Source of the DNA: a virus
Lineage: Duplodnaviria; Caudoviricetes
Virus record (IMG/VR): IMGVR_UViG_3300047463_000230
Span: 1-63,361 of that record
DNA length: 63,361 nucleotides
Reading direction: 5' to 3' (one strand)
A program made the translations under genes and the position numbers. The notes beneath the pieces were generated by a model, which searched no databases, had not been told where the DNA came from, and worked only from the letters and a program-made list of their open reading frames with translations. Below are positions 1 to 63,361 of the stretch, in pieces. Positions within the stretch are counted from its first letter, which is position 1. The number at the start of each line of letters is the position of its first letter.

Positions 1-806
1 CCATAGTTCCCCGAGAAGACCGATCCGCCACCAGCGTTTCCTTGGCCGCCTGTTCCTGATCCACCCGTTCCGGCATAACGACCGCCGCCTCCAGAGGCAG
101 CGGATGCGCCATTACCTGCGGATGATGTTCCGTCGGAGCCACGACCGCCGCCCCCGCCTCCGGGGGCAACCGAAAAAAATACAGAACCAGAGCCATTTCC
201 ACCAAGTCCGCCGCTTGGCCCAGTACTGCCAGTACCACCAGGCCCAACGGTGATTGTGTATTGAGTTCCGGGTGTCACAGACAAACCAGTGCCAGTTAAA
301 ACGCCTCCTGCACCGCCGCCTGCGCCTGGCCCATAAGTTCCAGAACCCCCGCCACCACCGCCTCCTGAAATGACCAGATAATCTGTCGCTGTCACCCCGG
401 ACGGGCATCGGTTTCCAGTCGGCCAATCTGCATTGGTCGAGTTGCTCGACGTGTATGTGGCGATCGTAGCAAGCTCATAGACAAGCTCGCCCTCGTAATA
501 GGTCGGTAAAATTCGGATTGGTGTTCCAGGATCAATCCGAGAAAAGTCCTGCCCAGTGATCTGAACCCATACGGCAAATGCCTCGTTCCTGTCAGCAAAC
601 GGGCGCTGCCAGAGAATTTCGCCCCCATCACGGGCCTTGATAACGACCTTCCAAGAGACGCCAGCCCCGATAAGCTGAGGCGTAACAAACAGAAGATCGC
701 GCTTCTTGCGCGCCACCCGAAAAGCCGTCGGGTTTGGGAGCGTCAGCGTAGGGGCGCCACACACAAGCCCGTGCGTGCGACCCTCAAATTTCGGTTCAAA
801 CAGCAT
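1..806 (-). CDS. Glycine-rich virion/fibre protein, N-terminal part (runs off window start)
   Basis: Manual translation from ATG at 806 (MLFEPKFEGR...DYLVISGGGGGG...GGGAGG...TITVGPGG) is open to position 1; absent from the ORF track because it has no stop. Confidence 0.75.
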   Translation of the reverse strand, partial: MLFEPKFEGRTHGLVCGAPTLTLPNPTAFRVARKKRDLLFVTPQLIGAGVSWKVVIKARDGGEILWQRPFADRNEAFAVWVQITGQDFSRIDPGTPIRILPTYYEGELVYELATIATYTSSNSTNADWPTGNRCPSGVTATDYLVISGGGGGGGSGTYGPGAGGGAGGVLTGTGLSVTPGTQYTITVGPGGTGSTGPSGGLGGNGSGSVFFSVAPGGGGGGRGSDGTSSAGNGASAASGGGGRYAGTGGSGTGGQGNAGGGSVFSGNY

Positions 807-809
807 CGG

Positions 810-2165
810 TTAAGTCCATGGGCCATTCCAGGAGTACGTCGCGACGCCGTTCACTTTACGAATGGACAAAATGTACCAAGTGCTATTCGCCGCTGTAAAC
901 GTGCCGCCGGCGCCGGAGCCCGCTGTCTTGAACCCGCTCAGGCTGATCGCGACACTGCTGCCGCTTGCGCCAAGGCTCACGATAATGTCGACCGCGCAAT
1001 CGTTGCTCGGCGCGGTAACCGTCCAGGTAAACGACCCGCTCAGCGACACATACTGATAGTTCCCGAGCGTCGGGTCGACCGTGGTCGACTGCACGGAAGT
1101 GAATGTGCCGATATTGTTGTAGGTGAATGTGAACCCTTTCGTCAGGTTCGCGGTATTGCCAGTCGTAAGCACGGTCGACGACGCGCTCGGGAACGTCATC
1201 GTGGTGCTGTCAGTACCGGCGAGCGTGATGCTGTTGTTCGCCGTCAGTGTCTTGCCGTCGGCGATGGTCAACGTCGATCCCGTAGCCGGCGCGGTCAGCG
1301 CAACCTTGTTGACGCTGGTCGCAGTTGCAACGCCGAGGGTCGGCGTCGTTAGCGTCGGGGACGTCGCCAGAACCATATTACCGGTGCCGGTGACGGCGTT
1401 CGATAGCGTCACGCCGCCGTAGGTCAGTGCGGCGCTGATAGTAGTGGCGCGCGTCAGTGTGATCACACCCGTCGAAGTCCCGCCTAACGTGATCGTACCG
1501 CTGCCCTTGGCGTCGACCGTCAGATTTTCGTTGGCGCCAGAAGATGTGACCGCAATCGCGGCGCCGCCAGCAGCGGCAGCCGACTTGACGCTAATACCCG
1601 TCGCACTTGATGCCGTGGACGCGTCGATGGTCAACGACGGATTAGTTGTGCCGTTTGCGCCGACAACCAGTGCATTGGCCGACGTTGACGTAATCGTATG
1701 ATTCGCACTCGCCAACGTGCCGGTGAACGTCGGACCGGCGGACAGCACCATATTGCCGGTGCCCGTTACAGCATTGGACAGTGTCACGCCGCCATAAGTC
1801 AGTGCGGATGACAAAGTCAGTGGGCCGGACATTGTGTCGCCGGTCTTGTTCAGGATCGATGATGCTATTGCTGTAAAGGCAACTTGCGCTTGACCGCTCA
1901 GATTAATCGCAGCGTTGCCATTAGTTGATGTCACAACAGTACGGGACAGTGTTGCCCCGGATGCCGTGTAGGTGCCGGTGCCTGTCTCACTATTGCCGCC
2001 GGCTGCGTCAATAATGGAATAGAAAACAACCGTGGTGCCAGTGTTGAACGGCGCACCATAGGTGGCAGGGGTCATGAATGGTGACACCGCCGCACCGACT
2101 GTTATGGTGCCAGTGCCAGTCGTTGCTGTCTGAAACCGGACGAGATCAGCAAGTGTCGTCGCCAT
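810..2165 (-). CDS. Thr/Gly/Ala-rich fibre-like structural protein with internal 21-aa repeat
   Basis: N-terminus LADLVRFQTATTGTGTITVG...ETGTGTYT typical of phage fibre proteins; ALTYGGVTLSNAVTGTGNMVL occurs twice. Confidence 0.7.
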   Translation of the reverse strand: MATTLADLVRFQTATTGTGTITVGAAVSPFMTPATYGAPFNTGTTVVFYSIIDAAGGNSETGTGTYTASGATLSRTVVTSTNGNAAINLSGQAQVAFTAIASSILNKTGDTMSGPLTLSSALTYGGVTLSNAVTGTGNMVLSAGPTFTGTLASANHTITSTSANALVVGANGTTNPSLTIDASTASSATGISVKSAAAAGGAAIAVTSSGANENLTVDAKGSGTITLGGTSTGVITLTRATTISAALTYGGVTLSNAVTGTGNMVLATSPTLTTPTLGVATATSVNKVALTAPATGSTLTIADGKTLTANNSITLAGTDSTTMTFPSASSTVLTTGNTANLTKGFTFTYNNIGTFTSVQSTTVDPTLGNYQYVSLSGSFTWTVTAPSNDCAVDIIVSLGASGSSVAISLSGFKTAGSGAGGTFTAANSTWYILSIRKVNGVATYSWNGPWT

Positions 2166-2187
2166 TGTCCTATCCTTGCCACAAGAA

Positions 2188-2221
2188 CGTTAGCTGCTGG
2201 CCGCGTGGTCAGCAGCTAGCG
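2188..2221. other. Intergenic 15-bp hairpin
   Basis: cgttagctgctggcc-gcgt-ggtcagcagctagcg. Confidence 0.4.
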
Positions 2222-2228
2222 CTGTTGG

Positions 2229-3350
2229 TCAAATTGTGGCGCCAGTGGTCCGCAAGTCAGCGGTGCCTTTGTAGACCGTCGTGCCGGCGTTAAGGGTCAG
2301 GCGCAGCCACCCGCCCTGCGCAACGGATGCGCTGTTGCCATTGGGCAGCGACCCAGGCGAGGCAATGACCGAGATGGGCGAGGGCTGCACCACGAAAGTA
2401 AGCGCGGAGCTGTCACCATTGGTCGGCAGCGTCTGACGGTTGGCACTGGTCGCGGTGTCATTCAAGACCTTGGTCAGCGCAAGGTCCAGCGCAGCACCCG
2501 CTGGCAGCGTGGCGGACTCCGACAGCACCTGCATCGCGGCCGTGATAAGGGCCGTCGACGCGTTGGTGTTGACCCAGAAAATCTTTTCATAATAAGTCTT
2601 GGTCGACCCGCCAGGCACGTCGGCCTGTGCCGTTGCGAACACGCGAGTGATGGCTTTGACCGCATTGGGCGAAATGTCGAACAACATGCCAAAGGCAATG
2701 TCGTAAGTCGACGTAGCGTCGGGGATGGTGCCCCAGTCGCGGTTGATGGCAACCACGTCGGTGCCATAAGCGCCGGACGAATAGGGCGCCGCAATCATGC
2801 GGAGCTGACCGGACCCGGTGCCGCCGGTGATGCGGATAATGAGACCCAGGCCGCTGTAGACCAGCGCGCCAATGGTGGCACCGTCACCCGACTGCATCTT
2901 GAACAGGGGCGGGGTGGTGCCGGTCGTATTGGCCGAACCTACCTGGGCGGTATGGCCGCTGATTTCGCGCGTGGTCGCCATGACCGCGATGTCACCAACG
3001 GCCGTGGTGCCGCCGGGGTTGGTCAGGGAACCGATGGCGCCGCCGGTGATGACACCAGACAAAAGGCGCTCGAATGACTGACCGCCAAACGTCGCCGACA
3101 GGACGGTGGTGCCAGTGACGGTGACCGCCGCCGGGGTCACAACAACGCCGGTGCTGTCGCGGCCGGACACCTGCACCTTAACGGCGGTGTCGGACGCAGA
3201 CGACGACACCACGTCGAAGGTGCCGGGGGTCGGAATGTCATAGAAGCTGACACGCTTGGTAAAGTCGACAGCGCCGCCGACGGTGACGCCATCGGCCTCG
3301 GGCATATTGGCCGACCCGTAGATGATGACTTGGTTGGGAGTGACCGACAT
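2229..3350 (-). CDS. Beta-rich virion structural protein (fibre/collar-associated)
   Basis: 373-aa ORF, T/G/V-rich, inside morphogenesis operon. Confidence 0.6.
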   Translation of the reverse strand: MSVTPNQVIIYGSANMPEADGVTVGGAVDFTKRVSFYDIPTPGTFDVVSSSASDTAVKVQVSGRDSTGVVVTPAAVTVTGTTVLSATFGGQSFERLLSGVITGGAIGSLTNPGGTTAVGDIAVMATTREISGHTAQVGSANTTGTTPPLFKMQSGDGATIGALVYSGLGLIIRITGGTGSGQLRMIAAPYSSGAYGTDVVAINRDWGTIPDATSTYDIAFGMLFDISPNAVKAITRVFATAQADVPGGSTKTYYEKIFWVNTNASTALITAAMQVLSESATLPAGAALDLALTKVLNDTATSANRQTLPTNGDSSALTFVVQPSPISVIASPGSLPNGNSASVAQGGWLRLTLNAGTTVYKGTADLRTTGATI

Positions 3351-3368
3351 TGTTCAGGTTCCTTTTGC

Positions 3369-3830
3369 TCAATCGATCCAGGAGGTGAAGTTGTCAACAT
3401 ACAAGCCGGTGTCGACGAAAGACGGGCGACCCGGCTCGCCCTTCTTGCCCTTAAAGCGATGGCTGACGCCCTTAAGCGACGCCTTCGTCGGCACGCCCGG
3501 ATACCCGAGGCGGTCCATTTCTTTGTTGGTTATGAAGTCATCGAAAAGGCCCTTGACCTTTTTCGTGCCCTCGCCAAACGGGTCAATGGTCGGCGGCGCC
3601 CCCGCCATAATGCTTTCCAACGTGCCTGCCACCGACTGCGCCAACTGGTCTGCGATCAGCTGCTGCTTTTCCTGGAAAAAGACTTCCATCACGTGGTACT
3701 TGTCTTCCAGTATGCTGGCAACGTCGCCCGTGGTCATACCCGACGGCGCCTTGGCCTTGCGTCGGCGCTTGCCGGGCGTCGGCGCCTCATTTTCATAGGG
3801 CATTTCGATAACGCCCAGATGCAGGATCAT
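3369..3830 (-). CDS. Neck/tail-completion protein
   Basis: C-terminal RPSFVDTGLY resembles the (R/K)PLIDTG motif of tail-completion proteins; position after adaptor. Confidence 0.55.
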   Translation of the reverse strand: MILHLGVIEMPYENEAPTPGKRRRKAKAPSGMTTGDVASILEDKYHVMEVFFQEKQQLIADQLAQSVAGTLESIMAGAPPTIDPFGEGTKKVKGLFDDFITNKEMDRLGYPGVPTKASLKGVSHRFKGKKGEPGRPSFVDTGLYVDNFTSWID

Positions 3831-4222
3831 CCGACCAGAATCCCAGCGTTGGACAGCGTGCCGGTCGAGCCGGAAGTATTTTGAATGGAGACTACGAATG
3901 ACAAAAATGGAGTGAAGTCGGACAACTTGACCGTCGTCGGAGTCGCCGCCGTCATCCCACTATTGTTTGTGTCAATCAGGATTGTGCCTGCCGCATCAAG
4001 GTAGCGACTGACAATGAGATCACCACTCTGGCTGAGTGTGGCGCAGGCAACGATCGAGTCTGCATTACCAGCCAAGATCACGCCACTTGACCACGTTGTA
4101 TTACCAGCGATGGTCGCTGGAAACGGAGTCGGGGGCGTAATGATATAGTTGCCGTTGGCCACGTAAACGGGGATTGCCGCAGCAGCATTCTGCTGCAAGT
4201 TCGGATAAGGATAGTTGCTCAT
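3827..4222 (-). CDS. Hypothetical structural protein
   Basis: Start trimmed to ATG 4222 (MSNYPYPNLQ), overlapping upstream stop. Confidence 0.5.
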   Translation of the reverse strand: MSNYPYPNLQQNAAAAIPVYVANGNYIITPPTPFPATIAGNTTWSSGVILAGNADSIVACATLSQSGDLIVSRYLDAAGTILIDTNNSGMTAATPTTVKLSDFTPFLSFVVSIQNTSGSTGTLSNAGILVG

Positions 4223-4668
4223 GATATTCCCCACAGTGTCCCGTACCGTTGTGCGAACGCAAGATACTGGCGGCCCCAAGGGTCCTTCAGGTACTGCAAG
4301 TCGGCCAGCGTAAAGTCCTCCGCCGCCTTCTGCACCACCATCGACTCGCTAGTGCCCTCGTCGCCCGCCGAGCTGATAACGCCCGACACAAAACCAAAGA
4401 TATTGTATTTGGTCCGCACGTCGGCGAAAAATGTCTGGCCGGTCGGGTCTTGCGCAAAGTTGATCAGATTGCTGCCGCCAAGATTGTAGACAGCCAGCAT
4501 GTAGATCGGCCCTGCCGCTTGCGCCAGGGCGCTATTGACGATTGACACCGCAACGTCATAGGCGAACGGGATAGAAGGCGAGTTGTCCGGCAGTTGGGTG
4601 GTCGTAATGCCCATCTGCGTCCTGACAAACACCAGGAACCCGGCCAGCGTTGGGGTGTAGGTGGTCAT
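4219..4668 (-). CDS. Head-tail adaptor (DUF4054-like)
   Basis: GVISSAGDEGTS...PWGRQYL motif; start trimmed to 4668. Confidence 0.6.
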   Translation of the reverse strand: MTTYTPTLAGFLVFVRTQMGITTTQLPDNSPSIPFAYDVAVSIVNSALAQAAGPIYMLAVYNLGGSNLINFAQDPTGQTFFADVRTKYNIFGFVSGVISSAGDEGTSESMVVQKAAEDFTLADLQYLKDPWGRQYLAFAQRYGTLWGIS

Positions 4669-4859
4669 ACCACTTCGGCCTTCCGCTTGAAGGCCACCAT
4701 CACAGTGGCCTCGCCATAGCAGCCCGCAGCGTTGCGGCTGTAGTACTTGCCCGCGAAGTGCAGGATGTCCGGCCACGGCAACAGACCAGTGATCTGTACC
4801 GTGGCGTGGCGCTTCCCATCCTTCCCAAACAAGTCAACGTCGCGGGGTTCGCCGGCCAT
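4665..4859 (-). CDS. Small hypothetical protein
   Basis: Short ORF tightly coupled to neighbours. Confidence 0.4.
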   Translation of the reverse strand: MAGEPRDVDLFGKDGKRHATVQITGLLPWPDILHFAGKYYSRNAAGCYGEATVMVAFKRKAEVV

Positions 4860-4861
4860 GG

Positions 4862-5374
4862 TCAAGCCGCCCGGCGGTTGTTGCGGTTGCCCCGGCGCGG
4901 GGGTTCGGACGGTGCCTCATTGCGCGTGACCCGCAAGCCTTCGTTGAAAGTCGGGTCGCTGCCGTCCTTGGTTTCTTCAACCACCGACATTTCAAGGGCA
5001 GCCGGACCGGCGCCGCGTTCGACCAGCGATGACTCCGTAGCGACGGCCGCTTCCTTGCGCAGCTCCTTGCCGCGCTCGACCATCACATCGTAGTTGTGCG
5101 CAATGGCCGACTTGATCTTGGCGACCGGTACCGGCTTGTCGACCGAGTAGCACAGGCCAACGAACGGCTTGGTCCGGTCGACCTCGTCAACCGACACCAG
5201 CCCATAGGTGGCGTGCTGGCGCACGATGGCGTCGATGTCGGGGGTCGACAGGTCACCTGAAATCTGGACCTGCGACCCGATGTCGATGCGCTGCGAGCGC
5301 GGACCGGGGGTCTCGGGCAGCCGGTAAATGAAGTCCTGAACTTGCTGGGTGCAATTGGCGATGTACATTTTCAT
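4862..5374 (-). CDS. Head-associated hypothetical protein
   Basis: 170-aa ORF with GGAG RBS directly after the capsid gene. Confidence 0.55.
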   Translation of the reverse strand: MKMYIANCTQQVQDFIYRLPETPGPRSQRIDIGSQVQISGDLSTPDIDAIVRQHATYGLVSVDEVDRTKPFVGLCYSVDKPVPVAKIKSAIAHNYDVMVERGKELRKEAAVATESSLVERGAGPAALEMSVVEETKDGSDPTFNEGLRVTRNEAPSEPPRRGNRNNRRAA

Positions 5375-5405
5375 AACGGTATCCTCCAGGATTTCGAGAG
5401 ATACA

Positions 5406-5435
5406 GTACCCCGTCGTCAACTGACGACGGGGTAC
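5406..5435 (-). terminator. 14-bp perfect inverted repeat after the major capsid gene (attenuator/stabiliser)
   Basis: gtaccccgtcgtca-ac-tgacgacggggtac; no clear U tract. Confidence 0.5.
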
Positions 5436-5443
5436 CGCAGACC

Positions 5444-6466
5444 TTACTGATACTGCATCGACATGACAGTGACAGCCTCGGGACGGATGCCCCAACCCGA
5501 GGTAATACGCCACTCGGACACAACGTCGATCGCGCCGCCCGGCAGCGGGGTCGGGATTTCGCGCGGCGCCGCCATGTCGCAGTACATGAGCGAACAGGCT
5601 TCGATGCCAGGGGCAAGGCGCGCGAACTCGTTGGTGTTGATGGCCCCGCCCTGCGGTTTCTTGACCTCGGGCATCAGCAGGATTACCGCGTCAGTGCCGT
5701 TGGCACCCTTGCCGATCAGGGTGTCGTCGTAAGCCCAAATGATCTCGTCGTCATTGAATTCGGCAACGTCCTTGAACAGACCGGCAGTGCTGGTGGTGCC
5801 GCCACCGGCACGCTGGAACTGGGTCAACTGCACGATGTTCTGGTACTCGAACGCGCCGAGGACGCGCTGCGGACCCAGGATCGTGAACTTGTGCCCAATG
5901 CCAAGCTGGTTGGTGCGGGTCTTGAGGGCGGACAGCTGGGTGAGCAGGAACACGCCCATCTGGCCGTTGTCGTAGGTGACGACAGTGGTGTTGCCGTTAC
6001 TATCAGGCGGCAGGTTGACTGCCGTGGCGCCCTGAGTGTTGACCAGACCTTCGCCGTTGGCGGGGTTGAAGCCATACAGCAGCGCCGAGCGGGCGAGCTG
6101 GAAATGGCCCTGACGCATACCAAGCCGCTGCGCCTCGACGATCGGCACGCCCCAGCGGCCCATCGCCGCCGTGTCGTGGTGGTCGTACTCAGCGCGGACA
6201 CGCAGCAGGTAGGACGGCGTGCTGATCATCGACAGGGCGGTCGACACCGACGGCAACAGGTTGTAGGCGGACTGGCCGCTGGCAACCTTGGTGCGGAGGT
6301 CGACGCGCTTGATGTAGGCGTACAGGTCGCCGTCGGCCAGACGCGGCAGGGGCTGACCGTTGGCCAACAGGTCGAACGCGCCGGACGCCTGCACATACGG
6401 CAGGAGCAGGCCGGGCTCGAAGTAGGCCGGATTGACCGTCAGAAACGACGGGGCGAGATTGGGCAT
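5444..6466 (-). CDS. Major capsid protein (DUF2184-like)
   Basis: 340 aa, follows protease/scaffold and decoration genes; C-terminal GWGIRPEA; strong RBS. Confidence 0.75.
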   Translation of the reverse strand: MPNLAPSFLTVNPAYFEPGLLLPYVQASGAFDLLANGQPLPRLADGDLYAYIKRVDLRTKVASGQSAYNLLPSVSTALSMISTPSYLLRVRAEYDHHDTAAMGRWGVPIVEAQRLGMRQGHFQLARSALLYGFNPANGEGLVNTQGATAVNLPPDSNGNTTVVTYDNGQMGVFLLTQLSALKTRTNQLGIGHKFTILGPQRVLGAFEYQNIVQLTQFQRAGGGTTSTAGLFKDVAEFNDDEIIWAYDDTLIGKGANGTDAVILLMPEVKKPQGGAINTNEFARLAPGIEACSLMYCDMAAPREIPTPLPGGAIDVVSEWRITSGWGIRPEAVTVMSMQYQ

Positions 6467-6479
6467 TTGTTTGGACTCC

Positions 6480-7361
6480 TCAGATCAGGATGATGGCGGT
6501 GGTGCCACTGCGATTCCACGTCGCAAAGCCCGTCGCCGCGTTGTAGCTGACAGTCATGGAATTGCCGACCTGGATGTCGAGCACCTTGACCGCCAGGGCG
6601 CCCGTGCCGACATTGGCAACGATGGTGCCGCCGATGGTGCCGATGACACCCGCCGCAGCCGGCATGGCCAGCGTGAAGTGGGTGGTGTCGGTATAGGTGT
6701 CGATGACGAACGGACCATTGACGGCAGCAGCGCCGCCCGTGCCGGTGTTGGTGGCACCGCTGATATAGACGGTGTCGCCCAGGCCAAACGGCACGGCGGC
6801 GCCAGCAACCACAGTGCCGCGACCGCCGTTGGTGTTGGCCCAGGTAATGGACGTGATCGAGATCGTCGCGCCAGACGCCACGTAGGGCTGCAACATCTGG
6901 TCGTTGAAGTCCCAGCTCACGTTCTGGTTGATGAGACCGCCTTCCAGCGACGCCAGCGACGGGTCACAGGCGACGGCGATACGGGCACCCGACCCCAGGC
7001 GGTAGAAGTTGACGCCCATGCCAGTGGCCGCCAGCGGCACCGGGGACTGCGGCGAGTTGACCATGGAATAATCCTGGTCGAACACGGCGAAGCCGGTCAG
7101 GTTGGTCAGGGCCGAGGCGCGGGCAACGCTGTTGCCCAAGGTGCCACCAGCGACCAACGGCACCGTCGTAATCAGCTCCTGGACCGCGACGCCACCCCAC
7201 ATGGGCAGGGTTTCAGTCGACGCCAAGACGCCACCCGCAAGGTTGTTGCGGGTGTTGGGCGCGTCCAGGGCGGTGCCCTGGATGTAGCCCGACGTGTCGA
7301 TGCCGAACGAGCCGGCGGCGACGGTCGTCAGGACCGGATTGACAGAGAATTGAGCAGACAT
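6480..7361 (-). CDS. Head decoration/cement protein with FCCH-like insertion
   Basis: Lies between scaffold and MCP; inserted ITSITW...GDTVYISG...NGPFVI...HFTL domain. Confidence 0.6.
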   Translation of the reverse strand: MSAQFSVNPVLTTVAAGSFGIDTSGYIQGTALDAPNTRNNLAGGVLASTETLPMWGGVAVQELITTVPLVAGGTLGNSVARASALTNLTGFAVFDQDYSMVNSPQSPVPLAATGMGVNFYRLGSGARIAVACDPSLASLEGGLINQNVSWDFNDQMLQPYVASGATISITSITWANTNGGRGTVVAGAAVPFGLGDTVYISGATNTGTGGAAAVNGPFVIDTYTDTTHFTLAMPAAAGVIGTIGGTIVANVGTGALAVKVLDIQVGNSMTVSYNAATGFATWNRSGTTAIILI

Positions 7362-7363
7362 TG

Positions 7364-9211
7364 TTAGCGGTTCCCATTGTTACGGATGCCGGCGAGCCGG
7401 CGACGATTGGAGGCGTTGGAGAAGTTGGACATCCACGCGCGGGGCTCACCGACAAAGCTGATCATACGGCGGCCCGTCAGGTCCGTCGAAACGATCTCAC
7501 GCAGCGACCCCTCCGGCAAGCCGGCCGGGTTCATGGCCGCCGCAGTGGCGTCGGCATAAATCTGCGTCTCCGCGATGGTGAACGCAGCGTCGTCGGCCAA
7601 TGCGGACAGCTCGACCGGCTTCCACGTCGCACTGTGCTGCTTGAGGCCGGTCGCCAGACGACGACGGTAGGCCAGCAGCGTTTCGCCGTTCAGCGGGCGC
7701 GGGGCGCTGTCACCAAAGGCCGAAAACACCTTGTCGGCCTTGGCCTGGGCGTCGGCCATGGCGGCGTAGTCTGCGTCCGAAATCTGCTTCGGCAGCATCG
7801 CCTCGACTTGGTCGATGCGCCGGGCAACGTCGTCGTAACGCTTGGCGGCGTCGGCCTTGGCCTTCTCCTCGTCGTCATCGTCATCATCATCGTGACGGCG
7901 CTTGGCATCCTTGCGAGCCTTGCTGTCATCATCATCGTCATCATCATCGTGACGGCGCTTGGCCTTGTCAGCAATGACGCGCTTGGCCTCGATGTTTTCG
8001 GGATTTTCCTCGTCATCGTCATCATCGTCGTGACGGCGCTTGGCCTTGTCAGCAATCTTTTCCTCCGCCTCAAACGCATCCATGCGCTTGTGCAGCGAGT
8101 CCAGGTGCGCGAGCACCTTGTCCAGCTTGTCGCCACCCTCGGCAGCGTCGGCCTTCTTGGTCTCCTCGACCACTTCTTTGATGTCGTCAGGCACTGTTAC
8201 GTCTCCTTGAATAGTATCCGAGACAACCCCGGATGGTTTTTGGCCCTTGTCCCAGACGCCCTGTTCGCAGATGGCCAAGTGGTCGAGCAGGGAAGGCTTG
8301 CCCTCAATCAGCAGCTTGGACCCGTCTTCCAGTTCCATGCGGCTGTTTACGCTAGGTTCTCTAAACACGACGGATGGTGACGTAGACATTTGCGTCTCCG
8401 TCATCATCTTGATCGCGGCGTCGTCGTAAATCTTGGCGATGCCCCAAACTTCATCACCCTTGATATAAGGCAACACAATGGTTCCAACGATGCGGTCGGC
8501 AAATTCCGTGGAATTGAGCACCGCCGCATCGGGGTGCTCCATAATGACGGGCAGGCCATTGCAGCGCTCAAGGAAGTCAGGCATCAGGTAATTTTCAGGA
8601 CGCCTGTATACAAACTCGTCAAACCGCTTGCGGTACGCCGTGCCCGTGCCCGTAATGCGCATGTCAAACAAAGACATGTTTTCATAGCGCTGCGGCGACG
8701 GCAGGTCGCCCGCCATGATCATCTTGGCAACTTCGGTCTCATTGGCCATCAGTCGCCGCAGCGTGACCGCAACGCCGGGGTGCAGCGGGTCCGGCGCCTT
8801 GTCGACCGGCGTCCAGGCATAGGCGGTATGTTCGCCGTCCAGCGTCGGCACAAACTCGGCATCAACGCGCGTGACATAGGTTGTGAAGTCAACGGTCACG
8901 GGCGCCGCCGCACCGGCTGGAGGTCCGCCAACAGCGGCGCCCGTGGTCGACGCCGTCGCGGGGGCGGCCGGCGCGACTTCGTTGGAGCGGATGGTGCGCG
9001 TCAACAGTGTCAACGTGCCTTCCGCTTCAAATCCTGTTTCCTCGCGCGCCTCGCGGATCGCGGCTTGCTCGGGGCTTTCGCCGTCCTCCAGTTTGCCACC
9101 GGGCACGCACCAATAGCCGGCATAGTCGCCGGGCTGGGCGCGTTGCAGGAACAGAGCCTTGTTGTCAGGCGCCAGGATAAGGAGGCCGGCTGCGCGGGTC
9201 ATGTCAGTCAC
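7364..9211 (-). CDS. Nudix hydrolase fused to DUF2213-like prohead protease/scaffold
   Basis: Perfect Nudix box [23 protein letters not shown]; [13 protein letters not shown] and DHLAICEQG motifs; acidic C-terminal scaffold. Confidence 0.75.
7868..8056 (-). repeat. Three tandem AKRRH(D)n coding repeats
   Basis: tcatcatc(a/g)tcgtgacggcgcttggc repeated three times. Confidence 0.85.
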
Positions 9212-9915
9212 CGGCCAACGTCAACGAGCCAAAATAGCCCCGCACCCTGCATATCCCTCTTATAACTCTTGAAGTCACTTTCACTTAAAGACAGCCCAGC
9301 ACCCTTGTCTGCTACGTACCGCACCTTTTGAGAAGGATACTTTTTGAATATACGTGCTGCCTTTTTATAGTCTGCACTTCTCACACCCTCCTCACGCACA
9401 ACAAAGTCTATTTGTGGGCCATTGTCCGCGTCGCCGCGCAGCAGCGCCTTGACTGCGTCCAAGTCCTTGCGCATGTCAGCAAGGCAGGCGGCGCGGGTGC
9501 TGTCCTTGCGTCCCTGCCCCGCGTCGCCGCGCCGCACCGCGCGCTCCATTTCTGGCCACGACATATGGTCAAGGACGCCAGGGTCATCACTGATCAGTTT
9601 CAGTATCTTGCGCCGCAGTACGTCGCGGTCTTTGCCCGCTTTGATATTGCGCGCCAGCCAGGACTCTAGGTGGCGCTTGGTATAGTCGTCGAGGGTGGCA
9701 GCATCGCCACGCACCCCCAGCAACCGACGACGCCCCATCATGGCGTCCATGCGGGCCGACAGGCCCGCGATGCTGCCGGCCAGCTTGTCAATGGCATCCC
9801 CGCGCGCCTTGCTGTACGCAATGGCGGCAGCCTGTTTAGGGTCTTTGCCATGGCGTATTTCGGTCGCGATGTTGTGACCAATGACTTCTTTGGACGAACC
9901 GGATTCGAGCGGCAT
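9208..9915 (-). CDS. Putative internal head protein with repeated RGDA motifs
   Basis: Start 9915 with GGAG RBS; N-terminal MPL..G.SK.VI..NI..EI..GK..KQA.AIA.S module common in phage head regions. Confidence 0.6.
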
Positions 9916-9929
9916 GTGGGATAGCTCCG

Positions 9930-10775
9930 TCAAGCAGCAGCGGCCGCCGCAGCGGCGCGGGTCAGGGCAGCAGCGCCCTTCTTGGTCAGCATATTCGTCG
10001 GCAGGCTGCGCAAGGTGTAAATGAACTCCGCCCAACAACGGCAAAAGACTTCCTCACCCACTGCGGTGATGTCGTCGTAGTAGCCGGCAGGGCCAGCGCG
10101 CATCAGACCCTTGTCCAAGGCCCAGCAGCCACGGATGGCATATATTTCGCCGTCCCGGTCCTTGTGGTCGGGGCGGTAATCGTAGCCATGCTGGCGCCAA
10201 TGCGACCGCCACTTGACGGCGATGGCGCCGCCGTCCTTGGCGACGATGTCCGAAATAGCGGCGGACAGTTTGTGGCCTTGGTCGATCAGCACACGGCGCT
10301 CAAGGAACGGCAACTGCTTAAGCGACTTGCGCACATCGGTCTTGGTCTTGACCTTGTCAGTCTGTTTGGTGCCGCCCTGCGGGATCGACGTGGCCCAGCC
10401 CTGAAACCGCTGCACCGTCTTGGCAATCATTTCGCGACGGTTGAGCTTGATCAGGTTCGCAGACGCCATGATGCGCCGGTCTAGTTCGGCGCGCAGCTTG
10501 GGCTTTATTTGGTCCAGCGTGTAGCGGCTGACGCCGGGGTGATACTTATAGATGCCACCGTGGTCAACCTGACGCCGGTAAATGGCGGTCAGGCCCTCGC
10601 GCATCAGCGCCTCGACGCGCTCTGGCGACGACGCCTCGCGCTCCGCTGCAATAAGCAAATCGCGCGTCCAACGATCGACGCGCTCCATGCTGTCGAACCC
10701 ATGGTCCGTCAAGTCGGCCACCGCCGCCGTCAGCACTTCGGCAAACGTCTGGGGGCGACCGCTAGTCCGCGCCAT
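9930..10775 (-). CDS. MuF/SPP1 gp7-like head morphogenesis protein
   Basis: RPDHKDRDG and C-terminal GEEVFCRC motifs; directly after the portal. Confidence 0.75.
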
Positions 10776-12294
10776 TGGCCGCCCGCCGGTTCATGAAATT
10801 GGGCAACGCCACAGGCTTGCTGCGCGCTGGCCGCTTGACCAAGTTGGCAACCGCCCGCCCCAGCTCCTTGGCCGCGTCGCTGTCGGCAAACGGCCGTGGC
10901 GCGTGGGGTTCCTCGGCCGGCTCTTCTGGCGTGTACGCCGCCAGTGCTTCATAGTCCAGCACCAGCGGCGACCCAAACATGGTCTTCAGTTCATTGAAAT
11001 TGTCCGCCGCCCACTGCAACAGCGCCGCCTTGTTGTCGGGGTCACACTGCGGCAGCAGCACCTCGACCAGCGCAATAACGGCGCGCAACTTGGCGTCATC
11101 GACCTGGACTTTTTCGGACGGCGGCTCGACCAGGAAAGACGGCCAAGTGGCCTCAAACGAATTGACCCAGGCAAAGAAGGCCTGATTGTACGGCACCTTG
11201 CCGTACTCCTCGGGGAAGTCGTTCTGAATGGTCTTGTAGAAGTCCGGGTTCCAGGCCCGGTACTGCACGATCTTGTCAAAGAAATCATATAGCGCCTTGG
11301 TGCGCTCGCGCTCGCGCTCGATGTACTGGGCCACCTGCTTGGCGTCTTCGGTGCCCTCGCCAAAGCCCTCGGCAAAGGTTTCTGCGTTCAACAGCTTGGC
11401 CGGCATGCCAGCGGCAGCGGCAATGTTTTCCAGGATGTTCTTGCGCGCCTGCGTCATCGGCGGCGCTAGGTTGTTGAGGTTGATCGACTCAATGTCTTCC
11501 TCGGTGCTGATCGACACCACATTGTCTGTTTGCGCTTCCTTCAGGACACTGCGCTTGGTCGCCGCCATCGACGACATGATGTTGTCAATGATGGACCCCT
11601 GCGGCTTCATTTTGGCGACCAGAACCCCCGCCTTGCGGGTGACCATGTCGTCGGTAAGCATCGAGTTCAGGAAGGACTTGAGCGGGAACAACGCGCGTTG
11701 GTAAGCGGACCGGCCGACATAGCCAAAGGCCGACGTGGTGTATCCGATATAAATGGGCTGTTCATTCATGACAATACAGGACCGGGACCGATGGTAGGTC
11801 TTGCCCTGCACAGTGATGTCTGTGGTCTTCTGGAAGTCCACAGCGTTGGGGTCTTGGTTAAGCACCAACGAGCCGGCGGTGTTTAAGGGGTCAAAGACGT
11901 TGAAGCTGATGTCGGACTTGTACAGCTTGTCGTATTCGACAGCGTCGCCCTGCTTGTCTTTTTCATCGACCACAGCCACGGAGGCGATGCCATAGACACG
12001 GGACAGGGTGTGCACGTTGGCGATGTGCTTGTCAGCGCCAATCCTGACCCACTCTTTTTCGAACTGCTCGCGCAGCCGGTCTTCCGGCCCCTTTTGGATC
12101 GTAATGTCGCGCTTCTGGCTCTGCGCCATCTCGATGGGCTTGCCGGCAATAAGCGCACCAAGCGGATGGTACTCGTAGATCGCCTTACAGACCTGATACG
12201 ACGGGGCATCGCCCGGCTGTATTTCAGCCAAGCTCATGAACTGCTGGAGCGCATTGCCAAACGTCGCTTGGTTGTTGGCAGTCAGTATGGACAT
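10762..12294 (-). CDS. Portal protein (DUF1073-like)
   Basis: 510 aa after TerL; SRVYG and NIAAAAGMPAKLL...GTED motifs. Confidence 0.8.
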   Translation of the reverse strand: MSILTANNQATFGNALQQFMSLAEIQPGDAPSYQVCKAIYEYHPLGALIAGKPIEMAQSQKRDITIQKGPEDRLREQFEKEWVRIGADKHIANVHTLSRVYGIASVAVVDEKDKQGDAVEYDKLYKSDISFNVFDPLNTAGSLVLNQDPNAVDFQKTTDITVQGKTYHRSRSCIVMNEQPIYIGYTTSAFGYVGRSAYQRALFPLKSFLNSMLTDDMVTRKAGVLVAKMKPQGSIIDNIMSSMAATKRSVLKEAQTDNVVSISTEEDIESINLNNLAPPMTQARKNILENIAAAAGMPAKLLNAETFAEGFGEGTEDAKQVAQYIERERERTKALYDFFDKIVQYRAWNPDFYKTIQNDFPEEYGKVPYNQAFFAWVNSFEATWPSFLVEPPSEKVQVDDAKLRAVIALVEVLLPQCDPDNKAALLQWAADNFNELKTMFGSPLVLDYEALAAYTPEEPAEEPHAPRPFADSDAAKELGRAVANLVKRPARSKPVALPNFMNRRAANGAD

Positions 12295-12665
12295 TAGAGG
12301 GACTTGACCTTCTGCGCCAGGGCGGAACGTGAAAACGGCGGATCACCGAACAGGACAGCGGTCAACGGCATGTCGTCCATTTCGCGTGACGCTGCGTCGG
12401 CCTCGTATCTGACTGCATACGGCACCGACGGCCCCGCGCGCCGTGCATCCTGCAACGACACGACGTTGTCACCGGCACGCAGCCGCGCGGCGGACTCCGC
12501 CTTCTTGCGCGCAATGCGCTCGCGCACCCCCGGCACCAGCTCCTGCTGCACCGTCACATAGGACCGCCGCAGGCGCCGCGAAATTTCCTGAATGCCGGTA
12601 CCATTGCGGTACAGCTTGCGCATCAGGGCAATTTCGTCAGCAGTCAGGGCCTTCGGGTGCGGCAT
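12294..12665 (-). CDS. HTH-like DNA-binding protein
   Basis: LTADEIALMRKLY..G.GIQEISRRLRRSYVTV helix-turn-helix pattern. Confidence 0.5.
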   Translation of the reverse strand: MPHPKALTADEIALMRKLYRNGTGIQEISRRLRRSYVTVQQELVPGVRERIARKKAESAARLRAGDNVVSLQDARRAGPSVPYAVRYEADAASREMDDMPLTAVLFGDPPFSRSALAQKVKSL

Positions 12666-12668
12666 GCG

Positions 12669-13949
12669 TCAAAAGCCTTCCGAGTTTCCGACACCAATGG
12701 CGATGCCGTAGGTGAAGCAATCCAACAGGTCATCGTCGACTAGGTCGCGGTCGCCGATGCGGAATGACACGATTTGCGACAGCAGGTGGTTACGCGATGT
12801 CATTTTGTAGTTCACAACGCGGTCGAATGCCTGCTGTGAAAACTTGATCATGCCGCGATACACATAGCCGCTGACTGACACCGCGCGCTCAGACTTGCCG
12901 ACCGCCGTCAACTTGCTGTCGATGGCCCGCGCCGGCCAACCACGCCGCGACGCCTGTTGCAGCAGCACCATGCCACTGGCCTTGTCTTCGACCCACGCAC
13001 CAAGCGACCCGCGCCGTGCTCGACATTGCTTGGCGAAGGCTTCGAGGTTCTGAAAGATTGTCGGCAGCCATGTCTCAAGGAAGGCGCCTTCAATTTGAAT
13101 CAGATCGTAGTCCAGTATTGTCAGCGCCGGGTACGCGGGGTTAGACCGGTTGACCGCCCAGTACACAACGCCCGTGCCGTCGTTTTCCTTACCCGTCTTG
13201 GTCGCCGTGTCGATGGTGGCGTACACAGCATCACAGATTGACGGGAAGGCGACCGGGGCGCCGTTGACCAGCAGCGCATCCTTGGCAAAAAACGCAACGC
13301 CTGCCCAGTCAACGAACTCGGCCAGATATTCCTGCTGGTAGACCAGCGGGTGGTTTTCCGCCTCCAGCTTCTTAAGTTCCGCCGCTGGCAGATATGGGTT
13401 GTTGTGCGTCGGGGCGTGGTACTGAACAAACCCGTGCTCGGGCTGGTTACAGATTTGCCACATGAAGTTGTCGGGGTCAACGCCATTGGTGTTTGACAGC
13501 ACCAGCGCCTTGCCCCGGTAATCCAGCAACGTCGGCCGCAGGTTCTTGCGCCAGATGTCGATGGTCTTGGGTTTAGTGAACGCACCTTCGTCAATGATGA
13601 TGCGGTGATACTTACGCGAGCGGCCCGCTAGCTCATTCTCCAGGGACCAGAAGTCAATGCGACCGCCGGTCTGGGTCGTATACACGCCGTCCTTCGACGC
13701 CGCCTTCTTGATGGGGTCAAGCATCGCCGCCAGAGCCCGATAGGTCTCGGCGATGAACTTGTACTCTGGGGCGAACCAGCCGACATACTTGCCGTTGGCC
13801 GCATCGGACGCCGCAACAGTGATCCCGTATTCAGTCTTGCCCCAGCGCCGACCGCACCGAACAACCTTGAACCGACCCTTTAGCTCGTGTGCCTTGACTT
13901 GATCAGGGTGCAGGGTCGGGATGCCGAGCGCAATGTTCCTATTCGTCAT
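12669..13949 (-). CDS. terL: Terminase large subunit
   Basis: Walker A CGRRWGKT, Walker B IIDEGA, nuclease D.A...D and DDLLD; start trimmed to 13949. Confidence 0.9.
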   Translation of the reverse strand: MTNRNIALGIPTLHPDQVKAHELKGRFKVVRCGRRWGKTEYGITVAASDAANGKYVGWFAPEYKFIAETYRALAAMLDPIKKAASKDGVYTTQTGGRIDFWSLENELAGRSRKYHRIIIDEGAFTKPKTIDIWRKNLRPTLLDYRGKALVLSNTNGVDPDNFMWQICNQPEHGFVQYHAPTHNNPYLPAAELKKLEAENHPLVYQQEYLAEFVDWAGVAFFAKDALLVNGAPVAFPSICDAVYATIDTATKTGKENDGTGVVYWAVNRSNPAYPALTILDYDLIQIEGAFLETWLPTIFQNLEAFAKQCRARRGSLGAWVEDKASGMVLLQQASRRGWPARAIDSKLTAVGKSERAVSVSGYVYRGMIKFSQQAFDRVVNYKMTSRNHLLSQIVSFRIGDRDLVDDDLLDCFTYGIAIGVGNSEGF

Positions 13950-14268
13950 CGTCGTCAGGAACGTCAGGCAACCCACCGATTATTGTGACCTTAATGGGCT
14001 CCGATGTTTCATTGCCGCCCATGGGCACCTTGCCCTCGATGCGGTCGAAAATTTCCTTTATGGCGGGCACATCGCCGCCGGACGCTGCCTTGATGAGCGC
14101 ATCGACCACCTTGTGGGCGCGCATCATCTTAGTCTTCGGGTCCAACTCATTCAGCTGAGAGATCAAGGCTTGTGTCAGGAATTTGCCACGCCCGCCGGGA
14201 CCGGCGTTGCCAATCCCAGCTTTGTTTCCCTTCTTGAAGGAACCTTTATTTGGCTTGGTATTTCCCAT
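13939..14268 (-). CDS. terS: Terminase small subunit-like protein
   Basis: FKKGN..GN.G motif and GDVPAIKEIFDRIEGK; directly upstream of terL. Confidence 0.7.
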   Translation of the reverse strand: MGNTKPNKGSFKKGNKAGIGNAGPGGRGKFLTQALISQLNELDPKTKMMRAHKVVDALIKAASGGDVPAIKEIFDRIEGKVPMGGNETSEPIKVTIIGGLPDVPDDDDE

Positions 14269-14456
14269 AATTCAACAAACCGTGTTGCTCGGATTATGAT
14301 GCTGTAATCATTTACAAGGCATTAATGCAAAACAAAACACAGTTTTGCAGTTTCTATCAATGCCTGAATTTTGGGTGAGTTTTGCTGACTGTGAGCGAAT
14401 GATCAGTTCGCTCTGGGGCGGGGGTGGCTGCCAATGATTGTGCCAACAAGAACCGC

Positions 14457-14984
14457 TCATCCGATTTCTCTATGCTCCAATTTTTTGAAATTGGAAAGTG
14501 GTATTTTCACATCATTCCTTATCCCAAGAACCAACACTGACAATTTTCCGCTTTGTTCGTTCAATATCTTTACAGTGCGGCCTGCCAGTGCACCTTCTGT
14601 AATTTCATAAAGCTTTCCAACAATTACCTCCTCAATACGCCTTGTCTCGTCATATTCACCTGATGCCTCACTATCGAACAGTCGTGCCATCTCCTCAGAC
14701 CGGATCGCAGAAGCCTCCCCATTGCACCCAACAAAGCCAAATATCTTTGAGTCACAACAAGAAACTGCAGATCGCGGAACATCAACAGGAACATCAACAA
14801 ACAGGTATCCTGGCATAAGTGCAAATGTCCTTCGGACCCTCCGAACCTTTGTGTTCTTTCCCCTCGCCTTGCACCACAGCAATCTTTTTGGGTAAAATGG
14901 TTGGCAAAGCGGCGCCTTTTCAGCAATCTTTTCTGAGATGCGACTTTCGGCGCCAGCAGCAACAGCGAGCACAAACCAAGTCAT
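14457..14984 (-). CDS. NusG/RfaH-family antitermination factor
   Basis: NGN domain (WFVL...LMPGYLFV) plus KOW-like ITEGALAG. Confidence 0.75.
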   Translation of the reverse strand: MTWFVLAVAAGAESRISEKIAEKAPLCQPFYPKRLLWCKARGKNTKVRRVRRTFALMPGYLFVDVPVDVPRSAVSCCDSKIFGFVGCNGEASAIRSEEMARLFDSEASGEYDETRRIEEVIVGKLYEITEGALAGRTVKILNEQSGKLSVLVLGIRNDVKIPLSNFKKLEHREIG

Positions 14985-14996
14985 TCAATCCTCCCT

Positions 14997-15434
14997 TCAC
15001 AAGCTTCCTGAGATTATGATTGGAACCAGTTCAGATGCCAGGTCAATCACCCTTAGCCGTTCATTTCCACCAGCAATGAATTGCTCACCAGACAACACAA
15101 CAACAATCTTGCCCGGTAGGGCGGAAACGAAAATTGACAACACTCCTGCTTTTGCTGCTCGCAGATGGAAGCGCCGCTGCACAGGACGAGCTTCCATCTT
15201 GACCTTCCAATTGACAACATCCCAAGCCTTCAACTCAACTGGGATAAATCCAATCCCAGGCACAGGCATGAATAAATCCGGCACCCCAGGAGTTCCGCCG
15301 CGTGCTGCCTCGACCCAAGCCAAGTCGCCCGGACCCGCCCAAGTCGCCCGGACCCAAGAGCGCAGCCAAGCTTCTTTCGGCGCCGTTGCTGAGCGCTCTT
15401 TCCAAGCCGATCCACCGATCCACTTTTTGGCCAT
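14997..15434 (-). CDS. PD-(D/E)xK nuclease (VRR-NUC/resolvase-like)
   Basis: TPGVPDL...VELK...RPVQ motif. Confidence 0.6.
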   Translation of the reverse strand: MAKKWIGGSAWKERSATAPKEAWLRSWVRATWAGPGDLAWVEAARGGTPGVPDLFMPVPGIGFIPVELKAWDVVNWKVKMEARPVQRRFHLRAAKAGVLSIFVSALPGKIVVVLSGEQFIAGGNERLRVIDLASELVPIIISGSL

Positions 15435-15543
15435 TTCCTAAAACCTCTTTACTGTTTCTCTTTTTCTCTTCCTCTTCAAAGATGCAAGAAAGGGAAATAG
15501 TGGTAAAAGTGGATCGGTGGATCGGCTTTGAGTTTGGTTTCAC

Positions 15544-17781
15544 TTACATGGATAAAGTCTTGATATCAAACTCGTTTACCCCATCAGCGGCCAAATTTTC
15601 CGGCAATCTTTTAGCCAACCCAGCGTCCGTTGCCATGATCCGGCGCATCGAGCCGTCCGGCGACCAGCGCCGCGTCTTGGCCTCCCCAATCCACCAGCCA
15701 CGGCTCTTAGCGAGCCTCCGAATGGTCGCCGGCTTCTCAATCCGGTCATTGTGCCGACCATCATAAAGGCGATTTTTGATCACATCAATAATGGCCCCGT
15801 CGGTGATAAATACAGGCGTTCCCTCGCTGGCCAGTTTGATCTCATCAAGAATATTAGCCGCAATCATCATTCCCGGCGACATCTGCTCCTCAATCATTTC
15901 GCGCTTGGCCCCAGAGTCCGGCGCTGTTTCACCAGCCATCACCTGACGGTTGTCCAGCAGCCATTCATCAGCCCACTGCATGATGATCCCGAGACCCCCG
16001 GCATTCTCTAGCCAATCATTAAATGCTGCCCAATAGGCTGGGCCAGCAGCCTTCTCTGTTATCTTAGGAACAAACCACCTTCGGTCATCCATGCTGAGCT
16101 TCAGCGCGCGAGCTGAATTAGAACAGGCGAAGATGTGCAGCCAGTTTTCGATTTCATAGGTGCTTTGGTGCTTTTTGTTCACAGTGATGTAGCGATCTGT
16201 AATAACCGATTTCAACTTGTTGTATGCCTTTGTGGAAGAGCCAGCGTAAATTTCATTGACGATTGCAATTCGTTTATGAGCAATCCATGCGTTGAAGTTT
16301 GACTCAACAATATCAGTTTCGCTGGGGAATGATGTGTTTTCATATCCAATGATTGGCGCCAACACCTTTTCGCCCAGTGTTGTTTTTCCAACACCTTGCG
16401 TTTCTGATATCAGAAGCAGCCCATAAAGCATCTTGGTCGCCGGGCGCGCGATAAGCGTTGCGCACCACCGCATCACCTCATGCCGGTCACCATCATCAGG
16501 GATCAATCGCTCCATGAATTCGATCCAAGGGCCAGCGTCTCCCTTCTCCGGCTTAATGTTCGAGGGACAGTGGGTGTTGATGAATTGCCCCTTGTCATTT
16601 GTTCCATACCATCCCGGTTTCTGCCCTGGAAGATAGTGCATTTGCTTGGCCTTTGAGGCTTGGTCGGCGCGCAGCAGCCTCGCCACATCATCCACATGTG
16701 AGTAGGGGCGCACAAGCGAATTGAATTCAGCAGCAGTGAGGATGCGGCCAGGAAAGTCGCAATTGATGAAAGCTTCCGGCGAGACAATGTGCCACCACTC
16801 CTCCCGAAATGTTCGCTTTAGAGCAGCAATCGGACGACCTCTCCCCTCAGGATTGGGCAACAATTCGGTTGCCCATGTTGCTGATATCATTAGCGAGCGG
16901 AGCGTCGGCCCTTTGTACCGGCGCCCCGAGGCAGTTTTCGCAAACAACTTCTCTGGCATTGCATCGGCCATGTCCCAAGATTCAGGCCATCGCTTGTCGA
17001 ATAAAATTCCCTTCATTGGTCCGCCAAAGCATTTTGAAACCTCTTTCAGTGCCGAACGGCCGGGCCAGTCATTGTCGCAAACATAGACCACCTCAATGAA
17101 TTGAGCAGCGCGCAACTCTTGATAATCAGAACGATGGGGTGCGAGCGCGCCGCCGATCATTCCCCAATGCTCAAAAGACGAAAGCTCTTCTGCCCATGGA
17201 TGGGTTGCGCGCGCCTCGGCTGCATCGCTGTCCTTTCCATTGATGAGCCAATCCACAAATGCTGCAGCTTTCGCACCTTCGTGGATCATCACCCGAGCTG
17301 CATTCGTTCGTTTCGCAGGCTTCCAGAATGGTAAATCGCCATCCGGCTCCATCTGTCGCCATATGCCATCAGACCACATTGACCATGGATAAAAGGTCTT
17401 GGAGCCATCATCATTTTCGACCCGCACCTGGGCCATTGAAATTTTGCCATCGCTGTGGCTGTAAAGCGGGAAGACCTTTGAGCGCTCGAATTTCTGTTCT
17501 TTGATCAGTTGTTCGAGCGCTGCATTGGTGGCTGTGATTGATTTCGGAAAATTGATATTGACAAATGCTGCGCGGATGGCAGCAGATTCTTCACTTGTTG
17601 GTTTGTGTTCTTCATTTGAACATTCAATGGCACCATCAGCTGAAATTTTTATCAGTGTTCTTTCAGTGTAGTAATTCCCCTTGTATTCTCGCACCATTGC
17701 CCGCCGGAAGTTGAGCGGCTCAGCGCCGATGCGTGCAAAATAGGCCAGCAGCACTGCTGGGTGCTTATAAGCAGCGGTCAT
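15544..17781 (-). CDS. TOPRIM primase fused to SF3-like (DUF5906/D5-type) helicase
   Basis: IHEGAKAA and CDND TOPRIM motifs; QGVGKT Walker A, VNE, DDRRWF; RBS before ATG 17781. Confidence 0.75.
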   Translation of the reverse strand: MTAAYKHPAVLLAYFARIGAEPLNFRRAMVREYKGNYYTERTLIKISADGAIECSNEEHKPTSEESAAIRAAFVNINFPKSITATNAALEQLIKEQKFERSKVFPLYSHSDGKISMAQVRVENDDGSKTFYPWSMWSDGIWRQMEPDGDLPFWKPAKRTNAARVMIHEGAKAAAFVDWLINGKDSDAAEARATHPWAEELSSFEHWGMIGGALAPHRSDYQELRAAQFIEVVYVCDNDWPGRSALKEVSKCFGGPMKGILFDKRWPESWDMADAMPEKLFAKTASGRRYKGPTLRSLMISATWATELLPNPEGRGRPIAALKRTFREEWWHIVSPEAFINCDFPGRILTAAEFNSLVRPYSHVDDVARLLRADQASKAKQMHYLPGQKPGWYGTNDKGQFINTHCPSNIKPEKGDAGPWIEFMERLIPDDGDRHEVMRWCATLIARPATKMLYGLLLISETQGVGKTTLGEKVLAPIIGYENTSFPSETDIVESNFNAWIAHKRIAIVNEIYAGSSTKAYNKLKSVITDRYITVNKKHQSTYEIENWLHIFACSNSARALKLSMDDRRWFVPKITEKAAGPAYWAAFNDWLENAGGLGIIMQWADEWLLDNRQVMAGETAPDSGAKREMIEEQMSPGMMIAANILDEIKLASEGTPVFITDGAIIDVIKNRLYDGRHNDRIEKPATIRRLAKSRGWWIGEAKTRRWSPDGSMRRIMATDAGLAKRLPENLAADGVNEFDIKTLSM

Positions 17782-18013
17782 GAATTGATCTCCCCGTCCC
17801 ATACAAGAGCGTCCATGGCAATTGGCCATGGATTATTTCCGAGTTTTCACTTTTCGCCGATTTTACAAATCTACCCAATTAAATCTCGGAGCCAATTAAA
17901 AGGAAATTGTTTTTATCAGTCAATTGTTTTATACAACGCATCCTGCACACTGTGTTATGATCTGCTCGAAAATATTTCTTTTCTTTTTATAATTTTTGGC
18001 GAATAAATCTCCG

Positions 18014-18042
18014 TTGCGATTCGTCCCGCCATTTTCGCACAT
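18014..18042 (+). promoter_or_regulatory. Candidate sigma70 promoter in divergent AT-rich region
   Basis: TTGCGA-N17-GCACAT after an AT-rich tract, ahead of AGGAG RBS. Confidence 0.3.
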
Positions 18043-18063
18043 GGCAAACAGGAGTTGATACAC

Positions 18064-18888
18064 ATGGCAAAAGCTGCCACTGCTCGCACTGAGCACCTCC
18101 CCACCAAAACTGAATCAAAGGCCAATCTGCCCGCTACGGCGGCGGATGAGTTTGCTGGCATGCCCACTGGCCTCGAAAATGTGACAGCAAAGGATTTGGT
18201 GATTCCTCGCATCACCATCCTGCAAGCGCTGAGCCCGCAGCTGATCAAATCAAAGCCAGAGTTCATCAAAGGTGCCGCTGCTGGCATGTTCTGCGATGTT
18301 GCCACCGGCGACACCTGGGCTGACTCCCTCGACTTCCTTCCGTGCTTTTATGCCACCATCTATCTCGAATGGGCGCCACGCTCGTCGGGCAAGGGTCTCG
18401 TTGCAAATCACGGCACCAATGCTGCGATCATGAGCGACTGCACCTTTGACGACAAGCGCCGGGCTGTCCTTCCGAGTGGCAATTACATTGCTGAGACTGC
18501 AACCTACTATGGCCTCAACATGTCGGCTGGAGGCCGGCGCAGCTTCATTCCACTTTCCTCGACGCAACTCAAGGCATCGCGCAAGTGGATGACGCTGATC
18601 ACCAACCAGCGTCTCAAGCGCAGCGATGGTTCTGAATTTGTGCCGCCGCTGTTCTATCGTTGCTGGCGCGCCGAGATCACCGAGCAGAGCAACAGTGAGG
18701 GGTCATGGTTCGGCTGGAAGTTTTCGCCTGGCAACACTGTGTTGGAACTTGATCCGACCAAGGCATTGCTCGCTGATGCCCGCGACTTCTATGAGCAGGC
18801 TCGCGCTGGTTTGGTCCAGGGTGATCTTTCATCTTATGCTGAGGAAGGCGCTGCAGATCGCAGCAGCAGCGACGACAGCGCTATGTAA
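18064..18888 (+). CDS. Putative ssDNA-binding/annealing protein
   Basis: GLENV...D..IP.I.ILQ.LSPQ pattern, aromatic-rich core, acidic tail. Confidence 0.55.
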   Translation: MAKAATARTEHLPTKTESKANLPATAADEFAGMPTGLENVTAKDLVIPRITILQALSPQLIKSKPEFIKGAAAGMFCDVATGDTWADSLDFLPCFYATIYLEWAPRSSGKGLVANHGTNAAIMSDCTFDDKRRAVLPSGNYIAETATYYGLNMSAGGRRSFIPLSSTQLKASRKWMTLITNQRLKRSDGSEFVPPLFYRCWRAEITEQSNSEGSWFGWKFSPGNTVLELDPTKALLADARDFYEQARAGLVQGDLSSYAEEGAADRSSSDDSAM

Positions 18889-18895
18889 TGACACA

Positions 18896-18929
18896 TCGCC
18901 CGGCGCCTCAAAGATAAGGCGCCGGGCGA
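18896..18929 (+). terminator. 13-bp GC-rich hairpin
   Basis: tcgcccggcgcct-N8-aggcgccgggcga just after the stop; no U tract. Confidence 0.45.
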
Positions 18930-18957
18930 CCTCAAAATAATAAAAAGGGCTAATGCA

Positions 18958-19173
18958 ATGATGAAATATCGCATTGTTGTTGGATCGCTCGATGGCTCAG
19001 CAAAGGCCGAACAGCTTGGATCATTCGGAAACCCCATTCAGCTCAACATCTCTGATCTGCGCCGTGCTCAGTATCCAACCGAGCATGCCAATCGCCCTTA
19101 CATCTATGTCATTCCCAAAGATGGAAAACTGACGAAGTGGTATCGCAGCTATGCTGATTATTGTTTTGACTGA
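18958..19173 (+). CDS. Hypothetical protein
   Basis: ORF in operon orientation. Confidence 0.45.
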   Translation: MMKYRIVVGSLDGSAKAEQLGSFGNPIQLNISDLRRAQYPTEHANRPYIYVIPKDGKLTKWYRSYADYCFD

Positions 19174-19190
19174 TAAAGGAGAGTGGCACA

Positions 19191-19763
19191 ATGATTATAG
19201 GGTTCACTGGGTTAGCCGGGTCGGGCAAGTCGACCGCCGCCATGCACTTGGCGTCCGCCCATAAGTTTCAGCGCCTGCGATTTGCTGGCGCCCTGAAGTT
19301 AATGCTGCACGCGATGCACTTGACGCCGGAAGAAACTGATGGTTCACTGAAAGAGGAGCCGTGCAGTTTGCTTGATGGGAAAACCCCGCGCTATGCCATG
19401 CAGACATTGGGGACGGAGTGGGGTCGCGACCTGATATCGCCGGACTTGTGGGTCAACGTCTGGCGGCGCGAGGTCGGGGCCATTTTGTTCAAGCAGCCCA
19501 AGGCCGACATTGTCGTTGACGATGTCCGGTTCGACAACGAGGTACATGCCATCCTTGAACTGGGCGGCATTATAGTCCGCATCACGCGGTATGGCGTGGC
19601 GCGGGCGTCAGGTCATGCGTCCGAGGACGTTCCGGACTTCTGCACAGCCTTTGTCATGAACACCAAGGGCACTGTCAGCGAGTTCCAGGCTGACATTGAC
19701 AGCCAGCTGGATTACTGGCGCCGTCAAGTTTTCCCATTCACCATGAATGAGACAGCACCATGA
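19191..19763 (+). CDS. Deoxynucleoside monophosphate kinase
   Basis: IIGFTGLAGSGKST, FAGALK, PRYAMQTLGTEWGR, DDVRFDNE, H.SE. Confidence 0.85.
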   Translation: MIIGFTGLAGSGKSTAAMHLASAHKFQRLRFAGALKLMLHAMHLTPEETDGSLKEEPCSLLDGKTPRYAMQTLGTEWGRDLISPDLWVNVWRREVGAILFKQPKADIVVDDVRFDNEVHAILELGGIIVRITRYGVARASGHASEDVPDFCTAFVMNTKGTVSEFQADIDSQLDYWRRQVFPFTMNETAP

Positions 19764-20050
19764 AAAAGGCAATTAAGGTCGACGCCAAGGCGGCGCTTCG
19801 GCAGGCCAAAATGCGCCGGGACACGGTAAGCGCAACGCAACGCCTTGTCCGCATGACCGTCGCGGACGCCATTGACGCGGAGCGCCGCAAGGTGCTCACC
19901 ATCTTACAGACCGGCGTGAAGGCGGCGAAAGCCAGACGGAAGGCTAAGAAGATCACCAAGGGTGAATACGCCGGTAGCATGGCCGCCTTAGCCTTTGTGG
20001 CGGTGTGCCTAACGGACACCGGCTACGAAATGGAAACCGACGAGGACTAA
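19760..20050 (+). CDS. Hypothetical basic protein
   Basis: ATGA-coupled ORF. Confidence 0.5.
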   Translation: MKKAIKVDAKAALRQAKMRRDTVSATQRLVRMTVADAIDAERRKVLTILQTGVKAAKARRKAKKITKGEYAGSMAALAFVAVCLTDTGYEMETDED

Positions 20051-20065
20051 CGAAAGGGATCACCC

Positions 20066-20458
20066 ATGGCTGACGTTTACACTGTCGTTTTACAGACCAC
20101 TGCAAAGAACATGCCGACCATCCTGAAAACGGTGAACGGGGTGGCGACTTTGGTGTCTGTCACGGCGACCATCAAGGAGACTGATGGCGAACCCGCCAAG
20201 CGCCGCAACGGCGGCTATGTCGGGGGCAGGGCCAACAAGGGCATTAGGGGAGAAGACCTTGTGCTCGAAGTACTGTCGGCGGCGAACCGGGTCGTTACCT
20301 ACCATGAAATGACGGAGCGCTTTGCGGCCAGGGGCTTCGCGGGCAACAGCGTGTCCGCGACACTGTCAAGGATGGTGCAGGACGGTCGGGTGCGCCGGGT
20401 TGGGTCAGAGCGCTATGCGTTGCCGGGCACTGTCGTCAAGCTGGGAGACTTGAAATGA
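20066..20458 (+). CDS. Winged-helix DNA-binding protein
   Basis: NSVSATLSRMVQDGRVRRVGSERYAL. Confidence 0.55.
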   Translation: MADVYTVVLQTTAKNMPTILKTVNGVATLVSVTATIKETDGEPAKRRNGGYVGGRANKGIRGEDLVLEVLSAANRVVTYHEMTERFAARGFAGNSVSATLSRMVQDGRVRRVGSERYALPGTVVKLGDLK

Positions 20459-20988
20459 ATGAGCTCAAGGACAAGCTGGAAGCTGTATTGGCGACGGGCA
20501 TCAACGATGCCACCCTGGCGACGGTCAGGAAACAAGTCGATAATATTTGTGACGACTTGGCAGGGGACGTACTGGGCAAACTTAAGGAGGAACTAGCATA
20601 CTGGCTGTCCGACTGGGTCGGCGAAATGGCGACCAAGGTTGTCAAGGCCATTTTGGATGGTGACGAAGACGCCATGCGCGGTTACCTCGGATGCAAGGAG
20701 GGTTCCTTTTATACGGGACGCACGACCGGCTATTGCTCCAACCCAAGCACGCTGCACCAAGTCAGCGGCGACGGCACGCTGTTTGAACACGGGGCGCTGG
20801 CACTGCGCAAAAAGATCGTAGATGCATATCGCGACCTGCTAGTTGACCAGCGCATCCTTGACTTGGAGGACCAAGTCAAGTCGCTGGTCGGGCAGGTCAA
20901 CAGGCTGACGTATAAAAATTGTCAGCTTAAGCAGGACGCCCGCGACCGTGCCAGCCGCTTTGCACCGGGAGGGTACTCCGATGACTGA
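20455..20988 (+). CDS. Hypothetical coiled-coil protein
   Basis: Coupled ORF, heptad-like C-terminus. Confidence 0.5.
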   Translation: MNELKDKLEAVLATGINDATLATVRKQVDNICDDLAGDVLGKLKEELAYWLSDWVGEMATKVVKAILDGDEDAMRGYLGCKEGSFYTGRTTGYCSNPSTLHQVSGDGTLFEHGALALRKKIVDAYRDLLVDQRILDLEDQVKSLVGQVNRLTYKNCQLKQDARDRASRFAPGGYSDD

Positions 20989-21217
20989 TATGAGCGACGA
21001 TGTAAGGACACTGATGGCAAAGAGTGCAGAGCTGGCTACGCTGATTGAGTGCGGTCGCATCGTCAAGATGCTCAACCTTCAACGCCAGGGGGCGCCGGGG
21101 GCCATGCCACGGCTGACGCAGCACTTGGCAATGCTTCCGGTGTCGACGCGTAATGCCGTGACAGCGGCGCTCAACACTATTGTGATCGATATTCTGGAAG
21201 GGGGCGGTCATGGTTGA
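20981..21217 (+). CDS. Hypothetical protein
   Basis: GGAGG RBS before ATG 20981. Confidence 0.45.
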   Translation: MTDMSDDVRTLMAKSAELATLIECGRIVKMLNLQRQGAPGAMPRLTQHLAMLPVSTRNAVTAALNTIVIDILEGGGHG

Positions 21218-21431
21218 CATCAAACTTCGCGACTTGGAAAAAGTCATGCACCACGCTGGCGCACTTATGGACATGGGCGCGGAAATAGAGCGGGCAAGGT
21301 GCAAGCTCATTGTTGACCAGTGGTGCAGTCAAACGTTCCGCATGTCACAGCTCCCCCAGCTAACAGACGCGGAGGATCAGGCCATCAGCGCCATGCTCAA
21401 CCACATCCTAAAGGAGATCGAAAATGATTGA
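21210..21431 (+). CDS. Hypothetical protein
   Basis: Coupled ORF. Confidence 0.45.
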   Translation: MVDIKLRDLEKVMHHAGALMDMGAEIERARCKLIVDQWCSQTFRMSQLPQLTDAEDQAISAMLNHILKEIEND

Positions 21432-21786
21432 TTGGGATAAGCCACTGGTCACGCGTGACGGACGCAAGGCCACGGTTATCAGCATGACGCGCAAGACACC
21501 CGACAACCAGTACCCTATTGTTGCACTTGTCGAACGCGATGAGCACATTGACGACGTGTTCAGTTTCACAGCCGAAGGACGCTATGTGAGCAGTGGCTGC
21601 CATGATCTCGACCTTGTCAATGTGCCAACCGAGCGCACGGTGTTGTGGATCAACTTGTACCTTGCGCAGGGATGCGCCGCCGGTTATCGCTCCGGCGGTA
21701 GCTGCTATAAAACGGAGGCGGAAGCAAGGAATGCCGCAGGTGGCTCTGGTCACTTTGGCACCTTTCCCATCACATTTAAGGAGTGA
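21424..21786 (+). CDS. Hypothetical protein, paralogue 1 (IDW.KP..TR.GR family)
   Basis: Aligns by eye with the next ORF. Confidence 0.6.
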   Translation: MIDWDKPLVTRDGRKATVISMTRKTPDNQYPIVALVERDEHIDDVFSFTAEGRYVSSGCHDLDLVNVPTERTVLWINLYLAQGCAAGYRSGGSCYKTEAEARNAAGGSGHFGTFPITFKE

Positions 21787-22166
21787 CTGACATGAGCATC
21801 GATTGGAGCAAGCCAATACAAACACGCGCCGGGCGGCCGGCGCGGGTTATTTGTGCTGATCGCGCCGATGCACTACGCCCCGTGGTGGTGCTTATCAGAG
21901 GCGAAAGTGGCGATGAACTGGTGGCCAGCGTCACCCGCGCCGGCACCTACAGGACTACTAGTGCACCTGACGGCGCCGATATCATCAATGTGCCGGAGCC
22001 TGTGGAGTACTGGACCAACATTTATCAGACGTCAAACGGGGCTCATTTCAATAGCCCACTGTTCACCAGTGCCGCAGTAGCTGCGCAGGGGGCCGCCGCC
22101 CATAGCAGCAAGTGTCTTCGGACGCTGAAGCTGACCATTACGGGGGAGGTCTGCCATGTCGAGTGA
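21783..22166 (+). CDS. Hypothetical protein, paralogue 2
   Basis: IDWSKPIQTRAGRPARVI...DIINVP...WTNIY. Confidence 0.6.
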   Translation: MTDMSIDWSKPIQTRAGRPARVICADRADALRPVVVLIRGESGDELVASVTRAGTYRTTSAPDGADIINVPEPVEYWTNIYQTSNGAHFNSPLFTSAAVAAQGAAAHSSKCLRTLKLTITGEVCHVE

Positions 22167-22443
22167 ACAGAGGGTGCCACAGCCTGAGTTCTTTTACGTC
22201 TGGCATGAACACATGACGGCGCCGTCACCGTGCAAAGACCTACCGCTGGCACGGAAGCGGGTCGCAGAACTATCCAGTATGCTCCCCGGCACTGTCATTC
22301 ACTTGCTGCGTGCCACGTCCTGCGGTACGTCCCACTTGCCAAGGGACACACAACATACTGGGTGGATGGCAATGCAGGAACCCGCAGCCAGCATTGGTGG
22401 TGGCAGCCCTAACAGGGGGCCGGTTGCGCCGGGGGCGTCGTGA
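22156..22443 (+). CDS. Hypothetical protein
   Basis: GGAGG RBS. Confidence 0.45.
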   Translation: MSSEQRVPQPEFFYVWHEHMTAPSPCKDLPLARKRVAELSSMLPGTVIHLLRATSCGTSHLPRDTQHTGWMAMQEPAASIGGGSPNRGPVAPGAS

Positions 22444-22589
22444 CTGGTAGACGCCCGCCGGACTGGGCGGGTTATCACTGGGTGCACAGGCGGTCATGCC
22501 AATGCACCCAATGCCCATGGAAAGGTAACTGCAAGGGGACGGCGTGGTCGCACTGGCGCGAGGTTCCTGATACGAATGGAGGTCCACAC

Positions 22590-22787
22590 ATGACAGACCA
22601 AACAGCACAGCCGCCTATGACGGATGCGGAAGTACTGGCGGTCATCCGCATCATGATCCTAAACGGCACCTATAACCCAGTGGCCGTTGCTGCGGCCGTC
22701 TATAAGGTGCCGCTGGACCAAGTCACGCCGGGGCAGCGTCAACGGATCAGAGCGCTGGCCTTTCCTTATATGTATGGGGCACACTGA
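22590..22787 (+). CDS. Mini-protein resembling family-A DNA polymerase fingers (O-helix)
   Basis: AAAVYKVPLDQVTPGQRQRIRALAFPYMYG; GGAGG RBS before ATG 22590. Confidence 0.5.
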   Translation: MTDQTAQPPMTDAEVLAVIRIMILNGTYNPVAVAAAVYKVPLDQVTPGQRQRIRALAFPYMYGAH

Positions 22788-22788
22788 C

Positions 22789-23001
22789 ATGAAAGCGCAC
22801 GCAGTCGAGCTAAGCCTGGAAGAATCTGGCATTCTTTGCAACCTACTGATGTTTGCCATCGTGCCACTACAGGAAACAGTTAGAAGGGGCGAGGGGTCTT
22901 TTGCCATGGAGGTGGCGGCAGCGCAGTTAGTCCGTTATCAGACGTTGTGGGACAAATTGGCAAAGGTTAATGAGGAGCTAATGATGGAGCGTGCACCATG
23001 A
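22789..23001 (+). CDS. Hypothetical protein
   Basis: Coupled ORF. Confidence 0.45.
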   Translation: MKAHAVELSLEESGILCNLLMFAIVPLQETVRRGEGSFAMEVAAAQLVRYQTLWDKLAKVNEELMMERAP

Positions 23002-23687
23002 GCACTCGCAATGCCTTGTTGGCGTCGATCGAGCATTGGCGCCGTAATGCGGTGGGGCAGTTTGACGGCATAACCGGAGATAACTGCGCGCTGTGCGAGG
23101 AATTTTCGCATATGGTCGACTGCGACGGTTGCCCGGTCGCTGCTGCCGGTCACCCCGGCTGCATCACTACGCCCTACTATACGGCGCAGAGGGTTTACTA
23201 TAAGGCGGTGTCTTCCCCGGTGCTGATCAACACCACATTGGACCGAATGGTGATACGCGTTGGGGAGGAGTTTCTGGCGGCGGCCAAGGCCGAGCACGAC
23301 TTTTTGGTGTCGCTGCTGCCCAGCGTCACGGAACAAGGGGTGGCGGATGTATTTGAGCCACGCAGCATGCACCAGTGGCCAGGCGAGGGGGCTGTCGGGT
23401 TAACGCCGCGACAGGCGTTGCTGCATAGTATTGAGCACTGGCGGCGCATTGCGACGGGGTATGACAAGACACTGGGCGCTGGTGCCTGTGCTTTGTGCGG
23501 GCTGTATCAAGGACGCGCTGACAAAGGCCTTTGTGAGGGGTGCCCGGTCATGGCCAATACAGGTCTCCCCTACTGCCACGGGACGCCCTATAGAGACGCT
23601 TGGATCTGTCTGCGAAACGGTAGCTTCACTGGTGCCAAGGCTATGCACGACTTTTTGGTTGGGCTGCTGACCACAACAATGGAGTAG
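22998..23687 (+). CDS. Protein with duplicated Cys-rich domain
   Basis: ALL.SIEHWRR...CALC...C.GCPV...C..TPY...A.HDFLV.LL occurs twice. Confidence 0.65.
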   Translation: MSTRNALLASIEHWRRNAVGQFDGITGDNCALCEEFSHMVDCDGCPVAAAGHPGCITTPYYTAQRVYYKAVSSPVLINTTLDRMVIRVGEEFLAAAKAEHDFLVSLLPSVTEQGVADVFEPRSMHQWPGEGAVGLTPRQALLHSIEHWRRIATGYDKTLGAGACALCGLYQGRADKGLCEGCPVMANTGLPYCHGTPYRDAWICLRNGSFTGAKAMHDFLVGLLTTTME

Positions 23688-23694
23688 AGGCCAC

Positions 23695-23925
23695 ATGACG
23701 ACGCATCAGGAAAGACTGGCGGCCATTGACGCGTTGCCACCTGATGTCCGTGGTTGTGTGCACGACTATGGCTATACAGTCGTGGACACTTGCCTACAGC
23801 TTGGCGTGCGCAAGCCCAAGCATATTCGCCACTTGGTCACGACTGTGATGAATGAACTATCGCCGGTCAATGGTGCGTACTCACGGCAAGGTTTTAACAA
23901 CAATCGAGGAGGCAATAATGGCTAA
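23695..23925 (+). CDS. Hypothetical protein
   Basis: RBS; IDALPPDVR..VHDYG. Confidence 0.5.
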   Translation: MTTHQERLAAIDALPPDVRGCVHDYGYTVVDTCLQLGVRKPKHIRHLVTTVMNELSPVNGAYSRQGFNNNRGGNNG

Positions 23926-24532
23926 AAAGGCAGCAAAAAAGCAGAAGCAAGAGGTAAGTCCTGTTGACATCGACATTGAATCAGAGCTTGGATCATTTGT
24001 ACCAGATGCAAATCAACTTTCATCAATTGAGTCAATTGTTCGTCAAGGCGCTGCTTTGATGGAGCAGATTGCCTCAGCTGAGGAATTTCTCAAACAGGCC
24101 AAAGGCGAGCTTCACTTGCTGACTACAAGGACGCTTCCGGATGCAATGGCTTCAGCAGGAACATCTGAGTTTAAGACTGAAAGCGGTCTCAAGGTGACGA
24201 TTAAGGATTTTATCTCTGGGTCGCTTCCCAAAGAAGATGATGCACGGACCGCAGCATTGACTTGGCTCGCAGAAGTTGGTGCGGGTGATATCATCAAGAA
24301 TAAGCTCAGCATTGAGTTTGAAAAGGGAGAGGACAATCTCGCTGGCGATGTCGCAGGCTATGTTGATGGTCTCGGTCTTGACTATGAACAAAAACGTGAT
24401 GTACATCCCCAGACCCTTCAATCATTCGCTCGTGAGCGAATGAAGGCTGGTGAAGATGTCCCGCTGGATATGCTTGGCCTTTATGCCGGCCGAGCTGCCA
24501 AGATTGATTTGCCAAAGAAGAAGGGAGCTTGA
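23918..24532 (+). CDS. Phage replication/recombination-associated protein
   Basis: Coiled coil, LPDAM, WL...G.GDIIK and VHPQTL..F.RE motifs; a type I recall adjacent to SSB genes. Confidence 0.5.
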   Translation: MAKKAAKKQKQEVSPVDIDIESELGSFVPDANQLSSIESIVRQGAALMEQIASAEEFLKQAKGELHLLTTRTLPDAMASAGTSEFKTESGLKVTIKDFISGSLPKEDDARTAALTWLAEVGAGDIIKNKLSIEFEKGEDNLAGDVAGYVDGLGLDYEQKRDVHPQTLQSFARERMKAGEDVPLDMLGLYAGRAAKIDLPKKKGA

Positions 24533-24535
24533 CAA

Positions 24536-25489
24536 ATGTCTCGTATGATAACAATCATCGGCTCTGGAATGGCTGGCCTTCTGGCCGGCAACATGCTATC
24601 TCGAAATGCCATCAGGATCATTGAGGCACAAAAAGAGCTTCCGAACAATCACAGCGCAGTCCTTCGGTTTCGTTCATCTGTTGTCTCGGATGTTCTTGGC
24701 ATTCCATTCAAAAAAGTAAAGCTGATCAAAAGCTATCTGCCATGGAAAAATCGTGTGGCAGATAGCTTGTCATATGCTCACAAGTGCTCAGGCATTTCTC
24801 GCTCGGATCGATCGATCATTACTGAAGAATTTGCTGCCGAACGCTGGATTGCCCCTCCTGATTTGATTGAGCAGATGGCTCAGCCACTTATTGGCGCAAT
24901 TGAATTCGGAAAAACTTTTACTGATGAAAGCATCAACACAATTGATTGCTCTGATCCAATCATTTCAACAATGCCGATGCCTGTTTTGATGAAATTGCTC
25001 GGATACAAGGATGCCCCCAATTTCAATTATGTCGGCGGCGCTAATGTTCACCTTCGGATATCTGACTGTGATGCTTATGCATCGCTCTATGTTCCTGATC
25101 CACTCTACAAGTTCAATCGGGCATCGATCACAGGAGATGATCTCTGTGTTGAATATTCCTTTCCTTCCCACCTTCCTGACAATCAAATCGAGTGGCTTGA
25201 CAAAAACAAATACAGTGAAGCATATGATGCTGCACAACTGTTTGGTTTTCATCGCTCCCGCATCCAGAGCATTTCACTGAGTGCGCAGCGCTATGCCAAG
25301 ATACAGCCCATTGATGAGAATGCTCGAAAAGCATTTATCGCTTGGGCAACTGACAACTTCAACATTTTCTCGCTCGGTCGCTTCGCAACTTGGCGACCGG
25401 GCCTGCTGCTTGATGACCTCGTCCACGATGTCAGGCTTGTCCAGAAATGGATCAACTCTGACCGTTATTCAATGAAGTTCCACCGCTGA
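24536..25489 (+). CDS. FAD/NAD(P)-binding oxidoreductase
   Basis: IIGSGMAGLLA Rossmann motif, E at end of beta-2, C-terminal LGRFATW. Confidence 0.75.
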   Translation: MSRMITIIGSGMAGLLAGNMLSRNAIRIIEAQKELPNNHSAVLRFRSSVVSDVLGIPFKKVKLIKSYLPWKNRVADSLSYAHKCSGISRSDRSIITEEFAAERWIAPPDLIEQMAQPLIGAIEFGKTFTDESINTIDCSDPIISTMPMPVLMKLLGYKDAPNFNYVGGANVHLRISDCDAYASLYVPDPLYKFNRASITGDDLCVEYSFPSHLPDNQIEWLDKNKYSEAYDAAQLFGFHRSRIQSISLSAQRYAKIQPIDENARKAFIAWATDNFNIFSLGRFATWRPGLLLDDLVHDVRLVQKWINSDRYSMKFHR

Positions 25490-25500
25490 AGGAGGCTGTT

Positions 25501-26262
25501 ATGAAAGTTACACTGCTCGACTACACCGGCGCAGGATGCCACATCGACTATGCCATCGACCTCTTGATCTTCACCAAGGGGACACGACTTCAAATGTCGC
25601 CAGCTGCTCGTGATGAAATCAGGAATTGGCCATACGACAAGAAGATTGATGAAATCAAATACATGGCCAATACCATCCCAAGCTCTTGGGAGTTTGTTGA
25701 CTACACCTTCATGATTGAAGGCGTCACCAGAGCTTTTACCCACCAGCTTGTCCGGACTCGCACTGCATCCTTTGCCCAACAAACGATGCGAGTGCTCAAT
25801 GTTGGGGATGGTCCTGGCTGGGACTATCTGACAGGTCCAACGATCGAGCATGAGCCAATTGTTGGCGCCGAAGACCCAACACTCAAGGCTGTTTATGATA
25901 ATTGCATGGAAAATATTTCCAAAACATATAATCATCTCATTGTTGCTGGGGCAGCTATTGAGGATGCGCGCGGCGTTCTCCCGACCAACATTCTCACAAA
26001 CATTGTGATGAAATGCAACATGCGCACCTTCGTCGAGATGGTCCACAAGCGCTCCTCGCCACGGACACAAGGTGAATATCGCAACGTACTTGATGCAATG
26101 AAAACTGCCGCGCTTGGTGCACACCCATGGCTCACACATTTTGTTGAGCGTACTTTTGACAAGGCAGCCAGCGACCTTGACAAGGAAATCAGCGAAATTG
26201 ATGACACAGCCAAGCGCACTAGGATGATTAAGCTTGTGGACCAGCTGAGGGCAAAGCAATGA
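25501..26262 (+). CDS. thyX: Divergent flavin-dependent thymidylate synthase (ThyX-like)
   Basis: F.IEGVTRAFTHQLVRTRTASFAQQTMR, EDARGVLP, N.R, Q.E; RHR changed to RTR and S to T. Confidence 0.75.
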   Translation: MKVTLLDYTGAGCHIDYAIDLLIFTKGTRLQMSPAARDEIRNWPYDKKIDEIKYMANTIPSSWEFVDYTFMIEGVTRAFTHQLVRTRTASFAQQTMRVLNVGDGPGWDYLTGPTIEHEPIVGAEDPTLKAVYDNCMENISKTYNHLIVAGAAIEDARGVLPTNILTNIVMKCNMRTFVEMVHKRSSPRTQGEYRNVLDAMKTAALGAHPWLTHFVERTFDKAASDLDKEISEIDDTAKRTRMIKLVDQLRAKQ

Positions 26263-26714
26263 AAAAGGAATTTGTGCTCATTGATATTGATCATGTCATC
26301 TCTGATGCCGCTTGGCGCGACGAGATGATCGGCGGCGATGGCGGCTGGGATGCCTATCATGCTGAATCGATCAATGATGATCCGTGCCACGACATTGTCC
26401 AACTTGTCAATGCTCTGCATTCCTCCGGATTGCAAGTAATCGGTTTGACGGCCCGCCCTGAGAAATGGCGAATGCTGACCAATTCATGGCTCATTAAGCA
26501 CTCGATACAGCTTGATGAGATATTGATGCGGCCAGACAAAAATTTTTCACCTTCCCCTGAGCTAAAAATCAGCTTGGCACGCGATCTATTCCAAGGCAAA
26601 GTTGCAGATAACGTTGCATTCATTCTTGATGATCGAGATGATGTTGTTGCTGCATTCCGCGCTGAAGGAATCACAGCACTTCAAGTTTTCACTGGCAAGT
26701 CAAAGGAGGCATGA
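26259..26714 (+). CDS. HAD-family phosphatase (PNKP 3'-phosphatase-like)
   Basis: DIDH, LTARPE, LMRP, K, DDRDDVV. Confidence 0.75.
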   Translation: MKKEFVLIDIDHVISDAAWRDEMIGGDGGWDAYHAESINDDPCHDIVQLVNALHSSGLQVIGLTARPEKWRMLTNSWLIKHSIQLDEILMRPDKNFSPSPELKISLARDLFQGKVADNVAFILDDRDDVVAAFRAEGITALQVFTGKSKEA

Positions 26715-27428
26715 ATGACCACTTATAGGAATGTTATCATAACCGGCGCAAGCTCTGGGCTTGGAAAAGAGCTTGCTTCCAAACTCGACGATGGCTACAC
26801 CATAATCACCAATTGGTCACTTCCATTTGTTGATGTGACTGACAAGGATAGCATTGAGGATGCAAAGGAAGCGTTTGCCAGAGGGCTATTTCCTGGTGTT
26901 GACATTCTTATCAACTGTGCCGGTGTCAATCACCTGTCAGCAATTGGCGATCTTGACATTGCCGATTGGGAACAGGTCATCAACACAAATGCTCGTGGCA
27001 TTTGGATGACAACAAAGGCGCTCCTTCCAGTCATGAAGGGCGGGACAGTTCTCAATATTGTTTCAAATGCATCTGGCATGCCAATGACGCATTCATTGGC
27101 ATACAATGCATCAAAGGGCGCCGCTAAGATCATGACTATGCAAATGGCTCGTGAATTGGGGAAAACTCACAATATCACTGTTTTCGGAATTTCACCAAAC
27201 AAGCTCGCTGGCACAGGAATGAGCGAGCAGATTGACAAGCGAGTTTGCGAACTTCGCGGTTGGACGCCAGAAGAGGCAAGGAGCTATCAGCTTGCTGCAC
27301 TTCCTTGTGGCGAGGAAACTAATCCAGAGACTCTTGCCGAATTCATCGCCTTCTTGTTATCATCAAAAGAGCGACACAAATACCTGCAGGGATGCATCAT
27401 TCCTTATGGCGGACCGATGGGAGTTTGA
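26715..27428 (+). CDS. Short-chain dehydrogenase/reductase
   Basis: TGASSGLG, INCAG, S, YNASK. Confidence 0.85.
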   Translation: MTTYRNVIITGASSGLGKELASKLDDGYTIITNWSLPFVDVTDKDSIEDAKEAFARGLFPGVDILINCAGVNHLSAIGDLDIADWEQVINTNARGIWMTTKALLPVMKGGTVLNIVSNASGMPMTHSLAYNASKGAAKIMTMQMARELGKTHNITVFGISPNKLAGTGMSEQIDKRVCELRGWTPEEARSYQLAALPCGEETNPETLAEFIAFLLSSKERHKYLQGCIIPYGGPMGV

Positions 27429-27431
27429 CCA

Positions 27432-27905
27432 ATGAAAATCGATCAGGTTGCTTGGTATGCGCGCGATGAAAAAGCTGCTGATGAACTCAAGATTAAACTT
27501 GGTCTCCAGGATGCCAAGTGGATCATTGATAATGTCACTGGGAAAAGCATTTTTGAGGATGAGACAATCGACATCAACAAGGGCCATCTTCAATTCAATT
27601 ATGACCTCGGAATTGAGTTGGAGATATTGACCTACACATCCGGACAGCATTGGCACCAAAGAACAAATCCTTTTTGGCTCGATAAATCCCAAAGTTTCTT
27701 TCATTCTCATACAGGACTCCACCTTGATCCTGGCGATATTTTTCCTGATATGCCAGGCTGCCTTCTTGTTCAGGAGACATTCACGCTGTCTCATACATCA
27801 GAATATTTGACAACGGGTGCCGGTGCCGGGAGGAAATACCACTACAGGATACATCAGTTGTCTCCTGGCAATTACATCAAGTTCATCAAACGCATTCAAC
27901 CTTGA
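27432..27905 (+). CDS. VOC/glyoxalase-like protein (epimerase?)
   Basis: IDQVA, ELEIL, SHTGLH pattern resembling beta-alpha-beta-beta-beta metal sites. Confidence 0.4.
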   Translation: MKIDQVAWYARDEKAADELKIKLGLQDAKWIIDNVTGKSIFEDETIDINKGHLQFNYDLGIELEILTYTSGQHWHQRTNPFWLDKSQSFFHSHTGLHLDPGDIFPDMPGCLLVQETFTLSHTSEYLTTGAGAGRKYHYRIHQLSPGNYIKFIKRIQP

Positions 27906-27915
27906 GGCAATGACA

Positions 27916-28230
27916 ATGGCTGATGTTGATGATATCTTGATGAATGCGGCTAATACATTTTCTGCCCGCAAAACAGTCTATGGTCATAACTACCTGCGAG
28001 TGGGAGCTGCACTCGCAGGAATGTTTCCTGATGGAATTGTGCTGAGAAGTGAAGATGACTTCAATCGATTTCACATCTTGATGCTGACATTTGTCAAGCT
28101 ATCAAGGTACTGCGTGAACTGGGAGACGGGCGGGCATCAGGACTCAATCCATGATGCTTCAATTTATTGCGCCATGCTTGAAATGATTGATGGAAACATC
28201 AAGGGGAGGCGCGCCAATGAGCAATCATGA
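27916..28230 (+). CDS. All-alpha nucleotide-modification-associated / dNTP pyrophosphatase-like protein (Nmad1/DUF6378-like)
   Basis: R...YG, KLSR, H.DS..D...Y.AM. Confidence 0.55.
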   Translation: MADVDDILMNAANTFSARKTVYGHNYLRVGAALAGMFPDGIVLRSEDDFNRFHILMLTFVKLSRYCVNWETGGHQDSIHDASIYCAMLEMIDGNIKGRRANEQS

Positions 28231-28645
28231 TTTCCTCGATCCAAATACTTGGGGAGAATTCAACAAGGGATTTGAATGGAGGATTTATGGTGATGACTTA
28301 GCTCAAATATGGTCGGTTGTTGATGAAGAAGACTACCATCACCTTTCCCAATGGAAGTGGTCGCCAAAGTGGTCGCGCGGCCAACGTAAATTCTATCTTC
28401 GTCGGAATGTTCAAGTCGGTCGCCGGTCGTTTCGAACTCAAACAACTCTTTATCTTCACGAGGCAGTGATGATGAATGCTGGGATCAAGCGCCCTTCGGA
28501 TGCCCATCTCATCATCGACCATCGGGATGGCAACTCGATGAACTGCCGCCGATCTAATCTGCGTTGGGCAACTCACTCAATGAATGCTCGAAATCTCTTT
28601 GGCTCAAAGGCTGAAGACCACCACTTTGAAAGACTTGGAGTCTGA
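28217..28645 (+). CDS. HNH homing endonuclease-like protein
   Basis: VDEEDY, LH, IDHRDGNSMNCRRSNLRWAT...N. Confidence 0.85.
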   Translation: MSNHDFLDPNTWGEFNKGFEWRIYGDDLAQIWSVVDEEDYHHLSQWKWSPKWSRGQRKFYLRRNVQVGRRSFRTQTTLYLHEAVMMNAGIKRPSDAHLIIDHRDGNSMNCRRSNLRWATHSMNARNLFGSKAEDHHFERLGV

Positions 28646-28646
28646 T

Positions 28647-29204
28647 ATGCTTGCAGTTGTCTTTGATACAGAAACCAACGGCTTGATATCAAACCACTCA
28701 ATCAAGCTCGAAAAGCAGCCCAGCATCATTGAGTTCTATGGCTGTTTGGCTGATCTTTCAACTGGTGAGATAAAGAGCGAGCTTGATCAGCTGATCAAGC
28801 CGCCCGCTCCACTCTTGGAAGTTGTTGCGCCCGGTGAGCGCCGGACCATAACTGAGATCACAGGCATCACCAATGAGATGCTCAATGATAAGCCGAAGTT
28901 TTCGCTTGTGGCGCCTCAAATTGCTCAGTTCATTGAACAGGCCCCGGCAGTCATTGCCCATAATGCCAGTTTCGACCGCGAAATGGTTGACATTGAATTT
29001 GAGCGCCTTGGCCAGCACCTTGTGTGGCCGAGGGTCATTTGTGCTGTTGAAGCAACGATCCATCTTAAAGGCTTTCGACTCAGCTTGACTGCGCTGCATG
29101 AGCACCTTTTCGGAGTCCCCTTTGCTGGTGCTCACCGGGCCAAGCAGGATGTTGCAGCCCTTCTGAAGTGCTGTGTTAAGCTCTATGAGGATGGAGCGCT
29201 GTGA
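28647..29204 (+). CDS. dnaQ: DEDDh 3'-5' exonuclease (Pol III epsilon-like)
   Basis: FDTETNG, AHNASFD, AHRAKQD. Confidence 0.85.
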   Translation: MLAVVFDTETNGLISNHSIKLEKQPSIIEFYGCLADLSTGEIKSELDQLIKPPAPLLEVVAPGERRTITEITGITNEMLNDKPKFSLVAPQIAQFIEQAPAVIAHNASFDREMVDIEFERLGQHLVWPRVICAVEATIHLKGFRLSLTALHEHLFGVPFAGAHRAKQDVAALLKCCVKLYEDGAL

Positions 29205-29485
29205 TGTGTTCTGACATCATCGACAAAGTCGTCAAGCAGCAGGCCCGACTAAATCACGTAGCAATGATGGCTTGCCCAAAGTGCGGCTATGCTTACTCGA
29301 AGGCCATTGATACAAATCGCGCTAAAACAATGACAGAAGTCAGGCGCAATCGCAGCTGCTTGAAATGCTCATCGCAATTCATCACATATGAGATCATCGC
29401 ATCAGACTATGCCATGCTACAATCTTTTCGGCGCTGGACAAAAGAGGAAAGCCAGCGAATTGTTGACACTCAGGAGGTCAAATGA
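29201..29485 (+). CDS. NrdR-like zinc ribbon without ATP cone
   Basis: CPKC....SKAIDT...VRRNRSCLKCSSQFITYE. Confidence 0.65.
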   Translation: MMCSDIIDKVVKQQARLNHVAMMACPKCGYAYSKAIDTNRAKTMTEVRRNRSCLKCSSQFITYEIIASDYAMLQSFRRWTKEESQRIVDTQEVK

Positions 29486-32313
29486 TCCGCTCTGGCTACA
29501 GCTTCCGCACCGCCTTCGGGCACTTGCCTGATGTTCTTAGCCGCGTCATCGAATGCGGCTATAAGGTCGCCCCGTTGGCAGATCGCTGCTCAACATTCGG
29601 CTTTGTGCGATGGACGAAGCTCTGCAAAAAATCCAACATTCGGCCAGTTTACGGGGTCGAGTTGGCAGTGACGGGCGCCTTTGGCACAAAGAAGCCAGTT
29701 GTTGATCATTGGACATTTTTGGCAGTCAACGGACTCAAGGGGATTCACAGTCTTGTTGCTCTGGCCACTGCAAATCCAGATCGCGATCCGAGCTTGAGTT
29801 ATGACCAAGCGCTGGCTGCTGAAGACGTCATAATCATAACAGGTGAAAAAGCACAACTTGATAATTTTCCCCCAGCGCCGAACCTCTATGTCGCCTTGTC
29901 GCCAGCCACGCCCAAAGGTTTCTATCGCGCCGCCAAGGCTGCCGGTCACAAGTTCATCGCTCGTAGCGATAATCTTTATCCGAGGCCAGAAGACAAGGAG
30001 ATATACCGCATTGCGCTTGGGCGGCGCTCAACGACCCAAACATACCCCCAGTACATTTTGACCAAAGATGAATGGTTCGAGGCATTGAAGTGGACTGCTG
30101 ATTCTGCTGATATTGCCGAGGCCTGGGAAAACAAGATTGCAGCCCTTGACAGCTGCAAGGCTGAGTTGCATCGCGCCGAACTTTTGAAGCCAGAGCGTCC
30201 TGACACCTTGCGCAACCTCTGTTTGGCAGGAGCCAAAAAGCTCAAGGTCAATCTCAAGAACAAAATCTATTCAGAACGGCTCAATAGGGAGTTGAAACTA
30301 ATTTCTGAGAAAAACTTTGAAGACTATTTTTACATCATTGCCGATATGATAGCTTGGGCAAAGCAGCACATGATTGTTGGTCCGGCGCGCGGGTCATCTT
30401 GCGGATCGCTTGTGTGCTATTTGCTCGGGATCACCACAATTGATCCGATACCATTCGGATTGATCTTTGAGCGCTTCATTGATATTAATCGAAAGGACTT
30501 GCCAGATATTGATATCGATTTTTCTGATGCTAGGCGCGACCTTGTGTTCAAATATGTCGAAAAGAAGTATGGGCGCGACCGCGTTGCGCGTCTCGGCACT
30601 GTTGGATTGTTCAAGCCGCGCTCGGCATTGAATCAAGCTGGCATCTCGCTCCAGATACCACGCTGGCTTGTTGAGCGGACGCTTGATGGCGTCATCGAGC
30701 GCTCCGGCGGCGATTCACGCGCCATGTTGGCGCTTGAGGACACACTTAATGGCACAGAGATGGGCCGCAAGCTGCTGGATGAATATCCGGAGGCAAGACT
30801 TGCTGGCAAGATGGAGGGGCATCCGAACAATGCATCTCAGCACGCGGCTGGTATTGTCCTGACAGAGCATCCCCTTTCTGAATATGTGGCAATTGACTCG
30901 CGCACTAATTCAGCAATGTGCGACAAGAAAGATGCTGAAGATCTCAACTTGCTGAAAATTGACGCGCTTGGGTTGACACAACTTTCGGTTTTTGAACGGA
31001 CACTTGAACTCATCGGCAAGCCTGCCCGCAGCGGGTTTCTTGAGACGCTTCCGCTTGATGATGTGAAAGCATTTGATGTTCTCAACTCAGGGCACTTCTC
31101 TGGCATATTCCAGTTTACTGGAACAGCACTAATGTCCCTGACACGACAGGTCAAGATAACAAACATCGATGACATCATCTCTATCACTGCTCTGGCTCGG
31201 CCAGGACCAATGGCAACGGGCGGCGCCAACTCCTGGGTCAAGCGTCGCAGCGGTCGCGAAAAGGTAACAACACAACACCCGATGCTGACTGAGCTCACAA
31301 AGGAGACTTATGGCATCGTTGTGTATCAGGAGACTGTAATGAACATTGCTCGCGGCATTGGGCAATTGTCCTGGGAGGATACATCCGAGTTGCGCAAGGC
31401 CATGTCTAAGAGCTTGGGTGATGAGTTCTTCAATGCTTATTGGATCAAGTTTCGTACTGGGGCGCTGGCCAATGGGCTGGAGGAAAAGACTGCTCGGGAA
31501 ATTTGGGATCAAGTCAATACCTTTGGCTCATGGGCCTTCAACAAGGCCCATGCGGTGGCTTATGGCATTGTCAGCTACTGGTGCTGTTGGCTCAAGGCCC
31601 ATCATCCGGTTGAGTTCGCTGCTGCAACACTTGATGCTGAGGCTGATCCGGCTAAACAGATCAAAATGCTACGTGAGCTTGAATCAGAAGGCGTGAAGTA
31701 CAAGCCTGTTGATCCAGATCATTCAACTGACAGATGGAGCTTCAAGACAGAAGGAGACGAGAGGATTCTTATTGGCCCAATAACATCGATCAAAGGCATT
31801 GGCCCTGCATCGATGAGGGAAATCCTCGATGCGCGGAAAAATGGCGAACCATTGCGCGCATCTTTAGCCAAGAAACTGGCTAATTGCAAAACTGAGATCG
31901 ATACACTCTATCCGATCCGTGATAGGATCAAGCAATTGCATCCTGATTTATCTGCTATAAAAATTGTCACGAAGCAGACCGATGTTATCGATGTCAGAGA
32001 TGGAGAGGAAAAAGAGGTCATGATCTTGGGAGTCGCGACTAAAATTGCGCCAGTTGATGAAAATGAAAATATTCGAGTCATGAGGCGCGGCAAGGAGGTT
32101 TCTGGCCCGTCTGCATCTCTCAATTTGTTCTTTGCTGATGACACAGATGAGGTATTTTGCAAAGTTAATCGCTTTAAATTTGAAAGCATCGGGCGAGCAA
32201 TTGTCGACCGTGGCCGGCCCGGAAAGTCCCTTTATGCAATCAAAGGTCGAACGGTCCGAACTTTCCGGATGATTGATGTCCAGCAAGTCCGCTATTTGGG
32301 AGACCTAGAATGA
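29482..32313 (+). CDS. dnaE: DNA polymerase III alpha subunit (family C)
   Basis: GPARGS, FERFI, PDIDIDF, HAAG, KIDALGL, GIFQF, RPGP, YQE, FNKAHA. Confidence 0.92.
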   Translation: MIRSGYSFRTAFGHLPDVLSRVIECGYKVAPLADRCSTFGFVRWTKLCKKSNIRPVYGVELAVTGAFGTKKPVVDHWTFLAVNGLKGIHSLVALATANPDRDPSLSYDQALAAEDVIIITGEKAQLDNFPPAPNLYVALSPATPKGFYRAAKAAGHKFIARSDNLYPRPEDKEIYRIALGRRSTTQTYPQYILTKDEWFEALKWTADSADIAEAWENKIAALDSCKAELHRAELLKPERPDTLRNLCLAGAKKLKVNLKNKIYSERLNRELKLISEKNFEDYFYIIADMIAWAKQHMIVGPARGSSCGSLVCYLLGITTIDPIPFGLIFERFIDINRKDLPDIDIDFSDARRDLVFKYVEKKYGRDRVARLGTVGLFKPRSALNQAGISLQIPRWLVERTLDGVIERSGGDSRAMLALEDTLNGTEMGRKLLDEYPEARLAGKMEGHPNNASQHAAGIVLTEHPLSEYVAIDSRTNSAMCDKKDAEDLNLLKIDALGLTQLSVFERTLELIGKPARSGFLETLPLDDVKAFDVLNSGHFSGIFQFTGTALMSLTRQVKITNIDDIISITALARPGPMATGGANSWVKRRSGREKVTTQHPMLTELTKETYGIVVYQETVMNIARGIGQLSWEDTSELRKAMSKSLGDEFFNAYWIKFRTGALANGLEEKTAREIWDQVNTFGSWAFNKAHAVAYGIVSYWCCWLKAHHPVEFAAATLDAEADPAKQIKMLRELESEGVKYKPVDPDHSTDRWSFKTEGDERILIGPITSIKGIGPASMREILDARKNGEPLRASLAKKLANCKTEIDTLYPIRDRIKQLHPDLSAIKIVTKQTDVIDVRDGEEKEVMILGVATKIAPVDENENIRVMRRGKEVSGPSASLNLFFADDTDEVFCKVNRFKFESIGRAIVDRGRPGKSLYAIKGRTVRTFRMIDVQQVRYLGDLE

Positions 32314-34007
32314 TCCGCGCTGAAGTTGCTGGTGAATTTGCCAATATCATTGGCCCATTCCCATTCCCGTTCGTCCGGTTGCTGAATGGTTTGTCCGGTC
32401 GCAAGCAGTGGAACAGCAGCAAATCAGTTCGTATCTTGGCAACAGCTGGAAATATTCGGCTGCTCAAGAGTTCTGATTATGATATTGAATGGATCGATAA
32501 AAGCGGCGATCTTGCAGCCCAGCAGGAGCTTGAGGCGCTGGCCACTCAACACTCAACAATAGAGCTTCCAAAGAGCGCCTATCAGCCCAAGATCAAGCTC
32601 TATGAATATCAGCAACGCATTCTTGCGCTGTCTTGGAACCGAACGCATTATGCATTGCTTCTTGAAATGGGCCTCGGGAAAACAGCCATTTTGCTCTCAA
32701 CGGCTGGAATGTTGCATGCTGCCGGAAAGGTGACAGGGGTGCTCGTCATCGCGCCCAAGGGCGTCCATCGCCAATGGATTGAGAGTGAAATACCCAAGCA
32801 CATGGGCGAAGGCATTCCGCTCGGCAGCGAGTTTTCTCCTGTCCACACAATCTTGTGGAAGGTTGGCGGCAACGGCATTGATGTCAATAAGGCCAACAAG
32901 CGCGGGCTGACATTCTTCGCAATGAACACTGACTCAATCAGAACAAAGGCTGGTGCTTCAGCAGCAATTCAATTTTTGAATGCCCATCATGGTAGGTCGC
33001 TTCTCATTGCAGATGAATCCCACAATTATAAGACCCCTGGAACAGACCGAACAAAAGCCCTCTTGGCCCTAGGGCAGTATGCTACCTACCGGCGGATTGC
33101 CACTGGCACACCAATCGCTAAAAATATCATTGATGCCTGGACCCAATTCAATTTCCTTGATCCTCGTATTCTTGGTCATAAATATATGACCAGCTTCCGC
33201 GCTCGCTACTGCATTATGGGCGGCTGGGAAGGCAAACAGATCATTGGTCAAAAGAACACTGAGGAGTTCTATGGTCTAATTGCTCCGCATGCTTATCGGT
33301 TGACAAAAGCCGAAGCCATTGACTTGCCCGAAAAAGATTATGTCATCAGGGAATATGAAATGGGCGAGCAGACTGCGCGGCACTACAAGGAGTTGAAGAC
33401 AACATTCATGACAGAATTAGACAATGGCTCGATTGTTGATGTCCCAACAGCAGCAGTTGCGCTGATCCGACTGCAGCAAATTGTCTGCGGATATTTGCCA
33501 ACAGAAGAAGGCATTGAGCATATCAGCAATGAGCGCATCGATCAAGTTATTGAGATCATCAAGCAGGTCAATGGCCCTGTCATCATCTGGACGCGCTTCC
33601 GGGAATCATTGCACAATCTAATCGCTGCACTCGAAAAAGAAGAAGGTGCTGGCTGCGCAGTGAACTATTATGGTGGAACATCGACTACAGATCGCCAGAT
33701 CGCAGTCAAGAGGTTCCTTGATGGTAGTGCCCGGTTTTTCGTTTCCAATCCAGCGGCCGGCGGCGTCGGGCTCAATCTTCAAGGTGAGTGTCGTAATGTG
33801 ATATACTTTGCCAACGACTTCAACTATGTCTCACGCATTCAGTCAGAAGACCGCGTCCACCGGATCGGCACCACCGGATCAGTCACCTATTTCGACTTGG
33901 TAGCGCGCAAGACGATTGACCGGATGATACTGCGCAATCTACGGGCGAAGTCAGACCTGAGCCGATTGACGTTTGACGAGATACGACAGGCAATCACAGA
34001 AATGTGA
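32310..34007 (+). CDS. SNF2-family helicase
   Basis: EMGLGKT, DESH, TGTP, GLNL, QSEDRVHRIG. Confidence 0.88.
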   Translation: MIRAEVAGEFANIIGPFPFPFVRLLNGLSGRKQWNSSKSVRILATAGNIRLLKSSDYDIEWIDKSGDLAAQQELEALATQHSTIELPKSAYQPKIKLYEYQQRILALSWNRTHYALLLEMGLGKTAILLSTAGMLHAAGKVTGVLVIAPKGVHRQWIESEIPKHMGEGIPLGSEFSPVHTILWKVGGNGIDVNKANKRGLTFFAMNTDSIRTKAGASAAIQFLNAHHGRSLLIADESHNYKTPGTDRTKALLALGQYATYRRIATGTPIAKNIIDAWTQFNFLDPRILGHKYMTSFRARYCIMGGWEGKQIIGQKNTEEFYGLIAPHAYRLTKAEAIDLPEKDYVIREYEMGEQTARHYKELKTTFMTELDNGSIVDVPTAAVALIRLQQIVCGYLPTEEGIEHISNERIDQVIEIIKQVNGPVIIWTRFRESLHNLIAALEKEEGAGCAVNYYGGTSTTDRQIAVKRFLDGSARFFVSNPAAGGVGLNLQGECRNVIYFANDFNYVSRIQSEDRVHRIGTTGSVTYFDLVARKTIDRMILRNLRAKSDLSRLTFDEIRQAITEM

Positions 34008-34033
34008 GGTGCCTTTTGCTGGAAACCCACATT

Positions 34034-34048
34034 TTAATGTACTTTTAA
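34034..34048. promoter_or_regulatory. CtrA-like box TTAA-N7-TTAA
   Basis: TTAAtgtacttTTAA in a non-coding AT-rich gap. Confidence 0.35.
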
Positions 34049-34254
34049 GCACTGTGCTTAGCTAAGTCATTGATATCATTAATGAATAAATTTACAGCTA
34101 ATTTTAGTATTTTTCTTTCTTTTCTTTTTTAAATCAGCGATAATGCGAACTGGTTCGAAAGACGAACTGGGGGTGACCTCGTGGACCTGGCTTCCCTGCC
34201 GCCCCCACATAAATAAAAACGACAGTCCAAACCGGACGGGCTATTTGACATAAT

Positions 34255-34360
34255 GGATTGCTCTTTTGCGAGGTCTAGTGACATACTAGGCTGCTTCACG
34301 CGCCCCCTCATCCCTCGGCAGTAGCCAGACATAGACGGGCAGCGACCTCGCTGGCAATCC
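34255..34360 (+). ncRNA. Candidate structured RNA (three-way junction)
   Basis: ggattgc/gcaatcc, gcgaggtc/gacctcgc, tagt-gacat-acta and gctgc/gcagc nested helices. Confidence 0.4.
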
Positions 34361-34371
34361 TTCAGCAAAAA

Positions 34372-34419
34372 GATTTCATCGCAGAGCGCCGGGTACGCCC
34401 GGCGTTTCACGATGCAATC
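34372..34419 (+). promoter_or_regulatory. Long hairpin with internal loop (RNase III-site-like)
   Basis: gatttcatcg-cag-agcgccggg-tacg-cccggcgtt-tca-cgatgcaatc. Confidence 0.45.
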
Positions 34420-34443
34420 ATGCATCTAATCAGGAGGCCAACG

Positions 34444-34851
34444 ATGAGCTCCCTCAACAAAGAAGACGCCGCGACCGTCGCCGAGCTCGACGCCCTGCGG
34501 CGCCGCGCTGCGGACCTCGACACCGAAATGGAAAATGCCATCATCAAGCGCACCATCGCCGACCTGCTGGCGGCGGGCTACTGGCTGTCAGTCCATGACG
34601 GCGGCGAAGTCACCGTGAAACACTCAACCGACAAGGACGCCATCTTCGCGGCGATGCGGACGACCGGCGAAGACTACCTGATCGCCAACAGGCAAGGTGA
34701 CGCCGCAGGCCGTCCGACGGTCTACCATGCCTGGATACGGTTCATCTACAGCAATGGGCCGGACGTGCTGGCGGACTACACCGTCAACCTGGAAAACGAC
34801 CTGACCAATGCCAATGCATTGGCCAATGCACTTGACGGCATCGGCCGCTGA
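34444..34851 (+). CDS. Early hypothetical protein
   Basis: AGGAGG RBS; GY.LSV.DG...N..DV..DY. Confidence 0.6.
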   Translation: MSSLNKEDAATVAELDALRRRAADLDTEMENAIIKRTIADLLAAGYWLSVHDGGEVTVKHSTDKDAIFAAMRTTGEDYLIANRQGDAAGRPTVYHAWIRFIYSNGPDVLADYTVNLENDLTNANALANALDGIGR

Positions 34852-34862
34852 AAGGAAACACT

Positions 34863-35168
34863 ATGCAATCGCTAATGGACCAAATGCGCAACCGTCGCGC
34901 CCGCTGGGAGCTACTGCCGACCGAACACGCACAGGAGGCCATGGCAGCATACATCGACCACGGTCGGGTGCCCAGCGACTTCCTGTCGGCAGTCCTGACC
35001 AACAACCTGCGGCGGACGTTCGAAACCGCCGACAGCATCAACCTCGCCGCCATCCACCAGTACCTGTTGTTCCTGTACAACGACGCCCCGGCCGAGTGCT
35101 GGGGGTCGCTTTCGCGGGTCGAACGCTGGGTCGCCAAGGGCGGTCTGGCCGGCTTTGATAAGGAGTAA
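34863..35168 (+). CDS. Hypothetical phage protein
   Basis: YI.HG..P.DFL.AVL.NNL...AD..N...P..CWGS. Confidence 0.6.
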   Translation: MQSLMDQMRNRRARWELLPTEHAQEAMAAYIDHGRVPSDFLSAVLTNNLRRTFETADSINLAAIHQYLLFLYNDAPAECWGSLSRVERWVAKGGLAGFDKE

Positions 35169-35173
35169 CCACC

Positions 35174-36676
35174 ATGCAATGGTCACCGCAACAATCCGCC
35201 TTCCTTGATTGGGCCGTCACAAGCTCTGGCTCATGTGTCCTTGAGGCCGTCGCAGGCGCCGGCAAGACTACCACGCTCATTGAGGCTGCCAGCCGCATGC
35301 CCGGTCAGGTCGCCATCATGGCCTACAACCGCAAGATTGCTGACGAAATACGCGGCAAGCTGGCCGACCGTGAAATTGACTGGAAAAAAGCACAAGCCAA
35401 CACCGTGCACGGCTTTGGCATGGGGGCCTATCGCAAGGCCCGCCCCAATGTCCGCGTCTATGATCGCAAGGTGGCGGATATTGTTGAAGCTCTTATTCCT
35501 GAGTCCCATCCGCTGGTGGCTTATCGGGATTCAATTGTCAAGCTGGTATCGCTGGCCAAACAGCTGGCCTATGGCATTGTCTGCCCGGCAAACAATCCAT
35601 ACCAGTGGTTTGAGATGGCTGAGCACTTCGATGTGTTTGACGACGATGACGGGTATGTTCCGAAGAATGACATCATCGATATTGCAATCGAAGCGCTTGC
35701 AGCATCGTCGCGCAATCTGGATGTGATTGACTTCGACGACATGATCTATATGCCGTTGCTGCACCGCATCAGGTTTTGGCAGTACGACGTCATCATGGTT
35801 GATGAGGCCCAGGACACCAATGCTGCTCGCCGCGCCCTTGTCCGCGCCATGCTGCGCAAGGGCGGCAGGGTCATCGCCGTCGGCGACCGCCATCAGGCAA
35901 TTTATGGGTTCACCGGTGCCGATGCTGATTCGCTTGATCTAATCGCCAAGGATTTTAACTGCAAGCAGCTGCCTCTGACCGTCAGCTACCGTTGCCCGAA
36001 GGCAGTCATTGCCTTTGCCCAGCAGTGGGTGTCTCACATTCAAGCAGCGCCGAGCGCTCCTGAAGGTGGTGCTGACAGCATTGAGATGGAAGCATTCTTG
36101 AAGCGAGATGATCTTGATGGCCGCTCAGCAGTTCTGTCGCGCACCACAAAGCCGCTGGTGTCCTTGGCCTTCAAGATGCTGCGCCAGCGGACGCCATGCC
36201 GCATCGAGGGCCGCGACATTGGGCAGCGCTTGATCAAGACAATTCAGCGCTGGAAGGTAAAGACACTAGATGGCCTTGAGGATCGGCTTGATAGTCACCT
36301 TTCAAAGATGACGACCAAGTTGCTAGCTAAAAAGCAAGAAGGGAAACTTGCAGAAGTTGAGGACATGGTGGAAACGCTGAAGGTCATCATCGACCAGTGC
36401 CGACTGGAAAAGAAGGACAAGGTGTCAGATGCAGTCGAGTACGTCGAGGCCATGTTTGCAGACGGTGTCGACCGCATTTTGACCCTGTCGACCATCCACA
36501 AGTCCAAGGGACGTGAGTGGCCTAATGTGTTTTGGTTGGACCGTATTGGCACCTGCCCAAGCAAATGGGCGCGGCAGCAGTGGCAGCAGGAGCAAGAAAA
36601 AAATCTTTGCTATGTTGCTGCGACGCGCGCTCAAGAATGCCTTTTTGACCTCCTTCCGGAAAGGAAACCCCAATGA
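35174..36676 (+). CDS. UvrD/Rep-family SF1 helicase
   Basis: AGAGKT, DEAQD, GD.HQAIYGF.GA, SYR, TIHKSKG.E, YVA.TRA. Confidence 0.88.
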   Translation: MQWSPQQSAFLDWAVTSSGSCVLEAVAGAGKTTTLIEAASRMPGQVAIMAYNRKIADEIRGKLADREIDWKKAQANTVHGFGMGAYRKARPNVRVYDRKVADIVEALIPESHPLVAYRDSIVKLVSLAKQLAYGIVCPANNPYQWFEMAEHFDVFDDDDGYVPKNDIIDIAIEALAASSRNLDVIDFDDMIYMPLLHRIRFWQYDVIMVDEAQDTNAARRALVRAMLRKGGRVIAVGDRHQAIYGFTGADADSLDLIAKDFNCKQLPLTVSYRCPKAVIAFAQQWVSHIQAAPSAPEGGADSIEMEAFLKRDDLDGRSAVLSRTTKPLVSLAFKMLRQRTPCRIEGRDIGQRLIKTIQRWKVKTLDGLEDRLDSHLSKMTTKLLAKKQEGKLAEVEDMVETLKVIIDQCRLEKKDKVSDAVEYVEAMFADGVDRILTLSTIHKSKGREWPNVFWLDRIGTCPSKWARQQWQQEQEKNLCYVAATRAQECLFDLLPERKPQ

Positions 36677-36780
36677 TCTGGGAAATCATATCAATGATCC
36701 GCGATGCAGCCGCCATTGCTCTTTTCATCGCTTGCCTTTTTCTCTATGAGATTTTGGCGAGTGGGCACCTTCCACTATAA
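36673..36780 (+). CDS. 35-aa membrane peptide
   Basis: Manual translation MIWEIISMIRDAAAIALFIACLFLYEILASGHLPL; AAGGA RBS, ATGA overlap. Confidence 0.4.
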   Translation: MIWEIISMIRDAAAIALFIACLFLYEILASGHLPL

Positions 36781-36787
36781 TTGACAA

Positions 36788-36846
36788 GGCCGAAACCGGA
36801 ACGCAAGGCGTTCCGGTCCATCCGTTAAGCGGATGCCGATGAGGCC
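36788..36846 (+). ncRNA. Type II hammerhead ribozyme, copy 1 (predicted cleavage after 36818)
   Basis: ggcc-GAAA-ccggaacgc/gcgttccgg-UC-catccg/cggatg-CCGAUGA-ggcc. Confidence 0.8.
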
Positions 36847-36884
36847 AAAGGCTCATCTATTCTAACTGCTGAAAGGAACAAACA

Positions 36885-37745
36885 ATGCAGCCAATCTACA
36901 CCAACACTGCTCGTTTCGATACTGGCCGCGCACTGACTGATGATGAGCTTTTCAAGCTTGCTCCATCAGTTTTTGCAACACAGGCACATGAAAGCCGCAG
37001 CGAGCGCTTCCGGCCGATCCCGACGATTGATGTGCTGCGCAGCTTGGAAAAAGAGGGTTTTGGCGTCGTCGGCGCCCGGCAATGCACAGTCCGTGATCCT
37101 GGCAAGGCACCGTTCACAAAGCACCTTCTCCGCATTCGGCGCATGAGCGATGAACGCAAGTACGCAGTTGGTGATACTGTTTTCGAGATGCTGATGCGAA
37201 ATGCCAATGATGGCTCCGGCGCATATGATCTGCTCGGCTCGCTGTATCGTATCCGCTGTATGAACTCAATGACTGCAAAGCTTGCCGATGTTGAAAGTGT
37301 CCGAGTTCGACACAGTGGTGATGTCCAAAGCAAAGTCATTGATGGGACATTTCGAGTGCTCGAAAGTGCAGAGCTCGCCTTGACGGCGCCAGAAAAATGG
37401 TCACAGATCAAGCTCGAAAAAGAAGAAGCATTGGCGCTGGCAACTTCAGCTCATCAAGTTCGCTTTGGCGAAAAGTCTGCAGGCCAACCCATCAGCCCTC
37501 AACGCTTGCTTCAAGCGCGGCGCAGTGGTGATTGCAGCAATGATCTTTGGACGACATTCAATGTCATTCAAGAAAATTGCATCCGTGGCGGTCAACGCAG
37601 CATTGTTGTTACTGAGGATGGCCGATACCGAAATGTTAGCACTCGGGCAATTCGAGGCATCGATCAAGACCTGAAGATAAATCGGGCATTGTGGATGCTC
37701 ACCGATCGGATGGCTGAAATCAAAGGAACTCGGTTGGTAGCCTAA
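36885..37745 (+). CDS. DUF932/DUF945-family protein
   Basis: APSVFA...HESRSERF..IPT, KHLLR, N.NDGS, D...DLWT.FN..QEN. Confidence 0.85.
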   Translation: MQPIYTNTARFDTGRALTDDELFKLAPSVFATQAHESRSERFRPIPTIDVLRSLEKEGFGVVGARQCTVRDPGKAPFTKHLLRIRRMSDERKYAVGDTVFEMLMRNANDGSGAYDLLGSLYRIRCMNSMTAKLADVESVRVRHSGDVQSKVIDGTFRVLESAELALTAPEKWSQIKLEKEEALALATSAHQVRFGEKSAGQPISPQRLLQARRSGDCSNDLWTTFNVIQENCIRGGQRSIVVTEDGRYRNVSTRAIRGIDQDLKINRALWMLTDRMAEIKGTRLVA

Positions 37746-37750
37746 TTCAA

Positions 37751-37809
37751 GACCGAAACCGGAACGCAAGGCGCTCCGGTCCATCCGTGAAGCGGATGCC
37801 GATGAGGTC
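37751..37809 (+). ncRNA. Type II hammerhead ribozyme, copy 2 (predicted cleavage after 37781)
   Basis: gacc-GAAA-ccggaacgc/gcgctccgg-UC-catccg/cggatg-CCGAUGA-ggtc; compensatory change in stem II. Confidence 0.8.
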
Positions 37810-37843
37810 AAAGGCTCGTCTGGAACCAACTTAGGAGACTAAA

Positions 37844-38302
37844 ATGAAGATCGAAAACATCACGACTGCTTCGACCAAGGAGCTGATTTCGTTCTACAAT
37901 GCTAACTCTGGCCGACCACTGGTCAAGAAGTTTGCCGACCGTAAGACTGCTGAGGCCCGTGTGAAGAATGTCATTGAGTCGATTGCCAAGAGCGAGCCGG
38001 CTAAAGTTGAAAAGACTGAGAGTGTCAAGCAGACCAAGGCCCCCAAAGCTGAGCGCGGCATTGTTGGCGCTGGTACCAATCGAGAGGTTCTTTTCAACTG
38101 CCTCACAGCGCGCATCAACAAGATGGTTCCCATGAGCCAGCTCATGATTGCCGTCTATGGCGATGCCAACAAAAGCAACAAGAGCAAGCTCATGATGGTT
38201 ATGAAGGGCATCAATTTTGTGATTGCATCCAAGGGCCTCCCCTTCACCATCAAAAAGGTTCGCGAAAATAAGGAGAATCACTTTGGACTCTTTGATGCCT
38301 AA
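37844..38302 (+). CDS. Hypothetical basic protein
   Basis: AGGAG RBS; EL...YN...VKKF.DRKTA..R module plus wHTH-like C-terminus. Confidence 0.55.
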   Translation: MKIENITTASTKELISFYNANSGRPLVKKFADRKTAEARVKNVIESIAKSEPAKVEKTESVKQTKAPKAERGIVGAGTNREVLFNCLTARINKMVPMSQLMIAVYGDANKSNKSKLMMVMKGINFVIASKGLPFTIKKVRENKENHFGLFDA

Positions 38303-38546
38303 GCTGTCAGTTCGTGAGGCCGGGCTTTTCAAATATTTGAAAGCCCGGCGCTCTTGGGTCACAAGCCTTGAACTCTGCCAACATGAATTTGGCAAGTTCA
38401 TCGACTGGCCAATTAATGCTAGAGTCATCATGACTGGCTGCATCGCTGGAATTTCAAAAAAACTCCAGCGAGCAAACTCGCCAGTAATGATTGAAAAACA
38501 AGGCGGAGGCCGTGGCGGTGTTTCATACCGCATCACAAGGAGATAA
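38295..38546 (+). CDS. Winged-helix-like protein
   Basis: LS.RE..LF.YL...I..I.KKL...GRGG..Y. Confidence 0.45.
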   Translation: MPKLSVREAGLFKYLKARRSWVTSLELCQHEFGKFIDWPINARVIMTGCIAGISKKLQRANSPVMIEKQGGGRGGVSYRITRR

Positions 38547-38552
38547 TCAAAC

Positions 38553-38792
38553 ATGGGCAATGCAGCATATGAGGCGCGGAGAGTAGCCGAGGAAGGCGCC
38601 AAACAAGCGGAGGCTGACGAACAGGCAGAATTTGCTTTGTTCGTCACTGCTATGATGAAGGCTATGCGGGACTTTGTCGAGGGTCGGGCGTCCATTGTGA
38701 TGTGGCCGATGAATGCCGGCATCGAGTCCGGCGGCTATGATGTCCGTTTCAAGATGGACGAGCAGCAGAGGGATACCAATGACAGCATATGA
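38553..38792 (+). CDS. Hypothetical protein
   Basis: AAGGAG RBS. Confidence 0.45.
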   Translation: MGNAAYEARRVAEEGAKQAEADEQAEFALFVTAMMKAMRDFVEGRASIVMWPMNAGIESGGYDVRFKMDEQQRDTNDSI

Positions 38793-39087
38793 AAGCTACC
38801 TAGGGAACTGTCAACTTTTATCCATTGCGTGCGCGGCTGCCTTTTTCGCCCTGGCGTTCGGCATGCTTCTCGAGCGTAGCGGCGCCCTTGCCAAAGCGCG
38901 TGGACGGGCACGGGCAGACGCCATCAATGAGGCAGTGGCCATGATCCAGAAACACGCGTCGACCATGGAGACCGGGACAATCGCGGAGGGGTCGGACCTC
39001 AACGGTTACATGAAACTTAAAGCGTCCCACTACAGGCAAGCGGCGCAACGTGTGACGGCGCTGCATCAGGAGGCTACCAATGGATGA
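38779..39087 (+). CDS. Membrane-anchored hypothetical protein
   Basis: Hydrophobic N-terminal segment. Confidence 0.45.
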   Translation: MTAYESYLGNCQLLSIACAAAFFALAFGMLLERSGALAKARGRARADAINEAVAMIQKHASTMETGTIAEGSDLNGYMKLKASHYRQAAQRVTALHQEATNG

Positions 39088-39619
39088 GGAAACAGAACGG
39101 GGATACAGGGGCAGTTGTTGGACCCCCACCAATGTCAAGATATTACGGGACATGTGGGCCAAGAAATGCTACGTCCGCGACATATGCGCGGCCATTGGTC
39201 CGGGCGCCAGCCGCAACGCCGTCATCGGCAAGGCACATCGTCTCGGCCTTGGCACCAAGCGCGACGAGTGGAAGCGACTGCGGGCCGAGGCCCGAGATGC
39301 CCGCCTTAAGGCCAAGGCGCAGGCCCGCGCGTTGGCGCTGGCACAGGCCAGCGACCCCACACTTAAGGCGCTGACGCGGGACAAGCGCGCCAGCATACTC
39401 GACGACTTGGCCATACAGGGCGAGGTCCGGGCAACACTGGAACAAATGACTAAGCGCAGCCGGCTGCGGTTCATGCTCAAGTCGCATCCTAAGTGCACAT
39501 GGTTTGGCTGTGACAGCCCGCCGTATGAACGCGGCAAGCCATATTGCCGCGACCACCGTCATGCCGTTATGGTCCAACCAACAGGGGTCATTTATGCAGG
39601 GTCCGGGCTTAGTCGATAA
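39080..39619 (+). CDS. gcrA: GcrA-like cell-cycle regulator
   Basis: WT......L..MW......I...IG..SRNAVIGKAHRLGL and C-terminal C.W..C...PYC..H. Confidence 0.8.
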   Translation: MDEETERGYRGSCWTPTNVKILRDMWAKKCYVRDICAAIGPGASRNAVIGKAHRLGLGTKRDEWKRLRAEARDARLKAKAQARALALAQASDPTLKALTRDKRASILDDLAIQGEVRATLEQMTKRSRLRFMLKSHPKCTWFGCDSPPYERGKPYCRDHRHAVMVQPTGVIYAGSGLSR

Positions 39620-39711
39620 CGAACAGGTCATCAGCTATGCCCTCGCCATCCTAATGGTGCTGGCTGGCTTCGCGCTCGCGGCCTATATGGCGTTTTGAAA
39701 AGGGGCGGCTA

Positions 39712-39897
39712 ATGGAAGCGGGCGGCTATTTCATTGGAATTGGCAATCCAACGCTGTTTTGCCAACTATGTGGGGGTCGCGTCAGCACTACGGAACACTT
39801 TTGCCACCGGCATGCCTTATCCCAGTCGGCAGCACAGGCCCTTGTAGATAAGCGTATCCCGATGCAACTGGTACGCCACCTGAAACCAACAACATAG
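39712..39897 (+). CDS. Small Cys/His protein
   Basis: CQLC...HFC. Confidence 0.35.
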   Translation: MEAGGYFIGIGNPTLFCQLCGGRVSTTEHFCHRHALSQSAAQALVDKRIPMQLVRHLKPTT

Positions 39898-39905
39898 AGG
39901 TCACC

Positions 39906-40217
39906 ATGGCACTTTTTCACGTCTGCAATATACCAGCGCCAACCGACAATCGGTCGGAAATCGAGTACGCCGTCGATGGCGACAGGATAAAGATCGTGGC
40001 ACGGCGTCGTGACCGCGACTATGGGATGCAGGAGACGGTCATATTTGAGGACACCTTTCCCGACCACTTAGCAACCGACCTGCGGACCCTCCGCATCATG
40101 TTTGCGGCGCGACTGGCTTGGTGCATCAAAGATGCCCGTGACATCGGGTATGAGCAAGCCAAGTCAGAAATACGTCGCGTGCTCGGCATCCCCAACAGCA
40201 CAGGACTGCCCCTGTGA
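39906..40217 (+). CDS. Hypothetical protein
   Basis: GAGG RBS. Confidence 0.45.
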   Translation: MALFHVCNIPAPTDNRSEIEYAVDGDRIKIVARRRDRDYGMQETVIFEDTFPDHLATDLRTLRIMFAARLAWCIKDARDIGYEQAKSEIRRVLGIPNSTGLPL

Positions 40218-40426
40218 CCGTCCGCTGTGTCCACTATGTCGGGTTTTGCGACGACCGCTACTGGAATGCGTTTCGTATCTGGGGCGGTCCTCGCATCATT
40301 CATCGCTGGTGGGACAAGCGGGCGCAGCGTGACATTGCAGAGGGCGATGTCATTATATTTGCAACCGGTGACTGGCAGCAGTCGCCCAGGCACTACAATG
40401 CACCTGACATAACGGACGGCACATGA
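40214..40426 (+). CDS. Small phage protein
   Basis: VHYVGF..D.Y..A..IWG.P..IH..WD.RA...I..GD.IIFA. Confidence 0.55.
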   Translation: MTVRCVHYVGFCDDRYWNAFRIWGGPRIIHRWWDKRAQRDIAEGDVIIFATGDWQQSPRHYNAPDITDGT

Positions 40427-40611
40427 CAAAGCTTTGCCAAGACCTAGCCAACCATGACCCACGCCCGACCGGGGCGCCGCCGGCCCTGCGTGTCAGGTGC
40501 CGTTGCATGGCAAGGTTCGACGTGCCAGACAGTAAGGCGTCGGGGTTCACTGTGCGGTGTGAGCAATGCGGCATGCTGTATCGCTTCGACATAGACGTGA
40601 CGGAACAATAG
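40423..40611 (+). CDS. Zn-ribbon protein
   Basis: CRC...CEQC. Confidence 0.4.
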   Translation: MTKLCQDLANHDPRPTGAPPALRVRCRCMARFDVPDSKASGFTVRCEQCGMLYRFDIDVTEQ

Positions 40612-40621
40612 GGAGGGTTAA

Positions 40622-40858
40622 ATGACGGAAGTTGAGCGTCTTAGGATGGAACTGGGTCGGGCGTATCGTGCGCTGCGCGGTTACTATGGATGTGCGGTCA
40701 AGGGCCGACCTGTCGATGCCACCATGCGCGCCTATCATGCCCCGACCGTTGGGGCGGCGATCCGCTTTGTTCATGAGGAGTCACTTGACGGCGCAGACTA
40801 CTTTGTCGGCAAGCCTATCCAGGTCTTGCACGACGTCCTGCAAACAGCTGAACTGTAG
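40622..40858 (+). CDS. Hypothetical protein
   Basis: GGAGG RBS. Confidence 0.45.
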   Translation: MTEVERLRMELGRAYRALRGYYGCAVKGRPVDATMRAYHAPTVGAAIRFVHEESLDGADYFVGKPIQVLHDVLQTAEL

Positions 40859-40865
40859 GAGAGAC

Positions 40866-41084
40866 ATGATGTCCCTATCAGCCTGTGAGAACTGCAAGTT
40901 CGGTCTCCCCCTTAAGGGATATGGAATACTGGTCTGCCGCCGTTACCCGCCGGTCCCGGTGGCTACTGTCGGGGAATGTTTTGACCCCGGCGATACGCTT
41001 GCCGGATTTTGGCCCCGTGTTGACCCCGACGACATATGCGGCGAATATCAACAATGCACGGGTGATGAACAAAGGAGGTTTTAA
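40866..41084 (+). CDS. Small 4-Cys protein
   Basis: CENCKF...CRRYPP...WP.V...D.CGE. Confidence 0.55.
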   Translation: MMSLSACENCKFGLPLKGYGILVCRRYPPVPVATVGECFDPGDTLAGFWPRVDPDDICGEYQQCTGDEQRRF

Positions 41085-41419
41085 TGACCGTTGTCAGGGT
41101 TGACGCGCTTTGCGTCTGTGACGGCTGCGCCAAGCGCTTTGGCGTAGAGCTGGAAGTCGCGGAGGACTTGTCTATGCACAAGGACTTCGAGACCTTAGTC
41201 CGCAGCACTATCAGAATGGGCGATGCAGCCGGCTACATTTACGGCGTCCGGGGCAAGCAGACCGTTGACCGTTTCCCCCTCAGTTACCCGGTCACGGTGC
41301 AGGCGGGACTGATACTGTGTGATGAGTGCTCACGCAAATGCGACGCCGTGCCGGTTGAAGGCAACTTGACACGCGCCCAGGTCAATGAGGCATTGGGGCT
41401 GCCGGAGGAGACAACATGA
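41084..41419 (+). CDS. Zn-finger hypothetical protein
   Basis: CDGC...CDEC; AAGGAGG RBS. Confidence 0.5.
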   Translation: MTVVRVDALCVCDGCAKRFGVELEVAEDLSMHKDFETLVRSTIRMGDAAGYIYGVRGKQTVDRFPLSYPVTVQAGLILCDECSRKCDAVPVEGNLTRAQVNEALGLPEETT

Positions 41420-41420
41420 C

Positions 41421-41597
41421 ATGTTGATCATGGGCAAAGGTTTCCCGTCCCTAAAGCGCTGGCACCCGCGCCTGCCGCTGCACCGTCGCCTGCGCGCCAC
41501 GGCTATGGGTAAGCCCATATGGCGGCTGCGCGGGCACTTGTTCAAGCACAACAAACGCCGCAAGCCGGGCAAGCGCCGGCTGACCATGAGGTACTGA
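41421..41597 (+). CDS. Very basic small protein
   Basis: Arg/Lys-rich ORF. Confidence 0.35.
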   Translation: MLIMGKGFPSLKRWHPRLPLHRRLRATAMGKPIWRLRGHLFKHNKRRKPGKRRLTMRY

Positions 41598-41598
41598 T

Positions 41599-41802
41599 AT
41601 GAAGCCAGAAGACAGGGCTGCAAAGTGGAATGTCCGTCACGCAGTCGGGTGCCCCGTCGTCTATAGGATGGATGATGGGGTATTGTTCAAGACCGCTACG
41701 CGCAGTGAGGCACAAGTGCTTGGCGGCCATACGGCAGTGGTGTGGGTCGACGGGGTCGCGGGCTGCGTTGCCCTGGACCGTGTCAGCAGCAGGGAGGAAT
41801 GA
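41599..41802 (+). CDS. Small SH3-like phage protein
   Basis: WN....VG.PV...T.TRS.A.VL.GHTAVVW..G..GCV.L. Confidence 0.5.
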   Translation: MKPEDRAAKWNVRHAVGCPVVYRMDDGVLFKTATRSEAQVLGGHTAVVWVDGVAGCVALDRVSSREE

Positions 41803-41803
41803 A

Positions 41804-42127
41804 ATGAGGAATCACATAGACGACGGCACAGCGCCCACGCCCTGCTGCGCCAAGTGCGGCATGGCACTGGGGCAGGTGCGCGTTGAAACAGACGGCTTGC
41901 TGTATCACCCCGGCTGCGGGGTGGCGAAGCGGCCGGGGCCGCCCCCAACGGGGCCACTGATGACGTCATTACAGTTCGACGCCCTTAACGACTGGGTGAC
42001 GGCCAAGATCGAAATGGCGCTGGACGCGCTGGAACATGACGGGCAGGTGTCGCGCGGTTCTACCAATGCCGAGGGCATTGCAAGAGACGTGCTGCATCGC
42101 ATGTTGACGGGGGAGCCGGCGCCATGA
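41804..42127 (+). CDS. Hypothetical protein with LIM-like CxxC..HxxC
   Basis: CAKC...YHPGC. Confidence 0.45.
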   Translation: MRNHIDDGTAPTPCCAKCGMALGQVRVETDGLLYHPGCGVAKRPGPPPTGPLMTSLQFDALNDWVTAKIEMALDALEHDGQVSRGSTNAEGIARDVLHRMLTGEPAP

Positions 42128-42318
42128 TGTTGAAAGTCCTGGAGGGCGCCATCACCGGTGTAGCCATGCTAGTCCTGGCACATTGGTGCGGTGTGCCCAT
42201 AACGTGGCGCCTGTTAGTGTTCGGCACGGCACTGGTCGCTGTAAGCGACATTGTTGCGTACTGGTTGCGTCAGGAAGTGGCCAACATAGAGGGCAGTAAC
42301 GATGGCAGACCCAAATGA
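42124..42318 (+). CDS. Small two-TM membrane protein
   Basis: Two hydrophobic segments. Confidence 0.45.
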   Translation: MMLKVLEGAITGVAMLVLAHWCGVPITWRLLVFGTALVAVSDIVAYWLRQEVANIEGSNDGRPK

Positions 42319-42595
42319 ATGGCGGCGGCACCCTGGATGGATCGCCGCGACCAACCACGCCAGGACCATGGCCGAAATGGGATATAGCCGGGCGCAGCTG
42401 GTTATGATCACCAAGGGCTATCTGGTCGGGTACATGGAAGTGCTGGCGTGTCTGACGGACGACAGACACGCCTTCAATTTCACAATGGCTGAAGCTGACA
42501 GCGTCCTGCTTGACGACCCCACAAGTAAGGGTGAGGAAGGTGCTGTCAAGCTTGACGACATTATGCGGAGGGGAGGCCCCAATGGCACTACTTGA
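42302..42595 (+). CDS. Hypothetical protein
   Basis: Coupled ORF. Confidence 0.4.
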   Translation: MADPNEWRRHPGWIAATNHARTMAEMGYSRAQLVMITKGYLVGYMEVLACLTDDRHAFNFTMAEADSVLLDDPTSKGEEGAVKLDDIMRRGGPNGTT

Positions 42596-42857
42596 TGACC
42601 TTGTCAGCCTGAATGCGCAGGCGACCACCGAGCGGACACACCATTACGTCGGCGACATGACGGCGCGGGCCATAGGGGAAATTGAGAACCTGCGAGCGGT
42701 CATACGGAGTATTGCAGACCCAGGACCGGACATCATTAAGTCCGTCATGAAGCTGTCGGGGTCAAGTGAGGCGGCGAAAACGGCAGCTAGGCTACTCAGC
42801 AACGATGCTGCCTACCTAAAGGAAGTGGCACAAGCTGCCATTAAGGAGTTCCAATGA
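42582..42857 (+). CDS. Hypothetical protein
   Basis: GGAGG RBS. Confidence 0.45.
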   Translation: MALLDDLVSLNAQATTERTHHYVGDMTARAIGEIENLRAVIRSIADPGPDIIKSVMKLSGSSEAAKTAARLLSNDAAYLKEVAQAAIKEFQ

Positions 42858-43051
42858 GCAATCATGACGCTAAGCTGCGAATATTCGGGGCACTGCAACC
42901 ATTAGGCCAGTGCGGCATATGTGGAGCGCTGCTGTATCCAATGACGACGCTTAAAGGTGGCTGCGGCATAACCTGCCCTTTGCGTGGCAGGGAATGGGCG
43001 GAAGCGCTAAAGCTTCACCACGATCTAAATGACCTCAATGTAAAGAAGTAG
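42854..43051 (+). CDS. Hypothetical protein
   Basis: AAGGAG RBS; last plus-strand gene. Confidence 0.4.
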   Translation: MSNHDAKLRIFGALQPLGQCGICGALLYPMTTLKGGCGITCPLRGREWAEALKLHHDLNDLNVKK

Positions 43052-43060
43052 CCGGACCAT

Positions 43061-43094
43061 AAAAAGACGCCGGCCCGTGGCTAGGGCCGGCGTC
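43061..43094 (-). terminator. Rho-independent terminator of the late operon
   Basis: 11-bp stem gacgccggccc/gggccggcgtc with A5 on + (U5 on -) at the convergence point. Confidence 0.75.
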
Positions 43095-43111
43095 AAGTCA
43101 GCGTCAAAAGC

Positions 43112-43180
43112 CTCCTAGCAGCGGGTGGTGGAGTCAGGCTGCTGGGAGCTTGGCTAAGGACGGGCGCTTGCCCGTCCTTA
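43112..43180. other. Two further hairpins at the convergence point
   Basis: ctcctagcagc/gctgctgggag and taaggacgggc/gcccgtcctta. Confidence 0.55.
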
Positions 43181-43182
43181 AA

Positions 43183-43647
43183 TCATTTAGGACTGGCCAG
43201 GACATCAACACGCACCGCTGCCAGCCCATGAAACCCCAACCGCCCGGCCGCCGCCGGGGTCAGGTCTATGATGCGCCCGCGCACAAAGGGACCACGGTCA
43301 ATGATTTTGACTTCGACTGCGCGTCCCTTGTGACTGACCCGGACGCGCGTGCCAAATGGCAGCCGGCGGTGCGCTGCGACCAATGCGCCGGGGTCCAGGC
43401 GGACCCCTGACGCTGTCCGGTGGCCACCCTCGCTGGGCTTGCCACTATAGACAGACGCCACGCCGTACTCAGCCGACCGCGCCGCCACCGGCATCCACAT
43501 CCACAGTGTCACACCAAGGAACAGAGAGACCACACCAAACATCAGCACGATCCAGAATATGGTCCCGAGCCACCACTGCAAGTCAGGATTGATTTGCCCG
43601 ACGGGGTCGTCTGCAATGCGCTTCCAACGGTCCTGTGGTGTCGTCAT
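43183..43647 (-). CDS. Membrane-anchored RlpA-like (DPBB) lytic transglycosylase
   Basis: G.ASVY, TASG, AAHRRLPFGT.VRV, IIDRGPFVRGRIIDL; N-terminal TM. Confidence 0.85.
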   Translation of the reverse strand: MTTPQDRWKRIADDPVGQINPDLQWWLGTIFWIVLMFGVVSLFLGVTLWMWMPVAARSAEYGVASVYSGKPSEGGHRTASGVRLDPGALVAAHRRLPFGTRVRVSHKGRAVEVKIIDRGPFVRGRIIDLTPAAAGRLGFHGLAAVRVDVLASPK

Positions 43648-43853
43648 GGTGTTCCCTTTAAGCTGTGAAACAATGGCACCTTTTTCCAGCGTGGCCAAAG
43701 TGACCCACCGGGGCGACTGCGCTCCATACGGACCTTGGCCCTAGCCAACCCGACACAGACGGGGCAGCCATGCGTCACGTCGCTTTGCATGCCCATAAAG
43801 CGGACGAAGGCAACACTGTGCTTGGCGCAGATCACAGGCGCCCGTAGGCTCAT
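43644..43853 (-). CDS. Small Zn-finger-like protein
   Basis: CAKH...CPVC; coupled. Confidence 0.35.
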   Translation of the reverse strand: MSLRAPVICAKHSVAFVRFMGMQSDVTHGCPVCVGLARAKVRMERSRPGGSLWPRWKKVPLFHSLKGTP

Positions 43854-44509
43854 GCAGCCCATCGTAAGGGCACCCCATTATCATTGGCAGCCGCGACGCG
43901 GTAGGCAATGATGCGCCGGGCCGGGTACCAGCCGTCCGCAACGCGATGGCCATGATTGCCGGACCGCACTAGGACGCGGTCGCCCTGGATTGCCAAGACG
44001 ATGCCGACATGGTGCGGCATGACCGCTATAGCGCCGGGCTGGGCGCCAGTCGGGCGGCCGTAGTGCGCCCAGGACCGGGCGAGGTTGCCTGCGGGGTTGT
44101 CCGGCAAGCCCGCTTGTCGGACGACCAGCCGCATAAAGACGCCGCACCAGACGCGGCCCCAGCCCGTGGGGTTGCCGCCCAGGTACCGACCGGCCACTGA
44201 CGCCAGCGCGGACGCCGCCCAAGGGGCGGTGTTGGCACTGCCGACCCCAGCGCCCTCGGCAACATGGCGCTGGGTGCCCGTCTTGCCATAGCGCCGTGCC
44301 GCCTGCCCGTGCCGCCGGTCAGTGGCGCGGACGGCGTGACTGCGCTTCGACGACTTGCCAATGCAGGCGGCGCCGGGGGCGGTGAACCAGCAATAGGTGG
44401 CAACGCAACAGCGGCGCTGACCGGGGTCACCGCGCCGTGCCTCGGCGCCTGTTGAAACGAAACAAAGAATAGCCAGGACTGTGCAAGCAATGCGCAGCAT
44501 TTGGTTCAC
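43850..44509 (-). CDS. Secreted NlpC/P60-CHAP-like peptidase (TIGR02594-like)
   Basis: Signal peptide; WCG.F, ARSW..YG, PGAIAV, HVGIV, SGN. Confidence 0.75.
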   Translation of the reverse strand: MNQMLRIACTVLAILCFVSTGAEARRGDPGQRRCCVATYCWFTAPGAACIGKSSKRSHAVRATDRRHGQAARRYGKTGTQRHVAEGAGVGSANTAPWAASALASVAGRYLGGNPTGWGRVWCGVFMRLVVRQAGLPDNPAGNLARSWAHYGRPTGAQPGAIAVMPHHVGIVLAIQGDRVLVRSGNHGHRVADGWYPARRIIAYRVAAANDNGVPLRWAA

Positions 44510-44958
44510 CTCTCAGTTACGTTGAACATAATTTTGGGGATGTCAGCCGGTATAGGCCATAGCCATTTCTGCAGTGGGTTGCACCACCGGTAGACGACAG
44601 GTGAGTATATAGCCGGTCCAGGGGCCATGTGCAACGGCAGCGTCAGCAACTTCTGGAAAGTCCGGCCGCCATGGTCCAGGGTCTCGTGATAGACCGTTGG
44701 CGTGCGCTCCATTTCATGGATGTAGCCAAGACTGTCAATAACGCGCTGTATGATGTAGCCGTCGCATGCGCGGTGCTCTGTCGCCGTCCAAGTGATGCGG
44801 ATGGTGTCGCCGGCATGCACGGTCGACGGCGTAATATAGCCGCCCGAAATGGTCACGGGCTGGACCCTATAGGACAGCATGATGGCGATGGGTATCGACA
44901 GTAGCAGCGTTGCGGCTGCTGTTATGATATTGCAAAGTGTCTCCCGCTTCATGGACAT
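44506..44958 (-). CDS. Membrane-anchored Ig-like protein in lysis region
   Basis: N-terminal TM, V.AGD.I...C...CNPL; TGATG coupling. Confidence 0.5.
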   Translation of the reverse strand: MSMKRETLCNIITAAATLLLSIPIAIMLSYRVQPVTISGGYITPSTVHAGDTIRITWTATEHRACDGYIIQRVIDSLGYIHEMERTPTVYHETLDHGGRTFQKLLTLPLHMAPGPAIYSPVVYRWCNPLQKWLWPIPADIPKIMFNVTER

Positions 44959-45215
44959 CACTTTCCCAACAACCTGGTTAGGTGGCGCAGTATGTCCTCG
45001 CCGTTTGCGACAGCTGCTGCAATCGCGGCTGGGAGTCCAACAAACCAAGTCAGGAAAATCCACGCACGTTTCTGTAGCCACCTGGACCGCTCCCAAGCCT
45101 GAAGTAAACTTCTAATCTCTGCACGTTCACGCGGCGTCAGGTCAGCGCCTGAAAACACCTGTCGTGAAAGGTCAAAGCCCTCTATTTCCTCGTCATCCCG
45201 CGCCCCGTCTGCCAT
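44958..45215 (-). CDS. Single-TM protein, holin candidate
   Basis: WIFLTWFVGLPAAIAAAV segment in the lysis cluster. Confidence 0.4.
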   Translation of the reverse strand: MADGARDDEEIEGFDLSRQVFSGADLTPRERAEIRSLLQAWERSRWLQKRAWIFLTWFVGLPAAIAAAVANGEDILRHLTRLLGK

Positions 45216-45305
45216 GGTCTGTTAGCCTTCCGTCCGCTAGCGTGGCTTTTGCCACCGGCTTGTTTCCAGATTGTGCCCCCAACGAAGTCGGGGGCACTAT
45301 CGGTA

Positions 45306-45539
45306 TCACTTGACTGCCCACGCCTTGCAATGCAGGCGGTCGCCTGTGAAGTTGTGGGCACGCAGGTCGGTCACCAGCGCCTTGCCGGCGAACCTGTTAC
45401 TGTCACGGTTCTTGGAGTTGTACTTGATCGGATGCCAGGGGCCGCAGATCGTTTCAACGTCCGTCGTCGTCCCATTGGTCACGCACCCCGCTAGCGGCAT
45501 CGCGCAAAGCGTCAGCGCGAGCATGGTCACCAGTCTCAC
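45306..45539 (-). CDS. Outer-membrane spanin (lipoprotein)
   Basis: Lipobox LAGC after a hydrophobic stretch; overlaps 3' end of i-spanin; start uncertain. Confidence 0.65.
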   Translation of the reverse strand: MRLVTMLALTLCAMPLAGCVTNGTTTDVETICGPWHPIKYNSKNRDSNRFAGKALVTDLRAHNFTGDRLHCKAWAVK

Positions 45540-45813
45540 GCGCTTTTTGTTCGGCCTGCTTCCACTGCTCTCGGACATGTGTTGCTCCGTCGATGTAAGC
45601 CTTTGGGTAAATGTACAGCAGGCCGCAGCATATCGTGATGGTGATGAGACAGCCATACTGGATGCTCCTAGTGAACGGTGCCAGCAGCGGCACCGCGATG
45701 GTGATGTTGGCAAGAAACACCCACACAGCTATGGCCGCCGCCAGCACAAGGCCGGTTACCCCGACCCAGCCTACCAAGCTGTGCCACAGGTAGTTGATAA
45801 CGAAGTGGACCAT
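45454..45813 (-). CDS. Inner-membrane spanin
   Basis: N-terminal TMs, then G...V..QW..A helical tail; follows endolysin. Confidence 0.6.
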   Translation of the reverse strand: MVHFVINYLWHSLVGWVGVTGLVLAAAIAVWVFLANITIAVPLLAPFTRSIQYGCLITITICCGLLYIYPKAYIDGATHVREQWKQAEQKARETGDHARADALRDAASGVRDQWDDDGR

Positions 45814-45814
45814 G

Positions 45815-46750
45815 TCACACCCCCCGCTTCGCGTTCTGGCGACGGAACAGGAAGATCGCGACAAAGGCCGCGACAACGATCAGCGCCAGGACAAGGCGCG
45901 GTGACACCGTGACATGGGTCAGGGCGTCCATAATCCCCAGCTCCTGCACATTGCCCTTGGCTGCCTTGACCCCCTCGGCAATTTCGTTGGCCTGCGACAA
46001 CGTCGCAATGGCGCCGCCGCTTATGGCCGTCGTCATGATCTTGGAGTCAGCCACGGCCACGGGTGTTTCTTCAGAATCGAAGCGGTCACCGCGCGGTGTC
46101 CGTTCGTTGTCCTCGGCCACCTCGGGGTCGCCGGGCATATCAGGCATCGCCTGTTTCCAGCGCGCCAACCAGACGCGCCGGCTGTCCAGCCCGATATAGC
46201 CACCGTTGACGCGCAAGGTTACCCCGCGCAAGTCGTCCTTGTCACAGTAGGACAGGCAACCGAGTTTGGCGAACTCCGCTGCTGCGACTTCCAGCGCGTA
46301 CTGCGGCTGGAACGCTTTGTCGGGGTCATCTTCAAGGTCAAGACCCGTCGCTGCCCCAATATCACGGTAACTGTCGCGCCCAGTGATCTGAAGCAGACCG
46401 CGCCCACGGTAGGTGAACCCGTCGTCAGTGCCGGCCCGATTACCCATGCGGCCGTTATAGACCTTCGACGCCAGCTTGCGCGCATTGTTGGTGTACTCGG
46501 CTGCCGTCTCGACTGTGAAACGCTTCGGCCATACCTCGGCAATGCGCTGGGCCGTCCTGTAGGACAGGTTTTCCTGTGTGATGACGCCGCCATCGCTTTC
46601 ATGGCTGATTTGTGCCATGAAATGTGCAACGCGCAGCGGTGTGTTGATCTTGTAGCGGGCAAAGACCTGTCGCGACTGCGCGACGACGGCAGCCCGCAAG
46701 TCCTCTGGCGCATGGGGCCAGAGCTTGGCCAGGAGCTGGGGCGTCAGCAT
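45815..46750 (-). CDS. GH19 endolysin with C-terminal TM
   Basis: AHFMAQ..HES, ENL.Y, YRGRG.LQITGR, VNGG..GL..R. Confidence 0.88.
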   Translation of the reverse strand: MLTPQLLAKLWPHAPEDLRAAVVAQSRQVFARYKINTPLRVAHFMAQISHESDGGVITQENLSYRTAQRIAEVWPKRFTVETAAEYTNNARKLASKVYNGRMGNRAGTDDGFTYRGRGLLQITGRDSYRDIGAATGLDLEDDPDKAFQPQYALEVAAAEFAKLGCLSYCDKDDLRGVTLRVNGGYIGLDSRRVWLARWKQAMPDMPGDPEVAEDNERTPRGDRFDSEETPVAVADSKIMTTAISGGAIATLSQANEIAEGVKAAKGNVQELGIMDALTHVTVSPRLVLALIVVAAFVAIFLFRRQNAKRGV

Positions 46751-46751
46751 G

Positions 46752-46883
46752 TCAGCGCACCACAAAGATGGCCACAGCGGTCACGACCGCGATCCAGAAG
46801 GTCGCGGACGGGTGACCGGCGATCCAGTCGGTGATGACGCGGTAACGGTCATACAAGGCGGTCTGCGTGGTCTTGAGGTCCAT
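46752..46883 (-). CDS. 43-aa membrane peptide (holin/antiholin candidate)
   Basis: Manual translation MDLKTTQTALYDRYRVITDWIAGHPSATFWIAVVTAVAIFVVR directly before the endolysin. Confidence 0.4.
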   Translation of the reverse strand: MDLKTTQTALYDRYRVITDWIAGHPSATFWIAVVTAVAIFVVR

Positions 46884-47394
46884 TGTCATCGCTCCAGTAG
46901 TCGGCCATCACCCGTTGATAGGCCGTGAAACAAAAGATGCGCGCCCCGACCTTGGCGTACCAATACGCCATGCGGTCGCGGCTGATGTCGGTGCCGCTGT
47001 CGCGCGCCATAAGGAGGCGTTGGCGGACCTGGGCGGCGGGCGGAAACTGGTAGCCAGCCTTGCGGCAAGCCTTGCGGACAAATTCATACCCATCTGTCAG
47101 TGCAACATCTTTAGATGTGGCACCGGCCGCTGCGGTCTTGACCCGCTGGTGCGTCACCAACGCCCCCGGTGCCTCCGCTGGTCGCGGCTGTGGGAGGGGG
47201 AACGGCCAACGGGGCACCATGACGAGGTCACGGGGCGGCGGCACTGGGTCCGGTAGTGGGGCAGGTACCGGCGGCGCCGCTTGGACTGGCGCCGCCGGGG
47301 TCGCGGTCGGTTGGCGAAACACCGGCCGCTGCCAATGGTGGCCTGCGGCCAGGGTCGCCGCCGCGCAGCACCCCAACAACAGGGCAAACCGCAT
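46849..47394 (-). CDS. Secreted Pro-rich hypothetical protein
   Basis: Signal-like N-terminus, P-rich linker, PLPQPRP. Confidence 0.45.
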   Translation of the reverse strand: MRFALLLGCCAAATLAAGHHWQRPVFRQPTATPAAPVQAAPPVPAPLPDPVPPPRDLVMVPRWPFPLPQPRPAEAPGALVTHQRVKTAAAGATSKDVALTDGYEFVRKACRKAGYQFPPAAQVRQRLLMARDSGTDISRDRMAYWYAKVGARIFCFTAYQRVMADYWSDDNGPQDHADRLV

Positions 47395-47699
47395 CAGTAG
47401 TAGACCACGCTGAAACGATGGCCGGCGGTCGCCGCGTTGACCAGTGTCTGGCTGGTCTGACCGGGGATAATGGCCCAGGTCTGCCCCGCTGCCAGGGCAA
47501 AGGTCGACCCGTTGGCGTTTAGGCCGGCGGCGCCGCCGGTCGGGTTGATGTACAACGGCTCGGTCGCCCCCAGCCCTTGATCGGCGGCCGACAGCGGGTT
47601 GGTGATCATGCCGCCGTTAGGGTTGGCCGGCACAGCAACAACCGACGTGCCGCCAATGGCAATGGACGTATTAGGGCCGACGATAGGGGTCACGCTCAT
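47394..47699 (-). CDS. Small structural protein paralogous to N-terminus of 49558..50628
   Basis: GGM..NPL.A..QG....E.L...GQ...VNAATAGH.FS shared. Confidence 0.65.
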   Translation of the reverse strand: MSVTPIVGPNTSIAIGGTSVVAVPANPNGGMITNPLSAADQGLGATEPLYINPTGGAAGLNANGSTFALAAGQTWAIIPGQTSQTLVNAATAGHRFSVVYY

Positions 47700-47713
47700 T
47701 TCAAGGTCTCCGC

Positions 47714-48274
47714 TTAGATGTCGCCGAAGTCAGGGACTGACCACGAGTCAATGTTGCGCGCCGTCAAGTCCTCGATCTCCGCCAGTGCCTTGGCCGCGCG
47801 GCGGTCGATGGCGTTGAGCCGGTCCATGGTCTTGCCATACTGCGCAAGGAAAGCAAGGTCATCGGCAGTGCGGTCTTTTTCTTCAATGGCATGGATGTCA
47901 CAGGCTCGGTGGGCCATAACGCGGTGCTTGCCGGACGGCAGCACGGCATGGCGGGCCTCGGCCTCGGCGGAGGTCACCTTGATGCGAAGGCTGTGCTGTT
48001 TGTCCCTGAACACCTGTGCCTCGTCAGGCTTGGGCAAGTCGTCGACAATTTCATAGTCGGCGACGTAGTTGACCTGCCCCTTTTTGTTCACGTCCTTGCG
48101 GACGGCCGCGTTGATGTCGGGGTGTGCCAGCGGCGGCGGGTACGGGTCCGCCAACCCTTTTTCAACATTGCGCATATGGTCGTTCCACTGCGCCAAGGCA
48201 GCGGCGTGGGCTTCGACCGCTTCCTTGAAGGGGAAGTCGGTGGTGAACTTTGACAAATGAATTTTGTGCGTCAT
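47714..48274 (-). CDS. Putative tail-fibre assembly chaperone
   Basis: Directly downstream of fibre gene; helical C-terminus. Confidence 0.45.
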   Translation of the reverse strand: MTHKIHLSKFTTDFPFKEAVEAHAAALAQWNDHMRNVEKGLADPYPPPLAHPDINAAVRKDVNKKGQVNYVADYEIVDDLPKPDEAQVFRDKQHSLRIKVTSAEAEARHAVLPSGKHRVMAHRACDIHAIEEKDRTADDLAFLAQYGKTMDRLNAIDRRAAKALAEIEDLTARNIDSWSVPDFGDI

Positions 48275-48289
48275 AGCATAGCCTCCAGA

Positions 48290-49552
48290 TCAGAGCTTGA
48301 TGTACCAAGTGCCCAGCATGAACGGGGCCATGTTGTTGTGTGTACTGCCGCCGCCAACACTGGCGTTGGACGTGGCGACAGTGATGCCGGTTGTCGACGT
48401 GCCAGTGTTCCCCGTTACATACTGATAGGCCAGTACGCCAGAGCCGGCGTAATACCCAGAGAAAGTTGTTTGAACATATGTATGGGAATGACCAGGGTCG
48501 GTGACCGTCGACGTGGCGGTGTGGGTGTGACCCGGTATTTCACCGATCACAAGGGTGTGCGTGGGTTCGCCACCATAGGAGCCCGCCGTCGTGCTGTTGC
48601 CCGTGACAAACAGGCCCCCGGTCAGGCGCCCAGCGGCGCTGTTACCCATAGTGTCGAGGCCGGCGGCGTTTAAGCCGCGCATGTCAATGAGCTGGATGGT
48701 CTTGTTAAGCGAAAAGTCAGCGGAGGCCGAAGCACCGCGACCGCCGGACACTGGGCACTGGGTATTGGAAAAGTTGTTCCACAGCCATGCAAACAGTGCC
48801 GACGCGGTTGAGCTGGCCAGCTCGGTCGCACCTGAACCCGCATTACCAATGGTCAGGCCATTGGCACGGACGTAACCGGCAAGCGATCCGGCGATGGGCT
48901 GCCACGTGAAAAACCCTGTGACGGCAATGCCCAGCGATGCCAGGGCGCCGCTGTTGGAGCTGGTCAACTGGTAATGGCCAGCGCCATCGTTGACGACTTC
49001 ATAGATGCCGCCAGCGACCACAGTGCCGGACCCCAGTGCGGAGCCGTCAGGGTTGGTCAGGGGCAGGGCGCCGGGGCCAGGGTTGAAGGTGCTGGCACCC
49101 GTGTTGCTGTTGGCGGCGCGGAAGCGGATGGGCATGCCCGGCACGACAGCAGTCAGGGCCGGCGACAGTGTCACCGCGTAGGCGTTAACGACGCCTGTGT
49201 CGGCCGCGTAGTTGTAACCCTGCGACTGCGCGTTGACGATTTGGGTCATGGTGGCGGCCTGACCTGCCGTCCAAAGGTTGGACGCGATGTCGCCGGACGC
49301 CCAGGAGCGGGCCGTGGTGCCTTCGCGCGCTCGCTGCATCGTGATGGTGTCGCCCGTGACGTTGGTCACGTAAATGATTTCATTGAGCAGGCCAGTCGCT
49401 GCGTCAATGAGGGTCATAACGAAGTACTGCCCCGCTGTCGGGGCAGGAAACAGGACACCGGTACCGGATGCCAGGGTCGCGGTGGTCGCGGTGTTGGTGA
49501 TGCTGCCGGCGAGGGTCGACTGGGCGTTGTTGGCGAATAGGACTGTGCTCAT
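48290..49552 (-). CDS. Tail fibre with collar domain
   Basis: FANNA.STLA, RAREGT.A..W, DTG..NAY, ANG, DMRG, GE..HTL...E.P.HTH, HNN..P. Confidence 0.8.
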   Translation of the reverse strand: MSTVLFANNAQSTLAGSITNTATTATLASGTGVLFPAPTAGQYFVMTLIDAATGLLNEIIYVTNVTGDTITMQRAREGTTARSWASGDIASNLWTAGQAATMTQIVNAQSQGYNYAADTGVVNAYAVTLSPALTAVVPGMPIRFRAANSNTGASTFNPGPGALPLTNPDGSALGSGTVVAGGIYEVVNDGAGHYQLTSSNSGALASLGIAVTGFFTWQPIAGSLAGYVRANGLTIGNAGSGATELASSTASALFAWLWNNFSNTQCPVSGGRGASASADFSLNKTIQLIDMRGLNAAGLDTMGNSAAGRLTGGLFVTGNSTTAGSYGGEPTHTLVIGEIPGHTHTATSTVTDPGHSHTYVQTTFSGYYAGSGVLAYQYVTGNTGTSTTGITVATSNASVGGGSTHNNMAPFMLGTWYIKL

Positions 49553-49557
49553 GATGC

Positions 49558-50628
49558 TTATTCCAGGTTGACGATGTAGCTAAATTGGAAGGGGAGATTG
49601 AGAACACCCGCCTGCAACGCCTGCTTAAATATAGCGACGTTGGGCAGGGGTATCAAACTTGTTTTCCTGGTCTGGACGCCATTAAAGGCTTGCACGTTAA
49701 AAGCAAAGCGGTTGAAAACAGCGCCGCCTGTTATGGACCGCCCGCCGCTGATTAGGTTGATGTTGACTTGGTTGCCGACACCAAAGGTCACGCTGACCTG
49801 ATAAGTCTGGTCAACTGGATAGTTGATGCCGTTGGTGCCATACAGGAAGCGCATTACGCGGCGTTTTAGCCAGCGGATGTTAAAAACGTTACCGTCACCT
49901 TTCAGAAAATTCCAGGTGATGATGCGGCGGAAAATGTCGTCGGTCGTCGCGACCACGTTTTGCGGCCCAATGTTCTTGTGAACATTAAAGGCCAACGTGT
50001 TGAAAGTGTAGGTGTTGAACTGCCCCAAGTTTTGGTTATTGCCAGTCGGCAGTGCTTGGCGCGTAATGCCATACAGCCCCTGGGCGACCCAGTCCAGCAG
50101 CGGACCCGCGACAGGGTCTTGGGTGTAGATGGGCAAATTGACTTGGTTGAACCAGTCAACGTACTGCTGCGCCATGCCATTGTAGGCGGACACAAACGCC
50201 TGCAACGCGTCGTCGTCAGCATACTGCTGATATAGATATGACGGGATGACGGCAGTCAGGTTGGTCGGCCCTGCCGGCGGAAACGCGCCTGCGGTCGACG
50301 CGGGCGGGTAAGCGGTCGCGGGCTGGATGACGACGGCGCTAAACTGGTGGCCCGCCGTTGCCGCGTTAACGCTGACATTGGTGGCCTGCCCCGGCGGGAT
50401 GGTGAACGACTGACCCGGTGCCAGGGGTATGGTGGTCGCGGTCTCACTGAGCGCAGCCGGGTTGACAATGTCAATGAACAAGGTTTCAGGCGACGCAATG
50501 CCCTGCCCGCCCGCGTCCAACGGGTTGACCACCATGCCGCCTTGCACAGGGCCGTACATGACGGTGACGGGCGTGCCGCCCGTCTTAATCTGTGTGGCTT
50601 GCGCCGGGTATAGCGTGACAAAGGCCAC
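49558..50628 (-). CDS. Baseplate wedge (DUF2612-like) with extra N-terminal domain
   Basis: LDWV...LYG..R, TDDIFRR; between baseplate J and fibre. Confidence 0.65.
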   Translation of the reverse strand: MAFVTLYPAQATQIKTGGTPVTVMYGPVQGGMVVNPLDAGGQGIASPETLFIDIVNPAALSETATTIPLAPGQSFTIPPGQATNVSVNAATAGHQFSAVVIQPATAYPPASTAGAFPPAGPTNLTAVIPSYLYQQYADDDALQAFVSAYNGMAQQYVDWFNQVNLPIYTQDPVAGPLLDWVAQGLYGITRQALPTGNNQNLGQFNTYTFNTLAFNVHKNIGPQNVVATTDDIFRRIITWNFLKGDGNVFNIRWLKRRVMRFLYGTNGINYPVDQTYQVSVTFGVGNQVNINLISGGRSITGGAVFNRFAFNVQAFNGVQTRKTSLIPLPNVAIFKQALQAGVLNLPFQFSYIVNLE

Positions 50629-50634
50629 TGGCGG

Positions 50635-52050
50635 TTACCCCTGGGTCACGGTGATTGCAGTCGGGGCGGCATAGAAGTAGCTTTCAGGGTCACCAGCAAT
50701 GATGCCAGTACCGCTAGCAGGGGGCACCGAAATGCCATTGATGTTGACGGCGAACACCATGCGGGTGATTAGCTGCGCCGGCAAAATGCTGGCGACGGCG
50801 TTTTGGAACGTTGTTTGGAGCTCGAACAAATTGATGGGCGTCCCGACCGGCAGCGCGTTGACGTAGGCAATGAGTGCTGGTGCCGCCAACTGCGCAACCG
50901 CCGCCTGCGACACGAAGTTGATGGCAGTAGTGTTCCACGTGACCGTCATCGTCACAGACTGCTGCGGCGGGTTGACGAAGGGGATGTTGTATGTGTCGGG
51001 GTAGTCGTTGATCGATACCACGACATTGCGCAAATTGGGTGTCACGACACCGCCACTGACGTAAGCCCCATAGCTAGTGGTGTTGACGCCCAGGCTAAAT
51101 GTCGTTTGCGTCAATACCGTGATAGTGAACGAGCCACCATTGACAGCGGTCATGCCGACGACGCCGTTGATATGAACAACCTGTCCGGTTGCATAGCCAT
51201 GGTTTAGGTTTGTCGTCACGACACCGGGGTTAGCCTGCGTGATGCCAGTGATGGCCAGGGTCGACCCAACCAGCGTCGACACGTCAAACAACGCGGAGTA
51301 GATGGCATAAGCGACCTGATAGGGGTCGCCGCCACCGACAATGATTTCCCATCCCCCGCCGGTCTGCTGCAAAAACGACACCAGCCGCGCCTGCACCCCT
51401 GGCACGTTGCCTAGCAGCGTTCTCAACGTCGCAGGCATGCCGTTGGATGTAGCCAAGCCCGCTTGGAGGACGGCGGCACGGTAGCTTTCCTCGGTCTGCG
51501 CGGCAACGCCCGGCGTCCCAGCCGTCTGGTTGGTAACCGATAGCGTCACAGTCGACGGCACCGACGTAACCAAGGCCGTCACGGTGTTCGTGGCGACTGC
51601 CCATGACCCCGCCACGGTCGCAACGCAGAACAGGGCCGGCGACGTACCGCCAGCACCAACCACGCCGCCGTCTTGGACGACGTACTGGTAGGTACCGTCA
51701 GATACCACAAAGCCCTGGGCGATGACGAAGCCCGGTGTACCAGTGAACACGACATAGACGCTGGTGTTGGTCGGCTGCCCCAGCTGGACGCCGTAAATTT
51801 GACCCAACTGGTTGAGCACGAAAGCGTTGGCACCGTAAGGGGTCAATGAATTGACTGTTTCAACCCGTGCGGCGTCGATTAGTACCAGCGCATTGGTGTC
51901 CGTGCTGGCAATGTCCTCCACCAGCGACCCCGGCAAGTTGGCGGTGTAGCCGGGGTTAATGGCAGCGGTCGCCGCGACCAGCTGATTGCGAAGGTCTTGC
52001 GGGGCCTGCGGTTGCAGGCCGGTCGACAACATGACGGTTGGCAAGGTCAT
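50635..52050 (-). CDS. Baseplate J-like protein with FCCH-like insertion
   Basis: GTPG..I..G..V.D, C...G, T.E.YR; ITGITQANPGVVT...HG...G..GMT..NG. Confidence 0.8.
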   Translation of the reverse strand: MTLPTVMLSTGLQPQAPQDLRNQLVAATAAINPGYTANLPGSLVEDIASTDTNALVLIDAARVETVNSLTPYGANAFVLNQLGQIYGVQLGQPTNTSVYVVFTGTPGFVIAQGFVVSDGTYQYVVQDGGVVGAGGTSPALFCVATVAGSWAVATNTVTALVTSVPSTVTLSVTNQTAGTPGVAAQTEESYRAAVLQAGLATSNGMPATLRTLLGNVPGVQARLVSFLQQTGGGWEIIVGGGDPYQVAYAIYSALFDVSTLVGSTLAITGITQANPGVVTTNLNHGYATGQVVHINGVVGMTAVNGGSFTITVLTQTTFSLGVNTTSYGAYVSGGVVTPNLRNVVVSINDYPDTYNIPFVNPPQQSVTMTVTWNTTAINFVSQAAVAQLAAPALIAYVNALPVGTPINLFELQTTFQNAVASILPAQLITRMVFAVNINGISVPPASGTGIIAGDPESYFYAAPTAITVTQG

Positions 52051-52382
52051 TGCGGGATGCTCGCTGCTATCTGAACGCCCTGATTGGTCGTCACATTGAC
52101 ATTGTAGACGGGTCGGGGCAGGGCCTGCTTGGCGATCGTCAGGCTGGCGAAATACGGGGCGAACTGCTGCTGGGTGCGGGCCACGTAGAAGTCAGGAAAT
52201 ATTTGTTGGATGATTGACGGGTTGGCCGGGATACCATAGTTGGCATAATAGGGTGACTCATTGGGGCTAAGCTGCAACACCTGACACAGCGTTGTGACAT
52301 AAACATAATCGTTATTGCCCTGGGCGTCTGTTGTAACTTCAACCCATTGTGGCGACCCCGCCACCCGTCCGTATGTCCTCAT
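52047..52382 (-). CDS. Baseplate wedge / sheath initiator
   Basis: L.L..NE.P.Y..YGIP motif; position. Confidence 0.6.
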   Translation of the reverse strand: MRTYGRVAGSPQWVEVTTDAQGNNDYVYVTTLCQVLQLSPNESPYYANYGIPANPSIIQQIFPDFYVARTQQQFAPYFASLTIAKQALPRPVYNVNVTTNQGVQIAASIPQ

Positions 52383-53107
52383 GTGCCTGCCGTCGGCGAG
52401 CTGGTGCTGCCGCCCCCTGTCTGTACGCCACCGTGCTTGTGCGTCGTCAACCCGACTTGGTCACTGGTGGCAAAGCCCGCAATGACGTTGCCAGCGGTCT
52501 TGATGTCGCCGGTATAGGTCGCGCCCGGTGCCGATTGGATGGCGCCGGACAGTTGCAGGTTACCATTGATCTGCGCATTGCCGTTGATAACGGTCATGCC
52601 GTTGATCGTAACAGTTTGCCCGCCGGGTACCGTGACCGTGATATTTGTTGGGGTCAGTACGATTTTGCAGTGTGCCCCCTTGTCCCTGATAACGACCCCG
52701 TCGGGGCCATACAGTACCAAGGCGTTGGCGTCGTCGGTTGCCGACCAATTGGCGTTGGCAATGGGCATGAAAATGAGAGCGGACAAGTTGCCGGGCAAGT
52801 TAAGCCCGGCGGTACCAGTGCCCAGTCCTGACACGCCGCCCAGATAGGCATCGGCTGGGATCACCATGCCCTTGTCGCCAACTTGGATCGGATACCGTAT
52901 CCACTCCGGACCAAACACCGGCACGGTCACCTGTGGCAAGGTGTAGTTGCTGGTTATTTCAAACTTGACCGTAACGATCGACCCATTGACAGACACCACC
53001 GAGCAAGGCAACGCCTGCCCGGTCAACTGCATGAAGCCCCGTATTTTTTGTTCCGCGAAGCGATTAATCGACTGCGCGAACGGGGTCTTTTGCGCGTTGT
53101 TGCTCAT
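52379..53107 (-). CDS. Baseplate central spike
   Basis: OB-fold P..V..V, P...GD.G, beta-helix repeats, C-terminal THKH.GV..G. Confidence 0.8.
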   Translation of the reverse strand: MSNNAQKTPFAQSINRFAEQKIRGFMQLTGQALPCSVVSVNGSIVTVKFEITSNYTLPQVTVPVFGPEWIRYPIQVGDKGMVIPADAYLGGVSGLGTGTAGLNLPGNLSALIFMPIANANWSATDDANALVLYGPDGVVIRDKGAHCKIVLTPTNITVTVPGGQTVTINGMTVINGNAQINGNLQLSGAIQSAPGATYTGDIKTAGNVIAGFATSDQVGLTTHKHGGVQTGGGSTSSPTAGT

Positions 53108-54069
53108 GCGGTCGTCACCGCGTTTACAGTCGTGATCCAGCTGTCGGCACCGGGCTGGCGGGAGTGGCCATTGTGGCGAACTAACTGGATGTCGAAAGTC
53201 CCTTGAAAGGCGCTTTTGTCCCGCGCCTGTGACTGCGATGCTGCTGTCGTGGTCACCTGTAGGCCGGGCGGGAACTTGATGCGGTCCTGCACGTTAAAGT
53301 CTGACCTAATGACAGTCTTAAACTGCACCTGATTAAGACCGATCCACGTGGGCTGGCCAATCAAGTCTTGAAACGCGATGTTCTTAACCGTCGGCGCCGT
53401 CGACCCCTTGCCATCGGACACCAGTATCTGGTTGTCCTTTTGCGTCATGCTGACGCCATTATAGCCGCTGTCCCGAATAATGGCCTTGCTGGTGTCATTC
53501 ATGAGGTATGCGAACTCGGCCAGCGTCCCGTAGAACCCCGCCAAGTCGTTGGTCAGCACGAGGTCATTGCTGATGTTAACGGACACCGTTGCGCCGGGGT
53601 ACGCGTTTTGCAACGTGGTCTTGATGCCGTCCGACAGGTTGGACCCTTTTTTCATATTGGCTGATAGGTTGGACACTGCAACGGACGAACTACCGGCGCC
53701 GGGCACTATGATGAGGTCGAGCGACTGTTCCGTATTGATCCAGTTGCCAAACGCCTGCTGGATGACGCCGCGTGCGATCAGGCCGTAGTACGGCGCCACA
53801 GCGGTCGCCAGCGGCAGCCCCTTGCCCATGCCGGCGTAAATGGTCACCAGCTTATTGTTAAAGTCCGACGCCTGCGAAATGGTCTGGAGCGGGACGCCCC
53901 AAATTTTCACATACGAGTTGCCCATGGGTACGGCATAATTTTGCTGGTAGATATCGAACTCGACATCCAAAGCACCGGGGTTGTTGACCCCGTTGGACTC
54001 GCTGGTAAAAGTGCCACCCGACGCGGCAGACCCGTCCGTACCGGTGATGTAGATGGCATATTTCCTCAC
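53104..54069 (-). CDS. Baseplate hub protein
   Basis: V.IWG, IYAG, LIGQP, H.G..R; position. Confidence 0.65.
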   Translation of the reverse strand: MRKYAIYITGTDGSAASGGTFTSESNGVNNPGALDVEFDIYQQNYAVPMGNSYVKIWGVPLQTISQASDFNNKLVTIYAGMGKGLPLATAVAPYYGLIARGVIQQAFGNWINTEQSLDLIIVPGAGSSSVAVSNLSANMKKGSNLSDGIKTTLQNAYPGATVSVNISNDLVLTNDLAGFYGTLAEFAYLMNDTSKAIIRDSGYNGVSMTQKDNQILVSDGKGSTAPTVKNIAFQDLIGQPTWIGLNQVQFKTVIRSDFNVQDRIKFPPGLQVTTTAASQSQARDKSAFQGTFDIQLVRHNGHSRQPGADSWITTVNAVTTA

Positions 54070-54335
54070 GGCGTCACCACAAACTGTTGCGACGCTGCAT
54101 AGAACACGAGGGTCGACGTGAAATAACCTGCCGTCAAAGATATCGGGTAGTCATTGGGCGACCCAATAAGCGGCAAGCAGACGATGAGATTGAACCCCAG
54201 GTCATAGATGTTGACGTACCAGCGTTGACCAAACAGGTTCCAGGTCACCGTGACGTTGTAGACCTGACCGTCGAGGGTCGGTTGAAACTGAAACGGTGGG
54301 GAGGTCTGTTGCGGGGTAAAGGCGAAAGTCGTCAT
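54066..54335 (-). CDS. Small baseplate protein
   Basis: LDG..Y...WN...RWY. Confidence 0.6.
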   Translation of the reverse strand: MTTFAFTPQQTSPPFQFQPTLDGQVYNVTVTWNLFGQRWYVNIYDLGFNLIVCLPLIGSPNDYPISLTAGYFTSTLVFYAASQQFVVTP

Positions 54336-55069
54336 TGCGGCAGCCCCGGCAGGGTTGGTGCGGTATTGGCGCCAATGGCGTTGGTGCCGCCGGCGAGGCT
54401 GGCGGGGAACGAGATCGACGATGAGTTAGTTGTCAGGGCGGCGCCGGACAGGGCGCCGGTTGTTTGCTGGCCGCCGCCAATGGCGCTGATAACGGAATTC
54501 GCAGCCTGCTGAAATATCGACGTATTAAGCGACAGTAGCGGCTGCACAAAGTCAAATTGCCATTTGAGCTGGACTTGGGCATTGCCGCCGGGTGATACGT
54601 CGGTCATGCCGGTCATGAGACAGTTCGTATAGATGTAGGACGGGGTCACCACCATGTAGGTGCCGCCGCGATTGTTGTGCTGCGACAGGGCCGTTTGCAA
54701 CGTCGACATGACCGCCAGCTTGCTGGCGTAGCCAAAGCGCTGGCGGGCGGGGCAGGTCATTAGGAGCGAGAAATGCAGGGGCTGTGAAATGATGGCATTG
54801 GCGGCGACAGTCTGGTTGGCAAAGGGATACGTGCCGACCTGATTACTGATAAGGGTGCCGCCGGGGGCGACTTCGTAGTTGGCGAAAAAGTCATCCAGGC
54901 TGATGTCGGACCCGGACGCCAGACCAGTGATCAGGTTCAGGGACTCAGTAATGGCAATGACCGGCAAATGACCGCCGGGGATACCGGCGGCGATGCCGTC
55001 GACCAGCCACAGGGGCGACAGCTGAAAAGCCAGCTTAAAGGCGGCAAGTCCGGGCGTAATGCTGCTCAT
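54332..55069 (-). CDS. Tail tube initiator/Dit-like baseplate protein
   Basis: YP..N..VA.NA....P, V.TP...Y.N; follows TMP. Confidence 0.55.
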   Translation of the reverse strand: MSSITPGLAAFKLAFQLSPLWLVDGIAAGIPGGHLPVIAITESLNLITGLASGSDISLDDFFANYEVAPGGTLISNQVGTYPFANQTVAANAIISQPLHFSLLMTCPARQRFGYASKLAVMSTLQTALSQHNNRGGTYMVVTPSYIYTNCLMTGMTDVSPGGNAQVQLKWQFDFVQPLLSLNTSIFQQAANSVISAIGGGQQTTGALSGAALTTNSSSISFPASLAGGTNAIGANTAPTLPGLPQ

Positions 55070-55071
55070 GG

Positions 55072-56646
55072 TCAATAGGCCAAACTTGCGGCGTTGACAT
55101 TGACACTGCCGCCGGTACGATCATAAATCGTGACGGCGGCAGCGCGCCCATGTTGCCAAGCAGTGTATTTGTCTTCGGGGATGCGGTTGGTACCAATGCC
55201 AGTGCGCTGGGCGGTCGCCATGCCACGGGCGACTTCGCCTGAAAACACCCGGACTTGGTCATCCGTCAACATGGGTGTCATGGGGCCGCCGACGAACATG
55301 TCCGACAGGTAGCTCGCTGCCGACCGTATGCCCTTGGCGGTCGTCATGGCGACCGGGGCCACGAACTCCTTACCAAAGCGACTGCCGATTTCCCCAGGGG
55401 TCGCAACCTGTGACTGCCCAGCCGCCGCCCGTGCTATTAGGCCCGTGCGCTTGCCCTCCGCCACCTTGGCGGCGTGTTCCGCTGATGACGTCGAACGAAA
55501 TATAGACAGGAAGTCCGTTACCGTCTTGGCGGCGTCGATGAACTTATTAATGGCATCAACAAAGGCGTCCGCCATGTCCTTGACCTTTTTTTGAAAGTCC
55601 TCCTCGCGCATGACCTCGGCCCACTTCTTAAGGCCGGCGGCGACTGTGTCGATCCACTCACCAATGCCCTTGGCGTTCAGAAACTTGGTGACCGTCAGCT
55701 CAAAGGCCGACGACAAGTGCTCCAATGGCTTGGTCAGCGGGGTCAACTTGCCAATGATGACAGTTTCGATGGTTTCACCGGACAACGTCAGCTGCCGCTT
55801 GAAATTGTCCCACGCCAAGGCCATGGGGTCGGACAGGTTGAGCGCACCTGCATCGTGTCCAGCGCGGCGCGTCTGCTCCTGGAACTCCGTCGGGTTGCGC
55901 AAGTAGCGCTGCACCGCGCCAATGTCGATGCCCAACGCGCCAAAGTGCAGATAGTCAATGGCAGCGCCACGCTGCCCCTCTGGCAGCTTGGAAATACGGC
56001 CGACGGCCCCGCGTAACGCGGATAGCGACAACTCGAACACGCTTTGCGACTTGATGGCTTCAGCTGACAGCCCCGCATTGCGCAGCGCCAAATAGGCCGG
56101 GCTGGTCACGTCCGTTTTGCCGGCGTTGACGCCTGCCAGGACAGAGCTGGGGTCAACAAAGCGCCCGACGTTTAGCGCGAACGCTTTTTCCTCACCTATC
56201 GAAACGCCAAGCCCCCCGGACGCCCGCCGGCTGCCTGACACACCCGCCGCAAGGCGCTCCAAGCCAAACAGGCCACCGAACCCGAGGACACCAGACACAA
56301 GGCCAGTCAGCGAGGTCCAGCGCAACAGGTTAAGCGTTGCATGGCCAATATTGTCAGCCACCTGCTTGGTGCTGCGCGCCACGTCGCGCCAGTTTTGGGC
56401 CATCGACTGCGACGCCCGGTCCGCGACCTCCTGCGCCTTGGCTTGCAACTTGGCCTGGACATTGGCGGCGATCATCGACGTGACCATGGCGTCGAATGAC
56501 TTTTTGGACCCGTCAATCTTTTTGCCGGCTTCGCCCCACGCTGCCGGCAGGGTCTTAAGCCCGGCCTGATAGCGCTCATAAACCTTCTGAAAGTCCCGGA
56601 AGGCCCGGTCATTGACGTCGATATCAATGATGCTTTTAGCGCCCAT
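55072..56646 (-). CDS. Tape measure protein
   Basis: Helical Ala-rich 524-aa ORF after the chaperones. Confidence 0.7.
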   Translation of the reverse strand: MGAKSIIDIDVNDRAFRDFQKVYERYQAGLKTLPAAWGEAGKKIDGSKKSFDAMVTSMIAANVQAKLQAKAQEVADRASQSMAQNWRDVARSTKQVADNIGHATLNLLRWTSLTGLVSGVLGFGGLFGLERLAAGVSGSRRASGGLGVSIGEEKAFALNVGRFVDPSSVLAGVNAGKTDVTSPAYLALRNAGLSAEAIKSQSVFELSLSALRGAVGRISKLPEGQRGAAIDYLHFGALGIDIGAVQRYLRNPTEFQEQTRRAGHDAGALNLSDPMALAWDNFKRQLTLSGETIETVIIGKLTPLTKPLEHLSSAFELTVTKFLNAKGIGEWIDTVAAGLKKWAEVMREEDFQKKVKDMADAFVDAINKFIDAAKTVTDFLSIFRSTSSAEHAAKVAEGKRTGLIARAAAGQSQVATPGEIGSRFGKEFVAPVAMTTAKGIRSAASYLSDMFVGGPMTPMLTDDQVRVFSGEVARGMATAQRTGIGTNRIPEDKYTAWQHGRAAAVTIYDRTGGSVNVNAASLAY

Positions 56647-56651
56647 GGCGG

Positions 56652-56950
56652 TTAGGTCCGTGTCAGTCGCAGGAACTGGATCAAGTGGCGGTCGCGGTAG
56701 GCCTGTGGCGACGCATACTCAAGGTCAAACTGTTTCAGAAACGCTTCAAAGCCGTCGACCGCCGCCCACTCAAGTATCGCACCAACTAGGTGGTCGCCGT
56801 CACGCCAGAACTCGCGGCCCCGGTCGATGTCTGTAAGGAAGTTCCGTATTCCGTACAGTTGGACGAGGTAATTTGCGCACCCCACAGACTCGACATTACA
56901 CCCAGCACTTGCCCGACCTCCGTCCGCTTGTGCATTGCAGACACCACCGT
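56652..56950 (-). CDS. Tail assembly chaperone, -1 frameshift extension
   Basis: -1 frame is open from the T7 tract to stop at 56652; no RBS of its own seen. Confidence 0.45.
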
Positions 56951-57334
56951 AAAAAAAGTCAGGGCGTTTTCGACCTCTGAAAGTTCATCGTCTGAAAACA
57001 CCCCATTGGTGATGGCGTTGTGCAGCGGCACGGCTTCCCAGCCGTCACCGGTCAGCATCAGAACATTGGACAGTCTGCGCAGCTCGGCAAAGAAACCGCG
57101 CTCGACCTCGTCCAGTATCCCGCTTTCCGCCGCCACCTTGCGCACCATCATGGCGGCGACGCGCGGCCCTGCCAGTGACCCAAGACCTTCGCTATAGATG
57201 GCGGCGAAGGTCTTGGAGATCACCAGAAAAAACCGTTCAAACACCGCCCGCGCGATGGGCGTTGAATGAACGTAGATCATGCCGTCGGGCCGCTCCAGCG
57301 GCAAAACGACATTCAGCTTCTTGTCAATTTTCAT
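56786..57334 (-). CDS. Tail assembly chaperone
   Basis: Between tube and TMP. Confidence 0.6.
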   Translation of the reverse strand: MKIDKKLNVVLPLERPDGMIYVHSTPIARAVFERFFLVISKTFAAIYSEGLGSLAGPRVAAMMVRKVAAESGILDEVERGFFAELRRLSNVLMLTGDGWEAVPLHNAITNGVFSDDELSEVENALTFFTVVSAMHKRTEVGQVLGVMSSLWGAQITSSNCTEYGTSLQTSTGAASSGVTATT

Positions 57335-57355
57335 GACACCCCCGCGTCATTGTGG

Positions 57356-57796
57356 TCAGTCAAACAGCGACGAATTGACCAAGTAGTACCCTTTGATGGT
57401 GACGACAAAGCCGGCGTCACTGCCATTGAAAGCAAGTTCGCGCACGCTTTCAATAGCACAGTTGGTCACCGGGTACGGCGACAGGCCCGACGACACGTCG
57501 GGACGCACCACGCCATCGCCCAAAAGGGCATTCGACTCCATCTGCGCTTTGTAGGCATCTGCCAGGGCCTGTGTCTTGATCAGGTTGGTGGTGAGACTGA
57601 TCATCATGTAGGGCTGCGGCGACGTAACCGCCCCGGTCATGGTCGGCAGAAACACCGTTGACTCGCCTTCCAAGGCGAGGCGGATGCCGTCGGCACCAAG
57701 GTACGGCGCTGTGATGTTCAGCTCGGGGAAGTTGGGCCACGACACACTCGCACGGACCCGGTTGAGGGAGCCTTGTGCGACAAGAGGATTAGCCAT
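57356..57796 (-). CDS. Tail tube protein
   Basis: 146 aa directly after the sheath. Confidence 0.7.
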   Translation of the reverse strand: MANPLVAQGSLNRVRASVSWPNFPELNITAPYLGADGIRLALEGESTVFLPTMTGAVTSPQPYMMISLTTNLIKTQALADAYKAQMESNALLGDGVVRPDVSSGLSPYPVTNCAIESVRELAFNGSDAGFVVTIKGYYLVNSSLFD

Positions 57797-57813
57797 GTTT
57801 CAGTCGCTCCTGC

Positions 57814-59193
57814 TCACTGCGCCACAAAGTTCGTGACGTTGACGTTGAACACGATGGACGTGAAGCCACGAGCCGGCGTGTAGATGATGGTGAAGCCAGC
57901 ATAGCGACCGATGGCATAGTCGCCGGGGTTGGCTTTACTGTAGGTGATAAACGGCACTGCATTGACAACGGCAAGGCCGTCATACAGACCATTGTTGAAG
58001 TTGTTGATAAACGTCGTCTGGTCAAGGTTGGTGCGGACGACGGACCCCAAGACCATACCAAAGGAAATACCCTGCGCCATGGTCGCCGCTGCCACGTCCT
58101 GGAGGCGATTGATGCCGTCCTGATTGTAGTAGAGCGGATTGGCCGGATTGTTGGACCCGTTGATGACAGCGTTGGCGATATCCAGGTCAACATTGATCTG
58201 GACCCAGTCGACCGAGTACCAGTAGTCGAACGGCTGGCCGTCGCGCGTGGTGCCGTTGCGCAGGATCGACGTGCTGATACCACCTTCCGCCCCGCTGCCA
58301 ACATAGTTGGTATTGGCGGTCAGCAGGTTCGACAGCAGCGTCGAATTGCCCGGCGTCGGGTATGGGGTCACGCCGTACAGATAATTGTACTGGAACGGTG
58401 TCACGCGGTTGATGGTCGATGGGGCGTAGTTCAGTGCGGCCTGGAACGCTGACGCGCTGTCAAACTCCGTCGCCGGGATGCCGGGGGTCTCCACCATCAC
58501 AAAGGCCGACTTCATGGCATTGGTGAAATTGGTGTAGTTACCCGTGGTCGCCGCGATCCAGAAGTAGGTCTTGCTGGTGGTGGTCTCGAAGCTGCCAAGC
58601 AGCGTCAGGAAGGTAGGCTCGGACGCCCAGTAGCGCGGCACCAAGTAGCCGTAGAACACACCGGGGTTGGCCGCAATCCAGGTGGTCAGGTAGGTAACGC
58701 CATCGGCAGCATTGCCCGCCCCCAGCTCCAGCACATAGACGGCCTGTTGGCTGCCCTGGGCGAAAAACGTCGTCACCATGGCCGACAGCTCGGCCACGTC
58801 TTCGGGTGTATAGACAATGGTGCCGGTCGCAGGCGTCACAAGGCTGTTGCTGACGGCGTAAGTGAACGTGTTGGCGCCGGTCACGGTACACGTAAACGTG
58901 CCGTTGTAGCCAGCAGGGGACGCGCCGGCGATGGTCAGCGGCAAGGTATCACTGACCGTAAACCCATGCGGGGCGGCGGTGGTCGCCGTCGCTACGCCCG
59001 CCGTCTGCGTCAGGGACGCAATGGACAGCGCCCCCTTCAGGATGGGGGTCAAGTCAGACGGCTGTCGAAGCAGCGTCTGTGTGCCCGGTGCAGTCGTCGT
59101 TGCGCCCTGCGAAAGCAACGCCCCAGTTTTCTGGAGCGTGCTCGGCACAGGCGCAACGGTCTGCGAAACATTGACCGTTACGATCTGAGTCAT
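57814..59193 (-). CDS. Tail sheath protein (DUF3383-like) with FCCH-like insertion
   Basis: IV.VNV, FFAQ, G....G..FD.WY..DW, Y.Q.GI..L. Confidence 0.8.
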   Translation of the reverse strand: MTQIVTVNVSQTVAPVPSTLQKTGALLSQGATTTAPGTQTLLRQPSDLTPILKGALSIASLTQTAGVATATTAAPHGFTVSDTLPLTIAGASPAGYNGTFTCTVTGANTFTYAVSNSLVTPATGTIVYTPEDVAELSAMVTTFFAQGSQQAVYVLELGAGNAADGVTYLTTWIAANPGVFYGYLVPRYWASEPTFLTLLGSFETTTSKTYFWIAATTGNYTNFTNAMKSAFVMVETPGIPATEFDSASAFQAALNYAPSTINRVTPFQYNYLYGVTPYPTPGNSTLLSNLLTANTNYVGSGAEGGISTSILRNGTTRDGQPFDYWYSVDWVQINVDLDIANAVINGSNNPANPLYYNQDGINRLQDVAAATMAQGISFGMVLGSVVRTNLDQTTFINNFNNGLYDGLAVVNAVPFITYSKANPGDYAIGRYAGFTIIYTPARGFTSIVFNVNVTNFVAQ

Positions 59194-59226
59194 GTTGGCG
59201 GTGCCCTATGGTGCGTTTCGCAGGGG

Positions 59227-59616
59227 TCAGGAGAAGCTGATGGCGTATTGCGGCGAACCACCGCCCGGCACGGCCGAGACGACAATGCCGACCTGACACG
59301 GGAAGTCGAGCGTGATCACCTGACCCACCGACATGGCGGCATAGCCAATGGTGAACACTTCATTGGCAGTGGTCGCGGCGCCCGTGGTCGCGCAGTCGTT
59401 GATGGTCAGACTGCCTGACGTGGTGCCGGGGGCAATGACGACAATTTTGCACAGACGGCCGGCGGTCGCCTTGACGGCGACGGCTGCGGTCACATTGAGC
59501 TTGCTCGACAGGCCACCGCCAGAGACGGAGAAAGCACCGCCAGCGTCATAGTTGCCGGTCTGCTGCGCATTGCTGGGGTTTTTGCCAATGGTGGCGGCGA
59601 GGGGATTCTGCGGCAT
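59227..59616 (-). CDS. Small beta-rich structural protein
   Basis: VKA.AGRL..I...I.D...P...GIVV; AGGAG RBS. Confidence 0.55.
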   Translation of the reverse strand: MPQNPLAATIGKNPSNAQQTGNYDAGGAFSVSGGGLSSKLNVTAAVAVKATAGRLCKIVVIAPGTTSGSLTINDCATTGAATTANEVFTIGYAAMSVGQVITLDFPCQVGIVVSAVPGGGSPQYAISFS

Positions 59617-59656
59617 GGTCTGTCTCCTGGTTGGGTTGTGAAACGATCAACGCGGG

Positions 59657-60649
59657 TTACAATGAGGCTATTTTATAGCCAACGACCGCCGATGCAATGT
59701 ACTGACGCGCCATATCGCGCACGGCGGACTGTACGTAGCTGATGTCGAAGTCGACGGTCTTTTTCTGTGACAGTGCAGTAAGCTCGACCTGCCCGCGCTT
59801 GTCGTCGCGTACAACGGGCATATTGAGTATGCCGAAGCCGGGGTCATCTTGGCTGCGCTGATAAACGCAGTCAATAAAATTGAGCGCCTCGGCATTGTTC
59901 ATGCCGTACATGGTGATGCGAACGCTTTCCCGCACAAGCTGGCTATGGCTTTGCGTTGCGTCGATGCGCGGCGCTGACGACAGCGCCTGCGTTGATTCCG
60001 GCAGGATGTGCACGGAAGCAAACGGCGGTCGCAGGTTGGACGGCACCAGGAACGACGGCCACAGGGGCATGACCAAGTTGGCGAACCCATAAAAGGGCTC
60101 ATAATTGTTGAAGGTCAGCCACAGCGGCAGGCTGTTGCTGACGATCACGTTGCTGGGGTCCAAGTCCTTGGCGGATTCGATGATCTGCAGCTCCATATCC
60201 GAGTAGACCGCCGACCCCACGTAATGAAACAGGTTCGACTGTCGATAATAGGAACCGCGCTGGCCAAAGGCAAAGCGGATGCCGTCAAAGACCCCAATGT
60301 ACAGCAGCTCCGGATTGACGCCGTTGAGCTGCTGTATTTCGCGCTCGCTGGTGAACACGACGCGGTTGACCGTATATGTCTTGTCTTCCTCCTGATGCAG
60401 GTCCGTCGAGTAGTGCAAGCTGCCCTTGGCATCAAAGGTATTTTCGATAGCCGGGGCGCACTTTGACAGCACAGCCGGCGATTGCGCCAGCAGACTGTTC
60501 TTGATCCAAAACACATAGCCGTCGGACGGCAGCACTGTCCGCACATATTTGGTGAACGTAACAGTCTGGTTGGCCGATATGGCATCAACACCGGCCTGTA
60601 GGTCACTGCCCAACGGGGTCGGGCTGGCCATCGACTCCTGTACGCTCAT
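59657..60649 (-). CDS. Neck/tail-terminator protein (possible closure + terminator fusion)
   Basis: Position before sheath; 330 aa, DGYVFW, PP...VHI. Confidence 0.5.
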   Translation of the reverse strand: MSVQESMASPTPLGSDLQAGVDAISANQTVTFTKYVRTVLPSDGYVFWIKNSLLAQSPAVLSKCAPAIENTFDAKGSLHYSTDLHQEEDKTYTVNRVVFTSEREIQQLNGVNPELLYIGVFDGIRFAFGQRGSYYRQSNLFHYVGSAVYSDMELQIIESAKDLDPSNVIVSNSLPLWLTFNNYEPFYGFANLVMPLWPSFLVPSNLRPPFASVHILPESTQALSSAPRIDATQSHSQLVRESVRITMYGMNNAEALNFIDCVYQRSQDDPGFGILNMPVVRDDKRGQVELTALSQKKTVDFDISYVQSAVRDMARQYIASAVVGYKIASL

Positions 60650-60957
60650 GGCTGGTTCGCCGGGTTGGTGGACACAGTAAACGACCCGTCCTGCACAATG
60701 GTCTGTGGCCCAAGATGCGCCCGCACCGACCAGTAGACGCGCCCGGCGTCAATGCCGTCAGTCGACCATTGTGCCGACCAAACGTTGGGGTCGGCCACGG
60801 TGGGTTCCAATGCCACGGTCGCCAAGTCAGGGACACCGCCGACATTGTAGTTGACATATAGCTCAGCCATGTCAGGAAACACAGCGTTGCAGTTGGCATC
60901 ATAGAACTGTGCCAGGAAAGTGACCCAGTTGCCCCGGACAGTCGTGGTAACAGCCAT
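60646..60957 (-). CDS. Ig-like (BppU-like) adaptor protein
   Basis: RG....F...F.D......P, W.A.W.T....G.....V. Confidence 0.5.
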   Translation of the reverse strand: MAVTTTVRGNWVTFLAQFYDANCNAVFPDMAELYVNYNVGGVPDLATVALEPTVADPNVWSAQWSTDGIDAGRVYWSVRAHLGPQTIVQDGSFTVSTNPANQP

Positions 60958-60961
60958 TCGT

Positions 60962-62608
60962 CTAGTTCCTAGTGCTGTCGGTGCTGCGCACAACGGCGTC
61001 GGCATAGGTCGCCAGCGCCTTGACCACCATGCGGGCGATCAGTACCAAGGTCTGGCGGGTCTCCATTTGCGTGGCATTGTCAGCCGCCAGCGTCAACAGG
61101 ACATCAAGCAGCGCCTTGGCGTCAGTGTGGACAGCCAGCGTTATTTCGTCGACCGCGACAGCATCCACGCGCAAGGCACTAGTGACCTCGTCAGCCGTGA
61201 CAGCGTCAAGCTTGAAATTGGCAACGACTTCCGGCAACGCAGCGCTGTCCCTGCGCGCTTGTGCAATGAACTCGACCTGGGCGGCGCCGTCCGCTTTGAC
61301 CAAGAATGAACCAAGGAACTCCATTGCTGCGTTGCTGTCGCGCGTGACCGTCGGCAGTATTTCACTGATTACTGTCCGGTCCAGCAGCACCCGTGTGGTG
61401 CTTTCCACGCACACGGCCTCCTGCCTTGCAAACGTCACCGTCACATCGAGCCGGGGGGCAGTGTCCGCTGCGACCGCAGCCAAGGCCTCCAGCATAGCGC
61501 CGACCTGACTGCCTGCTGCTGTCAGGGCCTCCGCTGGCGCGGTGGTGTCAGCGCGGACCCCAGCAGGGGCTTCCATCGGCGCAATGGCGTCAGCTGTCAA
61601 AGCACAGGCAACCTCGACCAAGGCTACTGCGTCGGCGCGCGTCAGCTTAAGGGTCTCCGGCAACGCCGTCTGGTCGACCGCCAAGGCGCTAAGGACTGTC
61701 AGCGGGCCAAGGCTGTTATTGCTGACCGCCGCAAGTGCCTCCTGCACTGCTACAGCATCCAGCAGGATTTTTGCTGTCTGTTCTTGCAGCGCCGTGGCGT
61801 CAACGACCATAGCCGCCGTCTGCTCTTGTGCCGTCCGGGTGTCCGTGACCGGGTTGCCAAGGGTCTCAAGGACTGTGAAGCCGTAATAAGATGCCCAGTT
61901 AGCATCGAACTCCAGTTGCACCCCGCTGTCGCAGAAGGTGATATTGACGGACGACATGAACTCCATCTGCGCCCCGCTGTCTGTCGTGACAGTGGGGGTT
62001 ATTTCAAGGCCAGCGCGCGAGAAGCTGGCAAACAGAGTGCTGAATTCGAGTGCCCCAGCACCGTCCGCTGCGACCCCACCAAGGATGGGCAATGGCGCAG
62101 GGCTGTCAGCCGTGACGCCCTGGATCACGCCAAGGAGCGCCGTGCCGTCCTGCCTGACATTGCCGACCCATTCCAGCAGTCCAGCGGCGTCAGACTGGAC
62201 CACAGCCATAGAAATGATTTCCAGCTGTGGCCCACTGTCAGACGCAACAGTGACAAGTATCTCGTCACGAATGTTGCAGTCACGGATAACACCTGCGGTT
62301 ATTTCCAAGCATGGGCTGTTGTCCGACCGCAGTGCGACGGCGGCATCCAACAGCGCCGCCGCGTCAGACACCTTGTAAGCAAGGAACTCCGTCGGGGCTG
62401 GCACCTGATAGGAACTAACAGTGTCAGTTATTTCAACTTTTGCCACTGCATTGGAAAGCCACGTGGCAGTGTCCTCCATTGGTAGTGCATCGTCTATCCT
62501 GACACCCCCAATGGTTTCCAATGCAGTGGCAGTGTTGACGACCACACTTACATAGGCAGCCCACTCCTGCCCTAGTGCAAATTCACCAAGTGCGCCTCCC
62601 CACGCCAT
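60962..62608 (-). CDS. Acidic 14-aa repeat fibre/filament protein
   Basis: V..D.....E periodicity along most of 548 aa; N-terminal GALGEFALG. Confidence 0.6.
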   Translation of the reverse strand: MAWGGALGEFALGQEWAAYVSVVVNTATALETIGGVRIDDALPMEDTATWLSNAVAKVEITDTVSSYQVPAPTEFLAYKVSDAAALLDAAVALRSDNSPCLEITAGVIRDCNIRDEILVTVASDSGPQLEIISMAVVQSDAAGLLEWVGNVRQDGTALLGVIQGVTADSPAPLPILGGVAADGAGALEFSTLFASFSRAGLEITPTVTTDSGAQMEFMSSVNITFCDSGVQLEFDANWASYYGFTVLETLGNPVTDTRTAQEQTAAMVVDATALQEQTAKILLDAVAVQEALAAVSNNSLGPLTVLSALAVDQTALPETLKLTRADAVALVEVACALTADAIAPMEAPAGVRADTTAPAEALTAAGSQVGAMLEALAAVAADTAPRLDVTVTFARQEAVCVESTTRVLLDRTVISEILPTVTRDSNAAMEFLGSFLVKADGAAQVEFIAQARRDSAALPEVVANFKLDAVTADEVTSALRVDAVAVDEITLAVHTDAKALLDVLLTLAADNATQMETRQTLVLIARMVVKALATYADAVVRSTDSTRN

Positions 62609-62623
62609 AGCAAGCTGCCCGTG

Positions 62624-63043
62624 TCAGAGTTTCGCCGCTGCAATGAACGCTGCGTCCATGTCAGTGATCCCAAGGGCGCCACCAAGGGCATCAAACATCG
62701 GGTGGCTGCGGTGCATCACGCCGCCATCAGGATATTGCCACGCCGCTTGCGCCGCGACGCGCTGCATTGCATCGGGGATCGTGGCGATTGCCGCCAGCAC
62801 GTCGGCCTCCGTCTTGCCAACTGACGCGAGATAGATAACCGCCTGGCGTTTCGTTATATCCGGGATCGGCGGCTCGGCCATGATCGGATCGAGGCGATAT
62901 CCGTCATTTTCCCACGGGTATACGCCCCCACAGATATGGTCGCCGGTCGGAAGTATGAGCGGATTAGGTACGTCGGCCTGCACCCAGCGCCCACATTCTG
63001 CATTAGTGGACTTATCCACCAAAACGAATCCTGTCTGTATCAT
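62624..63043 (-). CDS. Fibre-associated chaperone-like protein
   Basis: IT.RQ....L...W.....R..P....G..LG.....D..F..A pattern. Confidence 0.55.
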   Translation of the reverse strand: MIQTGFVLVDKSTNAECGRWVQADVPNPLILPTGDHICGGVYPWENDGYRLDPIMAEPPIPDITKRQAVIYLASVGKTEADVLAAIATIPDAMQRVAAQAAWQYPDGGVMHRSHPMFDALGGALGITDMDAAFIAAAKL

Positions 63044-63361
63044 CTACATCCCCAACATTGGCAGGTTAGGAAATACGCCAGATATAGCGGCAGTATAAGA
63101 AAGCACTACAATTCCGCTCCCGCCGGTCCCACCAGTTGTATTTGCACCGGATTGGTAGGACGACCCGCCGCCGCCGCCGCCGGTATTTGCGGTCCCGCTG
63201 CCGCCTGGATTGTCCCCACCCGCCGTACCAGCGTTCCCACCGCCGCCCGCTGAAGCAGTGCCGGCAGTTCCGCCGCTTTGTGTCCCGCCGCCTCCGCCAC
63301 TTGCGTAAGTAACGGATGTACCTGTGATAGACGATGTAGAACCTACGCCGCCATTACCGCC
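63044..63361 (-). CDS. Glycine-rich virion protein, C-terminal part (continues 1..806)
   Basis: GGNGG.G..SSITGTSVTYA.GGGG...G.ANTGGGGGG...GGSGIVVLSY...TAG. Confidence 0.75.
   Translation of the reverse strand, partial: GGNGGVGSTSSITGTSVTYASGGGGGTQSGGTAGTASAGGGGNAGTAGGDNPGGSGTANTGGGGGGSSYQSGANTTGGTGGSGIVVLSYTAAISGVFPNLPMLGM

What the first reader, a model, noticed from the sequence alone, without database searches (positions are those of the whole stretch)
24536..32313. Candidate uncharacterised DNA base-modification pathway feeding a phage-encoded Pol III
Seen: a tightly coupled operon of FAD oxidoreductase, divergent ThyX, HAD phosphatase, SDR, VOC-like protein, Nmad/DUF6378-like all-alpha protein, HNH, DnaQ, NrdR-like and DnaE, plus a dNMP kinase at 19191. 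Known: phages that modify bases before replication combine a thymidylate-synthase homologue, a kinase, a pyrophosphatase that removes the canonical dNTP, and their own polymerase. SDR, epimerase and flavoenzyme genes are not needed for plain dTMP synthesis. Inference: together they make a sugar- or polyol-like C5 substituent on dUMP/dCMP, giving restriction/CRISPR resistance. The layout recalls PB1/BcepF1-like myoviruses (from memory, unverified).
Basis: partly seen in the sequence, partly recalled or inferred. Interest (0 to 1): 0.85.

Follow-up and report, generated by a model that had tools for sequence, protein, structure and literature searches.

The report
Candidate thymidine-modification cassette beside phage polymerase
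An uncultured PB1-like phage carries, just ahead of its own DNA polymerase, a conserved phage-only enzyme set (orphan flavoprotein, altered ThyX, phosphatase, reductase, glyoxalase-fold protein) that is a plausible but unproven source of the sugar-like modified thymine recently found in related Pseudomonas phages.

Summary
The gene cluster is real, at the stated coordinates, and conserved in order in 29 uncultured viral contigs and in cultured Wifcevirus and Carpasinavirus phages. It is the accessory half of the PB1-like DnaQ/DnaE replication module.
- The "NrdR-like" gene is only a zinc ribbon.
- The all-alpha protein is about 106 aa. It is the detached C-terminal domain of the Pbunavirus "polynucleotide kinase".
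- No pyrophosphatase was found.

The ThyX belongs to a subfamily that has lost three signature residues, and it travels with an orphan, virus-restricted flavoprotein. This also holds in a Rhizobium jumbo phage where no DnaE was detected.

The polyol/sugar modification idea fits two papers. A 2025 preprint reports sugar-alcohol and pentose-type thymidines in Pbunavirus F8 and 14-1, with no genes assigned. [quoted passage not shown]

No result here links any gene to the modification.
- The reported TG context is hard to explain by a pool enzyme.
- F8 and 14-1 differ in modification, yet their flavoprotein and ThyX are 94-97% identical.
- SDR/VOC are absent from Pbunavirus.

I put the modification reading at 0.4 and plain dTMP supply at 0.35. 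This scan has already flagged the same cassette on other DNA at least eight times.

The parts
19191..19763 (+). Deoxynucleoside monophosphate kinase, 5 kb upstream of the cluster and not part of the conserved cassette
   Evidence: phrog_139 at 7.8e-44. Pfam DNMK at 1.9e-9. Not found within 10 kb of the cassette in the related loci.
23852..24532 (+). DUF7307 (Pam3 gp33-like) protein, a flank marker of the PB1-like module
   Evidence: Pfam PF23984 at 4.5e-25. Homologues sit beside the flavoprotein in many related loci.
24536..25489 (+). Orphan FAD-binding flavoprotein (phrog_4828), virus-restricted as far as tested
   Evidence: - Family: phrog_4828 at 4.6e-53.
- Relatives: 2714 at E<=1e-5 among 3576 candidates.
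- Conserved motifs: invariant GxGxxG and a C-terminal GR..W.P motif.
- Structure: AF2 pLDDT 89.3. Foldseek gives FAD amine oxidases, PHBH-type hydroxylases and UDP-galactopyranose mutases at TMq 0.5-0.66.
- Cellular genomes: only 3 loci in 185,579 species genomes, all phage-like MAG contigs.
25501..26262 (+). ThyX-family protein of a variant subfamily (R-T/S/N-R in place of RHR; both upstream His and the signature Tyr replaced)
   Evidence: Pfam Thy1 at 3.2e-32. TIGR02170 scores 89.5 bits against a cut-off of 87.9.
26259..26714 (+). HAD phosphatase of the polynucleotide-kinase-phosphatase type; corresponds to the N-terminal domain of Pbunavirus gp59
   Evidence: Pfam HAD_PNKP at 3.1e-15. phrog_415 at 3.9e-30 and phrog_4889 positions 7-149 of 339. 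The DxDxV, T and DD motifs can be read in the translation.
26715..27428 (+). Classical short-chain dehydrogenase/reductase (FabG-like, phrog_3142)
   Evidence: adh_short at 7.3e-34. phrog_3142 at 3.8e-41. It scores below every NCBIfam cut-off. TGxxxGxG, NCAG and YxxxK can be read in the translation.
27432..27905 (+). VOC/glyoxalase-fold protein with conserved His/Glu positions
   Evidence: - No Pfam, PHROG or PDB sequence hit.
- Atlas structural matches to Glyoxalase_4/Glyoxalase clusters, TM 0.64-0.69.
- 150 relatives at E<=0.001 among 164 candidates.
- Invariant E62, E64, H93, H97, Q114 and H121.
27910..28230 (+). Four-helix protein of about 106 aa; the detached C-terminal domain of the Pbunavirus/Wifcevirus HAD fusion; DUF6378-like only at sub-threshold level
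   Evidence: - phrog_4889 positions 237-324 of 339, 1e-16.
- Start inferred.
- AF2 pLDDT 91.2.
- No PDB match with E<=0.001.
- BFVD matches only to C-termini of HAD proteins of phages Kyle, MTx and EC150.
- DUF6378 at E 0.17.
28217..28645 (+). HNH endonuclease, a variable insertion
   Evidence: Pfam HNH_3 at 2.4e-8. A homologue is present between the four-helix gene and DnaQ in 3 of 29 related loci (L007, L008, L013), and elsewhere in L016.
28647..29204 (+). DnaQ-like 3'-5' proofreading exonuclease
   Evidence: RNase_T at 5e-17. phrog_192 at 1e-36. Likely start read.
29201..29485 (+). Small zinc-ribbon protein (NrdR N-terminal ribbon only)
   Evidence: Zn_ribbon_NrdR at 2.2e-12. TIGR00244 scores 32.9 bits against a cut-off of 124.65 and matches model positions 1-44 of 147.
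29482..32313 (+). DnaE-type DNA polymerase III alpha
   Evidence: DNA_pol3_alpha at 1.1e-66 and the finger domain at 6.2e-37. phrog_405 at 5.3e-227.
32310..34007 (+). SNF2-family helicase that closes the module
   Evidence: phrog_62 at 5.4e-112. SNF2-rel_dom at 9.1e-18.

Best explanation
The cluster is this phage's copy of a conserved, virus-restricted accessory cassette that travels with the PB1-like DnaQ/DnaE replication module.

**Proposed function (inferred, not shown).** The cassette makes or tailors a non-canonical thymidine carrying a sugar- or polyol-type group on the C5 carbon.

**Proposed steps (all inferred).**
- The variant ThyX still binds FAD and dUMP and builds the flavin-N5 one-carbon adduct, giving the exocyclic-methylene dUMP intermediate.
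- The histidines and the tyrosine of the canonical pocket are replaced. The intermediate is therefore proposed to be captured by water or by a hydroxyl of a sugar or polyol, rather than reduced to a methyl group.
- The orphan flavoprotein either prepares the donor or handles the redox step.
- The HAD phosphatase, with its four-helix partner, removes a phosphate from a sugar-phosphate adduct or from a competing nucleotide.
- In this clade, as in Wifcevirus and Carpasinavirus, the SDR and VOC enzymes further tailor the side chain by keto-reduction, epimerisation or isomerisation.
- The phage dNMP kinase and host kinases make the triphosphate, and DnaE/DnaQ copy the DNA.

**Shown.** Gene identities and folds, conservation of gene order, the signature changes in ThyX, and the co-occurrence of the flavoprotein with the variant ThyX.

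**Taken from papers.** Relatives carry modified thymidine and resist restriction.
For: **1. Shared module.**
- The core flavoprotein - variant ThyX - HAD/four-helix - DnaQ - DnaE - SNF2 order is found in Pbunavirus PB1, phiDCL-PA6, F8 and 14-1.
- The full set including SDR and VOC is found in Wifcevirus FEC19 and Xanthomonas phage Carpasina.
- It is also found in 29 of 29 VOC-seeded IMG/VR loci.

**2. Relatives are modified or restriction-resistant.**
- The preprint PMC12191111 (passages and section 8 read) reports novel nucleosides of 362 and 390 U replacing about a quarter of thymidines in F8 and 14-1.
[quoted passage not shown] **3. The ThyX signature is changed across the subfamily.**
- 25 of 25 sequences (window plus 24 relatives) have R-T/S-R, not RHR. 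The Rhizobium and Vibrio phage copies have R-N-R.
- Against six phage ThyX from genomes outside the flavoprotein group, 5 of 6 keep the upstream His, the EH, RHR and S.RY. The variant group has Ile, Phe, Thr/Asn and Val/Ala/Ile at those places.
- The arginines aligned to the Mycobacterium and Corynebacterium enzymes are kept.

**4. Flavoprotein and variant ThyX occur together or not at all.**
- Of 22 loci that reach far enough upstream, 21 have the ThyX and 20 have both. The 21st locus ends at the ThyX start. One complete genome (L032) lacks both.
- In the phage collection, 361 records hold the flavoprotein and 378 hold a near-full-length variant ThyX, out of 50,697 records.
- The triad also occurs in a 206-kb Rhizobium jumbo phage in which no DnaE was detected.
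- It occurs in 40-kb Vibrio and Ralstonia phages as well.

**5. No other route is visible in the window.** No ThyA, Tet/JBP or GT2 glycosyltransferase was found.

**6. Chemical precedent (PMC8989533, passages).** ThyX forms an exocyclic methylene that is normally reduced. Nucleophile capture of such a methylene is how other thymidine hypermodifications form.
Against: - No experiment or computation here ties any of these genes to a modification, and this phage's DNA has not been analysed.
- The preprint infers that only T in a TG context is modified. The inference rests on ten restriction enzymes. An enzyme acting on the nucleotide pool cannot by itself give sequence context, and no DNA-binding or DNA-acting domain was recognised in the cassette.
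- The ThyX still passes the NCBIfam thyX equivalog cut-off, though only just (89.5 against 87.9 bits), and keeps the aligned arginines. It may therefore be an ordinary dTMP synthase.
- One of the six comparison ThyX (mycobacteriophage Hawkeye) also lacks the histidines. The tblastn count lists no Mycobacterium phage among the ten organism names it shows (9 further names are not shown). Hawkeye's own genome was not searched for the flavoprotein.
- F8 and 14-1 carry different modifications, yet their flavoprotein (97.3%) and ThyX (93.8%) are nearly identical.
- SDR and VOC are absent from the modules of the only phages with a measured modification.
- Conversely, one complete relative keeps HAD-SDR-VOC-four-helix without the flavoprotein or ThyX. 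The cassette is therefore not one indivisible pathway.
- A later check recorded in this scan's earlier findings priced the same bold reading at 33/100.
Confidence: 0.4

Rival explanations
1. This is ordinary nucleotide supply. The ThyX makes dTMP for fast replication, and the flavoprotein, HAD phosphatase, SDR and VOC are unrelated or loosely related accessory genes (flavin or NADPH handling, nucleotide-pool trimming, DNA-end repair). They are inherited together only because they sit inside the replication module.
For: - Thy1 at 3.2e-32, and TIGR02170 just above its cut-off.
- The aligned dUMP/FAD-site arginines are kept.
- Many phages carry ThyX: 543 records match.
- In most loci the cassette is syntenic with DnaQ/DnaE, so shared descent can explain much of the co-occurrence.
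- The HAD is of the polynucleotide-kinase-phosphatase type that acts on DNA ends.
- SDR/VOC are dispensable in Pbunavirus.
- The earlier check in this scan found that this reading fits.
Against: - Canonical ThyX needs no partner flavoprotein (established knowledge, recalled). Here an orphan, strongly conserved flavoprotein (48 invariant columns in 39 sequences) accompanies the variant ThyX in every lineage examined. This includes a jumbo phage in which no DnaE was detected.
- The replaced signature residues are fixed across the subfamily.
- This reading leaves the Pbunavirus modification and the Wifcevirus restriction resistance without any candidate genes.
Confidence: 0.35
2. The cassette has a different target. 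It modifies or degrades something other than DNA thymine, for example cytosine nucleotides, host or phage RNA (as the flavin-dependent uridine methylases TrmFO and MnmEG do), a cofactor, or a host immune signalling molecule.
For: - Flavin-dependent C5 chemistry on uridine is known in RNA (passages of PMC8989533).
- The flavoprotein has no assignable subfamily.
- HAD-SDR-VOC-four-helix can exist without the ThyX and flavoprotein, next to a YfbR-like nucleotidase, a deoxyribosyltransferase-like protein and a SLOG protein. This points to some nucleotide chemistry independent of ThyX.
Against: - The position directly upstream of the proofreading exonuclease and polymerase is conserved in 29 of 29 loci. 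This argues for a link to DNA synthesis.
- No RNA-binding or signalling-related domain was found.
Confidence: 0.15

Closest known systems
Replication modules of Pbunavirus (PB1, F8, 14-1), Wifcevirus (FEC19) and Carpasinavirus (Carpasina)
   Same: The gene families and order are the same: flavoprotein, variant ThyX, HAD plus four-helix domain, (SDR, VOC), DnaQ, DnaE, SNF2 helicase. Protein identities to the window are 29-49%.
   Different: - In the window and its 29 uncultured relatives the HAD and the four-helix domain are separate genes, with SDR and VOC between them. In the cultured phages they are fused, and SDR/VOC follow the fusion or are absent.
- The window adds an HNH gene and a zinc-ribbon gene.
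- No nucleotide-level match to any of the 50,697 phage records.
Hypermodified thymidine of Pbunavirus F8 and 14-1 (Yee et al. 2025 preprint, PMC12191111)
   Same: The phage lineage and core cassette are shared. A sugar-alcohol or pentose-type substituent is the kind of product that SDR/VOC/HAD chemistry would suit.
   Different: - The paper assigns no genes.
- The modification is reported in a TG context and on about a quarter of T.
- Those phages lack SDR and VOC.
- Nothing is known about this window's DNA.
Canonical flavin-dependent thymidylate synthase ThyX (Thermotoga, Mycobacterium, Helicobacter, PBCV-1 structures)
   Same: Thy1 family match, and profile hits to 23 solved ThyX sequences. 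The aligned arginines are conserved.
   Different: RHR is R-T/S/N-R. The two upstream histidines are Ile and Phe. S.RY is T/S.R-V/A/I. The roles of these residues in folate and flavin contacts are recalled, not tested here.
5-hydroxymethyl-dU based thymidine hypermodification (phages M6, ViI, PaMx11, PhiW-14; Lee et al. 2021, PMC8989533)
   Same: The chemistry has the same logic: one carbon is added at C5 of dUMP and the exocyclic methylene is captured by a nucleophile. An FAD enzyme takes part in PaMx11.
   Different: - The window has no ThyA-type hydroxymethylase and no Tet/JBP.
- The flavoprotein shows only a generic N-terminal match to PaMx11 gp47 (hhalign probability 31%).
- The DNA kinase and the aGPT-Pplase were not searched with models of their own.
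5-(4,5-dihydroxypentyl)uracil of Bacillus phage SP-15 (Kropinski et al. 2018, PMC5977210)
   Same: A polyol-type chain sits on C5 of uracil. The phage encodes two Thy1-family proteins, one directly after an SDR gene. Reference titles in that paper say the base is made as a triphosphate and takes label from ribose.
   Different: No BLAST similarity at E<=1 between the window's ThyX, SDR, flavoprotein, HAD or VOC and the 45-kb SP-15 stretch. The SP-15 assignment is the authors' untested hypothesis.

Membership tests
ThyX (flavin-dependent thymidylate synthase, Pfam Thy1 / TIGR02170) | Match to the family models | tested here: met
   Thy1 scores 112.3 bits against a cut-off of 24.8. TIGR02170 scores 89.5 against 87.9, so it barely passes.
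ThyX (flavin-dependent thymidylate synthase, Pfam Thy1 / TIGR02170) | ThyX signature RHR...S.RY and the upstream H.S..EH | tested here: not met
   The window reads R-T-R, T.R-V, and I..S..E-F. 25 of 25 subfamily members lack RHR. 5 of 6 comparison phage ThyX have the canonical residues.
ThyX (flavin-dependent thymidylate synthase, Pfam Thy1 / TIGR02170) | Makes dTMP from dUMP with methylene-tetrahydrofolate, FAD and NADPH | not testable with these tools
   Needs an enzyme assay or complementation of a thyA mutant.
PB1-like accessory cassette of the DnaQ/DnaE replication module | Flavoprotein (phrog_4828) + variant ThyX + HAD with four-helix domain directly upstream of DnaQ and DnaE, followed by an SNF2 helicase | tested here: met
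5-hmdU-type thymidine hypermodification system | ThyA-family dUMP hydroxymethylase or Tet/JBP dioxygenase | tested here: not met
   PF00303 and PF12851 have no match in the window at E<=0.1. The PF00303 control hit 10 of 14 genomes; the PF12851 control hit 1 of 14, below the family's cut-off.
5-hmdU-type thymidine hypermodification system | 5-hmdU DNA kinase and aGPT-Pplase transferase | not tested
   No dedicated model was run. The PHROG and Pfam scans of 40 window ORFs named none. About 55 further ORFs of the window, mostly in the structural arms, were not scanned.
UDP-galactopyranose mutase (Pfam GLF) | Sequence match to the family and the mutase fold | tested here: inconclusive
   No Pfam GLF hit. 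Foldseek places mutases among the top hits, but no better than amine oxidases and hydroxylases. hhalign against E. coli Glf gives probability 48.5% over 67 columns.
VOC / glyoxalase superfamily (157-aa protein) | Paired beta-alpha-beta-beta-beta fold with metal-binding His/Glu | tested here: met
   Atlas structure matches at TM 0.64-0.69 to Glyoxalase_4/Glyoxalase clusters. His and Glu are invariant in 37 sequences. No sequence-model hit.
Classical SDR | TGxxxGxG, NNAG-like motif, Ser and YxxxK | tested here: met
   The motifs can be read in the translation. adh_short at 7.3e-34.
NrdR transcriptional repressor | Zinc ribbon plus ATP-cone | tested here: not met
   Only model positions 1-44 of 147 match, at 32.9 bits against a cut-off of 124.65. 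The protein has 94 aa.
All-alpha NTP pyrophosphohydrolase (MazG / dimeric dUTPase / HisE) for the 106-aa protein | Fold and acidic metal-binding motifs | tested here: not met
   No PDB match with E<=0.001. A HisE structure appears only at E 5, TM 0.37-0.42. The profile against PDB sequences gave nothing.

The most novel reading that the evidence does not exclude
The R-T/S/N-R ThyX and its orphan flavoprotein partner form a new kind of flavin-dependent pyrimidine C5-alkylating system. It would attach a sugar-derived polyol (or hand over a hydroxymethyl group for it) to dUMP at the nucleotide level. This would be the long-missing type of enzymology behind polyol-bearing uracils such as SP-15's dihydroxypentyluracil and the Pbunavirus sugar-alcohol thymidine. 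SDR and VOC would then diversify the side chain in this clade.
Probability: 0.2. Interest if true: 0.85.

Novelty: new variant of a known kind. Interest (0 to 1): 0.55.

Why it matters
Pbunavirus phages are among the most used therapeutic phages against Pseudomonas aeruginosa. Their DNA was shown only in 2025 to carry a sugar-like thymidine, with no biosynthetic genes known.

A conserved, virus-restricted cassette with an altered ThyX is a concrete and easily testable candidate. Relatives with the full gene set (Wifcevirus of the BASEL collection) grow on engineered E. coli K-12 (PMC11990801).

If the cassette is responsible, it would add flavin-based chemistry to the known routes of DNA hypermodification. 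It would also explain the restriction resistance of a large phage group.

This window's own contribution is comparative:
- a split HAD/four-helix arrangement with SDR and VOC between the two genes;
- a complete relative that keeps those four genes without the ThyX and flavoprotein;
- the flavoprotein-ThyX-HAD triad in a jumbo phage where no DnaE was detected.

Tried and rejected
- **Nucleotide search against phages:** the cluster has no match in 50,697 phage records.
- **Sequence searches against solved structures:**
  - the flavoprotein alone gave nothing;
  - its profile matched only the GxGxxG start;
  - the VOC and four-helix profiles gave nothing meaningful.
- **Fold of the four-helix protein:** no PDB match with E<=0.001, so the idea that it is a MazG-like pyrophosphatase was dropped.
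- **Flavoprotein against PaMx11 gp47:** only a generic N-terminal match, probability 31%. Kinship with the known flavin-dependent lyase was dropped.
- **Flavoprotein against E. coli Glf:** probability 48.5% over 67 columns, too weak to call it a mutase.
- **SP-15 comparison:** no BLAST similarity, so it is kept only as a chemical precedent.
- **F8 versus 14-1:** the most divergent gene in the 20-kb module is ORF70 (56.9% identity), which has no Pfam family above its curated cut-off. The difference in modification could not be mapped.
- **E-to-Q change before the signature:** I first read it as diagnostic. One search shows that canonical phage ThyX also have Q there, so I dropped it.
- **Upstream-His alignment to solved ThyX:** the HMMER alignments stopped short of that residue. 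The replacement is shown only by my MAFFT alignment with phage ThyX.
- **Promoter and terminator scans:** no more sites than in shuffles.
- **Rfam and tRNA scans of the window:** empty.
- **Literature searches that found nothing:** ThyX + His53 + folate; ThyX + RHRxxS. The three DUF6378 papers were seen only as a search listing.
- **Searches behind the statement that no paper assigns genes to the Pbunavirus modification:**
- **Complex prediction on ThyX with the flavoprotein:** returned 'no answer'. This is neither for nor against binding.
- **Supplements:** not opened. The Extended Data of PMC12191111 (restriction-enzyme table, fragmentation spectra) and S2 Table of PMC11990801 may bear on the TG-context and restriction claims.

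Full report
**What the window is.** The window is a whole IMG/VR virus record of 63,361 bases that CheckV rates complete. It has no nucleotide-level relative among 50,697 phage records. Its polymerase, flavoprotein and ThyX find protein-level relatives at 30-49% identity in these groups:
- Pbunavirus, Wifcevirus, Serratia MyoSmar-like, Xanthomonas Carpasina-like and Pantoea phages;
- 40-kb Vibrio, Cronobacter and Ralstonia phages.

**The observation.** Eleven genes lie on the + strand between 24536 and 34007. Spacing runs from a 14-base overlap to an 11-base gap (coordinates).
- The flavoprotein (24536-25489) has no Pfam family but matches phrog_4828 at 4.6e-53.
  - With 39 aligned relatives it folds confidently, at pLDDT 89.3.
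  - The fold is the FAD-binding fold shared by amine oxidases, p-hydroxybenzoate-type hydroxylases and UDP-galactopyranose mutases. TM normalised to the query is 0.5-0.66, and no subfamily stands out.
  - By sequence, only the GxGxxG start matches solved structures.
- The ThyX (25501-26262) matches Thy1 at 3.2e-32 and just clears the NCBIfam equivalog cut-off, at 89.5 against 87.9 bits.
- The HAD phosphatase (26259-26714) is of the polynucleotide-kinase-phosphatase type, and its catalytic motifs are intact.
- The SDR (26715-27428) has the classical motifs but falls below every NCBIfam family cut-off.
- The 157-aa protein (27432-27905) has no sequence family. Its Atlas model matches glyoxalase/VOC clusters at TM 0.64-0.69, and His and Glu positions are invariant in 37 relatives.
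- The next ORF was listed from 27817 but most likely starts at ATG 27910, because relatives are 96-120 aa and align from there.
  - It is a confident four-helix protein, pLDDT 91.2.
  - It has no PDB counterpart.
  - In the viral structure library it matches only the C-terminal domains of HAD proteins of phages Kyle, MTx and EC150.
  - Its DUF6378 likeness is sub-threshold (E 0.17; Atlas).
- HNH, DnaQ, a 94-aa zinc ribbon, DnaE and an SNF2 helicase follow. The zinc ribbon matches NrdR positions 1-44 of 147 only.
- A dNMP kinase lies at 19191.
- I found no pyrophosphatase.

**Conservation.** I seeded a scan of IMG/VR with the VOC family alone, which returned 29 loci. tblastn with the window's proteins gave the following.
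- SDR, VOC and the four-helix gene were found in 29 of 29 loci, in the same order. DnaQ follows wherever the locus reaches that far.
- Of the 22 loci that reach far enough upstream, 21 carry the ThyX and 20 carry both ThyX and flavoprotein. The 21st ends at the ThyX start.
- One locus, L032, lacks both. Its record is complete, with terminal repeats, and profile searches of all 81,984 bases found neither gene.
- In that phage the genes upstream of HAD-SDR-VOC-four-helix encode a YfbR-like HD nucleotidase, a deoxyribosyltransferase-like protein and a SLOG protein.

Cultured phages compare as follows.
- Wifcevirus FEC19 and Xanthomonas phage Carpasina have the full set, with the HAD and four-helix parts fused and SDR-VOC after them.
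- Pbunavirus PB1, phiDCL-PA6, F8 and 14-1 have the flavoprotein, the ThyX and the fusion, but no SDR or VOC in the module.

The cassette therefore has three sub-modules: flavoprotein with ThyX, HAD with the four-helix domain, and SDR with VOC.

**Is the link between flavoprotein and ThyX more than shared descent with the polymerase?**
- In the 206-kb Rhizobium phage RHph_TM2_3B (Kleczkowskaviridae), three genes lie within 7 kb among dUTPase and ribonucleotide reductase genes. These are a flavoprotein (30% identity), a variant ThyX (42%) and a HAD protein with the four-helix C-terminus (41%).
- A search of the whole Rhizobium phage record with the window's DnaE found nothing. That empty search had no positive control.
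- The pair also sits in 40-kb Vibrio and Ralstonia phages.
- A pattern-based scan of one genome for each of 185,579 prokaryote species found the flavoprotein in 3 contigs only. All three are MAG contigs carrying the same phage module. The scan used two peptide patterns, so distant cellular relatives could be missed.

**The ThyX signature.**
- HMMER alignments to Mycobacterium and Corynebacterium ThyX structures show R-T-R where they have RHR, and T.R-V where they have S.RY.
- All 25 sequences of the subfamily that I aligned have R-T/S-R. The Rhizobium and Vibrio phage copies have R-N-R.
- I aligned the subfamily with six phage ThyX from genomes outside the flavoprotein group. Five of the six (Bacillus, Clostridium, Acidovorax, Salmonella, Haloarcula viruses) keep an upstream His, the E-H pair, RHR and S.RY. 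The subfamily has Ile, Phe, Thr/Asn and Val/Ala/Ile there.
- The sixth, mycobacteriophage Hawkeye, has RQR and no histidines, so such variants are not confined to this group.
- That these residues line the folate/flavin/dUMP pocket is recalled from the ThyX literature. My two searches for it found nothing.
- The arginines aligned to the solved enzymes are conserved.

**Literature.**
- The preprint PMC12191111 (passages and all of section 8 read) reports the following.
  - F8 DNA resists five of ten restriction enzymes, all with TG in their sites.
  - F8 and 14-1 contain novel nucleosides of 362 and 390 U that replace about a quarter of thymidines.
  - No biosynthetic gene is named, and the discussion says such phages can lack known modification genes.
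- My own arithmetic: both masses fit either an ether on hydroxymethyl-dU or a carbon-linked chain on dU. Mass alone does not choose between them.
- PMC8989533 (passages) sets out that ThyX passes a carbon from flavin N5 to uracil C5. This gives an exocyclic methylene that is then reduced. Nucleophile capture of such a methylene explains other thymidine hypermodifications.
- PMC5977210 (passages) describes SP-15.
  - Its DNA carries 5-(4,5-dihydroxypentyl)uracil.
  - It encodes two Thy1-family proteins, and the authors guess that one is a hydroxymethyluridylate synthase.
  - In the record that gene directly follows an SDR gene, but neither resembles the window's genes by BLAST.
- PMC13326640 was seen as abstract and outline only.
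- Four searches found no paper that assigns genes to the Pbunavirus modification.

**Weighing.**

For a role in base modification:
- the only enzymes of nucleotide type shared by the modified Pbunavirus phages and their restriction-resistant relatives are in this cassette;
- the ThyX has a fixed, altered signature;
- its flavoprotein partner is orphan, strongly conserved and virus-restricted, and follows it into unrelated genomes;
- SDR, VOC and HAD are the usual tools of sugar and polyol chemistry;
- the window has no ThyA, Tet/JBP or GT2 enzyme that would offer another route.

Against:
- no result links gene to product;
- a TG context calls for an enzyme that reads DNA, and none is recognisable here;
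- the ThyX may simply make dTMP;
- F8 and 14-1 differ in modification while their flavoprotein and ThyX are 97.3% and 93.8% identical, although the HAD fusion is only 80.8%;
- SDR/VOC are missing where the modification was measured;
- L032 shows that the cassette is separable.

I put the modification reading at 0.4, plain dTMP supply at 0.35 and another target at 0.15.

**Earlier findings of this scan.** After forming my reading I looked up earlier notes.
- The same cassette has been reported on at least eight other windows (coliphages of Wifcevirus and uncultured phages), with the same candidate reading.
- A later check priced the bold reading at 33/100. It cited the TG context, restriction of the cassette to the PB1-like family, and shared descent with the replication module.
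- I tested two of those grounds. The flavoprotein-ThyX-HAD triad is not confined to the PB1-like family or to a DnaE neighbourhood, which weakens them somewhat. The TG objection stands.
- The lead to the SP-15 paper came from those notes.

**Verdict.** This window is a new, rearranged variant of a cassette already present in sequenced phages, and the scan has seen it before. Its value lies in the comparative points above and in the fact that the question is directly testable in cultured relatives.

Noticed in passing
window 24001-34000: The replication/cassette block has 47-50% G+C, against 56-60% for the early-gene flanks on either side and 59-65% in the structural arms. This would fit exchange of the whole module between phages, or different constraints on it.
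   Followed up: no
L032:4516-8614 (IMG/VR record of 81,984 bases with terminal repeats): A complete relative lacks the flavoprotein and ThyX. Upstream of HAD-SDR-VOC-four-helix it carries a YfbR-like HD 5'-deoxynucleotidase, a nucleoside 2-deoxyribosyltransferase-like protein and a YspA-type SLOG protein. SP-15 also encodes an HD 5'-nucleotidase and a deoxyribosyltransferase near its SDR-Thy1 pair.
   Followed up: partly
L037:15997-17301 and L038:15894-17090 (Pbunavirus 14-1 and F8, ORF70): ORF70 is by far the most divergent gene between F8 and 14-1 in the 20-kb module (56.9% identity, 434 against 398 aa). It has no Pfam family above its curated cut-off. These two phages are reported to differ in their thymidine modification.
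   Followed up: partly
window 28217-28645 and 29201-29485: An HNH endonuclease gene and a stand-alone NrdR-type zinc-ribbon gene are inserted on either side of DnaQ. An HNH homologue is found in that position in only 3 of 29 related loci. The ribbon gave a weak hit in only 1 of 29.
   Followed up: partly
L048 (Mycobacterium phage Hawkeye gene 78): A 364-aa 'ThyX-like' protein of an actinophage also lacks the signature histidines (RQR; no upstream His) and resembles the variant subfamily around the motif. No Mycobacterium phage is among the ten organism names shown for the flavoprotein search. Hawkeye's genome itself was not searched.
   Followed up: no
window, whole: No tRNA genes and no Rfam family at gathering threshold anywhere in the 63 kb. 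They did not reach Rfam's gathering score in this scan.
   Followed up: no

Follow-up and report, generated by a model that had tools for sequence, protein, structure and literature searches.

The accepted mechanism of ThyX, a textbook enzyme that is also a drug target, is anchored in residues regarded as 'invariant'. The locus described here raises the question of what a ThyX homologue makes when residues of this set have been replaced. It belongs to a complete 63-kb freshwater myovirus, the whole stretch of which (63,361 nucleotides) was analysed and is called the window below. The features that enter the discussion are the following.

19191..19763, + strand: deoxynucleoside monophosphate (dNMP) kinase (phrog_139, E 7.8e-44; Pfam DNMK, E 1.9e-09)
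24536..25489, + strand: FAD-type flavoprotein of 317 aa, called Ross317, conserved upstream partner (GxGxxG, E30, C-terminal LGRFATWRP)
25490..25495, + strand: ribosome-binding site AGGAGG, read from the sequence, directly after the partner stop codon and 5 nt 5' of the ThyX-variant ATG
25501..26262, + strand: ThyX-variant gene, 253 aa, ATG start (ThyX fold with the nucleotide-side residues retained and those on the folate side exchanged)
26259..26714, + strand: HAD phosphatase of the PNKP-phosphatase type, 151 aa (Pfam HAD_PNKP, E 3.1e-15; phrog_415, E 3.9e-30)
26715..27428, + strand: classical short-chain dehydrogenase/reductase (SDR), 237 aa, cassette accessory (Pfam adh_short, E 7.3e-34)
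27432..27905, + strand: protein of 157 aa, fold possibly VOC/glyoxalase-like, cassette accessory (Atlas structure search)
28584..32313, + strand: replication genes travelling with the module (profile matches), comprising the next three
28584-29204, + strand: RNase T-type exonuclease (in 69 of 83 loci)
29201-29485, + strand: NrdR-type zinc-ribbon protein
29482-32313, + strand: PolIII-alpha-type DNA polymerase (in 59 of 83 loci)

The ThyX-variant gene is part of a tight operon adjoining the replication genes, and its stop codon overlaps the ATG of the next gene (ATGA, 26259-26262). It is the sole ThyX or ThyA gene of the phage. The ThyA profile PF00303 has no match in the window, while the control matched 10 of 14 genomes, and a ThyA-family gene is likewise missing from 14-1, FEC19, VA-RY-3 and the 203-kb Rhizobium phage TM61 (0 of 4). 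In TM61, ca 3 kb separate the ThyX-variant gene from those for dUTPase and ribonucleotide reductase.

Active-site residues and their conservation

The protein is a member of the ThyX family. Pfam Thy1 (PF02511) matches it with an E value of 3.2e-32 and 112.3 bits (cut-off 24.8), and TIGR02170 is passed marginally, by 1.6 bits (89.5 against a cut-off of 87.9). The sequence similarity to solved ThyX chains is weak (E 7e-07), and the fold is that of ThyX: the AF2 model (pLDDT 79.4) was matched by Foldseek to the enzymes of T. thermophilus, H. pylori, T. maritima and PBCV-1 with a probability of 1.00 and TM scores of 0.51–0.65. Family and fold are thus shared with canonical ThyX, or FDTS (T. maritima TM0449; PDB 1o26, 4gt9; chains 3fnn, 3gwc, 2cfa).

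We now turn to the residues, for which T. maritima numbering is used as the reference unless stated otherwise. Canonical ThyX carries RHRxxSxxxxSxR[YF] and HxSxxEH, while the corresponding stretches of the window read RTRTASFAQQTMRV and IPSSWEF. In HMMER alignments to the solved ThyX chains 3ge9/3fnn and 3gwc, RTRTASFAQQTMRV faces RHRHFSFSQLSQRF and RHRHFSYSQLSQRY, and WEF faces LEH. The variant hence fails the RHRx7S signature as it is used in PMC2826268, having RTRx7T instead, and the His to Thr and Ser to Thr exchanges reported in the initial annotation are real. So is the change of HxSxxE to IPSSWE described there, as seen in a MAFFT alignment in which four canonical rows (SPbetaL5, HCTV-10, CP26F and P0262) have H.S..EH and the window has I59, P, S61, S, W, E64 and F65. 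The scaffold that the same annotation considered to be retained (EDAR..LP, N.R, Q.E) is indeed present as E154, D155, A156, R157, L160, P161, N173, R175, Q190 and E192 in window numbering.

The pattern is not peculiar to this phage. By its sequence, the variant falls within a large ThyX clade that is essentially confined to phages, among them Pseudomonas Pbunavirus and E. coli Wifcevirus phages. The variant type is what thousands of phage sequences normally have, and these are routinely annotated as ThyX; in a one-genome-per-species collection of 185,579 species, we found only 10 loci, all titled MAG. It should be noted that the related loci came from alignment-based scans, the single-protein search having returned none, and that a megablast of window positions 20000–32000 against the phage collection gave no match. 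In the full-text literature, we found no description of this ThyX subclass or of its partner flavoprotein.

Among the best 120 homologues, 112 fit R[TS]R..[SN][FY]AQQ[TSA].R[VI] and 8 do not, and TIPSSWEF occurs in 100. Residue statistics were then taken over 372 distinct clade sequences. On the nucleotide side, Q75, R78, R90, R147 and R174, which bind or activate dUMP, correspond to window Q82, R85, R97, R157 and R184, and each is kept in 363–372 sequences (R78 372, R147 371, R174 370, Q75 367, R90 363); R80 (368) and E58 (369) are also near-invariant. The scaffold is similarly conserved, with R157 in 371, R175 in 365, E192 in 361 and Q190 in 351 of the 372 (window numbering). Both this nucleotide-side Arg/Gln set and the FAD-side E58, N163, R165, Q180 and E182 are common to canonical ThyX and the clade.

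The situation is different on the folate side. The position of His53, which stacks onto the folate pterin and the reduced flavin (PMC11940539), is window I59 and is aliphatic in 366 sequences (Ile 343, Val 14, Leu 9), with His in only 2. Compared to the canonical enzyme, the clade has Ile for His53, Trp for Phe57 and Phe for His59, and it has lost the aromatic residue 91 (window V98: Val 261, Thr 37, Ile 34, Ala 15, Leu 8, Phe 8, Met 5). Conservation of these substitutions is, judging from the alignments, far beyond chance. The His of RHR is more variable, being mostly Thr (244) or Ser (61), still His in 50 and Asn in 12, with at least 8 state changes on the tree, and position 88 is Thr in 203, Ser in 100 and Ala in 68. 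The clade-defining changes are on these counts the replacement of the HxSxxE His by Ile, Val or Leu, that of the His after the Glu by Phe, and the loss of the aromatic residue after the last Arg. In T. maritima ThyX, mutation of Tyr91 and Ser88 slows the methylene-transfer steps 100- to 1000-fold (PMC11940539, PMC8316439). However, the canonical solved chain 3fnn has Phe at position 91 and Ser at residue 85, and both positions vary in canonical ThyX, so that a loss there weighs less heavily than one would conclude from the T. maritima mutants alone.

The upstream flavoprotein

A further difference from canonical ThyX is the flavoprotein neighbour. Of 172 related loci, 160 have it upstream of the variant, in the same orientation and with a median gap of 19 nt, and the pairing holds in 79 of 85 clusters at 70% identity. 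Ross317 has an FAD Rossmann motif (the N-terminal GxGxxG being G9, G11 and G14) and the overall fold of UDP-galactopyranose mutase, which is its closest fold, within a group that also contains amine oxidases and protoporphyrinogen oxidase. UDP-galactopyranose mutase works via a covalent flavin–sugar adduct. The resemblance is distant: the mutases have 365–510 aa compared to 317 aa and are 12–15% identical, no Pfam family, GLF and Amino_oxidase included, matches at E<=0.01, and the best profile hits in the PDB are at E 0.05–0.13. Ross317 falls in virus-only clusters.

The neighbour could merely travel along in synteny with a conserved replication module, as a passenger next to an ordinary stand-alone ThyX. 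Since the exonuclease/polymerase module is common to most loci, many of the co-occurrences are not independent, and an actinophage sister clade (Hawkeye) also lacks His53 and has 0 matches to the partner. Against this stands the fact that the pair is kept across three genome types, namely podoviruses of 40 kb, myoviruses of 60–70 kb and Rhizobium phages of 200 kb, the polymerase module not being adjacent in the Rhizobium phages. Furthermore, the counts of the two genes in the phage collection match host by host (292 and 291 for Pseudomonas, 27 and 27 for Escherichia, 9 and 9 for Serratia), and none of 5 phages carrying another type of ThyX has the partner. We consider the passenger scenario quite improbable. 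Instead, the two proteins can be read as a two-flavoprotein module acting at C5 of dUMP.

The product of the pair

The gene pairing, like the family, fold and residue pattern, is a direct result of the analysis, while FAD and dUMP binding, the identity of the product and a possible interaction of the two proteins are inferred. With a confidence somewhat short of even, we favour a phage-only module in which the ThyX variant would be the nucleotide-binding, catalytic half and the product would be dTMP. The variant would bind FAD and dUMP as ThyX does, and carbon would pass from N5 of the reduced flavin to C5 of the uracil, again as in ThyX. The flavin face for folate and NADPH would be rebuilt by the exchange of His53 for Ile, of Phe57, one helical turn away, for Trp and of His59 for Phe, together with the loss of the aromatic residue 91. 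Ross317, resembling UDP-galactopyranose mutase and amine oxidases, would be an obligate helper that may reduce, gate or feed the variant. The dTMP would then be used by the phage dNMP kinase, likely the next step for the dNMP from the module, and by the phage PolIII-type replisome.

Counted in favour of dTMP were the Pfam, TIGR02170 and fold matches, the near-invariant nucleotide- and flavin-side residues, the pairing, the lack of any other ThyX or ThyA, the proximity to dUTPase and ribonucleotide reductase in TM61, and the operon with replication genes. Counted against it were the lost His53, Val, Thr, Ile or Ala at position 91, Ala at position 88 in 68 of 372 sequences and the marginal TIGR02170 score, and also that a second flavoprotein would be superfluous for a plain thymidylate synthase. 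A last point on this side is the thymidine derivative of Pbunavirus DNA, 14-1 having the gene pair and no ThyA.

This derivative leads to a second reading, which we hold quite possible: the pair would carry out the first step of thymidine hypermodification, and its product would be the precursor of a sugar-bearing thymine such as that in Pbunavirus DNA. The variant would add a hydroxymethyl group or a sugar-derived carbon or ether to C5 of dUMP, or oxidise the thymine methyl, and the mutase-like flavoprotein would handle a sugar or flavin redox step. A recent preprint (Yee et al. 2025, PMC12191111) describes two new nucleosides, 362 in F8 and 390 in 14-1. They take the place of about one quarter of T, with TG as the sequence context, and the preprint presents them as a tetrose sugar-alcohol derivative and a circularised aldopentose derivative. 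The text of the preprint does not assign genes to them and has 'thymidylate' 0 times, and in the full-text literature, the supplements of Yee et al. excluded, we found no gene assignment for the Pbunavirus modification. According to our arithmetic, 362 equals dU + pentose + 2H − H2O or equally 5-hmdU + tetritol − H2O, and 390 equals dU + hexose − H2O or equally 5-hmdU + pentose − H2O. In 14-1, the variant is ORF59 and the partner ORF65.

In the thymidine hypermodification systems of M6, ViI and PaMx11 (Lee et al. 2018, 2021), a phage C5-pyrimidine enzyme lies beside a dNMP kinase and replication genes, as is the case here. All described hypermodification pathways obtain the C5 carbon from a ThyA-family dUMP hydroxymethylase in their first step (PMC8989533); the window and 14-1 have none. 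The loss of folate-side residues, the gained Trp and a sugar-nucleotide mutase as the nearest fold of the partner also argue for hypermodification. On the other hand, modification in a TG context and of only part of the T suggests a sequence-specific step at the DNA level, while ThyX is a mononucleotide enzyme, and no leftover 5-hmdU is reported in the preprint text (PMC12191111). The enzyme table of the preprint also lists 'DraI' with a TG-containing site. The modification chemistry comes from Pbunavirus, and the ThyX-variant proteins of Pbunavirus and of the window are only ca 37% identical and lie on opposite sides of the deepest split of the clade. Among the scanned window ORFs, Pfam (E<=0.001) revealed neither a glycosyltransferase nor another recognised DNA-modification gene, and it did not pick up a 5-hmdU DNA kinase or a transferase either. 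The Tet_JBP dioxygenase profile matched 0 of 5 records, its control likewise matching nowhere.

The boldest form of this idea, which we consider rather doubtful, is that the clade would be a new flavin enzyme system for sugar-bearing thymine, in which the rebuilt ThyX no longer takes the folate methylene. C5 of dUMP could be joined to an aldose carbonyl carbon via a flavin-N5 iminium, in the manner of UDP-galactopyranose mutase, or the last ThyX step could be reversed, the thymine methyl being oxidised to an exocyclic methylene that is trapped by a sugar hydroxyl. In either case, the mutase-like flavoprotein would supply the sugar or redox half. Carbon relay via flavin N5 to uracil C5, as in ThyX, is also used by TrmFO, RlmFO and MnmEG, which have another fold and RNA substrates, and the MnmEG intermediate is thought to be nucleophile-trapped and not reduced (PMC8989533).

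The initial annotation had suggested a donor other than methylene-tetrahydrofolate or a different chemistry. What stands of this is that the substitutions are real, conserved and located on the folate/NADPH face of the flavin, with the nucleotide side kept; two of the positions that it named, the RHR His and the Ser, are not those of the defining changes. The folate-face substitutions, the partner flavoprotein and the sugar-bearing thymidine of Pbunavirus taken together make a changed donor or chemistry in the variant a serious possibility. The particular version in which dTMP is still made with a one-carbon unit from elsewhere, for example formaldehyde or an iminium from the amine-oxidase-like partner, seems improbable to us. 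The lost folate-stacking His and the fold group of the partner would suit it, and T. maritima ThyX can use formaldehyde via a flavin carbinolamine; however, the KD for formaldehyde is ca 20 mM, and Ser88 and Tyr91, which help the carbinolamine react (PMC8316439), are lost or variable in the clade. Moreover, nothing that we found identifies a substrate amine for the partner.

Another option considered was that the variant acts on another nucleotide (dCMP or UMP), or is catalytically dead. The former would have a precedent in PolB of polyoxin biosynthesis (PDB 4p5a/4p5b), a ThyX homologue methylating UMP/dUMP and hence an example of the ThyX fold serving a purpose other than plain dTMP supply; the structural matches of the variant include it (4p5b, E 4.7e-08), the sequence similarity being only remote (E 0.0019). 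The gene for PolB is part of a bacterial antibiotic gene cluster, and we know of no flavoprotein partner for it. A dead protein would not be expected to keep the dUMP-binding and dUMP-polarising residues nearly invariant, as the clade does, and we regard both options as very improbable.

The answer matters for a phage-only branch with thousands of members, PB1-like Pseudomonas therapy phages included, that lacks the folate-stacking His and has a second flavoprotein. If dTMP is still made, the accepted residue roles would need revision and a two-protein form of ThyX would exist. If it is not, the genes of the pair would be the leading candidates for producing the sugar-modified thymine of Pbunavirus, a modification that decides whether END-type nucleases attack these therapeutic phages. 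A sugar-bearing-thymine system, if true, would account for 362 and 390 without a ThyA-type hydroxymethylase.

Accessory genes of the cassette

The HAD phosphatase lies downstream of the variant in 60 of 83 loci and matches the N-terminal part of a PNK/phosphatase ORF in 14-1, DL60 and FEC19. The SDR occurs in 30 of 83 loci; it is present in FEC19 and missing from 14-1, DL60, VA-RY-3 and TM61. A role for it as a pteridine/dihydrofolate-type reductase is not supported, its 60 best solved relatives being hydroxybutyrate, acetoin or ketoacyl reductases. Its absence from 14-1 and DL60 counts against linking the cassette to hypermodification and also speaks against a tetritol-phosphate route, formed by the SDR and the phosphatase, to the F8 modification. 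The 157-aa protein has no Pfam or PHROG match, and its TM scores of 0.63–0.69 to glyoxalase/VOC clusters in the Atlas structure search are a lead only. It is found in 20 of 83 loci, always following the SDR.

Active site of the ThyX variant

The ThyX variant is encoded by the following open reading frame.

25501-26262, + strand: ThyX variant, ATG start, 253-aa product

An AGGAGG lies 5 nt 5' of the ATG, immediately past the stop of the preceding gene, and the stop codon shares an ATGA (26259-26262) with the ATG of the next gene. The product matches the Pfam Thy1/ThyX family (E 3.2e-32, 112.3 bits vs a cut-off of 24.8) and PHROG thymidylate synthase families, and is narrowly above the cut-off of the NCBI thyX equivalog TIGR02170 (89.5 vs 87.9 bits). 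Its AlphaFold model, obtained with 30 homologues as input (pLDDT 79.4), is matched by Foldseek to solved ThyX structures with a probability of 1.00 and TM values of 0.51-0.65; at the sequence level it is only weakly similar to solved ThyX, with E 7e-07 when the protein is searched by itself and 4.3e-11 when a profile is used.

In the MAFFT alignment, the four canonical rows (Bacillus phage SPbetaL5, Haloarcula virus HCTV-10, Clostridium phage CP26F and the protein row P0262) have H.S..EH, RHR, S and Y, and at these sites the window protein has I59, S61, E64, F65, R-T86-R, T95 and V98. HMMER aligns RTRTASFAQQTMRV of the window with RHRHFSFSQLSQRF (3ge9/3fnn) and RHRHFSYSQLSQRY (3gwc). The His to Thr and Ser to Thr changes in RHRx7S that had been proposed in the initial annotation are thus confirmed by both alignments, and the altered HxSxxE motif by the MAFFT one, in which I59, S61 and E64 stand opposite the canonical H.S..E. 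The His of this motif we take to be His53.

The T. maritima residue numbers used here are taken from PMC11940539, with the underlying RHRX7S definition from PMC2826268. In the ternary complex the folate pterin is stacked against His53, which also stacks on the reduced isoalloxazine and forms hydrogen bonds with Tyr91 and Asn85; the anionic form of the reduced flavin is stabilised by Arg78, and mutation of Tyr91 makes flavin oxidation ca 1000-fold slower (PMC11940539). ThyX can also use formaldehyde via a flavin carbinolamine, the consumption of which is slowed by S88A, R90A and Y91A (PMC8316439).

Residue statistics cover three pooled sets, namely ORFs of at least 180 aa from 172 loci, all retrieved proteins of 200-420 aa, and the window protein itself; with identical rows dropped, they comprise 372 clade sequences.

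Table. Residues in the clade sequences (n = 372), T. maritima numbering
His53: Ile 343, Val 14, Leu 9, His 2
Phe57: Trp 322
His59: Phe 355
His79: Thr 244, Ser 61, His 50, Asn 12
Position 85: Ala 358
Glu86: Gln 346
Ser88: Thr 203, Ser 100, Ala 68
Position 91: Val 261, Thr 37, Ile 34, Ala 15, Leu 8, Phe 8, Met 5
Glu58: kept in 369
Gln75: kept in 367
Arg78: kept in 372
Arg80: kept in 368
Arg90: kept in 363
Arg147: kept in 371
Arg165: kept in 365
Arg174: kept in 370
Gln180: kept in 351
Glu182: kept in 361

These counts indicate that the folate/NADPH-binding face has been rebuilt, with strong constraint on the nucleotide side and most flavin contacts. The earlier claim that the FAD-binding scaffold is retained stands accordingly for most flavin contacts. 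Since I59 and W63 (at the Phe57 site) are one helical turn apart, the tryptophan could assume the stacking role of His53 and is a candidate replacement for it. The losses at positions 85 and 91 count less than that of His53, because canonical enzymes vary at both sites too, 3fnn having Ser and Phe there, respectively.

The clade and its partner flavoprotein

With the ThyX variant as query, a word-indexed search gave 4499 candidates, of which 4087 proteins reached E<=1e-5; in an exhaustive search of 50%-identity representatives, 2691 proteins reached E<=0.001 and 98 reached E<=1e-30. The pattern R[TS]R..[SN][FY]AQQ[TSA].R[VI] fits 112 of the 120 best matches and does not fit the other 8. An IQ-TREE 'quick' tree was calculated from the 200-420 aa proteins of the exhaustive search, of which the rows of 215-350 aa were kept (111 of 121). 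It contains a 100-row clade (SH-aLRT support 97) in which His53 is absent from every row, and which includes the window, Pbunavirus DL60, E. coli phage FEC19, Vibrio phage VA-RY-3 and Rhizobium phage TM61. The phylogeny against canonical ThyX, suggested earlier as a check, places the four canonical rows outside this clade, to one side of a branch whose support is 91. The remodelled motifs are a trait of the clade and not specific to the window gene. The His to Thr substitution in RHR is real; however, it is not the clade-defining event, because a minimum of 8 state changes at the RHR His is required inside the 100-row clade.

The sub-branch that keeps RHR has one extra residue (RHRVG) and a Cys-rich C-terminal extension (alignment including the protein row P0150 and relatives). 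Pbunavirus and Wifcevirus-type variants also carry a Cys-rich C-terminal extension (loci L003:4001-4918 and L090:5001-5831); the window protein is without it and ends in a basic helix. A small actinophage clade in the tree (Hawkeye and relatives) is likewise without His53 and keeps Phe at position 91. This ThyX-like group (L085, the locus of Mycobacterium phage Hawkeye, and rows P0256, P0258, P0259, P0263, P0266 and P0268) has Leu at the His53 equivalent and the motif R[QTNH]R, and is separate from the window's clade.

In the GenBank phage collection the ThyX-variant protein matches 543 records. Among the matches listed, near-full-length relatives are 35-49% identical to the window protein, the annotation is in every case either thymidylate synthase or hypothetical, and Pbunavirus, Wifcevirus-type coliphages and Serratia, Xanthomonas, Rhizobium, Vibrio, Cronobacter and Ralstonia phages are represented. 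A one-genome-per-species prokaryote scan gave 10 loci with the variant, every record being titled MAG.

Directly upstream of the ThyX variant lies a second flavoprotein gene, called the partner here.

24536-25489, + strand: partner flavoprotein, 317 aa, GxGxxG at its start

The partner has no Pfam match at E<=0.01, belongs to PHROG 4828 ('unknown function'), and its Atlas neighbours are clusters of virus proteins only. It is present in 160 of the 172 ThyX-variant loci (83 + 89 from two rounds of retrieval), always upstream and on the same strand, with a median gap of 19 nt and within 150 nt in 102 loci. Ten of the 12 loci without it have less than 750 nt of upstream DNA; L100 has an actinophage-type ThyX, and L131 has 2.6 kb of upstream DNA. 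The 172 loci reduce to 147 distinct proteins, and the partner accompanies 128 of the 137 clusters at 90% identity and 79 of the 85 at 70%. Since the RHR-keeping sub-branch is paired as well, the pairing follows clade membership and not the state of His79. A profile of the partner detects it in 4/4 phages that bear the variant, as well as in 14-1, and in none of 5 phages that have another type of ThyX. Hawkeye, the one actinophage-clade genome checked, is without the partner. In the phage collection the partner matches 361 records, and its distribution over hosts parallels that of the variant, with counts (partner/variant) of 291/292 for Pseudomonas, 27/27 for Escherichia, 9/9 for Serratia and 8/10 for Rhizobium. 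The pair is present in podoviruses of 40 kb, myoviruses of 60-70 kb and Rhizobium phages of 200 kb; in the Rhizobium phages the two genes are ca 2 kb apart and the polymerase module is not adjacent.

Product of the reaction

The product may well be dTMP, made by a ThyX that depends on the partner, a reading that we place a little short of an even chance. Family membership and fold, the intact nucleotide-side residues, the variant being the sole thymidylate synthase gene in 5/5 genomes tested, and the location of the Rhizobium phage gene near dUTPase and ribonucleotide reductase all argue for dTMP synthesis. Arguments against a plain dTMP synthase are the loss of the folate-stacking His and the aromatic residue at position 91, a Ser hydroxyl that is dispensable in the clade, and an obligate second flavoprotein whose nearest fold is a sugar-nucleotide mutase (UDP-galactopyranose mutase). 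Moreover, the one well-examined genus bearing the pair, Pbunavirus, has an unexplained sugar-bearing C5-type thymidine derivative.

Yee et al. 2025 described new nucleosides in phage DNA, 362 (F8) and 390 (14-1), which take the place of ca one quarter of T and were interpreted as a tetrose sugar-alcohol derivative and a circularised aldopentose derivative, respectively; the text assigns no genes to the modification and does not mention thymidylate (PMC12191111). A later Pbunavirus preprint likewise assigns none (PMC13307970). There is a small inconsistency in the former paper, in that the enzymes cutting F8 DNA are said to have no TG in their site, while the 'DraI' site in Extended Data Table 3 is given as CACNNN/GTG, in which TG is present. 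In phage 14-1, ORF59 is the variant and ORF65 the partner, and there is no ThyA-family gene; in all thymidine hypermodification pathways described, the C5 carbon is put on by a ThyA-type dUMP hydroxymethylase (PMC8989533). Arithmetically, dU plus a reduced pentose gives 362 and dU plus a hexose minus water gives 390, such that a bond between dU and a carbon of an aldose would account for both, but 5-hmdU ethers or glycosides would match both masses equally well. A role of the variant in thymine hypermodification is a reading that we rate only a little less probable than dTMP synthesis. Against it, the TG context of the modification implies a sequence-specific step at the DNA level, which a mononucleotide enzyme would not supply, residual 5-hmdU is not reported for Pbunavirus, and the window and Pbunavirus proteins are only ca 37% identical. 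The remaining probability is spread over minor rivals. A full-text literature search found no description of this ThyX subclass or its partner.

Neighbouring genes and the window phage

Of 83 loci, 60 have a HAD/PNKP-type phosphatase downstream of the variant, 30 an SDR and 20 a possible VOC-fold protein. The SDR, absent from phages 14-1 and DL60, was considered as a pteridine reductase, but it resembles ordinary ketoreductases instead. In the window, a dNMP kinase is encoded 6 kb upstream of the variant and there is no ThyA; the ORFs scanned (E<=0.001) gave no match to a glycosyltransferase or to any other recognised DNA-modification family. Other genes of the window are the following.

7364-9211, - strand: 614-aa protein, N-terminal NUDIX hydrolase domain fused to a DUF2213/phrog_6216 body, adjoining the portal gene in the head-gene region
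14457-14984, - strand: NusG-like transcription factor homologue (Pfam NusG, E 2.7e-08)
18055-18888, + strand: Pam3 gp34-like protein (PF23977), upstream of the flavoprotein, recurring there in 47/83 loci
23852-24532, + strand: Pam3 gp33-like protein (DUF7307), upstream of the flavoprotein, recurring there in 38/83 loci
28187-28645, + strand: HNH endonuclease ORF between the cassette and the exonuclease gene, its end overlapping the exonuclease start (28584)
29201-29485, + strand: 94-aa NrdR-type zinc-ribbon protein (E 2.2e-12), between the exonuclease and PolIII-alpha-type polymerase genes
39080-39619, + strand: GcrA cell-cycle-regulator homologue (Pfam GcrA, E 4.1e-14)

The HNH ORF is present in only 2/83 related loci and is therefore probably a mobile insertion. 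The G+C content is 47-50% in 24001-34000 (partner flavoprotein through polymerase and helicase) and 56-65% over most of the remaining genome, falling to ca 50% in the primase region (14-18 kb); this contrast suggests different histories for the replication/nucleotide module and the structural genes.

The window is an entire virus record of 63,361 bases (CheckV completeness 100%) and encodes terminase, portal, sheath, baseplate and a PolIII-alpha-type polymerase. Near-identical DNA was found in 4 runs from 3 freshwater/aquatic metagenome studies, which may include the source of the window. The GcrA family is typical of Alphaproteobacteria, and the homologue hints at this group as host.

What the first reader, a model, noticed from the sequence alone, without database searches (positions are those of the whole stretch)
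36788..37809. Twin hammerhead ribozymes bracket the DUF932 gene: a self-excising, possibly circular phage mRNA
Seen: two ~60-nt direct repeats (36788-36846, 37751-37809) both fold as type II hammerheads (stem II-GAAA-stem III-GUC-stem I-CCGAUGA-stem II). Stem II covaries (GGCC/GGCC vs GACC/GGUC). Cleavage after 36818 and 37781 would release a 963-nt RNA holding the RBS and entire DUF932 ORF. Known: hammerhead products carry 5'-OH and 2',3'-cyclic phosphate ends, which RtcB or the ribozyme can join, and tandem hammerheads generate circles in retrozymes and viroids. Inference: the phage cuts its early transcript into a protected 5'-OH monocistronic or circular mRNA for a probable anti-defence/recombination protein. 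The repeats could also act as recombination sites that swap early-gene cassettes.
Basis: partly seen in the sequence, partly recalled or inferred. Interest (0 to 1): 0.9.

Follow-up and report, generated by a model that had tools for sequence, protein, structure and literature searches.

The report
Two hammerhead ribozymes flanking a phage gene
Two small self-cutting RNA motifs (hammerhead ribozymes) really do bracket one gene of this freshwater phage, but this layout is common in phages and has been known since 2011, and nothing supports the idea that the released message becomes a circle.

Summary
Two 74-nt direct repeats (93% identical, 963 nt apart) each hold a complete type II hammerhead: HH1 36788-36846 and HH2 37751-37809, with predicted cuts after C36818 and C37781. 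They bracket the DUF932 ORF. Every core position is canonical except U4, which is C in both copies.

Rfam finds nothing here, even at E<=10. A covariance model I built from 57 independent phage type II hammerheads scores the two copies 49.6 and 46.0 bits, against 12.5 for the next best hit in the window. That family shows strong compensatory variation.

C4 recurs in eight other distinct aligned phage hammerheads, all with intact stems. The only pattern hits with a purine at position 4 lack stem I.

The layout is ordinary. In 34 locus-strands of the 91 sources scanned (90 viral loci plus this window), two to seven hammerheads stand in series. Each starts a median of 1 nt after an upstream stop and ends a median of 25 nt before the next start. 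Perreault et al. 2011 described and tested such clusters and found no circular or spliced product. This scan has also noted such arrays on other DNA.

Most likely the pair cuts the operon transcript into a DUF932 message with a 5'-OH end and a 2',3'-cyclic phosphate end. Cleavage is untested, and U4C is reported to slow it. The circular-RNA and anti-defence readings have no support.

The parts
36785..36858 (+). Direct repeat, copy 1 (74 nt). It extends 3 nt 5' and 12 nt 3' beyond the ribozyme.
   Evidence: family D1, reference copy; only two copies in the record
36788..36846 (+). Hammerhead 1, type II. Stem II 36788-36791 with 36843-36846. GAAA 36792-36795. Stem III 36796-36804 with 36808-36816, plus A36795-U36817. 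C17 = 36818, with the predicted cut after it. Stem-loop I 36819-36835. Core CCGAUGA 36836-42, with U4 replaced by C at 36837.
   Evidence: sequence; descriptor; session covariance model 49.6 bits, E 8.8e-14, full length 1-61/61; the 59-nt minimum-energy fold is the hammerhead fold
36838..36857 (+). Competing hairpin GAUGAGgCC-AAA-GGCUCAUC. It pairs core positions 5-9 and the 3' strand of stem II. The copy 2 equivalent is 37801-37820.
   Evidence: minimum-energy folds are 2.8 and 4.1 kcal/mol below the hammerhead fold once the extra bases are present. Not enriched in the family, and reached by 28% and 12% of shuffles.
36885..37745 (+). DUF932 ORF (286 aa) between the two ribozymes. RBS AAAGGA at 36872-36877.
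   Evidence: Pfam PF06067 E 1.1e-33; phrog_12094, unknown function; nearest homologues about 60% identical, many of them in Rhizobiales-type bacteria and plasmids
36819..37781 (+). Predicted 963-nt cleavage product. It would carry a 5'-OH at C36819 and a 2',3'-cyclic phosphate at C37781.
   Evidence: inferred from the hammerhead cleavage rule applied; not observed
37748..37821 (+). Direct repeat, copy 2 (74 nt, 5 differences from copy 1)
37751..37809 (+). Hammerhead 2, type II. Stem II GACC/GGUC. One A.C mismatch inside stem III. C17 = 37781. Core CCGAUGA 37799-37805.
   Evidence: session model 46.0 bits, E 1.3e-12
37844..38302 (+). Downstream ORF (152 aa). Its message would start at the HH2 cut. 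RBS AGGAG at 37833-37837.
   Evidence: no Pfam family; phrog_4730, unknown function
36673..36780 (+). Candidate 35-aa hydrophobic ORF. Its ATG overlaps the helicase stop (ATGA). It ends 7 nt before HH1.
   Evidence: translation. The spacing fits the family habit of a hammerhead starting just after an upstream stop. Coding status not tested.
36754..36781 (+). Sigma-70-like promoter match: TTGGCG, 16 nt, TATAAT. The -10 hexamer ends 6 nt before HH1. It overlaps the end of the 35-aa ORF.
   Evidence: 10 of 12, the best of 7 sites in 6 kb, where 3.2 +/- 1.8 are expected. Not a family habit: 3 of 142 hammerheads score 9 or more, against 0.5% of control positions.

Best explanation
The two repeats are cis-acting type II hammerhead ribozymes of a phage subclass with a fixed 17-nt stem-loop I. 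Both carry the core variant U4C.

They lie in two intergenic gaps of a + strand operon: SNF2 helicase, UvrD-like helicase, a possible 35-aa ORF, DUF932, a 152-aa ORF, and further on GcrA.

When transcribed, each most likely folds as soon as its 59 nt are made and cuts itself after C36818 or C37781. That splits the transcript into three pieces:
- an upstream piece ending in the stem III hairpin and a 2',3'-cyclic phosphate;
- a 963-nt single-gene DUF932 message that begins with 5'-OH and the stem I hairpin;
- a downstream message that also begins with 5'-OH.

The likely effect is to uncouple the stability and translation of neighbouring genes.

What is shown: the motif, its fit to a covarying family, and its placement.
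What is inferred: cleavage itself, its rate (U4C is reported to slow it) and the effect on expression.
For: (1) Anatomy.

(2) Family fit. A covariance model built from 57 phage hammerheads that do not match the window-derived pattern scores the copies 49.6 and 46.0 bits. The next hit in 63 kb, with filters off, is 12.5 bits.

(3) The family is a real structured RNA.
- 95.2% of pair cells are standard pairs, against 69.0% in shuffles and 23-40% when partners are slid.
- 492 cells are changed on both sides, against 110 in shuffles.
- All 6 stem I pairs show compensatory change.
- In 147 distinct sequences, C3, G5, A6, G8, A9, G12-A14, A15.1 and U16.1 are invariant.

(4) C4 looks tolerated, not decayed.
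- 10 of 147 aligned hammerheads have C4, two of them the window's, and none has A or G.
- The 10 non-window C4 pattern hits all keep 4 bp or more of stem I, and 8 keep 7 or more.
- The 3 hits with a purine at position 4 have 0 bp of stem I.
- Perreault et al. 2011 state that a U4C viroid hammerhead loses much activity in vitro yet supports infectivity (passage read).

(5) Of the 5 differences between the copies, 2 are a compensatory pair in stem II.

(6) Placement matches the family.
- Family: the hammerhead starts a median of 1 nt after an upstream stop (139 of 142 have such a frame).
- Family: it ends a median of 25 nt before an ORF of 50 aa or more (144 of 152).
- Here: 7 and 5 nt after a stop, 38 and 34 nt before a start.

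(7) Series of 2-7 hammerheads occur on 34 locus-strands. A second phage contig (L182, identical to part of L060) has hammerhead-DUF932-hammerhead.

(8) Perreault et al. 2011 showed cleavage at all sites in three such clusters in vitro, and in vivo for one (passages).
Against: - Rfam RF02276 gives no hit on either copy. This holds at gathering, at E<=10 on 1.2 kb, at E<=10 on 91 nt and in the own-record search. A U4 member of the same subclass scores 35.5 bits and a C4 member 22.0 bits, so the window's copies fit the curated model worse than both.
- U4 is part of the strict consensus, and a core change disqualified hits in Perreault's final alignments. U4C is reported to lower activity considerably in vitro.
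- No loop I to 3'-tail pseudoknot is evident, so the tertiary contact that gives fast cleavage at physiological Mg2+ is unidentified.
- A downstream hairpin that sequesters the core is 2.8-4.1 kcal/mol more stable than the active fold in the nearest-neighbour model.
- The session model and most family members come from loci collected with a pattern derived from this window. The sample is therefore biased toward similar stem III and core sequences.
- No RNA data exist for this phage, so nothing here shows cleavage.
Confidence: 0.7

Rival explanations
1. Attenuated or dead hammerheads. The U4C change, inherited by both copies through duplication, has disabled cleavage. The elements persist as stable intergenic hairpins (stem III, stem I and the third hairpin). 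These would act as RNA stabilisers, protein or RNase sites or attenuators, not as ribozymes.
For: - Core deviates at U4.
- U4C considerably decreases activity in vitro according to Perreault 2011.
- The minimum-energy fold of the 73- and 81-nt stretches is three separate hairpins with the core sequestered.
- No Rfam hit.
- No recognisable pseudoknot.
Against: - C4 recurs in 8 other distinct aligned phage hammerheads with intact helices, while purine-4 look-alikes have no stem I.
- The compensatory stem II change between the copies preserves a helix that matters only for the hammerhead fold.
- All other core positions are intact in both copies.
- The third hairpin is no more than chance gives: 28% and 12% of shuffles reach it, and the family mean is 4.12 against 4.00.
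Confidence: 0.2
2. Circular DUF932 mRNA. After both cuts, the 5'-OH and 2',3'-cyclic phosphate ends of the 963-nt RNA are joined by the ribozyme itself or by an RtcB-type ligase.
For: The end chemistry fits, from established hammerhead chemistry. The two halves that would meet are 93% alike. A core-sequestering alternative fold is the kind of feature that protects viroid circles from re-cleavage (recalled, not tested).
Against: - Perreault et al. 2011 say they were unable to detect circular or spliced products from phage clusters.
- The hybrid junction pairs GACC with GGCC, giving an A.C mismatch in a 4-bp stem II. Its minimum-energy fold lacks stem II.
- After cleavage of a type II hammerhead, the two products are held together only by stem II.
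- No paper on circular phage mRNA from hammerheads turned up in the searches.
Confidence: 0.04
3. HH1 trims a promoter-proximal leader instead of cutting a polycistronic RNA. Transcription starts at about 36786-36790 from the sigma-70-like site 36754-36781. HH1 is then the first 59 nt of the transcript. Its cut removes a roughly 31-nt triphosphate leader and leaves a 5'-OH DUF932 message. This is compatible with the main explanation for HH2.
For: - The best promoter-like match in 6 kb (10 of 12, perfect TATAAT) ends 6 nt before HH1.
- A weak terminator-like hairpin lies at 36701-36719.
- Perreault 2011 report a halovirus hammerhead whose cut lies within 3 nt of a mapped 5' end.
Against: - The TATAAT is also the last sense codon (CTA), the stop (TAA) and the base after it of a plausible 35-aa ORF.
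- Such promoter matches are not a family habit: 3 of 142.
- The scan is a consensus match only, and the host's promoter type is unknown.
Confidence: 0.2
4. DNA-level role. The 74-nt direct repeats are cassette borders. The DUF932 gene came in, or can leave, by recombination between hammerhead sequences shared among phages.
For: - The repeat extends beyond the ribozyme by 3 nt on the 5' side and 12 nt on the 3' side, which points to DNA duplication.
- Near-identical hammerheads with identical 3' flanks occur within other phages, for example L039 and L070.
- The nearest DUF932 homologues, about 60% identical, are mostly in bacteria and plasmids. Only one phage-collection record, an unverified 4.8-kb entry, reaches 58% identity; the others listed are at 27-36%.
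- The phages nearest by helicase (57-67% identity) have no hammerhead and no DUF932 within 4 kb.
Against: - No deletion joint in contigs of 4 DNA runs.
- No syntenic relative was available to show an empty site.
- GC content of the gene (0.51-0.54) is like its surroundings.
- This would not explain the conserved catalytic core.
Confidence: 0.1

Closest known systems
Clustered hammerhead ribozymes flanking single genes or short gene blocks in prophages (Perreault et al. 2011, PLoS Comput Biol, PMC3088659; passages read)
   Same: - Type II architecture.
- Phage context, co-oriented and intergenic.
- Two ribozymes bracket one gene of variable identity.
- The proposed role is cutting long phage transcripts into single-gene messages.
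- The circular or spliced alternative was already raised and looked for there, without success.
   Different: - The core has C4 instead of U4.
- No evident loop I to 3'-tail pseudoknot.
- The cargo is DUF932; their A. tumefaciens cluster flanks ardA and a gene of unknown function.
- Their supplementary alignments, which could hold this subclass or C4 phage examples, could not be opened.
Rfam Hammerhead_II (RF02276)
   Same: Same order of elements and the same core. Pseudoknotted members of the family I collected are called by it at 41.7-61.4 bits: 16 hits in L033, L040 and L083.
   Different: - The window's copies give no hit, even at E<=10.
- A U4 member with the same 17-nt stem-loop I scores 35.5 bits, under the cut-off of 37.
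- A C4 member scores 22.0 bits.
- None of 17 descriptor-positive hammerheads in six loci was called at gathering.
U4C hammerhead of a viroid (Ambros and Flores 1998, known to me only through Perreault's text and reference list; the paper itself is not held)
   Same: The same single core substitution. It is reported as much less active in vitro but sufficient in vivo.
   Different: That one is a circular, replicating plant-pathogen RNA, not a DNA phage operon.
Tandem hammerheads of retrozymes, viroids and satellite RNAs that yield circular RNAs (review PMC6765202, passages read)
   Same: Two like hammerheads in direct orientation bracket a unit. The end chemistry allows ligation.
   Different: - Those units are repeats of one replicon, so the junction re-forms the same hammerhead.
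- Their circles are observed and are templates for replication.
- Here the unit is an mRNA of a DNA phage, the junction hammerhead would carry a stem II mismatch, and no circle has been seen.

Membership tests
Hammerhead ribozyme, type II | Three helices around the core in the order II(5')-GAAA-III-UH-I-CUGANGA-II(3'). Stems I and III are closed by loops and stem II is open. | tested here: met
   Both copies have stem I of 7 bp and stem II of 4 bp. Stem III is 10 bp in HH1 and 6 contiguous bp in HH2. The 59-nt minimum-energy fold is this junction.
Hammerhead ribozyme, type II | Core positions C3, G5, A6, G8, A9, G12, A13, A14, A15.1, U16.1 and H17 (consensus as listed by Perreault 2011) | tested here: met
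   All are present in both copies. The same positions are invariant in 147 distinct family members, and H17 is C, U or A.
Hammerhead ribozyme, type II | U at core position 4 | tested here: not met
   C at 36837 and 37800. Under Perreault's first criterion this would disqualify the hit until activity is measured. C4 occurs in 10 of 147 aligned family members, two of them the window's.
Hammerhead ribozyme, type II | Standard pairs next to the core: 10.1-11.1, 1.1-2.1 and 15.1-16.1 | tested here: met
   G-C, C-G and A-U in both copies
Hammerhead ribozyme, type II | Score at or above the Rfam RF02276 gathering cut-off (37 bits) | tested here: not met
   No hit at gathering or at E<=10. For comparison, L050 scores 35.5 bits and L014 22.0 bits.
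Hammerhead ribozyme, type II | Fit to a covariance model of independently collected phage type II hammerheads | tested here: met
   49.6 and 46.0 bits, full length. The next hit in the window is 12.5 bits.
Hammerhead ribozyme, type II | Tertiary contact between stem-loop I and the stem II side (in many type II members, a pseudoknot of loop I with the 3' tail) | tested here: inconclusive
   No pseudoknot of 4 bp or more was seen by eye in either copy. The copies belong to a subclass of 51 of 142 distinct hammerheads with a 17-nt stem-loop I. In that subclass G6 (44 of 51), U7 (50), A9 (42), G11 (34) and C12 (44) are conserved. This hints at another contact, which was not tested.
Hammerhead ribozyme, type II | Site-specific self-cleavage giving 5'-OH and 2',3'-cyclic phosphate ends | not testable with these tools
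   No RNA run holds this DNA
Clustered phage hammerheads that flank genes (Perreault 2011) | Several hammerheads on the coding strand, in intergenic gaps, bracketing single genes in a phage genome | tested here: met
   - The record is a complete viral contig.
- Both hammerheads are on the + strand, like all neighbouring ORFs.
- They lie 7 and 5 nt after a stop and 38 and 34 nt before a start.
- The family shows the same habit.
Hammerhead-bounded circular RNAs (viroids, satellites, retrozymes) | A circular RNA species with the junction at the two cleavage sites | not testable with these tools
   No RNA data. Contigs of 4 DNA runs show no joint, which says nothing about RNA.
Hammerhead-bounded circular RNAs (viroids, satellites, retrozymes) | The junction re-forms a complete hammerhead, because the flanking copies are equivalent | tested here: inconclusive
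   The hybrid of the HH2 5' half and the HH1 3' half has an A.C mismatch at 10.3-11.3, and its minimum-energy fold lacks stem II. Two pairs next to the core remain, and Perreault reports that this suffices in some natural hammerheads.

The most novel reading that the evidence does not exclude
The 963-nt RNA released by the two hammerheads is ligated, by the hybrid ribozyme or by a host RtcB-type ligase, into a circular, translatable DUF932 mRNA. The downstream core-sequestering hairpin keeps the circle from re-cutting. This would be a protein-coding circular mRNA made by a DNA phage.
Probability: 0.04. Interest if true: 0.85.

Novelty: new variant of a known kind. Interest (0 to 1): 0.25.

Why it matters
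As an instance it adds little. Hammerheads that bracket phage genes have been known since 2011 and are abundant in viral contigs.

Three small points may be useful:
- A core U4C variant recurs in phage type II hammerheads with intact helices (10 of 147 aligned). This suggests that pyrimidine-4 variants are functional, or slow and possibly conditional, ribozymes rather than wreckage.
- A populous subclass has a fixed 17-nt stem-loop I and no evident pseudoknot. Rfam's type II model largely misses it at its cut-off, so annotation pipelines under-count phage hammerheads.
- DUF932, a gene of unknown function typical of conjugative plasmids, is hammerhead-bracketed in two unrelated phage contigs. 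It has no hammerhead in 83 of 84 further DUF932 loci checked (the 84th is that second phage contig). The ribozymes therefore belong to the phage operon style, not to the gene.

The biological purpose of such processing is still open (review PMC6765202). Any tractable phage-host pair with this layout could address it.

Tried and rejected
Rfam. The whole window at gathering, 1.2 kb at E<=10, 91 nt at E<=10 and RF02276 against the record gave no hammerhead at the site. The only RF02276 hit, 7631-7688(-) at 13.2 bits, is chance level, since the same search rings in 11 of 14 control genomes. I did not take this as refutation, because the same model scores a canonical subclass member under its cut-off and missed 17 descriptor-positive hammerheads in six loci.

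Close relatives.
- DUF932 as a single query found nothing in viral contigs. The exact stem I and core pattern found nothing. blastn of the 1.2-kb region against GenBank phages found nothing.
- Relatives by the helicase (23 loci) and by the 152-aa ORF (32 loci) hold no hammerhead at E<=0.01, except one 18.5-bit marginal hit in L106. The helicase loci share no other neighbouring gene with the window, apart from a distant SNF2 in three. An empty-site comparison was therefore impossible.

Is DUF932 a habitual hammerhead cargo? Four plasmid or phage loci gave none with the descriptor. Of 84 loci searched with the session model, only L182 had any. Rfam at gathering found none on 20 of those 84, a set that did not include L182.

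Gene tally after hammerheads. I scanned 121 distinct ORFs, all following descriptor-positive hammerheads within 70 nt. ORFs after hammerheads that only the covariance model finds were left out, among them L060's DUF932.
- Pfam: 15 families, the most frequent being DUF7417 in 4 ORFs, and no DUF932.
- PHROGs: 18 families, mostly of unknown function.
No common theme emerged.

Competing hairpin as a family feature: rejected. The mean best complementary run is 4.12, against 4.00 in shuffles, and 15 of 142 reach 6 or more.

Promoter directly before hammerheads as a family feature: rejected. Three of 142 score 9 or more.

Expression. No RNA holder is listed for this DNA. Contigs of four DNA runs were laid: all were identical, with no other letters and no joints. 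That gave no natural variants to test pairing and no evidence on RNA.

DUF932 function. No PDB relative by sequence at E<=1. PHROG function unknown. Of 13 papers holding 'DUF932', none has it in the title or abstract (listing only). I did not fold it.

Literature.
- Searches were seen as listings.
- Passages were read from PMC3088659 and PMC6765202.
- Only the outline and abstract of PMC7151607 were read; it concerns A6C, not U4C.
- PMC8782182 was seen as a listing and abstract only.
- Supplements of PMC3088659 (alignments, variant figures) were not opened. They may already hold C4 phage examples or this subclass.
Full report
What is there

The window is a whole 63,361-bp viral record. The repeat finder gives one family of two 74-nt direct repeats, 36785-36858 and 37748-37821. 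They are 93% identical and 963 nt apart. There are no further copies in the record.

Read as RNA on the + strand, each copy has the full order of a type II hammerhead. HH1 is laid out as follows:
- stem II 5' strand GGCC, 36788-36791
- GAAA, 36792-36795
- a 9-bp hairpin that, with A15.1-U16.1, makes stem III, 36796-36816
- U36817 and C36818, the cleavage-site nucleotide
- a 17-nt stem-loop I, 36819-35
- CCGAUGA, 36836-42
- stem II 3' strand GGCC, 36843-46

HH2 is the same at 37751-37809, with stem II GACC/GGUC and one A.C mismatch inside stem III.

A descriptor I wrote returns exactly these coordinates and cleavage sites, plus one nested alternative parse of HH2. It gives 1 hit in 20 shuffles of the window. 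The 59-nt motif is its own minimum-energy fold in both copies.

The ORF between the copies, 36885-37745, is DUF932 (PF06067, E 1.1e-33).

First, core position 4 is C, not the consensus U, in both copies.

Second, Rfam reports no hammerhead here at all. This holds at gathering on the whole window, at E<=10 on 1.2 kb and on 91 nt, and with RF02276 run against the record. That last search returned only a 13.2-bit hit elsewhere, and the same search rings in 11 of 14 control genomes. These points had to be weighed before accepting the motif.

Is it a real hammerhead?

I searched viral contigs with a pattern that fixes only the stem II and stem III ends and the core, leaving stem I free and allowing C or U at position 4.
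- It hit 90 stretches, giving 99 matches: 87 with CUGAUGA and 12 with CCGAUGA.
- In the 95 non-identical instances, which include the window's two, the unconstrained stem I region forms 4 or more contiguous pairs from the core in 86. The same holds for 61 of 1,900 shuffles.
- The control pattern with a purine at position 4 hit 3 stretches. All three have 0 bp of stem I, so they are not hammerheads.
- All 10 non-window C4 instances keep stem I, and 8 have 7 bp or more.

A general descriptor then found 152 type II hammerheads, 142 of them distinct, in these 90 loci plus the window.

From the 57 hammerheads that do not match the window-derived pattern I built a covariance model.
- With filters off it scores the window's copies 49.6 bits (E 8.8e-14) and 46.0 bits (E 1.3e-12), both full length. 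The next hit in the window is 12.5 bits.
- Across 82 sources it finds 163 matches at E<=1e-4.
- On the 150 best (147 distinct), 95.2% of pair cells are standard pairs, against 69.0% in shuffles and 23-40% with slid partners. 492 cells are changed on both sides, against 110 in shuffles. All six stem I pairs show compensatory change. This alignment is fitted to the model, which leans the counts toward the structure. The descriptor counts do not depend on it.
- C3, G5, A6, G8, A9, G12-A14, A15.1 and U16.1 are invariant.
- Position 4 is U in 137 and C in 10, never a purine.

A caution applies. Most of the sample was gathered with a pattern that allowed only pyrimidines at position 4, so the absence of purines is informative only through.

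Why Rfam is silent

- RF02276 calls the pseudoknotted members at gathering: 16 hits in L033, L040 and L083.
- It calls none of the 17 hammerheads that my descriptor finds in L021, L053, L056, L014, L034 and L064.
- A canonical U4 member with the same short stem-loop I (L050) scores 35.5 bits, under the 37-bit cut-off.
- A C4 member (L014) scores 22.0 bits.

The window's copies score lower still, or are lost in the filters. I cannot say which. Rfam's silence therefore reflects the reach of that model rather than the absence of the motif. It remains a failed membership criterion, and I report it as such.

Subclass

51 of 142 distinct hammerheads have a stem-loop I of exactly 17 nt. In these, G6 (44 of 51), U7 (50), A9 (42), G11 (34) and C12 (44) are conserved. 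Both window copies fit this form.

I saw no loop I to 3'-tail pseudoknot in them. Perreault et al. describe that pseudoknot for many type II members. The tertiary contact that would support fast cleavage is thus unidentified.

Placement and commonness

Across the family:
- The hammerhead starts a median of 1 nt after the stop of an upstream open frame (139 of 142 have one within 120 nt).
- An ORF of 50 aa or more starts a median of 25 nt downstream (144 of 152).
- On 34 locus-strands there are 2 to 7 hammerheads in series.

The window fits. HH1 starts 7 nt after the stop of a possible 35-aa ORF and ends 38 nt before DUF932. HH2 starts 5 nt after the DUF932 stop and ends 34 nt before the 152-aa ORF.

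All neighbouring ORFs with family hits are on the + strand: SNF2 and UvrD-like helicases upstream, GcrA downstream.

The genes that follow hammerheads are mostly small and unnamed. Among 121 ORFs scanned, Pfam gave 15 families (none in more than 4 ORFs) and PHROGs 18.

DUF932 itself carries no hammerhead in 83 of 84 further loci. These are 80 bacterial genome loci plus 4 plasmid or phage loci. The exception is L182, which is identical over its 3,843 bases to viral contig L060. There a 285-aa DUF932 ORF (1495-2352) lies between hammerheads at 1409-1470 and 2355-2418, inside a run of five. The ribozymes therefore go with the phage operon, not with the gene.

What is known

Perreault et al. 2011 (PMC3088659, passages read) report several things:
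- Multiple hammerheads often flank individual genes or short gene blocks in prophages, and the gene identities vary.
- This implies processing of long phage transcripts into single-gene or operon-length mRNAs.
- Three such clusters cleaved at all sites in vitro, and the A. tumefaciens ardA cluster also in vivo in E. coli.
- Spliced or circular products were considered but could not be detected.
- Any core change disqualified a hit in their final alignments, though variants in phage contexts were seen as likely functional and were often tested.
- A U4C viroid hammerhead is much less active in vitro yet sufficient in vivo. The original paper is not held.

A 2019 review still calls the purpose of bacterial and phage hammerheads unresolved (PMC6765202). 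Earlier notes of this scan describe many similar arrays on other DNA and name the same closest known. My own sample agrees.

How it most likely works

Each ribozyme can fold as soon as its 59 nt are transcribed, and then cuts after C17.

After the cut of a type II hammerhead, the two products are joined only by the 4-bp stem II, so they should part. The upstream product ends in the stem III hairpin with a cyclic phosphate. The downstream product begins with 5'-OH and the stem I hairpin, followed by the RBS.

From general knowledge of bacterial mRNA decay, such ends should alter stability. That step is inferred, not tested here.

Two features argue for slow or conditional cleavage: U4C, and a downstream hairpin (36838-36857 and 37801-37820) that sequesters G5-A9 and the stem II strand. 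That hairpin is 2.8-4.1 kcal/mol more stable than the active fold in the nearest-neighbour model. It is no longer than chance gives and is not a family trait, so I give it little weight.

HH1 and a possible promoter

A sigma-70-like site scoring 10 of 12, with a perfect TATAAT, ends 6 nt before HH1. If it is real, HH1 would be the 5' leader of a primary transcript.

The same bases, however, encode the end of the 35-aa ORF. Such sites are also not typical of the family.

The circular reading

- No RNA run holds this DNA.
- The junction hammerhead would pair GACC with GGCC, giving an A.C mismatch, and its minimum-energy fold lacks stem II.
- The one group that looked for circles in phage clusters reported none.
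- My literature searches found no report of such a circle.

The reading is not excluded. I give it about 4%.

The cassette reading

The repeat extends beyond the ribozyme on both sides, so the two copies arose by DNA duplication or conversion. Contigs of four DNA runs show no deletion joint. No syntenic relative was found.

Verdict

This is a U4C variant of a known ribozyme in a known, common phage arrangement. Interest is low to moderate.

Noticed in passing
L053:10302-10356 (+): A Twister-P5 ribozyme (RF02684, 59.3 bits, over its cut-off) lies on the same strand, about 900 nt after the last of five type II hammerheads. One phage operon therefore uses two ribozyme classes.
   Followed up: no
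window 36673-36780 (+): Candidate 35-aa hydrophobic ORF (MIWEIISMIRDAAAIALFIACLFLYEILASGHLPL). Its ATG overlaps the UvrD-like helicase stop (ATGA), with AAGGAAA upstream. It was missed by the 40-aa ORF listing.
   Followed up: partly
window 36754-36781 (+): The best sigma-70-like match in 6 kb (TTGGCG, 16 nt, TATAAT) ends 6 nt before hammerhead 1. It overlaps the end of the 35-aa ORF.
   Followed up: partly
L182:1409-2418 (identical to part of L060): A second, unrelated viral contig has hammerhead-DUF932-hammerhead within a run of five hammerheads. The same 46,297-bp contig is filed both in IMG/VR and in a Novosphingobium MAG.
   Followed up: yes
51 hammerheads in L004-L093 and the window: A subclass of type II hammerheads has a stem-loop I of exactly 17 nt with conserved G6, U7, A9, G11 and C12. 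I saw no loop I to 3'-tail pseudoknot in the window's two copies or in the printed rows, and did not test this across the subclass. Rfam's RF02276 calls none of those tested at its cut-off.
   Followed up: partly
L116:2420-3154 and 4001-4786: A homologue of the UvrD-like helicase is split into two collinear pieces (residues 3-243 and 241-498) about 850 nt apart. This could be an intron, an intein or a homing-endonuclease insertion.
   Followed up: no
window 39080-39619 (+): The phage encodes a GcrA cell-cycle regulator homologue (PF07750, E 4.1e-14). Together with the named DUF932 relatives, which are mostly from Rhizobiales-type bacteria, this points to an alphaproteobacterial host.
   Followed up: no
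L039 and L070 (two hammerheads each): Pairs of near-identical hammerheads are followed by identical 25-nt 3' flanks. This suggests that a hammerhead-plus-leader module duplicates within phage genomes.
   Followed up: no
window 36500-38400: The same DNA, without a single difference, stands in contigs of four aquatic or freshwater metagenome runs from four studies. Two of them may be the source of the record.
   Followed up: partly
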